This document shows, piece by piece, positions 1 through 24,494 of a stretch of 24,494 nt of DNA. Source of the DNA: Candidatus Methylomirabilota bacterium. Lineage in GTDB: Bacteria; Methylomirabilota; Methylomirabilia; Rokubacteriales; CSP1-6. The position numbers were made by a program, and so were the translations under genes. The notes beneath the pieces were generated by a model that was not told the origin of the DNA, ran no database searches, and was given only the letters and a program-made list of their open reading frames with translations. The stretch spans positions 1 to 24,494 of the forward strand of contig JBKPAK010000122.1 in assembly GCA_046726415.1 (NCBI GenBank), given 5' to 3'. The number at the start of each line of letters is the position of its first letter. The stretch's first letter is position 1.

Positions 1-71
1 TAGACGTCGAGAACGGTGAAACCATCGAACAGCGCCACGGCGACGCGACGAACCGGTTGCTCCGTTGCCAT
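1..71 (-). CDS. DJ-1/PfpI family protein, N-terminal part (runs off window start)
   Basis: Manual translation from ATG at 71 gives MATEQPVRRVAVALFDGFTVLDV(Y), the typical DJ-1/PfpI N-terminal LFDGF..LD motif; GGAGG SD upstream; co-oriented with the MDR gene. Confidence 0.7.
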   Translation of the reverse strand, partial: MATEQPVRRVAVALFDGFTVLDV

Positions 72-117
72 CGTGCCCTCCCGTCGAATCGAATCACTCC
101 ACGATCTCCGCCGCCCC

Positions 118-1125
118 TCAAGGCGTGATGACGACCTTGCCCATGACCTCGCGGTCCTCGAGGCGGCGCAGGCCCTCGCGCGCCTCCTCCAGAGGGAGGA
201 CGCAGTCGATGACAGGCCGGAGCCTGCCATCGCGGACCATCTCGAGGAGCGTCTCGAGATCCTCGCGGGTCCAGCCGTTGGAGCCGAGGATCTCGAGCTC
301 GTACGTCCAGATGTAGCGGATGTCCGTCTGCGGAGCGAAGCCTGCGGTGGCGCCGCAGGTGAGCATGCGGCCACCCCGGCGCAGGCACTTCATCGACCGC
401 ACCCAGGTATCGCCCCCCGTGTAGTTGATCACCACGTCGACGCCGCCGGTGTAGGAACGCCGCGTCGGCTTGCCGAAGAGGCGGTGGATCTCCGCTACCC
501 AGTCCTCGGCGGCGTAATCGATGACGTGATCCGCGCCGAACTCGCGCAGACGCTTGAGCTTGGCCGGAGTGCTACCGCAGGCAACCGCCATGGCGCCCGC
601 CATCTTGGCCAGGAACACGCAGCAGGTGCCCACGCCGCCGCTGGCGCCGAAGATGAGGACCTTCTCCCCCGCGGTGACGCGCCCAATTGTGACCATCATG
701 CGATGCGCCGTTCCGTAGGCCACCGGCAGGGCGGCGGCTTGCTCGAAGCTCACCCCGTCGGGAATCGCGATGAGCTGGTGGGCGTCGACCCGGCACCGTT
801 CCGCGAGGCCGCCGTGCACGGTCTCGCCCATGAGACCACCCTTGACGCAATCAATCGGATCGACCAGGACGCGGTCCCCGGGCGCCCAGCCCTCCACCCC
901 GGACCCGATCTCGGCGACCTCGCCGGCGAAGTCGAGGCCCATGATGGCCGGCATCGGGATCGTGATGCCGGGCATGCCCCGTCGCGTGAAGACGTCGTGA
1001 TAGTTCAGGGATGTCGCGCGTACCCTCACCACGATCTCGCCGGGGCCAGGGTGTGGATCGGGGAAGCTGGGCTCGTAGACGAGCCGTTCCGGGCCCCCGT
1101 GCTGATGCACGACGGCCGCTCTCAT
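118..1125 (-). CDS. Medium-chain dehydrogenase/reductase, quinone-oxidoreductase-like (probably zinc-free), 335 aa
   Basis: MRAAVVHQHGGPERL start; ATSLNYHD and GLDFAGEV replace the catalytic-Zn C/GHE; GASGGVG Rossmann motif; C-terminal GKVVI. ORF-track start at 1395 trimmed to ATG 1125. Confidence 0.85.
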   Translation of the reverse strand: MRAAVVHQHGGPERLVYEPSFPDPHPGPGEIVVRVRATSLNYHDVFTRRGMPGITIPMPAIMGLDFAGEVAEIGSGVEGWAPGDRVLVDPIDCVKGGLMGETVHGGLAERCRVDAHQLIAIPDGVSFEQAAALPVAYGTAHRMMVTIGRVTAGEKVLIFGASGGVGTCCVFLAKMAGAMAVACGSTPAKLKRLREFGADHVIDYAAEDWVAEIHRLFGKPTRRSYTGGVDVVINYTGGDTWVRSMKCLRRGGRMLTCGATAGFAPQTDIRYIWTYELEILGSNGWTREDLETLLEMVRDGRLRPVIDCVLPLEEAREGLRRLEDREVMGKVVITP

Positions 1126-1223
1126 CGATGTGAGGCCTTCGCCGGCGCAACGAGCACGAGGCTGACCATGCGCGATCCGAAGTATACGGCAGCCTGCGAA
1201 CGCCCCCCTAGCGCCTCGAGCCT

Positions 1224-1299
1224 GCGTGACGCTGCTCGCCCGTATCTCGAACAGCGTGACGCGCTGGCCCGTATCTCCAACAGCGTGACGCTGCTCGCC
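1224..1299. repeat. About 2.5 tandem copies of a 29-30 bp direct repeat (GCGTGACGCTGCTCGCCCGTATCTCGAACA)
   Basis: Units start at 1224, 1254 and 1283; lies between the divergent MDR and tctC genes. Confidence 0.85.
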
Positions 1300-1328
1300 T
1301 TGCGCTGTGCGCCGGGCGCTGCTAGTCT
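1300..1328 (+). promoter_or_regulatory. Putative sigma70 promoter for tctCBA
   Basis: TTGCGC-N17-TAGTCT, about 100 bp upstream of tctC ATG. Confidence 0.45.
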
Positions 1329-1427
1329 CGCGCGGTCTCCTGCGGCGGCATTGCCGATTGCGACCGCTCAGGGCGCCGGCCCGTCCGCGACGCATCCTGT
1401 GACGCGGAGTGATAAGGAGATCGAGGA

Positions 1428-2405
1428 ATGATCCGAACGCTCTGCGCGGCCGCCTTGCTCATCGGCACGCTGGTCCAGATGGCGGTCGCCGAGGAGCCGT
1501 ATCCTACGCGCGCCATCACGATCGTCGTGGCATTCCCGCCCGGCGGCCTCGCCGATCTGTCCGCGCGCCCGGTGGCGGCCGCGCTGGAAAAGATCTTGAA
1601 GCAACCCGTCGTCGTGGCCAACAAGCCCGGGGCGGCGGGAGCAGTGGGCAATCAGTCCGTGGCCAGCAGCAAGCCTGACGGATACACGCTCCTCATGGCC
1701 CTGGTGAGCGTCTCCGTCCTCCCGGAGGTCGACAAGCTTTTCGGCCGTCCCCCCACGTACACGCGCGACCAGCTCACCGGAATCGCGCGGGTCAACGCCG
1801 AGCCATCAATCCTTACCGTGCCGGCCAGTGCACCGTGGAAGACGGTGAAGGACCTCGTGGAGGACGCCAAGAAGCGTCCCGGAGAGATCGTCTTCACGTC
1901 GTCTGGACTCTATGGTGCCTCCCACGTGCCCATGGAGATGTTCTTGCATGCGGCCGGGGTCAAGATGCGCCACCTGCCAACGACCGGCGGCGGTCCGATG
2001 ATGAACGCCATTCTCGGCGGGCATGCCCAGGCGACGATGAGCACGACCGCCCTGGTAGCGCCCCACATGAAAGCGGGCAAGCTGCGGCTGCTCGCCCACA
2101 CCGGCGCCATGCCGATCGGCGCCTTCCCCGAGGTGCCGTCGTTCAGATCGCTGGGTTACGACGTGGACTACACGGCGTGGGCTGGGCTGGTGGCGCCGCG
2201 GGCGACGCCGACTCAGGTGGTCAAGATCCTGCGCGAGGCCATGCGCCAGGCCATGAGGGAGCCGGAGGTCGTCACCGCGTATACCAAGGTCGAGATGCCG
2301 GTAGCGTACATGGATGCCGACGAGTTCAACGCCTGGTGGGAGCAAGACGCGAGGCGGCTGGCCACGGTGGTCCAGAAGATCGGAAAGGTCGAGAGCGCGC
2401 AGTAG
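1428..2405 (+). CDS. tctC: Tripartite tricarboxylate transporter substrate-binding protein (Bug/TctC family)
   Basis: Signal peptide; YPTRAITIVVAFPPGGLAD, VVANKPGAAGAVG, KPDGYTLL motifs; AAGGAG SD. Confidence 0.92.
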   Translation: MIRTLCAAALLIGTLVQMAVAEEPYPTRAITIVVAFPPGGLADLSARPVAAALEKILKQPVVVANKPGAAGAVGNQSVASSKPDGYTLLMALVSVSVLPEVDKLFGRPPTYTRDQLTGIARVNAEPSILTVPASAPWKTVKDLVEDAKKRPGEIVFTSSGLYGASHVPMEMFLHAAGVKMRHLPTTGGGPMMNAILGGHAQATMSTTALVAPHMKAGKLRLLAHTGAMPIGAFPEVPSFRSLGYDVDYTAWAGLVAPRATPTQVVKILREAMRQAMREPEVVTAYTKVEMPVAYMDADEFNAWWEQDARRLATVVQKIGKVESAQ

Positions 2406-2414
2406 ACGGCGGCC

Positions 2415-2858
2415 GTGCTGACCATCGATCGCGCTGCCGGAGGGGCCCTCGCCGTGATCGGCCTCGTGACCTTGTGGCAGAGCCGGCAGTACCCGCTCGG
2501 CTCGCTGTATCGCCCCGGACCGGCGTATATGCCGGTCGTACTCGCCCTGCTGCTGATCATCTTCGGTCTCTTGCTCGCCGGGCTGGGGGCGCGAAGCCAG
2601 CGTTTGGGCACCGTCAGCTGGCACGAATGGCGGCACGCCGTGGCCATCTTTGCCGCCTGCGCCTTCGCCGCGTGGGGGCTCGAGCGGATCGGTTACCGGA
2701 TCACCATGGCGCTCGTGCTCCTGTTCCTCCTGGGCGCGCTGGAGCGGAGAGGAATCGCGGCCACCTTGCTGGTGACCGCCGCTGTGGCGGGCGGCTCGTT
2801 CTTCCTTTTCGACACCCTCCTCAGGGTGCCGCTGCCGCGCGGCCCGTTCGGGCTCTGA
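2415..2858 (+). CDS. tctB: Tripartite tricarboxylate transporter small membrane subunit
   Basis: About 4 TM helices; PGPAYMP motif; C-terminal LRVPLPRG; sits between tctC and tctA. Confidence 0.88.
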   Translation: MLTIDRAAGGALAVIGLVTLWQSRQYPLGSLYRPGPAYMPVVLALLLIIFGLLLAGLGARSQRLGTVSWHEWRHAVAIFAACAFAAWGLERIGYRITMALVLLFLLGALERRGIAATLLVTAAVAGGSFFLFDTLLRVPLPRGPFGL

Positions 2859-2859
2859 C

Positions 2860-4383
2860 GTGTTGGAGACGTTCCAGAACCTCTACCTCGGCTTCACGGT
2901 GGCCCTCTCGCCGGGGGTCCTCTGGTACGGATTCGTCGGCTGTGTGGTAGGCACCTTGGTGGGGGTGCTGCCCGGAGTCGGGCCACTGGCGGGGATCAGC
3001 CTGCTCCTGCCCGTCACGTTCGGTCTCGATGCCACGCGGGCCATCGTAATGCTGGCGGGCATTTACTACGGCGCTATGTACGGCGGCTCGACCACGTCGA
3101 TCCTGATGCGGATCCCCGGCGAAGCGGCCTCGGTCATGACCTGCATCGACGGCTACGCCATGGCCCGCAAGGGGCGCGCAGGACCGGCCCTGACCATCGC
3201 CGCGGTGGGCTCCTACGTGGCGGGCACCGCGAGCGTGGTGGCCCTCATGTTCCTGGCGCCCCCGCTGGCGTCCTTCGCCTTGCGCTTCGGGCCTCCGGAG
3301 TACTTCTCGTTACTCCTGCTCGGCCTCCTCGTCCTGGCGTACATGAACACGGGCTCGATGTTGAAGGGCCTTGCCATGGCTGCGCTCGGGCTCCTCCTCG
3401 GAATGATCGGCATCGACCAGATGAGCGGATACTTCCGCTTCGCCTATGGTGTCACCGAGCTGGGGGACGGCATCGGCGTCGTTCCGGTGGCCGTTGGCCT
3501 CTTCGGCCTTGCCGAGATCCTCTTCACCGCCGGCCAGGCGACGCCCCCAGAGGTCATCAAGCCGCGCCTTCGCGATCTCCTGCCCTCGCCCCGGGAGTTG
3601 CGGGAGGCGAATGCGCCCATCTGGCGGGGAACTGTCATGGGGTTCCTGATCGGGATCATCCCCGGCTCGGCTCACGTCATCTCCACGTTCGTCTCGTATG
3701 CGATCGAGCGCAGGCTGTCGAAGCGCCCGCACGAATTCGGGCAGGGGGCCGTGGCCGGGGTCGCCGGCCCGGAGTCGGCCAACAACGCGGCCACCTCGGG
3801 CGCCTTCGTGCCCATGCTGGCCCTCGGAGTGCCGGGCGTGCCCATCGCCGCCCTGCTGCTGGCGGCCATGATGGTGCATGGGGTAACGCCGGGGCCGCTG
3901 CTCATCAAGAACGACCCCCAGCTATTCTGGGGATTCATCGCCTCGATGTACGTGGGCAACGCCATCCTGCTCATCCTCAACCTGCCGCTGGTCGGGCTGT
4001 TCGTGAATCTCTTGCGCGTGCCGTATCCGCTCCTCTATCCGACCATCCTGGTCTGCTCCATCCTCGGCGTGTACGCCGTCAACAGCAGCGCGGTCGACGT
4101 GTGGATCATGCTGGCCATGGGGATCCTCGGATACGCGCTGCGCAAGCTCGATTTCGAGACCGCGCCCATCGTGCTGGGGCTGGTTCTGGCGCCGATGATG
4201 GAGCTGAGCTTGCGCCAGTCACTCGCCCTCTCGGCGGGCCGCTACGACATCTTCGTGACCCGACCCATCTCGCTCGCCCTGCTCGCGGTCGGCGCCGTGC
4301 TGGTGGCGCTGGCCCTTCGCCCGCTGATCTCGCGCACACTCGATTGGCGAGCCCGCATCCCCATCGAAAGCGATTCGCGATGA
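2860..4383 (+). CDS. tctA: Tripartite tricarboxylate transporter large permease subunit
   Basis: GTLVGVLPGVGP, YYGAMYGGSTTSIL, GVAGPESANNAA motifs; 507 aa polytopic membrane protein. Confidence 0.93.
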   Translation: MLETFQNLYLGFTVALSPGVLWYGFVGCVVGTLVGVLPGVGPLAGISLLLPVTFGLDATRAIVMLAGIYYGAMYGGSTTSILMRIPGEAASVMTCIDGYAMARKGRAGPALTIAAVGSYVAGTASVVALMFLAPPLASFALRFGPPEYFSLLLLGLLVLAYMNTGSMLKGLAMAALGLLLGMIGIDQMSGYFRFAYGVTELGDGIGVVPVAVGLFGLAEILFTAGQATPPEVIKPRLRDLLPSPRELREANAPIWRGTVMGFLIGIIPGSAHVISTFVSYAIERRLSKRPHEFGQGAVAGVAGPESANNAATSGAFVPMLALGVPGVPIAALLLAAMMVHGVTPGPLLIKNDPQLFWGFIASMYVGNAILLILNLPLVGLFVNLLRVPYPLLYPTILVCSILGVYAVNSSAVDVWIMLAMGILGYALRKLDFETAPIVLGLVLAPMMELSLRQSLALSAGRYDIFVTRPISLALLAVGAVLVALALRPLISRTLDWRARIPIESDSR

Positions 4384-4511
4384 CGCCCCGGCCCCCTCGA
4401 CCAGGCCACCCGCGGTGCACCCCGAGCAGGCGCTCCGATGAATCGACGCCCCGGCCCCCTCGACCAGGCCACCCGCGGTGCACCCCGAGCAGGCGCTCCG
4501 AATGGATCGAC
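4382..4511. repeat. Two near-identical tandem copies of a 63 bp unit between tctA and the molybdoprotein gene
   Basis: GACGCCCCGGCCCCCTCGACCAGGCCACCCGCGGTGCACCCCGAGCAGGCGCTCCGA at 4382 and 4445. Confidence 0.92.
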
Positions 4512-4539
4512 GGCGCCAATCCCGGAGGGTTTCTAACTC

Positions 4540-6852
4540 ATGGCTGAAGACGCAGGCGAGGTCGTCCGCCGCCGCGAGGATCCCCGACTGGTCACGGGAG
4601 CCGGGCAGTTCGTCGACGACCTGTGCTTCCCCGACTGCCTTCACCTCGCCGTTGTGCGCTCGCCCCATGCGCACGCGCGCGTCCGCGCCATCGACGGCGC
4701 GGCGGCGCGGCGCGCGCCAGGGATGCTGGGCGTTTTTACGGGAGTCGATCTCGGAACGGCCAACGCGCCGATGCCGACCTACGCGCCGCATCCGGCGCTG
4801 CCGATCGTCTGCGGCACTCGGCCCCTTGCCGTCGACCGCGTGCGCTTCGTGGGCGAGCCGGTGGCCGTCGTCGTCGCCACCGATCGGTACTGCGCCGAGG
4901 ACGCCCTCGATCTGGTCTCGGTGGACTATGAGCCCCTGCCCGCGGTGATCGACGTGGAAGCCGCTCTGGCCTCCGGAGCGCCGATGCTCCATGAGGAGCT
5001 CGGGGGCAACGTGGCCTCCGAGTGGTCCCAACGAGTCGGAGATCCGGAGGGGGCGTTTCGTACGGCCGAGGTCGTGGCGCGCACGCGCCTGCGGCTAGCC
5101 CGCGGCGGTGCTCACCCGCTGGAGCCCCGCGGACTGGTGGCGCAGTGGGCCGATGGGCAGCTCACGCTGTGGGCGGCCGTGCAGATGGTGCACCGCCACC
5201 GCAGCGTGTACGCGCCCCAGCTCGGTCTGGCCGAAGAGCAGATCCGCGTGGTGGCGCCCGCCGATGTCGGCGGTGGCTTCGGCACGAAGGGCATGTACTA
5301 CCCGGAATACGTGGTGACCGCTGCCCTCGCCATGAAGCTCGGGCGGCCCGTGAAGTGGATCGAGAGCCGGCGGGAGCACACCCTGGTCGCCTGCGTCGAG
5401 CGCGAGCAGATCCACGACATCGAGATCGCCGCCACGCGCGACGGGCGGCTCCTGGCGCTGCGCGATCGGTTCCTGCACGACCTGGGAGCCTACACCATCT
5501 CCGGACTCAACCTCCCGCAGAACACGATGATCCACTCAGTGGGACCGTACCGGATCCCCCACGTCGAGCTGAGCTTCCGCGCGGTGGTGACCAACACCAC
5601 GCCCGTGGGTGCCTACCGCGGCGCCGGACGGCCGCAGGGCACGGGAGTCAGCGAGCGGGCGATGGACGCCCTCGCCCACGAGCTGGGCATGGATCCCATT
5701 GAGGTGCGGCGTCGGAACCTCATCACCGCCGACCAGCACCCGTACGACACCGGGCTCATGACGGCGGGCCGGGGACCGGTGGTGTATGAGAGCGGCAACT
5801 TCCCCCAGTGCATGGAGCTGGCGCTGGAAACTCTCGACCTCCCGGCGCTGCGCCGGGAGCAGGCGCGACTGCTCACCGAGGGGCGCTACCTCGGTATCGG
5901 GGTGGTGAACTACATCGAGGCCACCGCCACTGTCCCCCACGAAAGCGCGATCGTGCGCGTGGGGCCGGAGGGGCAGGTGACCGTCGTCACCGGCGCGGCT
6001 CCGCAGGGACAGGGCCACGTCACCATGCTCTCCCATCTCGTGGGCGGCCTGCTCGATGTCGATCCCGGGGCCATCGACGTCTTGACCGGCGACACCGCGC
6101 TCATCGCCATCGGCGGCGGCACCTATGGAAGCCGCACGGCGGCCATCGGGGGAAGCGCGGCGCTTCTCGCCTCGCAGGTGGTGCGCGAGAAGGCCGCGCG
6201 CATCGCCGGGCATCTTCTCGAGGCGGCGCCGGCGGACATCGTCCTTCGGGACGGAAAGTTTTCGGTGAAGGGATTGCCCAGCCGGGCCACGGGCTGGGCA
6301 GAGGTTGCGGCGGCGGCGCATGCCGGAGGCAGTCCAGGTGAGGCGGCCGGGTTGGAGGATATGCAGGTCTTCAGCGTGCCGCAGTCGTCGTACGCCAACG
6401 GGACACACGCCGTGGTCGTCGAGGTCGATCCCGAGACCGGCGCGGTGACCATCCTGCGGTGGGTCGTGGCCCACGATTGTGGGCGCGTGCTGCAGCCGAC
6501 CTTGGTCGAGGGGCAGATCCATGGCGGGGTGGTGCAGGGGATCCCCGACGCGCTCAACGACCAGCTGGCCCATGACGAGACGGGGCAGCCGCTCGCGGCG
6601 ACCTTGATGGACTACGCGCTGGCCACCGCCGCCGATGCACCTCGGACGTTCGAGATCCGCCACCAGGAGTCGCCGACCCCGCTCAATCCGCTCGGAGCCA
6701 AAGGTGCGGGCGAGGGGGGGATCATGCCGGTACACCCGCTGATCGGCCAGGCCATCGAGGATGCGCTCGCCCCCTTCGGGGCGCGGATCACGCGGGTGCC
6801 GGTGACGCGCGTCGAGATCCGCGCACTGGTGGGCGGACAGCCGCCGGTCTGA
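4540..6852 (+). CDS. Xanthine dehydrogenase family molybdopterin-binding large subunit (form II CoxL-like)
   Basis: RREDPRLVTG, RSPHAHARV, VGGGFGTKG, AYRGAGRP, EGQIHGGVVQG, GAKGAGEGG motifs; 770 aa. Confidence 0.92.
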   Translation: MAEDAGEVVRRREDPRLVTGAGQFVDDLCFPDCLHLAVVRSPHAHARVRAIDGAAARRAPGMLGVFTGVDLGTANAPMPTYAPHPALPIVCGTRPLAVDRVRFVGEPVAVVVATDRYCAEDALDLVSVDYEPLPAVIDVEAALASGAPMLHEELGGNVASEWSQRVGDPEGAFRTAEVVARTRLRLARGGAHPLEPRGLVAQWADGQLTLWAAVQMVHRHRSVYAPQLGLAEEQIRVVAPADVGGGFGTKGMYYPEYVVTAALAMKLGRPVKWIESRREHTLVACVEREQIHDIEIAATRDGRLLALRDRFLHDLGAYTISGLNLPQNTMIHSVGPYRIPHVELSFRAVVTNTTPVGAYRGAGRPQGTGVSERAMDALAHELGMDPIEVRRRNLITADQHPYDTGLMTAGRGPVVYESGNFPQCMELALETLDLPALRREQARLLTEGRYLGIGVVNYIEATATVPHESAIVRVGPEGQVTVVTGAAPQGQGHVTMLSHLVGGLLDVDPGAIDVLTGDTALIAIGGGTYGSRTAAIGGSAALLASQVVREKAARIAGHLLEAAPADIVLRDGKFSVKGLPSRATGWAEVAAAAHAGGSPGEAAGLEDMQVFSVPQSSYANGTHAVVVEVDPETGAVTILRWVVAHDCGRVLQPTLVEGQIHGGVVQGIPDALNDQLAHDETGQPLAATLMDYALATAADAPRTFEIRHQESPTPLNPLGAKGAGEGGIMPVHPLIGQAIEDALAPFGARITRVPVTRVEIRALVGGQPPV

Positions 6853-6959
6853 ATCGGCGGCGGCGCTGGCGCGGGTCTCAGCGGAAGGGATTCACCGCGC
6901 CCACGGTGCCGTAGAGGCTCAGCAGTGGCGCGCCGGCGCCGATCGCGGCGAGGAGGGCG

Positions 6960-7373
6960 CTACGGGGCTTTCTTGGCCGCGGCCCCTTTGCTCGTCACCG
7001 ACTTCGCGGTCTTCTTCCCGTCGGCCTCGGCGTACGTGACGGTGACCGTCTCGGCCTCCATGACGTCCTTGACGCCGACGACCTTGCCACCTTTCATGAC
7101 CTTCGTCTCTTTCTCCACGATGAACGTGACCTCTTCCTGGTTCTTGCCCTTCGGCGTCACGAGGACGATCAGCTCACTATCGGTCACCTTCTTGACCTTG
7201 CCGGTTGCGGACTTGCTCGACGCCTTGGCAGCGGGCTTGGCCGTGTCGGATTTTGGAGCATCGGACTTCGGGGTGTCGGCCTTGGGTGCGGCCGGCTGCT
7301 GGGCTAGCGCCGGGGCGGCCAGTGACGCTACGAACGCACCCGCCACGATGAGAGCAAGGATCCGTCGGGTCAT
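6960..7373 (-). CDS. Small secreted Lys/Ala-rich protein with a probable OB-fold-like beta domain
   Basis: Sec signal peptide (ALA|QQ); PK(A/S)D(T/A) linker repeats; TGKVKKV...VTVTY beta pattern; AAAGGAG SD. Confidence 0.75.
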   Translation of the reverse strand: MTRRILALIVAGAFVASLAAPALAQQPAAPKADTPKSDAPKSDTAKPAAKASSKSATGKVKKVTDSELIVLVTPKGKNQEEVTFIVEKETKVMKGGKVVGVKDVMEAETVTVTYAEADGKKTAKSVTSKGAAAKKAP

Positions 7374-7473
7374 GAGCGCGACTCCTTTCTGGAGTGGGAC
7401 GTTAACGTCACCAAACGCGGCAACGGTACGACCCTATCACAGGCGGGGCCCCAGGCCGGCACAAGACCGTCGC

Positions 7474-8598
7474 TCAGGCCATGCCAACCGCGGCGCGGGA
7501 AACATGCGCGGGGCCGCCCTGGCGATTCATCCAGTCGGCCTGGCGAAAACCCTCGCCGATTTGCTCCAGCCCAAAGACGTGCGAGACGAGCCGCTGGAAC
7601 GGAAAGCGCGTGAGATTTCGGCGCAGGAAGGTCAGGGCCTGGGCGAGCGCCCACGGCGAATAGTTCGCGCACGCCACAAATCGCACGGCGCCCCGCACCA
7701 TAGCCGTCGCGTCGTAGGAAAAGATATTGCCCGGCGAGATGTTGCCCACCTCGAGGTAGCAGCCACCGCTGCGGAGCATTCGCAGGCCCTCCGGGATGAC
7801 CGCCGGGTACCCCACGAAGTCGGCCACGACGTGAGCGCCGAAACCCCCCGTGAGGTCCATCACTGCCGCGACCCGCGCCTCGGGTGTCGTCAGCTCAGCC
7901 AGGCTCAGCGCGTGATCGGCGCCGAAGGCCCGGGCGAGCGCCAGGCGCTCGGGAATGGCGTCGACCGCGATGACCCGATCGGCGCCAGCGTCGTGGGCCA
8001 CCGCCACCGCGTTGAGGCCGAGGCCCCCCGCGCCCTGGATGACTACCGTATGCCCGGGGCGAAGCCCGGCCCGCCGAAGACCGTAGATCACTTGTGAGAG
8101 GGCGCAATTGGCGGGGGTGGCCACATCGTCACTCAGTTCGTCGGGGATCCGAAAGATCCAGTGCCCGGGCCGCAGGTAGTAATAGTCGCCGTAGGCGTTG
8201 TTGAAGTACGGAGCCGTGCCGGCCACGCGGTTCGCCCGTCCCTTGCGGGGACAATCGCCCATCTCGTCGTCGAGGCACACCGGGCAGCGGCCGCAGGGGA
8301 AGAAGTAGAGGTACGTCACGCGGTCGCCTTCGCGGAGATGCTGACCGGCAGAGTCGGTGCTGACCCCGGCGCCCAGCCGCTCCACCCGGCCGCACATCTC
8401 GTGACCGAACGTGAGATTGTTGGGGATGCCCCCATAGACGTCCTTCATCTCGCCGCGCCAGATGTGCAGATCGGAGCCGCAGATCCCGGCGCGGGTCAGC
8501 TTCACGAGAATTGCCCCTGGTTCGACGTCGGGAACCGGATACTCGCGCAGTTCGAACTCGCCGCCATAGTCGCGCAGGACAGCCACACGCCCTTTCAT
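7474..8598 (-). CDS. Zinc-dependent alcohol dehydrogenase (MDR family)
   Basis: GICGSDLH, GHE, structural CGRCPVC...C, GAGGLG motifs; ATGA overlap with the upstream gene. Confidence 0.9.
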   Translation of the reverse strand: MKGRVAVLRDYGGEFELREYPVPDVEPGAILVKLTRAGICGSDLHIWRGEMKDVYGGIPNNLTFGHEMCGRVERLGAGVSTDSAGQHLREGDRVTYLYFFPCGRCPVCLDDEMGDCPRKGRANRVAGTAPYFNNAYGDYYYLRPGHWIFRIPDELSDDVATPANCALSQVIYGLRRAGLRPGHTVVIQGAGGLGLNAVAVAHDAGADRVIAVDAIPERLALARAFGADHALSLAELTTPEARVAAVMDLTGGFGAHVVADFVGYPAVIPEGLRMLRSGGCYLEVGNISPGNIFSYDATAMVRGAVRFVACANYSPWALAQALTFLRRNLTRFPFQRLVSHVFGLEQIGEGFRQADWMNRQGGPAHVSRAAVGMA

Positions 8599-9686
8599 CG
8601 CGCCACCTCCACCCAGTCGCCACGAGTTGTCGCGTCCAGAACGGCATCGAGCACGGCCTGCGCGCGCACGCCGTCGCGGAAGGACGGCACGGCGGGCGCA
8701 CCCGTACAGATGGACTGTACGAATTGCGCCACCAGGGGCGCGATGGTGGCCTTGCCAACGATGTCCGCCGGATCGCCGTCCCCAGCGGAGCGGTCGGGCG
8801 CGGAGCGCGGGGCTACCGGCTTGAACACGTCGCCGGCCGCGGTGGCCCGCAGCTCACTCTCCCACCAGCGATCGCCCTCGCGAGTGAAGCGATAGGTTAG
8901 GCCACCGCCACTTCCGAAGGCCTCGAGCGTGTGTTCGTTCATGCCGCGCGCCACGCGGCTGGTGGCGAGGGTGACCGTGGCTCCCGAGGCCAGTTCGCCA
9001 ACGATGGAGCAGTAGTCTTCCGTGTCAGCAAGCGCATTCATGCCCGGCGCCGAGCGCTCCGGATAGGCCACGCCACTCCGTGCCGCCACCCGCGTGAACT
9101 CACCGAAACTCCAGCGCACCAAGTCCACGAGGTGCACCCCCATGTCACCCATGGATCCGTAGCCGGCCTGGCCGCGGTCCATACGCCAAGTCCCCGGGTC
9201 AGTCTCCCTCGCCCAGCGCGCCCCCAGCCAGCGCCCGCCCACGTGGAAGACCCGCCCCAGCACGCCCTCCTCCACCCGGGCGTGGAGCTCCTGCATGCCG
9301 GCGGCGAAGCGCCAGTTGAAGCTCGTCATGGCCACGCGCTGGCCGCGCTCGGCGGCCTTCGCCATGGCCTCGCCCTCGACGCGGCTCATGGCCAGCGGCT
9401 TCTCGCAGAGCACGTGGGCCCCCTGGGCGAAGGCGCGCACGGCGATCGGGTGATGGAGGCGCGGCGGCGTGGCGATGACCACGATGTCGGGGCGCGCCGT
9501 CTCCAGCATCTCCTCCCAACGGCCGAAGATCCCTGGCACGCCGTAGCGATCGGCCAGCGTCTTGGCGTTGGCTTGGTCGCGTTGACAGAGGGCGACGACC
9601 GCGCAGCCGTTGGCCTGGAATGCGGGGATATGGGCGCGACCAAATCCAAGCCCGATGATGCCAACCGTGGGAGCGGACGCGGTCAT
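8595..9686 (-). CDS. Gfo/Idh/MocA family oxidoreductase, 363 aa
   Basis: VGIIGLGFG, VIATPP..H, HVLCEKPLA, DMGVHLVD motifs; start MTASAPT with AGAGGGG SD. Confidence 0.9.
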   Translation of the reverse strand: MTASAPTVGIIGLGFGRAHIPAFQANGCAVVALCQRDQANAKTLADRYGVPGIFGRWEEMLETARPDIVVIATPPRLHHPIAVRAFAQGAHVLCEKPLAMSRVEGEAMAKAAERGQRVAMTSFNWRFAAGMQELHARVEEGVLGRVFHVGGRWLGARWARETDPGTWRMDRGQAGYGSMGDMGVHLVDLVRWSFGEFTRVAARSGVAYPERSAPGMNALADTEDYCSIVGELASGATVTLATSRVARGMNEHTLEAFGSGGGLTYRFTREGDRWWESELRATAAGDVFKPVAPRSAPDRSAGDGDPADIVGKATIAPLVAQFVQSICTGAPAVPSFRDGVRAQAVLDAVLDATTRGDWVEVAR

Positions 9687-9969
9687 GACAGTCCCCTCTT
9701 TCGCGATACAGCTCGAAGCGCAGGATGCGCGCACCAGCGCCGCCCGCGCCCAGCGCGCAGGGCCCCCGGCCGTCCCAGTTTTCGAGGAGTCGCGGCCCAT
9801 AGGGCATCCCGGCCTCCTCGCGCCCCCTGAGCCTACCCCAACTTGGCCGTGTGGCGGGAGTCGTCCCTGCCCGCTGCCGATGGTGCGGTATGCTGCGCTT
9901 CGCTGGACGAATGGTGGAATCCGCCGGGTGACGACGGCGATCCCGAACGGCGAAGCGCGCCGCGCACCG

Positions 9970-10190
9970 CTGCGCTCGACGGTGCTGGCCGGCGCGGTCG
10001 GGCAACGTCATGGAGTGGTACGACTTCGCCCTCGACGGGTTTTCGCCCCCCTCATCGGCGCCCTGTTTTTCGCCCGCTGATCCCGTGGCACAGTTGCTCG
10101 CGGCCTTTGGAGTGTTTGCCGTTGGCTATCTGATGCGGCCGGTAGGAAGCGCGCTCTTCGGCGTGATCGGTGACCGCCTCGGGCGGGCTC
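9970..10190 (+). pseudogene. Frameshifted N-terminal remnant of an MHS-family (ProP/KgtP-like) MFS transporter
   Basis: LRSTVLAGAVG / GNVMEWYDFALDGF / FAPLIGALFF / PADPVAQLLAAFGVFAVGYLMRPVGSALFGVIGDRLGR split over alternating frames; resemblance ends after the GDRLGR motif. Confidence 0.8.
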
Positions 10191-10256
10191 GCGCTGCCGT
10201 GAGCGGTCGGCGGGGAGCTGCGGCGGTCGCCGAAAGAGCGATGGAGGCCACCATCA

Positions 10257-10709
10257 TCACCGATGCAAGCCGAACCCCCGGGCCATGAAGCTCGCCACGA
10301 ACACCATGACGATGACGAGCACCATCTCGACGTGGTTGACGATCCACAGCGGCCGCGCGCGCTTCGTATCCAGGCGCCCACCACGTCGAACGCGGATCCG
10401 CCAGCGAATGAACGTCGTCATCGGCCAGATTTCCAGCAGGAGAATGGCGCCCAGCAGCGCCATCTTCACCCAGAAGAGCGGCGAGGCCAGGTAGAACTGT
10501 GTGCCCTTCTCGAGCCCTCCGAACGCCCGGGCGAGGCCGGTGGCGATCCAGAGCAGCGCGGCCACGCCCCACCCGGTATCCGCCGCGAAGAGCCGGCGCA
10601 ACCCCCGCGCGTCCAGCGGCCCGGCCAGGGCGCGACCGCGCAGAAATACGCTGGCGAGGCCGATAGCCAGGGCGAGGAGGTGCAAGGCGGAGACGACGGC
10701 CGAGAGCAT
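10257..10709 (-). CDS. DUF2214-like membrane protein
   Basis: LHLLAL, D..WGVAALLWIATGL.R, EKG..FY..SPLFWVK, C-terminal MARGFG. Confidence 0.8.
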   Translation of the reverse strand: MLSAVVSALHLLALAIGLASVFLRGRALAGPLDARGLRRLFAADTGWGVAALLWIATGLARAFGGLEKGTQFYLASPLFWVKMALLGAILLLEIWPMTTFIRWRIRVRRGGRLDTKRARPLWIVNHVEMVLVIVMVFVASFMARGFGLHR

Positions 10710-10818
10710 GGCGTCAGTCGAAGGCGAGCTGTCCGTCGTTCAGGCGGGGACGAGGAAGCCCTCGTGCTCGGCCGCGGGGATCAGGCGGCGGCGGGACGTC
10801 AGGCATTCGTCCCCGGAC

Positions 10819-11106
10819 CTACGCGCCCTCGACGAGGAGCAACTTCGAGGTGGCGGCCTGAAGGCGCTGCGCCTTCAGCGGCGCATACTCGGAGGACTCG
10901 TAGAACTTCTTGGCCTGCTCCACGCTCGGAAACTCGAGCACCACGATGCGCGTCGGGTGCCAGTCGCCCTCCAGGGTTTCGGTCCGGCCGCCGCGCGCGA
11001 GGTAACGACCACCATACTGCGCGATGATCGCCGGCACGCGCTTGCGGTACTCCTCGAACGCCACGGCATCGTGCACGTCGATCTCGACGACGAAATAGGC
11101 CGCCAT
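10819..11106 (-). CDS. DUF1330 family protein, 95 aa
   Basis: MAAYFVVEIDVHD, YGGRYLARGG, LEGDW, VVLEFPS, LLVEG; GAGGAGG SD before ATG 11106. Confidence 0.88.
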   Translation of the reverse strand: MAAYFVVEIDVHDAVAFEEYRKRVPAIIAQYGGRYLARGGRTETLEGDWHPTRIVVLEFPSVEQAKKFYESSEYAPLKAQRLQAATSKLLLVEGA

Positions 11107-11232
11107 GGCCTCCTCACTGTGGGTGAACACCGGGGCGGCGCCTGACCCACCCGCGTGGGCTCCATCGACTGACGTCGCGCCTTGCGGAACGATACGTTCG
11201 ATTGGGGCACCGGGTCAACGGACGGGCGCCCG

Positions 11233-13044
11233 CTACGCGCCCGGCGGCCGGAATTGCGGCGATCCCTTCGGCGGATAGTCCAGGGTGTCCCGAAGTCCGT
11301 TGACGCGATCGGGGGGGAACTCCGGCAAGAGCAAGGTGCCCTGCTCGCGCCACCGCTGCACCTCGGCCTCGGCGAGGCGAGCCCGCTCGGCGTCGACCCC
11401 CCGCGCGCTCCTGTACAGCGTCTGCGACGGAAAGGCGAAGCCGGTGCCGCTCGCCGTCACCACCTCCATGATGCGGAGGTAGATATCCTCCCGCACGGCC
11501 AGAAACTCGTTGTAGTCGGCGGTGCGCACGTAGGCATAGATCTCGACCTCGAGGGAGTAAGCGCCGAACCCCACGAAGCGGACACGGGCCGGATCGGGAT
11601 CGATCCGGGGGTGGGCATAGAGCAGCTCGCGCAGGCGAATCAGGACGTGGCGAAGCTGGTCGGGCGTCGTCTCGTATCGGAGGCCGAGCTTCACCTGCAG
11701 CCAGATGCGGTCGCGCTCGGCGAAGTTCTCGAGCCGAAGGTTGGAGAACTCCGCGTTGGGAACCGAGACAACGGTTCGGTCGAGCGTCCGCACGCGGGTG
11801 GAGCGCAGCCCTATCCGCTCGACCGTGCCGAGCTGATCGCCGAAGCGGCAGAAGTCGCCCACCTTCACCGGCTGATCCGCGATCAGCGTCAGCCCCCCGA
11901 AGAGGTTCTCTACCGTCTTCTGAGCAGCCAGGGCCACCGCGATGCCACCTACTCCGAGCCCGGCTAAGAGAGCGGTTACGTTGACCCCCAGAATGTCGAG
12001 CACGGTCAGGAGGCCCAGGATCAGCGCGACGAGCTTGGCGACCCGCTGGGCGAGATCGATCGCAGATAGCGTGGCCGCCTGGCCCCGCTGGATCACGGCC
12101 ATGCGAGCCATATCGCCCCCGACATCGATCAGGCGCAAGCCGAGCCATGTTACGGCGACCACCGCGATGAGCCCCTCGACGAGGCTAAAGCCGGGCTGGA
12201 TGGCGATGGGGAGAGCCAACGCGCGGCGGCCGGCGTGGAACGCGCCAACGGCGACCAGCAGGCGAAGAGGCGGCACCGACTCCCGGGGAAGCGTCGGCGC
12301 GGCCGCGGGGCGCCTCCGGGCTAGGACGAAGTGCAGAATGCGCAGGCCGACCGCGACGATGAGGCGTCCCAGGAGCACGGCCAGGCCGGCCAGCAGCACG
12401 AGAGCAATCCATTGCCAGAGCGGTATGCCGAGCGGCCGCCGTTCCACGAATACGGGCGGCAGAACCTCACCAACCGGCCCGTAGCCGAACTCCAGGTAGA
12501 GGGCGGGAATGGCGGCGACGGTTGCCTGAGAGAATTTCCAGACGAGCACGCCGTCCTCGCGCGGGACGCGCTCGACGATGATGCTCTGGGGACCCTTGCT
12601 CGTGGTGATACGCCCCACGAGATCGCGCCGGGCTGGCAATCCGTCGTCGTGCGTTCCGTCGGGATCGTCGGAAATCACGTCCGGGTCGATGAGCAGGGTC
12701 AGGTCCAGGACAACTCGCAGATGGCGCGCCAGCGCGGGCCCCTCGGTGGCCACCTCGGAAGGGCGCACGCGTCGCAGGTCGAGGTATTCGGCCGCCCTCC
12801 GGTAGTCGCGGTTGCGCGTGGTCTGGAGAAAGCCGGTCACCGTGCCTCGCGGAGTCCCTCGGCCGAACTCGTCGGCCGGGCTTGGGGGCCTCGACTCGGC
12901 GGCCGGGGCGGGTACGGGAGCGGACTGAGCCGACAGCAATTCGGCGCTCACCGCCATCAGAAGACCGCCGCCGACGAGGCCGGCGACGGCTCGCAGGAGG
13001 GACCGGGATGAAGTCCGGTGCGCGTGCAGAAGGTTCAGGGCCAT
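11233..13044 (-). CDS. mscS: MscS family mechanosensitive channel with large periplasmic N-terminal domain, about 603 aa
   Basis: LLAGLGVGGIAVALAAQKTVENLFGG, DQPVKVGDFC, GTVERIGLRSTRVRT, FAFPSQT; start chosen at ATG 13044 with GAGAGGAG SD. Confidence 0.88.
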   Translation of the reverse strand: MALNLLHAHRTSSRSLLRAVAGLVGGGLLMAVSAELLSAQSAPVPAPAAESRPPSPADEFGRGTPRGTVTGFLQTTRNRDYRRAAEYLDLRRVRPSEVATEGPALARHLRVVLDLTLLIDPDVISDDPDGTHDDGLPARRDLVGRITTSKGPQSIIVERVPREDGVLVWKFSQATVAAIPALYLEFGYGPVGEVLPPVFVERRPLGIPLWQWIALVLLAGLAVLLGRLIVAVGLRILHFVLARRRPAAAPTLPRESVPPLRLLVAVGAFHAGRRALALPIAIQPGFSLVEGLIAVVAVTWLGLRLIDVGGDMARMAVIQRGQAATLSAIDLAQRVAKLVALILGLLTVLDILGVNVTALLAGLGVGGIAVALAAQKTVENLFGGLTLIADQPVKVGDFCRFGDQLGTVERIGLRSTRVRTLDRTVVSVPNAEFSNLRLENFAERDRIWLQVKLGLRYETTPDQLRHVLIRLRELLYAHPRIDPDPARVRFVGFGAYSLEVEIYAYVRTADYNEFLAVREDIYLRIMEVVTASGTGFAFPSQTLYRSARGVDAERARLAEAEVQRWREQGTLLLPEFPPDRVNGLRDTLDYPPKGSPQFRPPGA

Positions 13045-13131
13045 GACGAGCTCCTCTCGATCACGTGATCGCAGCGTCTCGGCGGACGGTGACGGCTCGA
13101 AGCAACACCTCACCACGGGGACAACGGGTCG

Positions 13132-13161
13132 AGGGTAGGGAGCGGGTGCAGACCGCGTCAA
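13132..13161 (-). promoter_or_regulatory. Putative sigma70 promoter for mscS
   Basis: TTGACG-N18-TACCCT on the minus strand, about 90 bp upstream of the start. Confidence 0.4.
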
Positions 13162-13395
13162 GGGAGGGCCGGCGCTCGGTCGGACGCAAAGCCCGGCGAA
13201 ACCTCGACGAGGCCGTAGCCGTGCAGCGCCGTCGCCACGCCAAGGTGGCTCCCTCGGCCTGGGCCGGAAGCCGCGCCGACCCGCGTTGCCAGCGAGCCGG
13301 GCATACCGTCCATCAAAACGTCGCGGACGCCCCGGAGAGGTAGCGCGGTACGTCCCGTCGGCGGTCGCGAGCTACGTCGGGTCGGCGATTGCGAG

Positions 13396-14157
13396 CTACT
13401 TCCGGTCGGGGCTGGCCATGGCCGCCAGCGACTCTTTGATGGTCGGTGCTTTGCCGCCCTCGACGTCGCGTCGTCGGATCCGATGGAACCCGGTGAGAAT
13501 CTCGTTGGCCCGGGCCAGCTCGGCGACGCGCTGGGCGAACGGTTCGAGGCGCTCGCCGGGGATGGCGTAGAGCGCCACGTCGTCGGTCATGACATCGAGG
13601 TACGCGCGAGCTCCACAGCACCCAAGGCTCAGGGCCGTGCGTCCTGTGTTCTTGGCTTGCGGGACGATGGCGCACGCCGGGCGTCCCATGGCCGGCGGCA
13701 GCCCGCCTTCTAGCGACTGCGAGGCTTCGGAAAGGATGAGCGTCTGGTCGGCGCGCACGAAGAGCAGAACGACGTCGGGCGCCAGCGGCGCCTCGGCGAG
13801 CGGCCCGTAGACGACGAAGGCCGGACGTCGCGCCAACACCGGGATGCCCGGAATGTCCTCGGGACGCACGTAACCCAGCTCGGCGAAGACGTGAAGCGCG
13901 TCGCGGCGATCGACCTCGTGCGCGGAGGTGATGGCGAGGTTGTGGGTGAACGTCCCGATGGCGCAGAGATCGTGATCCTTCGGCCCGGTGACGAAGGTGC
14001 GCGTGGCCGCCTCCTGCCAGAAACGACACCCGGCGGGAACGCGACCGGCGAAGCCTGGTACGCCGGCCGGCGGCGCGTCCGCGAAGGACATGGCCAGGGG
14101 CGGTTGCCTCAACTTCAAAGCGGTCGTCAGAGTTGACGCGATCTTCCTCACCGACAT
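13396..14157 (-). CDS. DUF169-like Cys-rich protein, 253 aa (alternative GTG start at 14196)
   Basis: L.L...PLA start, GCRFWQEA, LCAIG, YGPL....L.PDVV, GRPACA, SLGCCGAR; GAAAGGAG SD before ATG 14157. Confidence 0.75.
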   Translation of the reverse strand: MSVRKIASTLTTALKLRQPPLAMSFADAPPAGVPGFAGRVPAGCRFWQEAATRTFVTGPKDHDLCAIGTFTHNLAITSAHEVDRRDALHVFAELGYVRPEDIPGIPVLARRPAFVVYGPLAEAPLAPDVVLLFVRADQTLILSEASQSLEGGLPPAMGRPACAIVPQAKNTGRTALSLGCCGARAYLDVMTDDVALYAIPGERLEPFAQRVAELARANEILTGFHRIRRRDVEGGKAPTIKESLAAMASPDRK

Positions 14158-14185
14158 CGGCGTGACTCTCCTTTCAGGGGCGATC

Positions 14186-15481
14186 TCATCGCTCACCTCG
14201 GGGCGCGTGTGCCGACGAACCCTCGGTCCTCCCGCCGCTCGCTCGCCCGCGGTCGTCGATCTCGAATTCGAGGCGCGCGTGGGCCGCGCGGAGCGCCGCC
14301 TCCACCTCGGCCGGACTCTCGGCCAGGGCGAAGATGAAACCGAGGTATTGCCAGCCCTCCGGCAGCGGGATCAGGGCTTGGTCGACGTGTGCCGAGATCA
14401 CCACGTCTTCGATGCCGGCCACCGCACGGGCGGCGTCCAATCCATGCACGGCGCGCAGCTGCCCGGCCCGCGGGATCGGAATCATCATGACGCCGGCGGC
14501 GCGTCCCGCGCGCTCGGTCGACTCGAGGGGCCAGCCGAGGGCGTGGCGGAGAATCAACTCCTCCAGGCTCATGCCTGTCCCGAAGCGCAGAGTGCGCGAG
14601 CAGAGGCCGCCGATCGAGCGCGCGGCCACCTCGACGACCCAGGGCCCATCGTCGTTCACGCGGAGTTCGGCGTGCACCGGGCCCTCGGTGAGGCCGAGGG
14701 CGGCGCCGGCCTCGGCCGCGGCGGCGGCGATTGCCTTCTGCACGGAATCGGGAAGCCGCGACGGCGTGACGTAGAGCGTCTCCTCGAAGAAGGGCCCGTC
14801 CAGAGGATCGGGCTTGTCGAAGAGGGCGAGGACGCGAAAGTCGCCACCGACCACCAGGCCCTCGAGGGCCACCTCCGCACCGGGGACGAACACCTCGACG
14901 AGCACCGCGCGCTGCCCCTCGTCGGCCACCGCCACGTCGGCGCTGTCCAGGATGGTTCGAATGCGCTCGACCGCGGCCACGAACTGGGGGGGATCGTCGG
15001 CGCGGATCACCCCGCGGCTGGCTGAGAGCGTCAACGGCTTGACCACGCACGGATAGTCTATGGCGCGCGCGACGGCCGCGTGGTCCGCATCAAGGTTGAC
15101 GAGCCTGAAGGCCGGTTGCCGTACGCCGGCGACGGCGAGGCGCTCGCGCATGAGGTGCTTGTTTCGGGCCGCGGCGGCGGAAGCGATGGAGTTCGCCCTG
15201 AGGCCGAGGCGGGCGGCGATGGCGGCAGCGACCAGGGTTGCCCGATCATCCACGCCCACCACCGCACTGAGGGGACGACGTGCGGCAAACTGGGCGACCG
15301 CCGCCGCGGCGCCTTCGGGATCGGCAAAGTTAACCGTCAGGAGATGGTCGGGATCGAACGGTTCGAAGGCGCTGGGCATCTCCGACGCGCAGACCAGGTC
15401 GACGCCCAGCCCGCGCGCCGCCTCGACGAAGTCCTCGGTGCGGTAGGTCGTGGTCGGCAAGAGGAGCAGCAGGCGATCCAC
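14186..15481 (-). CDS. ATP-grasp ligase, L-amino-acid-ligase-like, 431 aa
   Basis: ARNKHLMRERL, YPCVVKPLTLSASRGV, LVEVFVPGAEVALEG, GPVHAELR, EVAARSIGG; GTG start at 15481 with GAGGGG SD. Confidence 0.88.
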   Translation of the reverse strand: MDRLLLLLPTTTYRTEDFVEAARGLGVDLVCASEMPSAFEPFDPDHLLTVNFADPEGAAAAVAQFAARRPLSAVVGVDDRATLVAAAIAARLGLRANSIASAAAARNKHLMRERLAVAGVRQPAFRLVNLDADHAAVARAIDYPCVVKPLTLSASRGVIRADDPPQFVAAVERIRTILDSADVAVADEGQRAVLVEVFVPGAEVALEGLVVGGDFRVLALFDKPDPLDGPFFEETLYVTPSRLPDSVQKAIAAAAAEAGAALGLTEGPVHAELRVNDDGPWVVEVAARSIGGLCSRTLRFGTGMSLEELILRHALGWPLESTERAGRAAGVMMIPIPRAGQLRAVHGLDAARAVAGIEDVVISAHVDQALIPLPEGWQYLGFIFALAESPAEVEAALRAAHARLEFEIDDRGRASGGRTEGSSAHAPRGER

Positions 15482-15506
15482 GTGCCCCTCGTCCGAGCGT
15501 GACGGA

Positions 15507-15788
15507 TCAGGCCTTACCGGGCGTGTAGTACGGGTTGGAGCCCGCCGCGTGATCGGTGGTGTCAACCACCTCCCCGACCTCGGGGATCTCATCCTTGATG
15601 AGGCGCTCAATGCCGGCCTTGAGCGTCACGTCGGACATGCCGCAGCCCTGGCAACCGCCCCCGAGCTGGAGATATACGCGATCGTCCTGCACGTCGATCA
15701 GCTCGACGAAGCCCCCGTGACCGGCCACGGCGGGGTTGATCATAGTGTCGATGAGATCCTGGACCCTCGTCTTGAGATCGTCGCTCAT
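15507..15788 (-). CDS. NifU-C/NfuA-type Fe-S cluster carrier protein, 93 aa
   Basis: INPAVAGHGGFVEL, LGGGCQGC (CxxC), TLKAGIE, DTTDH..G.NPYY; AAGGAGGTGA SD before ATG 15788. Confidence 0.9.
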   Translation of the reverse strand: MSDDLKTRVQDLIDTMINPAVAGHGGFVELIDVQDDRVYLQLGGGCQGCGMSDVTLKAGIERLIKDEIPEVGEVVDTTDHAAGSNPYYTPGKA

Positions 15789-15801
15789 GGCGTCACCTCC
15801 T

Positions 15802-17223
15802 TCACACAGGTACTGTAACTGACTTTCCCGTGAGGGCCAACTGGCCCTCGGTGGGCTCCGCTCAGCAAAACCACGGCTCGCTGAGCCGCGGAGCCCGCGT
15901 CCGCGGCTCGAGCCGCGTTGCCCCCCGACGGGGGGAAAGTCCGGCCGCGCCATCGGCGACCGCCACGATCCGGCCAAACGTCGTCACCGAGTCCTCCCCG
16001 GCGGTCGCGGCCTCCGTCACCAGGGTCGTCACGTCGCGGTGCAGCCGCTCCATGACGGGATCCCGATGCGTCCACTCGTAGTAGAAGTCCTCGGCGACGA
16101 GTCGGCCGAGATAGGGACGCATGGCGGGATTCCCGGCGAGGAGGGAGCCGGGAGGAACCAGGAGCCGGATGGAGAACTGCACGGGATCGACCGCATCGAT
16201 CAGCCCCTCGCGCTCCACGAAATCGAGCATATCGCGGTAGTCGCCGAGCGTGGTCCAGGGCGTGAAGGGCACCCATGTTGGCCGCAGGGTCATCCCGGCC
16301 GCGCGCACCGCGCGAAGCACCTCGAACACGTCGCTCCGCGTATGGCCTTTGGCGAGGTGACCTAGAACGGTCTCGCTCAGCGACTCCACCGCGGACACGA
16401 TGAAGAGACAGCCGGCCTCGGCCAGCTCGCCCAATCGGTGGCGGTGCCGCAGGAGGTGCTCGACCTTGGTCGTGATGTCGAATGTCACGTGCGGGAACGC
16501 GCCATGAACACCGTGGGCCACCATAAATGCGTGGCCGGGACCGTTCAGGAAGTCGGGGTCGCCGAACGTGATGTGTGTGGCGCCTGCCTCCACGAGCTGG
16601 CGCACGTCGGCGAGCACCACCTGTCGTGGAACGACGAAGAAGCGACCGCCATAGATCGGCGGGATGGGGCAGTGCGCGCACAGATGCCGGCAGCCGCGGC
16701 TCGCCTCGACGTAGCCGGCCAGCTCCTGGCGTCCATCGCGTTCGAGACGAGCATATTTCTTGAGCGACGGCAGGCCATGACGGCTCGGGGTCGGGAAGAC
16801 GAGCTTCTCGAGCCGGGGGTCGATGCGGGCGCCGTTCTCGCGCGCGCGCTCGAGGTTCTCCACGAGCTGGACCAGCGCCTGCTCCACCTCTCCGGCCAGG
16901 AGGGAGTCGACGCCCCGCGACCTCAGATACTCGGCGTTGAGTGTCGCGTAGAGCCCAAAGAACGCGAGATGACAGCCGGGATTGATCTCGCGCACTCGCT
17001 CCGCGACGCGAATGCCCAGGCGCAGCGCGGTATGCATGGGCACGGAGACGGCGACCAGCCGGGCCCGGCGCACCTTGTCGGGATCGAACGGCTCCACCGA
17101 TAAGTCCATGACCGCGGGCTTGTAACCGTGGCGCTCGAGGAATGCGGCTGGCCACGCCAAGGTCAAGGGCTGGTGGCCCATTTCGTAGCACGCGACAAGC
17201 ACAATTGCGCCCGGCTCTCGCAT
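15802..17223 (-). CDS. CUAEP-tail radical SAM selenoprotein with N-terminal B12-binding-like domain, 473 aa, Sec at residue 454 (UGA 15862-15864)
   Basis: EASRGCRHLCAHC (CxxxCxxC); N-terminal YEMGHQPL...DLSV...SVPMHTA domain; reading through UGA gives ...EPWFC-U-AEPTEGQLALTGKSVTVPV* ending 13 bp before the NfuA-type gene; SECIS-like hairpin follows. Confidence 0.88.
15827..15855 (-). promoter_or_regulatory. Bacterial SECIS-like hairpin
   Basis: mRNA UGA-GCGGAG-CCC-ACC-GAGGGCC-AGUU-GGCCCUC-AC-GGG: 7 bp perfect upper stem, 4 nt loop with G at position 2 followed by U, loop 19 nt after the UGA. Confidence 0.8.
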
Positions 17224-17229
17224 AGGGCG

Positions 17230-17259
17230 AGTCTACGCCCGTGGTAGTGTAGGCGCCAA
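17230..17259 (-). promoter_or_regulatory. Putative sigma70 promoter giving a leaderless transcript for the radical SAM operon
   Basis: TTGGCG-N18-TAGACT ending 6 nt before ATG 17223; no SD before that ATG. Confidence 0.4.
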
Positions 17260-17308
17260 CGCGCTGTGGCGACTCCCCGCGAGGGCGCTGATCCCAGGAG
17301 GAACGCTG

Positions 17309-17500
17309 ATGACCGTCAAGATTGCCTGTCGTCCCAACGGCCCTTACCTGATCGAGGGCGAGGTCGAGGTCTACGACCCCGCCGGGAACAAGATCGATAC
17401 CAGCTCGCGTCCCCGCATCGCCCTGTGTCGCTGCGGCGGCGCAGCCTCGAAGCCCTTCTGCGACGGCACGCACAACAAGATCGCCTTCCAGGCGAGCTGA
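17309..17500 (+). CDS. CDGSH iron-sulfur domain protein, 63 aa
   Basis: NGPYLI; LCRCGGAASKPFCDGTH (CxC...PxCDG(S/T)H); AGGAGG SD. Confidence 0.9.
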   Translation: MTVKIACRPNGPYLIEGEVEVYDPAGNKIDTSSRPRIALCRCGGAASKPFCDGTHNKIAFQAS

Positions 17501-17503
17501 TGA

Positions 17504-17675
17504 GATGGGGGGCCTCGAAAGGGCCCCCCAAGGCCCCCAGCGCTCGTCGCGCCCCGGGGAACCCGGAGCGCTCCTCGATACCGCGCGAGGTATGGGAGGG
17601 CCGACGCGGCTGGGCGCGTGCTCCTGGAGGCTTTCCCAAGCCCCCGCGGTCGTCGCGCCCCGCGGAACTCGCGCT
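17504..17675. repeat. REP-like GC-rich palindromic element plus a degenerate second copy between convergent genes
   Basis: TGGGGGGCC-N7-GGCCCCCCA hairpin at 17506-17530; CCCAAG(G)CCCCC..TCGTCGCGCCCCG.GGAAC occurs at about 17527 and 17635. Confidence 0.7.
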
Positions 17676-17684
17676 GAAGCGGCG

Positions 17685-18266
17685 TCACCGCACCTGGCGA
17701 CGTGCCTCCAGGAGGAGTGCCGCCATGTCCTCGAGGAGGCGCATGACCTCCGGTCCTGTGCTCCGCCACGGTCCGGCCACGACGCGCTCCGTCTGCCACA
17801 CTGTCGCGGGGAAGGGACGCGGTACTCCGGACAGCGTCACCGTCCGTTCCACACTGAGCCGGAGAGCGCCAACCCCGTAGGTGCCGGAGAAGGGAAGCCA
17901 GAATCCACGCAGGGTGGTGGCGTTCACGGGGCGCACCAGCACGGCGAGTCGCACGCGATCGGGCGCCGAATCCTGGACGGCCAGCGCGGGTTCGGCACCG
18001 CGCAGCAGCTCCTCGAGGCGGACAAGCACGTCTTCGATCGGGAAGTCATCGAGTGGCGCCTCGAGATCGAGGCTCACGGCGACCCGCCGGAGACCGGCCA
18101 GCCCCACCGGGTCATCCGCTGCCTCGGCGCGCGCCAGGAGCAGGTCGGCCCCCCATCTCACCTGACAAGCCAGAACGATGGCGAGCGCGGGCAGCGCGAC
18201 GGCGATGACCAGCGCCGCCGAATGCCACCGTCGCCTGGCAAGTCGCACTCTGCCCTCCAGGGGCAT
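17685..18266 (-). CDS. Hypothetical membrane-anchored or exported protein, about 193 aa
   Basis: N-terminal basic region and hydrophobic helix (AALVIAVALPALAIVLAC), then a globular-looking domain; GAGGA upstream of ATG 18266; start uncertain. Confidence 0.6.
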   Translation of the reverse strand: MPLEGRVRLARRRWHSAALVIAVALPALAIVLACQVRWGADLLLARAEAADDPVGLAGLRRVAVSLDLEAPLDDFPIEDVLVRLEELLRGAEPALAVQDSAPDRVRLAVLVRPVNATTLRGFWLPFSGTYGVGALRLSVERTVTLSGVPRPFPATVWQTERVVAGPWRSTGPEVMRLLEDMAALLLEARRQVR

Positions 18267-18368
18267 GCCATGTCCTCGGGCGGAGGCTCCGCGGGCCGGT
18301 ATTGTATCGGAGGGGCGGATCGAGCCGCGAGCGGCCGGTGTCCAATTGATTGGAGGGAGCAGGCGTGC

Positions 18369-18589
18369 GAGCTGGAAATACGACCATCTCGTCGTCGCCC
18401 TCGGCAGGATGACGAGCTTCCGCGCCGCGCCGAGGCTCGCCGAGCCTGCGCTGGATGCACGTATCTCGGCGACGCGCTGGCCATCTGCAACCACGTCATC
18501 CAGAGCCTTCGGAGAGGCCGACATCGGGCCGGATCCAAGTGCGCCAGCGCCTCCTCACCTTTGTCGTGGCGGAAGGCGACTTCTCCGCA
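18369..18589 (+). pseudogene. Degraded internal fragment of a type II NADH dehydrogenase-like FAD oxidoreductase
   Basis: YDHLVVALGRMTSF..PRLAE / YLGDALAICNHVIQSL / EADIGPDP / RQRLLTFVVAEGDFS spread over three frames, matching the NDH-2 order YDxLVxAxG...DAxxxRN...LTFVVxGGG. Confidence 0.72.
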
Positions 18590-18669
18590 TCTCGGCATCT
18601 TCCCGGCGTCTTCGAGCGGCTGGTCGAGGAATGCCTGGCGCCGGAGGGGCGGACCTCAGGCCAACTCCA

Positions 18670-18698
18670 TTGACAGTGTCGCGGGCGCCTCGTAGGCT
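18670..18698 (+). promoter_or_regulatory. Putative sigma70 promoter for the anti-sigma-like gene
   Basis: TTGACA-N17-TAGGCT followed by GGGGAG SD and GTG/ATG. Confidence 0.6.
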
Positions 18699-18713
18699 CA
18701 GCGGGGAGATGTG

Positions 18714-18941
18714 ATGACCTGTCAGGACGCCATCGCGCTTCTCAGCGACTACCTGGACGCTGCGCTCGGGCCGGACGCGCTGGCCGATCTCGAGCGCCAC
18801 TTGCGCGAATGTGCGCCGTGCCTGGCCTATCTCAACACGTTCAGGGTCACGCAGCGCCTGGCTGCAGAGGCTGGCCGCATCGAGCTACCCGACGAGATGA
18901 AGGAGCGCTTGCGGAGCTTCCTGCTCGATCGCCTCCGGTGA
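18714..18941 (+). CDS. Zinc-binding anti-sigma factor domain protein (ZAS/zf-HC2), 75 aa
   Basis: MTC.....LSDYLD and HLRECAPC (HxxxCxxC); soluble, no TM. Confidence 0.82.
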   Translation: MTCQDAIALLSDYLDAALGPDALADLERHLRECAPCLAYLNTFRVTQRLAAEAGRIELPDEMKERLRSFLLDRLR

Positions 18942-19114
18942 GGACCGGGCGGCGCCCGACCATGCGGCGCCGGCCGTCCATCTCCCTGACCCCTCGTCGT
19001 CGGTCTCCGTTTCAACCCCGCCCTCTCGCCCGCTCCAGGCCGATCACTCCACCGAGGGCGCGCCACGGAACAAATGGCGCCGTCGGCCGGTTGTGACGAC
19101 GAGAGGACCATTCG

Positions 19115-19300
19115 ATGAGCCTCTGCTCCGTCTGTGGATCCGAGCTGTCCGATCGCTCGTATCTATGTCGCCACCACCATCTGGGAGGTGAGGACCGCTG
19201 GGCGGAGGGAAATCGGATCCTGTGCGATCTCTTGCATCGCGGGAAGGAACCAACCCGCCTGCCAAAGGAGCAGCGCGAGGACGAGGTTGCCGCGGCCTAG
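19115..19300 (+). CDS. Small Cys/His-rich hypothetical protein, 61 aa
   Basis: GAGAGGA SD; CSVC...CRHHH...CDLLH pattern. Confidence 0.6.
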   Translation: MSLCSVCGSELSDRSYLCRHHHLGGEDRWAEGNRILCDLLHRGKEPTRLPKEQREDEVAAA

Positions 19301-19394
19301 CCGCTAGCGAGCCGGCTCCCCCCGGTGCTCATGAGAACAGCAGATGAATCCGATGCGCCTCCCCGCGGTCTAAGGAACGAACGGGAGGTACATC

Positions 19395-19547
19395 ATGACG
19401 ACCAAGACGATTAGCCGACTTCGGATCATCGACTCCATTCTGTACCGCTCGTCGCTGCTCGAGGGCCAGCCCCGCTTGATCGATCGATATATCGATTACT
19501 TCGGCGACGGCCCCCCGCGTCCTCGGCACGAGCCCCCCGCCAACTAG
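19395..19547 (+). CDS. Small hypothetical protein, 50 aa (not in the ORF track)
   Basis: GGGAGG SD 6 nt before ATG; MTTKTISRLRIIDSILYRSSLLEGQPRLIDRYIDYFGDGPPRPRHEPPAN*; hairpin downstream. Confidence 0.5.
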   Translation: MTTKTISRLRIIDSILYRSSLLEGQPRLIDRYIDYFGDGPPRPRHEPPAN

Positions 19548-19570
19548 TTCCCACGCGTCATAGGCCGTAC

Positions 19571-19602
19571 CCGGCGGCGCGCCTGCTCCTGCGCGCCGCC
19601 GG
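19571..19602 (+). terminator. GC-rich hairpin, possible terminator
   Basis: CCGGCGGCGCGC-N8-GCGCGCCGCCGG perfect 12 bp stem 23 nt after the small ORF; weak U-tract. Confidence 0.45.
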
Positions 19603-19816
19603 CCGCGTTCCTGTCCTGAACGGCCGCCATACTAGAGCACGTCGACTCCCCCCTGGTCCTCAGGGTGTCCTTCTTTGCAACGCCCGTTCAACGGCCCCTC
19701 ATAACGCTGGCCTCGTGAGAGCATGCAGATCGGAAGGGTGGATCTCCGGCCCCAGGGAATCACGGGTGCTGTGGGAGACTCGAAACGAAGTCCGCTCGAC
19801 CAGGAGGAGCAGCGTC

Positions 19817-21333
19817 ATGGCGCAGACCGCGATCTCCGAACTGCTGAGACCGGCGAGCCCTTGCACCGTCGTCATCTTCGGGGCGGCCGGTGATTTGACC
19901 AAGCGAAAGCTGATTCCCGCGCTCTACAACCTGAAGGCGAACGGGCTCCTGCCTCGCGAGTTCGCCATCGTCGGCGTGACCCGCAAGGCAAAGAGCCACG
20001 AGCAGTTCCGCGAGGAGCAATCCCAGGACATCCGCGATTTTGCCACCGTGAAGGTGGACGATCGCCTCTGGAAGGAGCTGCGGGACGCCCTCTATTACCA
20101 GGCCGGCGAGTTCTCGGATCCCGCCGTCTACACGCAGCTCGCGGTGCTGCTCGGTGAGGTGGCCAAGACACATCGCACGGGTGGCAACGTCCTGTTCTAC
20201 TTGGCCGTGCCCCCCCACTTCTTCAGCGAGATCGTGCGGCGCCTCGCCGAGGCCGGCCTCGTCCGGGAGGAGAACGAGGTGTGGCGGCGGGTCATCATCG
20301 AAAAGCCGTTCGGTCACGATCTGGAGTCCGCCCACGCTCTCAACACCGAGCTGGCCGCCACGCTCCGGGAGGAGCAGATCTACCGCATCGACCACTACCT
20401 GGGCAAGGAGACCGTGCAAAACATCATGGTCTTCCGCTTCGCCAACGGCCTCTTCGAGCCGATCTGGGATCGGCGCTACATCGATCACATCCAGATCAAG
20501 GTGGCGGAGACGGTGGGCGCCGAGGATCGCGGCAACTACTACGACAAGGCCGGTGTCCTGCGCGACATGATCCAGAATCACATGTTCCAGCTCCTGGCCT
20601 TGGTGGCCATGGAGCCGCCCAGCTCGTTCGCGGCTGACGCCGTGCGCGACGAGAAGGTGAAAGTCTTGAAATCCATCCGGCCCATGCTGCCCGAGCAGGT
20701 GCTGCGGGACACCGTTCGCGGACAGTACGGCGTGGGCGAGTTCAACGGCGAGCGAGTCCCCGCGTACCGCAGCGAGCCGAAAGTGTCGCCCACCTCGAGC
20801 ACCGAGACCTACGCGGCCGTGAAGCTGCAAGTGGAAAACTGGCGGTGGGCCGGCGTGCCCTTTTATCTGCGGTCGGGCAAGCGCCTGGCCCGGCGCGATA
20901 CCGAGATCATGATCCAGTTCCGGCGGCCGCCCTTGCTGCTCTTCGAGGGAGAGGACATCGATCACATCGACCCCAACCGCTTGCTCATCCACATCCAGCC
21001 GGACGAGGGCATCGAGTTCCTCATGAAGGCCAAGCAGCCCGGGCCCGTGGTGAGACTCACGACCGTGAAGCTCGCCTTCAACTATCGCGATTTCGGCGAG
21101 GCAAGCCCCGCCACCGGCTACGAGCGACTGCTCTACGACAGCATGATCGGCGACGGGACGCTCTTCCACCGCGCCGACATGGTGGAGGCGGCGTGGAAGA
21201 TCGCCACGCCTCTGCTCGACGTCTGGCAGACGATTCCTCCGCGCGATTTCCCCAACTACGCGGCTGGCTCCAACGGGCCGGCGGCGGCCGACGCCCTGAT
21301 GCACCGAGACGGGCGGGCGTGGTGGAATCCCGC

Positions 21334-21337
<4 letters not shown>
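19817..21337 (+). CDS. zwf: Glucose-6-phosphate 1-dehydrogenase, 506 aa
   Basis: [59 protein letters not shown] before ATG 19817. Confidence 0.96.
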
Positions 21338-24036
<2,699 letters not shown>

Positions 24037-24064
24037 GGGCGCCCGCTGAGGCGCGGTCAGACAA

Positions 24065-24143
24065 TCGACCGAGCCCCACGGCACGGTCGGGGCGCTCCGA
24101 GTCTCCAGGGGGGTGTGGGCGGCCGTGTCGCGGCCCCGCCGTC
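24065..24143 (-). repeat. Degenerate copy of the REP-like element seen at 17504
   Basis: Reverse complement GACGGCGGGGCCGCGACACGGCCGCCCA..CCCCC..CTCGGAGCGCCCCG..GCTCGGTCGA parallels GATGGGGGGCCTCGAAAGGGCCCCCCA..CCCCC..CTCGTCGCGCCCCG..GCTCCTCGA. Confidence 0.55.
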
Positions 24144-24301
24144 CTCGTCCGGCTCGCCAACCTCTAACTTCGAGCGATCCAAGGACCCCTATCTGGAAGA
24201 GCGGAAACGCGTCCTCGATCGCGTGCTCGCTGGTCACCGGCGATGAGCGTTGCCGGACGGGTCACGCGAATGGTGTGGGCGCACAGGGAAGGAGAGGAGC
24301 C

Positions 24302-24430
24302 ATGAAACCGACGAGACCGAGAAACTTTCTGGTGATCTGGTCCATGCTCGCCGCGCTGATCGCAGTCGGTGCAATCGCGGTCACACCTCTGGCGATGGAG
24401 GCTGGCCCGACTTGCTCCGGATGCGGATGA
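24302..24430 (+). CDS. Small signal-peptide-bearing protein with C-terminal CxxC, 42 aa
   Basis: GGAAGGAGAGGAG SD; MKPTRPRNFLVIWSMLAALIAVGAIAVTPLAMEAGPTCSGCG*. Confidence 0.55.
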   Translation: MKPTRPRNFLVIWSMLAALIAVGAIAVTPLAMEAGPTCSGCG

Positions 24431-24494
24431 CCGCGAGGGCAGTGGCTACGCGTAGCGCTGGCGGAGGGACTCCCAGAGGGCCGTCTTGGTCCAG

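Follow-up and report, generated by a model that had tools for sequence, protein, structure and literature searches.

The window (the whole 24,494-nt stretch of DNA analyzed here, from a soil bacterium) holds a widely conserved gene set in which a selenium-containing relative of ArsL, an enzyme that forms an arsenic-carbon bond, lies beside an amino-acid ligase and Fe-S helpers. The central enzyme is a CUAEP/CCAEP-tail radical SAM (seleno)protein that is translated through an in-frame TGA as selenocysteine (Sec), has ArsL as its nearest characterized relative by a wide margin, and is recurrently linked to the ligase, to iron or Fe-S carriers, and to DUF169 proteins. With confidence somewhat short of even, we favor the view that these genes form an operon for a small-molecule pathway centered on this selenoenzyme, in which an ArsL-like transfer would be followed by dipeptide ligation.

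Operon layout and selenocysteine decoding

The ORF list and the minus-strand sequence place four co-oriented genes at 13396-17223 (radical SAM, Nfu, L-amino-acid-ligase-type ATP-grasp, and DUF169), with a divergent CDGSH gene upstream (Table 1), bearing out an arrangement proposed by an earlier, sequence-only reading. The gaps given there also agree with the computed coordinates: 13 bp between the radical SAM and Nfu genes (15789-15801, valid only with TGA 15862-15864 decoded), 25 bp between Nfu and ATP-grasp (15482-15506), 28 bp between ATP-grasp and DUF169 (14158-14185; an alternative DUF169 start, GTG 14196, would overlap the ligase gene by 11 nt), and 85 bp (17224-17308) between the radical SAM gene and the CDGSH gene on the opposite strand. 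Pfam domains score above their cut-offs in each product: Radical_SAM (47 bits) and B12-binding (34.8 bits) in the radical SAM enzyme; NifU (86.4 bits) in Nfu; ATP-grasp_4 (111.3 bits), LAL_C2 (64.5 bits), and ATPgrasp_N (35.8 bits) in the ligase; DUF169 (PF02596, 61.7 bits); and zf-CDGSH (68.1 bits). A soil RNA library offers a weak hint of expression, in the form of a 356-nt contig that matches 15421-15776 with 5 differences and spans Nfu and the ligase start.

Table 1. Features of the operon and its divergent neighbor
Feature	Position	Strand	Details
CUAEP/CCAEP-tail radical SAM selenoprotein	15802..17223	-	473 aa plus stop; ATG 17223
In-frame TGA, selenocysteine 454	15862..15864	-	Cys-codon homologues, downstream conservation, hairpin, Sec machinery
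SECIS-like hairpin	15832..15849	-	7-bp stem 15843-15849/15832-15838; 4-nt loop 15839-15842; centroid fold
Nfu-type Fe-S carrier	15507..15788	-	ATG 15788, stop 15507-15509; 92 aa; NifU C-terminal domain only; CxxC motif
L-amino-acid-ligase-type ATP-grasp	14186..15481	-	GTG 15481, stop 14186-14188; 431 aa
DUF169 protein	13396..14157	-	ATG 14157, stop 13396-13398; 253 aa
CDGSH-type [2Fe-2S] protein	17309..17500	+	63 aa; divergent from operon; zf-CDGSH

Under translation table 11, the radical SAM ORF runs from ATG 17223 to the in-frame TGA and encodes 453 aa; decoding this codon adds 20 more, up to TGA 15802-15804. Four lines of evidence agree with the claim, made in the earlier reading, of a Sec-containing enzyme. 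(i) Across 80 species loci and the window, the codon following a conserved W-F/Y-C is TGA in 63 cases and TGC or TGT in 14, with the enzyme truncated by a contig end in the other 4. (ii) Beyond the Sec/Cys codon, AEPT..Q is conserved in frame in the same set. (iii) A co-varying hairpin follows the codon in TGA forms only: it begins 12 nt after the TGA in the window, its consensus from 35 Sec-form sequences has compensatory changes in 4 of 5 pairs, and folding energies over the 45 nt past the codon average -16.1 kcal/mol across 62 TGA forms and -9.3 across 13 Cys forms (Mann-Whitney p 1.3e-5). An Rfam scan for SECIS returned no family at gathering score. (iv) The genome contains selA, selB, selD, and tRNA-Sec.

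The radical SAM enzyme and its kinship with ArsL

The best NCBIfam match of the enzyme is NF040546 (652.9 bits, against a cut-off of 500), extending over model positions 1-467 of 468; because it belongs to this curated family, we rejected its assignment to an unknown one. No defining difference sets it apart from the family: its tail reads C-U-A-E-P, and C178/C182/C185 form the CxxxCxxC motif. An N-terminal Rossmann (B12-binding-like) domain precedes the cluster motif, and the tail, with C453-U454, sits not at the very C-terminal end but within a conserved motif (E449, W451, then AEPT..Q). Invariant residues were taken from a homologue alignment, in which no auxiliary-cluster Cys motif is conserved. 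The available text of a 2022 bioRxiv preprint (10.1101/2022.07.06.499078) calls the CUAEP/CCAEP family uncharacterized, and our literature search found no experiment on any member.

ArsL (NF040542), whose relationship to the enzyme had been put forward in the sequence-only reading, is by computation the second-best NCBIfam match (314.8 bits, 1e-93; third-best, 1e-11). Identity to two representatives with RCCxKC tails is 33-35%, and a quick tree places both among the CUAEP/CCAEP rows. The two-domain layout is shared, as are the cluster motif and the motifs around D222/F225, H256, E280, K292, and P322-W323, which are common to the ArsL-type rows of the alignment, and the paired Cys of ArsL aligns with C453/U454. 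However, we rejected the identification of the enzyme as ArsL itself: its score is below the 450 cut-off, the scanned window ORFs include no ars gene, and the three-Cys tail is missing. The R-C-C-L-K-C tail of ArsL is at the very end of the protein, whereas the Cys-Sec pair lies in E-x-W-F-C-U-A-E-P-T, after ~50 extra residues, with two soft tail residues rather than three. Unlike ArsL loci, which the available portions of the literature describe as arsQML, without Nfu, the window locus has no arsM or arsQ neighbor; its Fe-S carrier and ligase neighbors are likewise not reported for ArsL in those portions.

Partner proteins and their recurrence

ATP-grasp, Nfu, DUF169, or CDGSH genes occur within 5 kb of the enzyme in 50 of the 80 species loci (ATP-grasp in 33, Nfu in 28, and DUF169 in 20), rising to 61 when YggX and IscA-type genes are counted. 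The linkage to ATP-grasp, Nfu, and DUF169, for which the sequence-only reading had proposed a neighborhood check, spans phyla, and since the gene arrangement recurs in other phyla, it represents more than chance. Iron or Fe-S carriers are found near the enzyme in 44 loci (Nfu in 28, YggX in 11, and IscA-type in 6). No ATP-grasp gene lies within 5 kb in 47 of the 80 loci, none of the six partner types is present in 19 (some with short flanks), and of the 42 loci flanked by 3 kb or more on each side, 11 contain neither ATP-grasp nor Nfu, DUF169, or CDGSH. The CDGSH gene, which had been counted with the system, does adjoin the operon here, but it is a divergent upstream neighbor only in Rokubacteria-type loci (9/80, all Rokubacteria/Methylomirabilota records). 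Within the phylum, enzyme and ligase are both present in 110 of 151 genomes and both absent from 26, with 6 and 9 discordant. The presence of the enzyme family in 110 of these 151 genomes is easier to reconcile with a housekeeping or detoxifying function than with a rare antibiotic.

The LAL_C2 domain and the closest solved relative, L-amino acid ligase BL00235 (PDB 3vot, 2e-41; BacD, 3vmm, 4e-17), support the earlier assignment of the ATP-grasp protein to the L-amino-acid-ligase type. It has the ATP-grasp_4, LAL_C2, and ATPgrasp_N architecture of both relatives, is far below the equivalog cut-offs for BacD (67.9 vs 850) and DdaF (55 vs 840), and has a radical SAM gene, not bacilysin genes, as its linked partner. 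The available text on BL00235 lists Met-Gly and Met-Met as products (PMC6920838).

The name NfuA, given to the carrier in the earlier reading, was rejected: the protein scores 94.6 bits against an NfuA equivalog cut-off of 269 and consists of the NifU domain alone, whereas Nfu proteins from loci of other phyla combine Nfu_N and NifU. NfuA accompanies the sulfur-inserting radical SAM enzymes LipA, BioB, and MiaB, and the likeness here is a dedicated Nfu-type carrier adjoining a radical SAM enzyme; the differences are the lone NifU domain and an enzyme without a conserved auxiliary-cluster Cys motif. By analogy, such a carrier would suggest a cluster that must be rebuilt. In DUF169, D74, H75, C78, C175, C193, and R197 are invariant among 20 module-linked homologues, with C57 and H85 nearly so, and comparison of its structure model (pLDDT 90) with solved folds gave no clear match. 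The CDGSH protein is possibly the electron or cluster donor of the operon.

A second locus in the same genome (contig C77) encodes another Nfu and ATP-grasp pair, an IscU-like/ferredoxin protein, and a Rieske protein, with no radical SAM gene. It looks like a decayed copy: in the counterpart from genome G030, Rieske and Nfu flank an intact Sec radical SAM gene, which is split in two in G140 and reduced to remnants in G130, and an IS21-type fragment follows the C77 ligase.

Fusions add two single cases, an in-frame ATP-grasp-radical SAM fusion (P0256) and a PaaK-like adenylating ORF that continues into the enzyme with no intervening stop (P0272). Among the three longest apparent fusions, two (P0273 and P0274) look like frame-shifted read-throughs and were rejected.

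Candidate pathway and alternatives

In the small-molecule pathway that we favor, the [4Fe-4S] cluster of the enzyme would cleave SAM at the C-gamma-S bond, as in ArsL, and the Cys-Sec tail would present the acceptor atom for an ArsL-like transfer (S, Se, Te, As(III), Sb(III), or Hg(II) as candidates). For ArsL, the available literature reports formation of MTA and an ACP radical, proposes an Fe-C(ACP) species attacked by a nucleophile, and describes a Cys tail that binds As(III) and is required for activity. The product would be a methionine-shaped 2-amino-4-X-butanoate, which the ligase would join to a second amino acid to yield a dipeptide. Nfu would keep a labile or sacrificial cluster of the enzyme loaded; CDGSH would supply electrons, a role that Rieske and ferredoxin-type proteins would take in the paralogous module; and DUF169 (four conserved Cys, two His) could be an accessory metal or Fe-S protein, perhaps delivering the atom or electrons. 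Dph2, as far as available accounts go, resembles this scheme in proposed chemistry only (an ACP group from SAM by a [4Fe-4S] enzyme); its fold is unrelated, it lacks a CxxxCxxC motif, and its target is a protein histidine. Coupling to carboxylate activation argues for the pathway (the nearby ATP-grasp gene, co-occurrence in the phylum, P0256, and P0272), as do the ligase type, the iron and Fe-S helpers, and the ArsL kinship. The two soft ligands of the tail, versus three in ArsL, within a conserved structured motif argue against it, as do the loci that lack ATP-grasp or all partner types and the breadth of the family in the phylum. Of the similar route in the sequence-only reading, a new amino acid and then its ligation, the ArsL kinship, ligase type, and synteny hold up, while the pathway itself remains putative.

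Possible, though rather unlikely, is that the same module performs canonical chemistry, a 5'-deoxyadenosyl radical reaction or methyl transfer whose substrate would be a small molecule or free amino acid, with ligation before or after and Cys-Sec as a redox selenenylsulfide arm carrying reducing equivalents. Sec is typical of redox catalysis, and C-terminal redox dyads occur in thioredoxin reductase and MerA. Production of 5'-dA is nearly universal among PF04055 enzymes (the available text names ArsL and TsrM as outliers), the conserved motif around the tail suggests docking and not loose metal binding, and small electron carriers adjoin the enzyme (CDGSH here; in the paralogous module, Rieske and a ferredoxin-domain protein). 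However, the nearest characterized relative, ArsL, is itself noncanonical, and its paired Cys aligns with C453/U454.

We consider it unlikely that the module modifies a protein or peptide (RiPP-like or post-translational, possibly the tail of the enzyme itself) in place of free amino acids. Peptide maturation is known to involve enzymes of both the ATP-grasp and the radical SAM type, and Dph2, the other ACP-radical enzyme in the available accounts, modifies a protein; but the ligase carries LAL_C2, its best solved relatives make dipeptides, and all-against-all clustering of ORFs within 6 kb in the 80 loci yielded no conserved small precursor ORF. The clusters present in at least 6 loci comprised the named partner genes, antisense or overlapping frames, and lineage-specific neighbors.

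An iron/Fe-S homeostasis module that makes no new amino acid (e.g., cluster repair or a cluster-ligating dipeptide) would account for the carriers in 44/80 loci and for the C77 genes without a radical SAM gene, but it is very unlikely given the decayed appearance of C77 and the substrate chemistry to which P0256 and P0272 point.

Because the enzyme falls short of ArsL in score, tail, and ars genes, arsenic is only one of several candidate substrates. The pathway of the sequence-only reading, in which the tail would bind As(III) or methyl-As(III) and an arsinothricin-like organoarsenical would be ligated into a Trojan-horse peptide, is highly improbable: the ArsL kinship and aligned Cys pair are in keeping with it, as is the adventitious arsenic with which ArsL purifies on its tail, but ArsL, in the same available accounts, binds As with three Cys ligands and is encoded in arsQML loci without Nfu, the As(III)-binding tail found no support here (two soft residues and no ars genes), no ArsL-grade match exists elsewhere in the genome, and no ars-like cluster is among the annotated gene clusters common to at least 6 of the 80 loci.

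We found no MerB-like gene in the 80 loci; a single sequence (P0134) joins a CCAEP enzyme to a MerB-like domain (PF03243, 1.2e-14). The available text of Haft (10.1101/2022.07.06.499078) gives MerT, MerB-like, and HgcA proteins as the other places where CU dyads appear, and the fusion and this note together hint at organometallic chemistry.

Gene layout and the selenocysteine tail

The module consists of four minus-strand genes and a CDGSH gene on the plus strand. Profile searches confirmed the domain calls of the sequence-only reading, and its intergenic spacers (13, 25, 28, and 85 bp) were reproduced.

Genes of the module and their boundaries in the window
Gene	Coordinates	Strand	Remarks
Radical SAM enzyme	ATG 17223 to in-frame TGA 15862-15864	minus	read-through to TGA 15802-15804
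Nfu	15788 to 15507	minus	
ATP-grasp ligase	GTG 15481 to 14186	minus	
DUF169	ATG 14157 to 13396	minus	alternative start GTG 14196
CDGSH	17309-17500	plus	

The flanking genes, which encode a mechanosensitive channel (11236-13161), DUF1330 and DUF2214 proteins, dehydrogenases, a TctABC transporter, a molybdopterin enzyme, glucose-6-phosphate dehydrogenase, and a glycoside hydrolase, look unrelated to the module, which is therefore a compact unit. Between CDGSH and a zf-HC2 anti-sigma-type gene (18711-18941) lie ~1.2 kb (17500-18700) with long ORFs on both strands, none with a Pfam match, so that no gene can be assigned there; a Pfam scan of the ORFs in 21300-24494 likewise gave few or no family matches.

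The radical SAM enzyme had been read as a selenocysteine (Sec) enzyme, and comparison across species bears this out. With the in-frame TGA read through, its tail runs F-C-U-A-E-P-T-E-G-Q, followed by 11 more residues (F-C-U-A-E-P-T being residues 452 to 458). The C-(U/C)-A-E-P motif is present in 77 of 81 sequences (the window plus 80 species-representative loci carrying relatives of the enzyme), the remaining four being truncated at contig ends. In this same set, the codon following W-F/Y-C is TGA in 63 sequences and TGC or TGT in 14 (a count in which four loci are lost to the contig end, and for which the regular expression also matched two unrelated sites), and the peptide A-E-P-T-x-x-Q stays in frame downstream of the TGA. 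Among 150 listed 50%-identity representatives of the enzyme, 42 end exactly at the Cys preceding the Sec position, 41 carry C-C-A-E-P, and 2 carry R-C-C-x-K-C, with 65 being fragments or otherwise unclassified.

A hairpin starts 12 nt downstream of the TGA; its consensus from 35 Sec-form sequences displays compensatory changes at four of five pairs, and a hairpin with compensatory pairs is confined to the TGA forms. Mean folding energy over the 45 nt after the codon is -16.1 kcal/mol for 62 TGA forms versus -9.3 kcal/mol for 13 Cys forms (p = 1.3e-5; one TGA locus was left out as too short, and the filter removed one Cys locus whose motif varies). A scan of the whole window at Rfam gathering thresholds yielded 0 matches, and the hairpin is therefore without support from any curated SECIS model. 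The genome to which the window belongs encodes the Sec machinery (selB, 374 bits; tRNA-Sec, 71 bits; selD, 335.6 bits; selA, 591.9 bits), with selB, selA, and tRNA-Sec clustered on contig C313 (28622-32915). Because the selD match (contig C223:11994-12938) contains an in-frame TGA, SelD itself is probably a selenoprotein in this genome. The features expected of a bacterial selenoprotein (UGA opposite Cys in homologues, a downstream hairpin, and selA, selB, selD, and tRNA-Sec) are all present, and on this comparative evidence the TGA of the enzyme is read as a selenocysteine codon.

Family membership and kinship with ArsL

The enzyme belongs to the curated family NF040546, the CUAEP/CCAEP-tail radical SAM (seleno)proteins: its score of 652.9 bits exceeds the 500-bit cut-off, and residues 7-463 align to positions 1-467 of the 468 in the model. 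In the genome-wide search, the family was found at 646.4 bits with 1 TGA within the match; this search detected one NF040546-type gene and no ArsL-grade match elsewhere in the genome. The cysteines of the cluster motif CxxxCxxC (C178, C182, and C185) are invariant across 32 sequences. A 2022 preprint, in the portions available, calls the family uncharacterised and describes CU dyads as rare, listing them otherwise in MerT-family, MerB-like, and HgcA proteins (10.1101/2022.07.06.499078). A full-text literature search found no study of the NF040546 family.

The sequence-only reading had likened the enzyme to ArsL, which forms arsenic-carbon bonds, and this kinship is now established by profile scores and alignment. 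The ArsL family (NF040542) ranks second at 314.8 bits (314.4 in the genome search), with the third-ranked NCBIfam family at 43.9 bits, and two representatives with the ArsL-type RCCxKC tail, 33-35% identical to the enzyme, agree with it in the cluster motif as well as in several core motifs, their Cys pair aligning with C453/U454. The enzyme is nevertheless not ArsL itself: its score falls under the NF040542 cut-off of 450, an R-C-C-L-K-C tail is missing, and the Pfam scan of window ORFs showed no ars neighbours. Members of the CUAEP family also differ from the ArsL-type sequences in having ~50 additional residues ahead of the tail, and whereas the R-C-C-L-K-C tail of ArsL supplies three As-binding Cys, that of the enzyme offers C453 and U454 only, with no third conserved Cys outside the cluster motif in the alignment. 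Arsenic was found attached to ArsL on isolation. Within the ORFs of the window that were scanned, Pfam detected no ars families, the arsM/arsQ neighbours included, in agreement with the earlier remark that the window holds no arsM or ars resistance gene. With two soft residues in the tail and no ars family among these ORFs, arsenic in particular, once proposed as the substrate, is not supported.

A quick tree (68 of 271 proteins, chosen for a length of 420-520 and a recognisable tail; unrooted, with no outgroup) pairs the two ArsL-type sequences at 99% support and joins this pair to one long-branched CCAEP sequence among other CUAEP/CCAEP sequences, with Sec and Cys forms interchanging at least seven times. 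Grouping with ArsL had been expected in such a phylogeny; the tree supports the kinship, yet it yields no clean sister relationship.

Partner proteins and recurrence of the module

Assignment of the ligase to the L-amino-acid-ligase type stands: ATP-grasp_4 (111.3 bits), ATPgrasp_N (35.8 bits), and LAL_C2 (64.5 bits) all exceed their cut-offs, and the closest solved relatives are L-amino acid ligases (best BL00235, 2e-41), while the BacD and DdaF equivalogs are not reached (67.9 and 55 bits, cut-offs 850 and 840). The Nfu protein had been named NfuA, a label that has to be withdrawn: the two-domain NfuA models TIGR03341 and NF008392 match at positions 105-190 only, with 94.6 and 81.4 bits against a cut-off of 268-269, and in Pfam the NifU domain alone is reached (86.4 bits). 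Outside Rokubacteria, Nfu is ~200 aa long and has both Nfu_N and NifU domains. CDGSH (PF09360; 68.1 bits, gathering score 29.5) displays the C-x-C...C-D-G-x-H motif in its translation.

The DUF169 protein (PF02596) scores 61.7 bits against a gathering score of 27, and its nearest ESM Atlas clusters are all DUF169. Conservation in the alignment is complete or almost complete at C57, D74, H75, C78, H85, C175, C193, and R197. The predicted model is confident (pLDDT 90) and clearly resembles no solved fold, with a best E of 0.017 and a TM of about 0.18 against the PDB (Foldseek), a best Z of 4.4 against 48,161 chains (VIA-align), and nothing below E 0.59 in a sequence search of the PDB. The few papers mentioning the family give it no function in their accessible text, and a search for fusions returned one longer protein with DUF169 as its sole domain.

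The module recurs across phyla. In a search for homologues of the enzyme, 7999 of 8000 scored candidates proved significant. A pattern scan with one genome per species recovered at least 600 stretches, 588 of them encoding an enzyme relative, and synteny was assessed in the best 80 of at least 588 such stretches, whose records are of Rokubacteria/Methylomirabilota, Planctomycetota, Gemmatimonadales, Blastocatellia, Nitrospirota, Poribacteria, Chloroflexota, and others. Partners were counted within 5 kb of the enzyme, both in all 80 loci and in the 42 whose flanks measure 3 kb or more on either side; these counts supply the conserved synteny, in several phyla, that the sequence-only reading had called for.

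Partner genes within 5 kb of the enzyme
Partner	Best 80 loci	Subset of 42 loci
ATP-grasp	33	20
Nfu	28	18
DUF169	20	14
CDGSH	9	5
At least one of the four	50	31
ATP-grasp, Nfu, and DUF169 all present	4	not counted

Clustering of neighbouring ORFs adds two further partners: 11 of the 80 loci have a YggX-type iron-trafficking gene directly upstream of the enzyme, and 6 have an IscA-type carrier. Pfam confirmed a single member from each of the two clusters. With these included, an iron or Fe-S carrier is found in 44 of the 80 loci and any partner at all in 61. Loci in Poribacteria records (L060, L065, L070, L074-L076, L083, L087, and L092) are made up differently: after the enzyme come DUF169 and a short-chain dehydrogenase, and neither ATP-grasp nor Nfu lies within 5 kb.

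Within the phylum, 151 genomes (at least 80% complete) were searched; related genomes among them are not independent, and the conclusions do not depend on the five that are flagged as unpublished. The enzyme scores above cut-off in 110 genomes, in almost all cases with a single TGA within the match, and 119 genomes have the ligase at E up to 1e-60. When enzyme matches with a best E of 1e-50 or lower are counted, which admits fragments at contig ends, both genes occur in 110 of the 151 genomes, the enzyme only in 6, the ligase only in 9, and neither in 26. DUF169 homologues exist in 69 of the 151, only some adjoining the module: six close orthologues sit after the ligase, and in Methylomirabilis-like families DUF169 is placed next to the enzyme and ligase or between them.

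Contig C77 of the window's own genome carries a ligase paralogue (61% identical) at a minus-strand locus (L097:4279-7538) ordered IscU-like plus ferredoxin-domain protein, Rieske, Nfu, ATP-grasp paralogue, and IS21 IstB fragment, with no radical SAM gene. We rejected the reading of this locus as an Nfu-ligase unit independent of the enzyme, as a second module in decay emerges when three other genomes from the phylum are compared. In G030 (L100; contig C107, 4866-8725), this "type 2" module comprises a ferredoxin-domain protein, Rieske, an intact Sec radical SAM (59% identical to the window enzyme), Nfu, and ATP-grasp; the radical SAM gene is split in two in G140 (L099, contig C9), and only remnants are left in G130 (L098, contig C1). 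The C77 locus thus looks like a decayed copy of the paralogous module.

Proposed chemistry, fusions, and transcription

By analogy with ArsL, which cleaves SAM to methylthioadenosine, the enzyme would transfer the aminocarboxypropyl (ACP) group of SAM to an atom on its Cys-Sec dyad, and the ligase would join the product into a dipeptide. Nfu would maintain the cluster of the enzyme, and CDGSH would supply it with electrons; the Rieske and ferredoxin genes of the second module, like CDGSH here, likely encode electron donors. As far as the accessible text of one source goes, the products listed for BL00235 are Met-Gly and Met-Met (PMC6920838). The shape of methionine is the one that an amino acid derived from ACP would be expected to have, a tentative lead.

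A broader conjecture, which we hold to be unlikely, is that the CUAEP/CCAEP family constitutes a second and far larger branch of ArsL chemistry, in which a carbon-heteroatom bond joins ACP to a soft atom other than arsenic (Se, Te, Sb, or Hg) held by Cys-Sec and the ligase then forms a dipeptide. If true, hundreds of soil and marine bacterial species would produce an unrecognised class of organo-chalcogen or organometal amino acids. In the literature accessible in part, ArsL is the only canonical-fold radical SAM enzyme described as cutting SAM at C-gamma-S; its nearest relatives are this much larger family (at least 588 species-representative stretches, from 600 scanned; 110 of 151 phylum genomes), which has Sec where ArsL binds its substrate. 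The identity of the product would tell if cleaving SAM non-canonically is a strategy of general use and would give roles to DUF169 and to a selenoprotein common among bacteria. It could also bring to light a new metabolite, an amino acid or dipeptide, of soil bacteria that are abundant and for the most part uncultured. Because the module is compact and a natural Cys variant exists, the proposal is directly testable.

Three relatives, each a single-member cluster, join the enzyme to other domains. In P0256 (850 aa), ATP-grasp and radical SAM are fused in frame and the tail reads C-C-A-A-P, and in P0272 a PaaK-like adenylating ORF runs into the enzyme start. P0134 (695 aa, a metagenome representative) is a CCAEP enzyme that continues in frame, past a linker rich in proline, into a MerB-like (alkylmercury lyase) domain (PF03243, 1.2e-14), whose sequence contains a C-A-x-D motif, probably the catalytic one; searches of the window, the 80 loci, and the additional loci gave no match to this domain at E up to 1e-3. 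P0273 and P0274, ATP-grasp fusions according to Pfam lists, were rejected: both contain out-of-frame stretches across the tail, look like frame-shifted read-throughs, and are therefore counted as adjacency only.

A scan of 13000-17700 gave 0 promoter-like sites and 5 terminator-like sites (versus 1.7 expected); a terminator-like site at 15871-15891 sits within the tail-coding region and was not taken as a terminator. The window stretch is present in soil metagenomes, and a 356-nt soil metatranscriptome contig (run X20) matches 15421-15776 with 5 differences, covering Nfu and reaching 61 nt into the ligase gene; a contig from an RNA library is proof neither of transcription nor of one single transcript. 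The window also carries, at 1416-6852, genes for a TctC/TctB/TctA tripartite tricarboxylate transporter and, after them, one for a xanthine-dehydrogenase-type molybdopterin enzyme, a set that appears unrelated to the module.

Follow-up and report, generated by a model that had tools for sequence, protein, structure and literature searches.

A radical SAM gene on the minus strand of the window (the whole analysed stretch of 24,494 nucleotides from a Candidatus Methylomirabilota bacterium) was found to contain an apparent stop codon which, on comparative evidence, is almost certainly read as selenocysteine. The features of this gene and of its neighbourhood are given below.

15802..17223, minus strand: CUAEP-tail radical SAM selenoprotein gene (predicted), 473 aa with the UGA read as Sec454
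15862..15864, minus strand: in-frame UGA, inferred Sec codon; TGA in 84 and a Cys codon in 23 of 107 loci
15832..15849, minus strand: SECIS-type hairpin, 7-bp stem, AGUU loop at 15842-15839, G at +21
15802..15804, minus strand: true stop UGA with no SECIS-type hairpin after it; the next gene's Shine-Dalgarno-like AGGAGG comes immediately afterwards
15507..15788, minus strand: NifU/NfuA C-terminal-domain protein, 93 aa, likely Fe-S carrier (PF01106, 86.3 bits)
14186..15481, minus strand: ATP-grasp ligase of L-amino-acid-ligase architecture (PF18130, PF13535, PF18603), likely GTG start at 15481
13396..14196, minus strand: DUF169 protein (PF02596), accessory cassette member, start at 14196 or 14160
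17309..17500, plus strand: small CDGSH Fe-S protein, 63 aa, divergent (PF09360)

The reading frame of the CUAEP gene starts with the ATG at 17223 and runs to PWFC, directly after which the TGA at 15864-15862 is placed; the position of this stop after Cys, reported earlier in a sequence-only reading of the same DNA, was confirmed on the minus strand. Nineteen open codons (AEPTEGQLALTGKSVTVPV) follow up to a second TGA at 15804-15802, giving a read-through product of 473 residues, and the NifU-domain gene begins with its ATG at 15788 after an interval of 13 bases (AGGAGGTGACGCC, containing AGGAGG), just as that reading had placed the end of the open frame beside the Shine-Dalgarno sequence of the next gene. 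The product comprises a B12-binding-like domain (8-120), a radical SAM core with the CxxxCxxC motif (C178, C182, C185) and the C453-U454-A-E-P tail. The gene is single-copy in the genome and stands first in a tightly spaced run of radical SAM, NifU-domain, ATP-grasp ligase and DUF169 genes, with the CDGSH gene divergent. A 1757-base contig from the public run X2 spanned the CUAEP gene with 17 differences, and among the differences listed in that comparison (40 of 51) none fell at 15862-15864. The RNA run X20 gave short fragments only, some of them from relatives, and no sigma-70 promoter match was found. Just upstream of the Sec UGA, at 15871-15891 on the minus strand, a 9-pair hairpin with a short U run had a terminator-like score; it lies within coding sequence and is possibly due to chance. 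Elsewhere in the window, a short intergenic repeat-like element at 17501-17566, with very high contig depth at 17476-17600, and a tandem duplication at 4400-4530, visible in spurious ORFs, are both probably REP-like. A 279-aa ORF at 17685-18524 on the minus strand had no match in Pfam or NCBIfam.

The family assignment of the read-through protein was analysed with NCBIfam. The highest score was obtained for NF040546, the CUAEP/CCAEP-tail radical SAM (seleno)protein family that had been named in the sequence-only reading, with 652.9 bits over an equivalog cut-off of 500 and alignment to positions 1-467 of the 468 in the model. The second match was ArsL (NF040542), which failed its cut-off with 314.8 bits against 450, and the third family reached 43.9. 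Every testable family feature, namely the score, the C-[U/C]-A-E-P tail and the CxxxCxxC motif, was present and the protein is assigned by sequence to NF040546 with no family-level differences; relatives also bear NCBI's name for this family (P0019). In the 98 alignment rows C178, C182, C185, E449, W451 and C453 were invariant. In a quick tree the protein paired with a Rokubacteria sequence (support 100), both within a clade of 11 rows from that phylum. The selenocysteine is hidden to gene callers but not to curation: NCBI already catalogues NF040546 as a selenoprotein family, and at family level nothing is new. The family is listed as uncharacterized in the accessible part of Haft and Gwadz (10.1101/2022.07.06.499078), beyond which the literature search returned no relevant paper on it, no biochemistry or published function, and no description of an allele-specific SECIS, a selA link or a co-occurring ATP-grasp ligase. 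Neither CUAEP nor CCAEP occurs in the accessible portion of a 2026 selenoproteome review (PMC13188914), and no paper on Sec in Rokubacteria was among the matches listed.

The codon at the apparent stop was compared in 111 loci, 107 of which showed the W[FY]C motif. The motif was followed by TGA in 84 loci, TGC in 16 and TGT in 7 (Cys in 23), counts which, like those for the hairpin and for selA below, are not independent, as the Sec/Cys label needs 7 changes on the quick tree, of which well-supported branches force only 2; most Cys alleles came from Nitrospirota. The next residues were AEP in 100 loci, SEP in 5 and VEP in 1, one contig ending at this point, so that the check proposed earlier, for homologues with Cys at the UGA and a conserved AEP, gave a positive answer. 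In the phylum of the window 114 of 151 genomes held the gene, and 116 of 122 matches carried one TGA, the remaining 6 stopping before the tail. These comparisons bear on the reading in which translation terminates at the UGA, Cys453 is the last residue and the conservation downstream is an RNA signal for the next gene. Such a reading is difficult to reconcile with Cys codons replacing the UGA in 23 loci and AEP continuing in both allele types, with a site that is only TGA and never TAA or TAG, and with 45 of 150 distant representatives that continue C-C-[AS]-[EAM]-P (the rest comprise 39 that stop at WFC, 6 of ArsL type and 60 either partial or without the motif). It does agree with 118 of 120 database homologues being called as ending at WFC, a figure which also bears out the earlier statement that standard gene callers truncate these proteins. 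As separate observations, the Cys allele of L128 lies on a contig labelled archaeon, beside Nfu and a Mrp/NUBPL gene, which may reflect transfer or mis-binning, and the Cys-allele tails of P0125, P0154, P0157, P0177, P0190, P0202 and others bear extra downstream cysteines, like the Cys packing described for other CU families.

The RNA downstream of the UGA was then considered. In the hairpin GAGGGCC-AGUU-GGCCCUC, counted from the UGA, the two arms of the stem occupy +13 to +19 and +24 to +30, and the loop starts after 19 nt. The length, loop and spacing given in the sequence-only reading were reproduced, while its description as a GC stem needed correction, six of the seven pairs being GC and one A-U. 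The energy was -19.0 kcal/mol, with z of about -2 versus shuffles. The bacterial SECIS model in the available text of PMC13188914 has a loop of 3-9 nt, a stem of 4-16 bp, G in the first two loop positions, a distance of 16-37 nt from the UGA and an MFE of at most -7.5. The hairpin lay within all of these limits (loop 4, stem 7, G second, 19 nt, -19.0) by our own implementation of the published constraints, used in place of bSECISearch; SECIS-type scoring had been suggested as a check, the G early in a small loop being cited as a known feature, and was positive for all four published constraints. Taken alone the hairpin is weak evidence for Sec, because 345 of 5000 synonymous recodings of the tail also yielded 7 pairs and our version of the generic model also fitted 300 of the 1500 ordinary TGA stops drawn from this genome, which has 67.5% GC. 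The exact register of the family was more selective: at least 5 pairs with G at +21 were found at 22 of 2980 TGA stops of long ORFs, and 7 Watson-Crick pairs at 1 of 2980, the CUAEP gene itself being within the tested set and passing. The terminal UGA (15804-15802) tested in the same way showed no such hairpin.

Across the family, a hairpin of at least 5 contiguous pairs was present in 69 of 75 distinct TGA alleles and in 0 of 23 Cys alleles, compared with 13.7 of 75 TGA alleles expected from synonymous recoding. This count allowed a loop of 4 or 5 nt from +20, with one TGA locus dropped as too short and duplicates merged; the two-register rule was chosen after the data were seen and was applied alike to the Cys alleles and the recoding control. 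A fixed register with a 4-nt loop gave the hairpin in only 26 of 75 and was rejected as an under-count, since the family has two registers. Compensatory pairs were seen among the TGA alleles at +18 (C-G 47, U-A 12, G-C 9) and at +17 (G-C 55, A-U 10), and G at +21 was kept in 74 of 75. The loss of the hairpin exactly where the UGA is lost argues against a true stop with a downstream RNA signal.

The genome, which is 98% complete, also holds the machinery for selenocysteine, the presence of selA, selB, selC and selD having been another check put forward earlier. The selA (591.9 bits), selB (374.2) and selD (335.6) matches were all over cut-off and a tRNA-Sec with UCA anticodon was found; selA, selB and tRNA-Sec share one contig and selD lies on another. 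The selD gene (G000:C223:12024, L011) has an in-frame TGA of its own (CAG-U-ASK), after which comes an 8-bp hairpin whose GAUC loop is at +22; the geometry resembles that of the CUAEP gene, and selD represents a second selenoprotein. Formate dehydrogenase was considered for this place and rejected, none of its four matches having an internal stop. Within the phylum selA was present in 133 of 151 genomes. It was detected in 24 of the 27 TGA-allele genomes taken (out of 53 such genomes) versus 6 of 23 Cys-allele genomes, all of unstated completeness, and the 3 TGA-allele genomes in which a selA match was absent would fit termination at the UGA, as would the chance that part of the product may terminate there in vivo. 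On all these observations a true stop is highly improbable. By every sequence criterion the CUAEP gene encodes a predicted bacterial selenoprotein, and the 473 aa read-through product proposed earlier is supported by the TGA/Cys interchange, the hairpin and the sel genes. SelB with Sec-tRNA would, with near certainty in view of the strong comparative evidence, bind the hairpin and insert Sec454 as the first step of the proposed mechanism.

The structure of the protein was modelled with Sec as Cys, using 98 aligned rows of which only 23 extend past C453. The mean pLDDT was 92.5, with about 91 for residues 441-450, about 60 for 451-460 and under 50 for 464-473. Because of these values the arm leading to Cys-Sec appears docked in the model and only the end loose, so that of the vicinal Cys-Sec on a flexible tail proposed earlier the pair stands and the simple flexibility does not. 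The best fold matches were OxsB (5ul4), AprD4 (6fd2; TM 0.68/0.71), TsrM (6wte) and MgmA, which like MiaB showed 15-19% identity; RimO was also among the matches. Such a match shows fold and not chemistry. AprD4, OxsB and TsrM are not known to carry a Cys-Sec tail. A search by sequence for a solved structure of ArsL or of a NF040546 member found none, with 2 weak matches.

These folds fit a second reading, in which the selenoprotein is a canonical 5'-deoxyadenosyl or cobalamin-dependent radical SAM enzyme and Cys-Sec is a redox shuttle reducing the cluster, cobalamin or product. Animal thioredoxin reductase, with its C-terminal Cys-Sec acting as a redox shuttle, provides the analogue. Along with OxsB, AprD4, TsrM and MgmA, the Pfam search is in line with it, giving B12-binding PF02310 (34.8 vs a cut-off of 32.1) in addition to Radical_SAM. 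All B12-dependent families, however, scored below 44 bits with none at cut-off, versus 314.8 for ArsL; ArsL-type proteins carry the same N-terminal B12-binding-like domain, and the word cobalamin has 0 occurrences in the in vitro ArsL preprint. The conserved family-specific residues unlike those of ArsL and the arsenic context that was not seen, both described below, would favour the redox reading again. It is considered rather unlikely, though not negligible.

ArsL is, by sequence, the closest characterised family found for the CUAEP protein. It cleaves SAM to MTA and an ACP species or radical, and its RCCLKC tail binds As(III) and not iron (10.1101/2024.02.01.577332); the ACP chemistry and the As(III)-binding tail are also given in the accessible text of 10.64898/2026.04.29.721666, which cites Mauger et al. 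for single Cys-to-Ala changes that kill ArsL. An 'MCCA' mutant, which to judge by its name would keep only the CC pair, is reported as most active on methylarsenate in the part of PMC13598754 that was available. The two families share the two-domain layout, the CxxxCxxC motif and a vicinal CC or CU near the C-terminus. The CUAEP protein was 34% identical over 411 aa to an over-cut-off ArsL-type protein, and 39 positions were shared, each conserved at 90% or more across 52 family rows and kept in 6 or all 7 of the ArsL-type rows. Cys-Sec aligned with the CC of ArsL CCxxC and the third Cys of ArsL with Pro457; because this alignment has to bridge an insert of some 45 residues and the CC itself anchors it, it does not count as independent evidence of homology. 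A role for Cys12 as third metal ligand, in place of the last Cys of ArsL, was rejected, as this residue is conserved in at least 90% of 98 closer rows but in only 50% of 52 diverse rows.

Differences were also found. The CUAEP protein has no third tail Cys or terminal RCCxxC; ahead of the CU it has some 45 additional residues and the motif RxPRLxExWF, and it bears Sec. Conserved positions also differ (M63-H64-T65 vs L-F-Q/D/E, H184 vs Y, D224 vs E, T321 vs N), which points to another substrate. Its gene has ligase and Nfu partners, and arsenic gene families were seen neither among the neighbour clusters of at least 3 of 81 loci nor among 111 other ORFs within 1.5 kb. By its cut-off, tail motif and context, all read from sequence, the CUAEP protein is not ArsL, though it may work like it. 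An over-cut-off ArsL-type gene was found in a relative of the window's genome (G084; L134:587-4133, G084:C14), after an ArsP permease gene and before that of a CcdA/DsbD membrane protein, and this genome holds both families. An apparent ArsM-type gene, matching PRK11873, lies on another contig. P0239 unites three parts in one chain, a GNAT acetyltransferase, a methyltransferase like ArsM and an ArsL-type radical SAM domain with RCCLRC, possibly a one-chain arsinothricin pathway with self-protection. The selenoproteins SaoB, SaoC, SaoL and HgcA, unrelated to the CUAEP protein, also have a vicinal CU that gene callers truncate. Heavy-metal binding is suggested for CU motifs in the available part of 10.1101/2022.07.06.499078; no SAO or hgc gene cluster was found among the neighbours (clusters of 81 loci and 111 other nearby ORFs).

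The neighbours of the CUAEP gene were counted in 81 loci. The ligase lay nearby in 36 of them, Nfu in 30, including that of the window, which was added by hand, and DUF169 in 25. When only the 42 loci with 4 kb or more on each side were counted, the numbers were 19, 18 and 17 respectively; none of the three was present in 11, and the ligase was absent nearby in 23. The loci with a ligase neighbour come from several phyla. Genome-wide, the ligase was present in 33 of 35 genomes with the CUAEP gene (of 113, chosen across families). Among all 37 genomes that lack the gene it occurred in 12, and among the nine of these with a completeness of 99% or more in none; the compared genomes are related and incomplete. 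The best solved relative of the ligase was the L-amino-acid ligase BL00235 (3vot, E 2e-41), BacD being also close. DUF169 was found in 13 of 28 genomes with the gene versus 1 of 16 without; with only 13 of 28 it was rejected as a core partner and regarded as accessory, and no function for it was found in the literature. One plausible ligase fusion was seen (P0254, a single-member cluster). The long fusions P0272, P0273 and P0274 are out of frame at the junctions, look like frameshift artefacts and are signs of adjacency at most. P0134 joins a CCAEP radical SAM protein to a C-terminal MerB alkylmercury-lyase (C-metal lyase) domain; it is also a single-member cluster and could be a missed stop. 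In the Nitrospira-like loci L065, L074, L082, L110, L118, L119, L126 and L131 a conserved 144-aa convergent ORF follows the ligase (cluster 14).

Several of the neighbours are Fe-S proteins: besides Nfu in 30 of 81 loci, a CDGSH gene was at the same place in 9, all of the window's phylum, a YggX-like gene was near 6, and there were single cases of SufS/SufU/FeS-assembly, Mrp, Rieske and rhodanese genes. Together with MiaB and RimO among the fold matches and a CUAEP gene near-universal in the phylum, they could indicate that the tail provides ligands to an auxiliary Fe-S cluster or is a carrier of sulfane sulfur or selenium, for S/Se insertion or Fe-S upkeep with Nfu, the ligase being a separate step. 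Beyond the core motif, however, the invariant positions are limited to C453 and 454; across 52 diverse rows C12 is kept in half and C272 in 71%, which leaves too few ligands for a second cluster. In addition, the ArsL tail does not bind iron (10.1101/2024.02.01.577332), and cluster delivery alone explains Nfu beside a radical SAM gene. This role of the tail is regarded as improbable.

The preferred reading remains a transfer like that of ArsL. The radical SAM core (PF04055) holds a [4Fe-4S] cluster that cleaves SAM, and NfuA is a cluster donor. In the CUAEP protein the observed motif C178, C182 and C185 would bind this cluster, which its Nfu neighbour likely donates. The ArsL chemistry, the 34% identity, the 39 shared positions and the CU-CC alignment point by homology to SAM being cut at the C-gamma-S bond to give MTA and an ACP species, which is slightly favoured. 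It may equally be or not be that the tail docks on the core so that Cys453-Sec454 presents the acceptor. A trivalent arsenical as acceptor on Cys-Sec is doubtful: the genomic surroundings and the near-universal occurrence in the phylum speak for a housekeeping function, no ars genes were seen nearby and the third Cys of ArsL is missing. The ATP-grasp ligase probably acts in the same pathway, and its use of the ACP product is put forward tentatively. Jointly, these steps, in which SAM donates an aminocarboxypropyl group to a soft heteroatom on Cys-Sec and the ligase carries out peptide ligation or acts in the same pathway, would fall a little short of an even chance on the sequence evidence.

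The presence of the CUAEP gene in 114 of 151 genomes looks like housekeeping and not antibiotic synthesis. The recoding of its apparent stop corrects a routine annotation error which cuts 118 of 120 homologues at the UGA. The family occurs in three quarters of the sampled genomes of an abundant uncultured soil phylum, plus many other phyla, and is the closest relative found here of ArsL, which forms C-As bonds; its natural Cys orthologues are easy to express, and the ligase partner gives a concrete assay. In a speculative and unlikely extension, the radical SAM protein, the L-amino-acid ligase and Nfu would form a widespread undescribed pathway of soil and sediment bacteria, in which Sec forges a carbon-metalloid (arsenic or similar) amino acid from SAM that is built into a small peptide. 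If true, this would be the first case of an organometalloid metabolite made by a selenium-dependent radical SAM enzyme, and the formation of carbon-metalloid bonds via Cys-Sec would give selenium a new role and yield a new metabolite in the environment.
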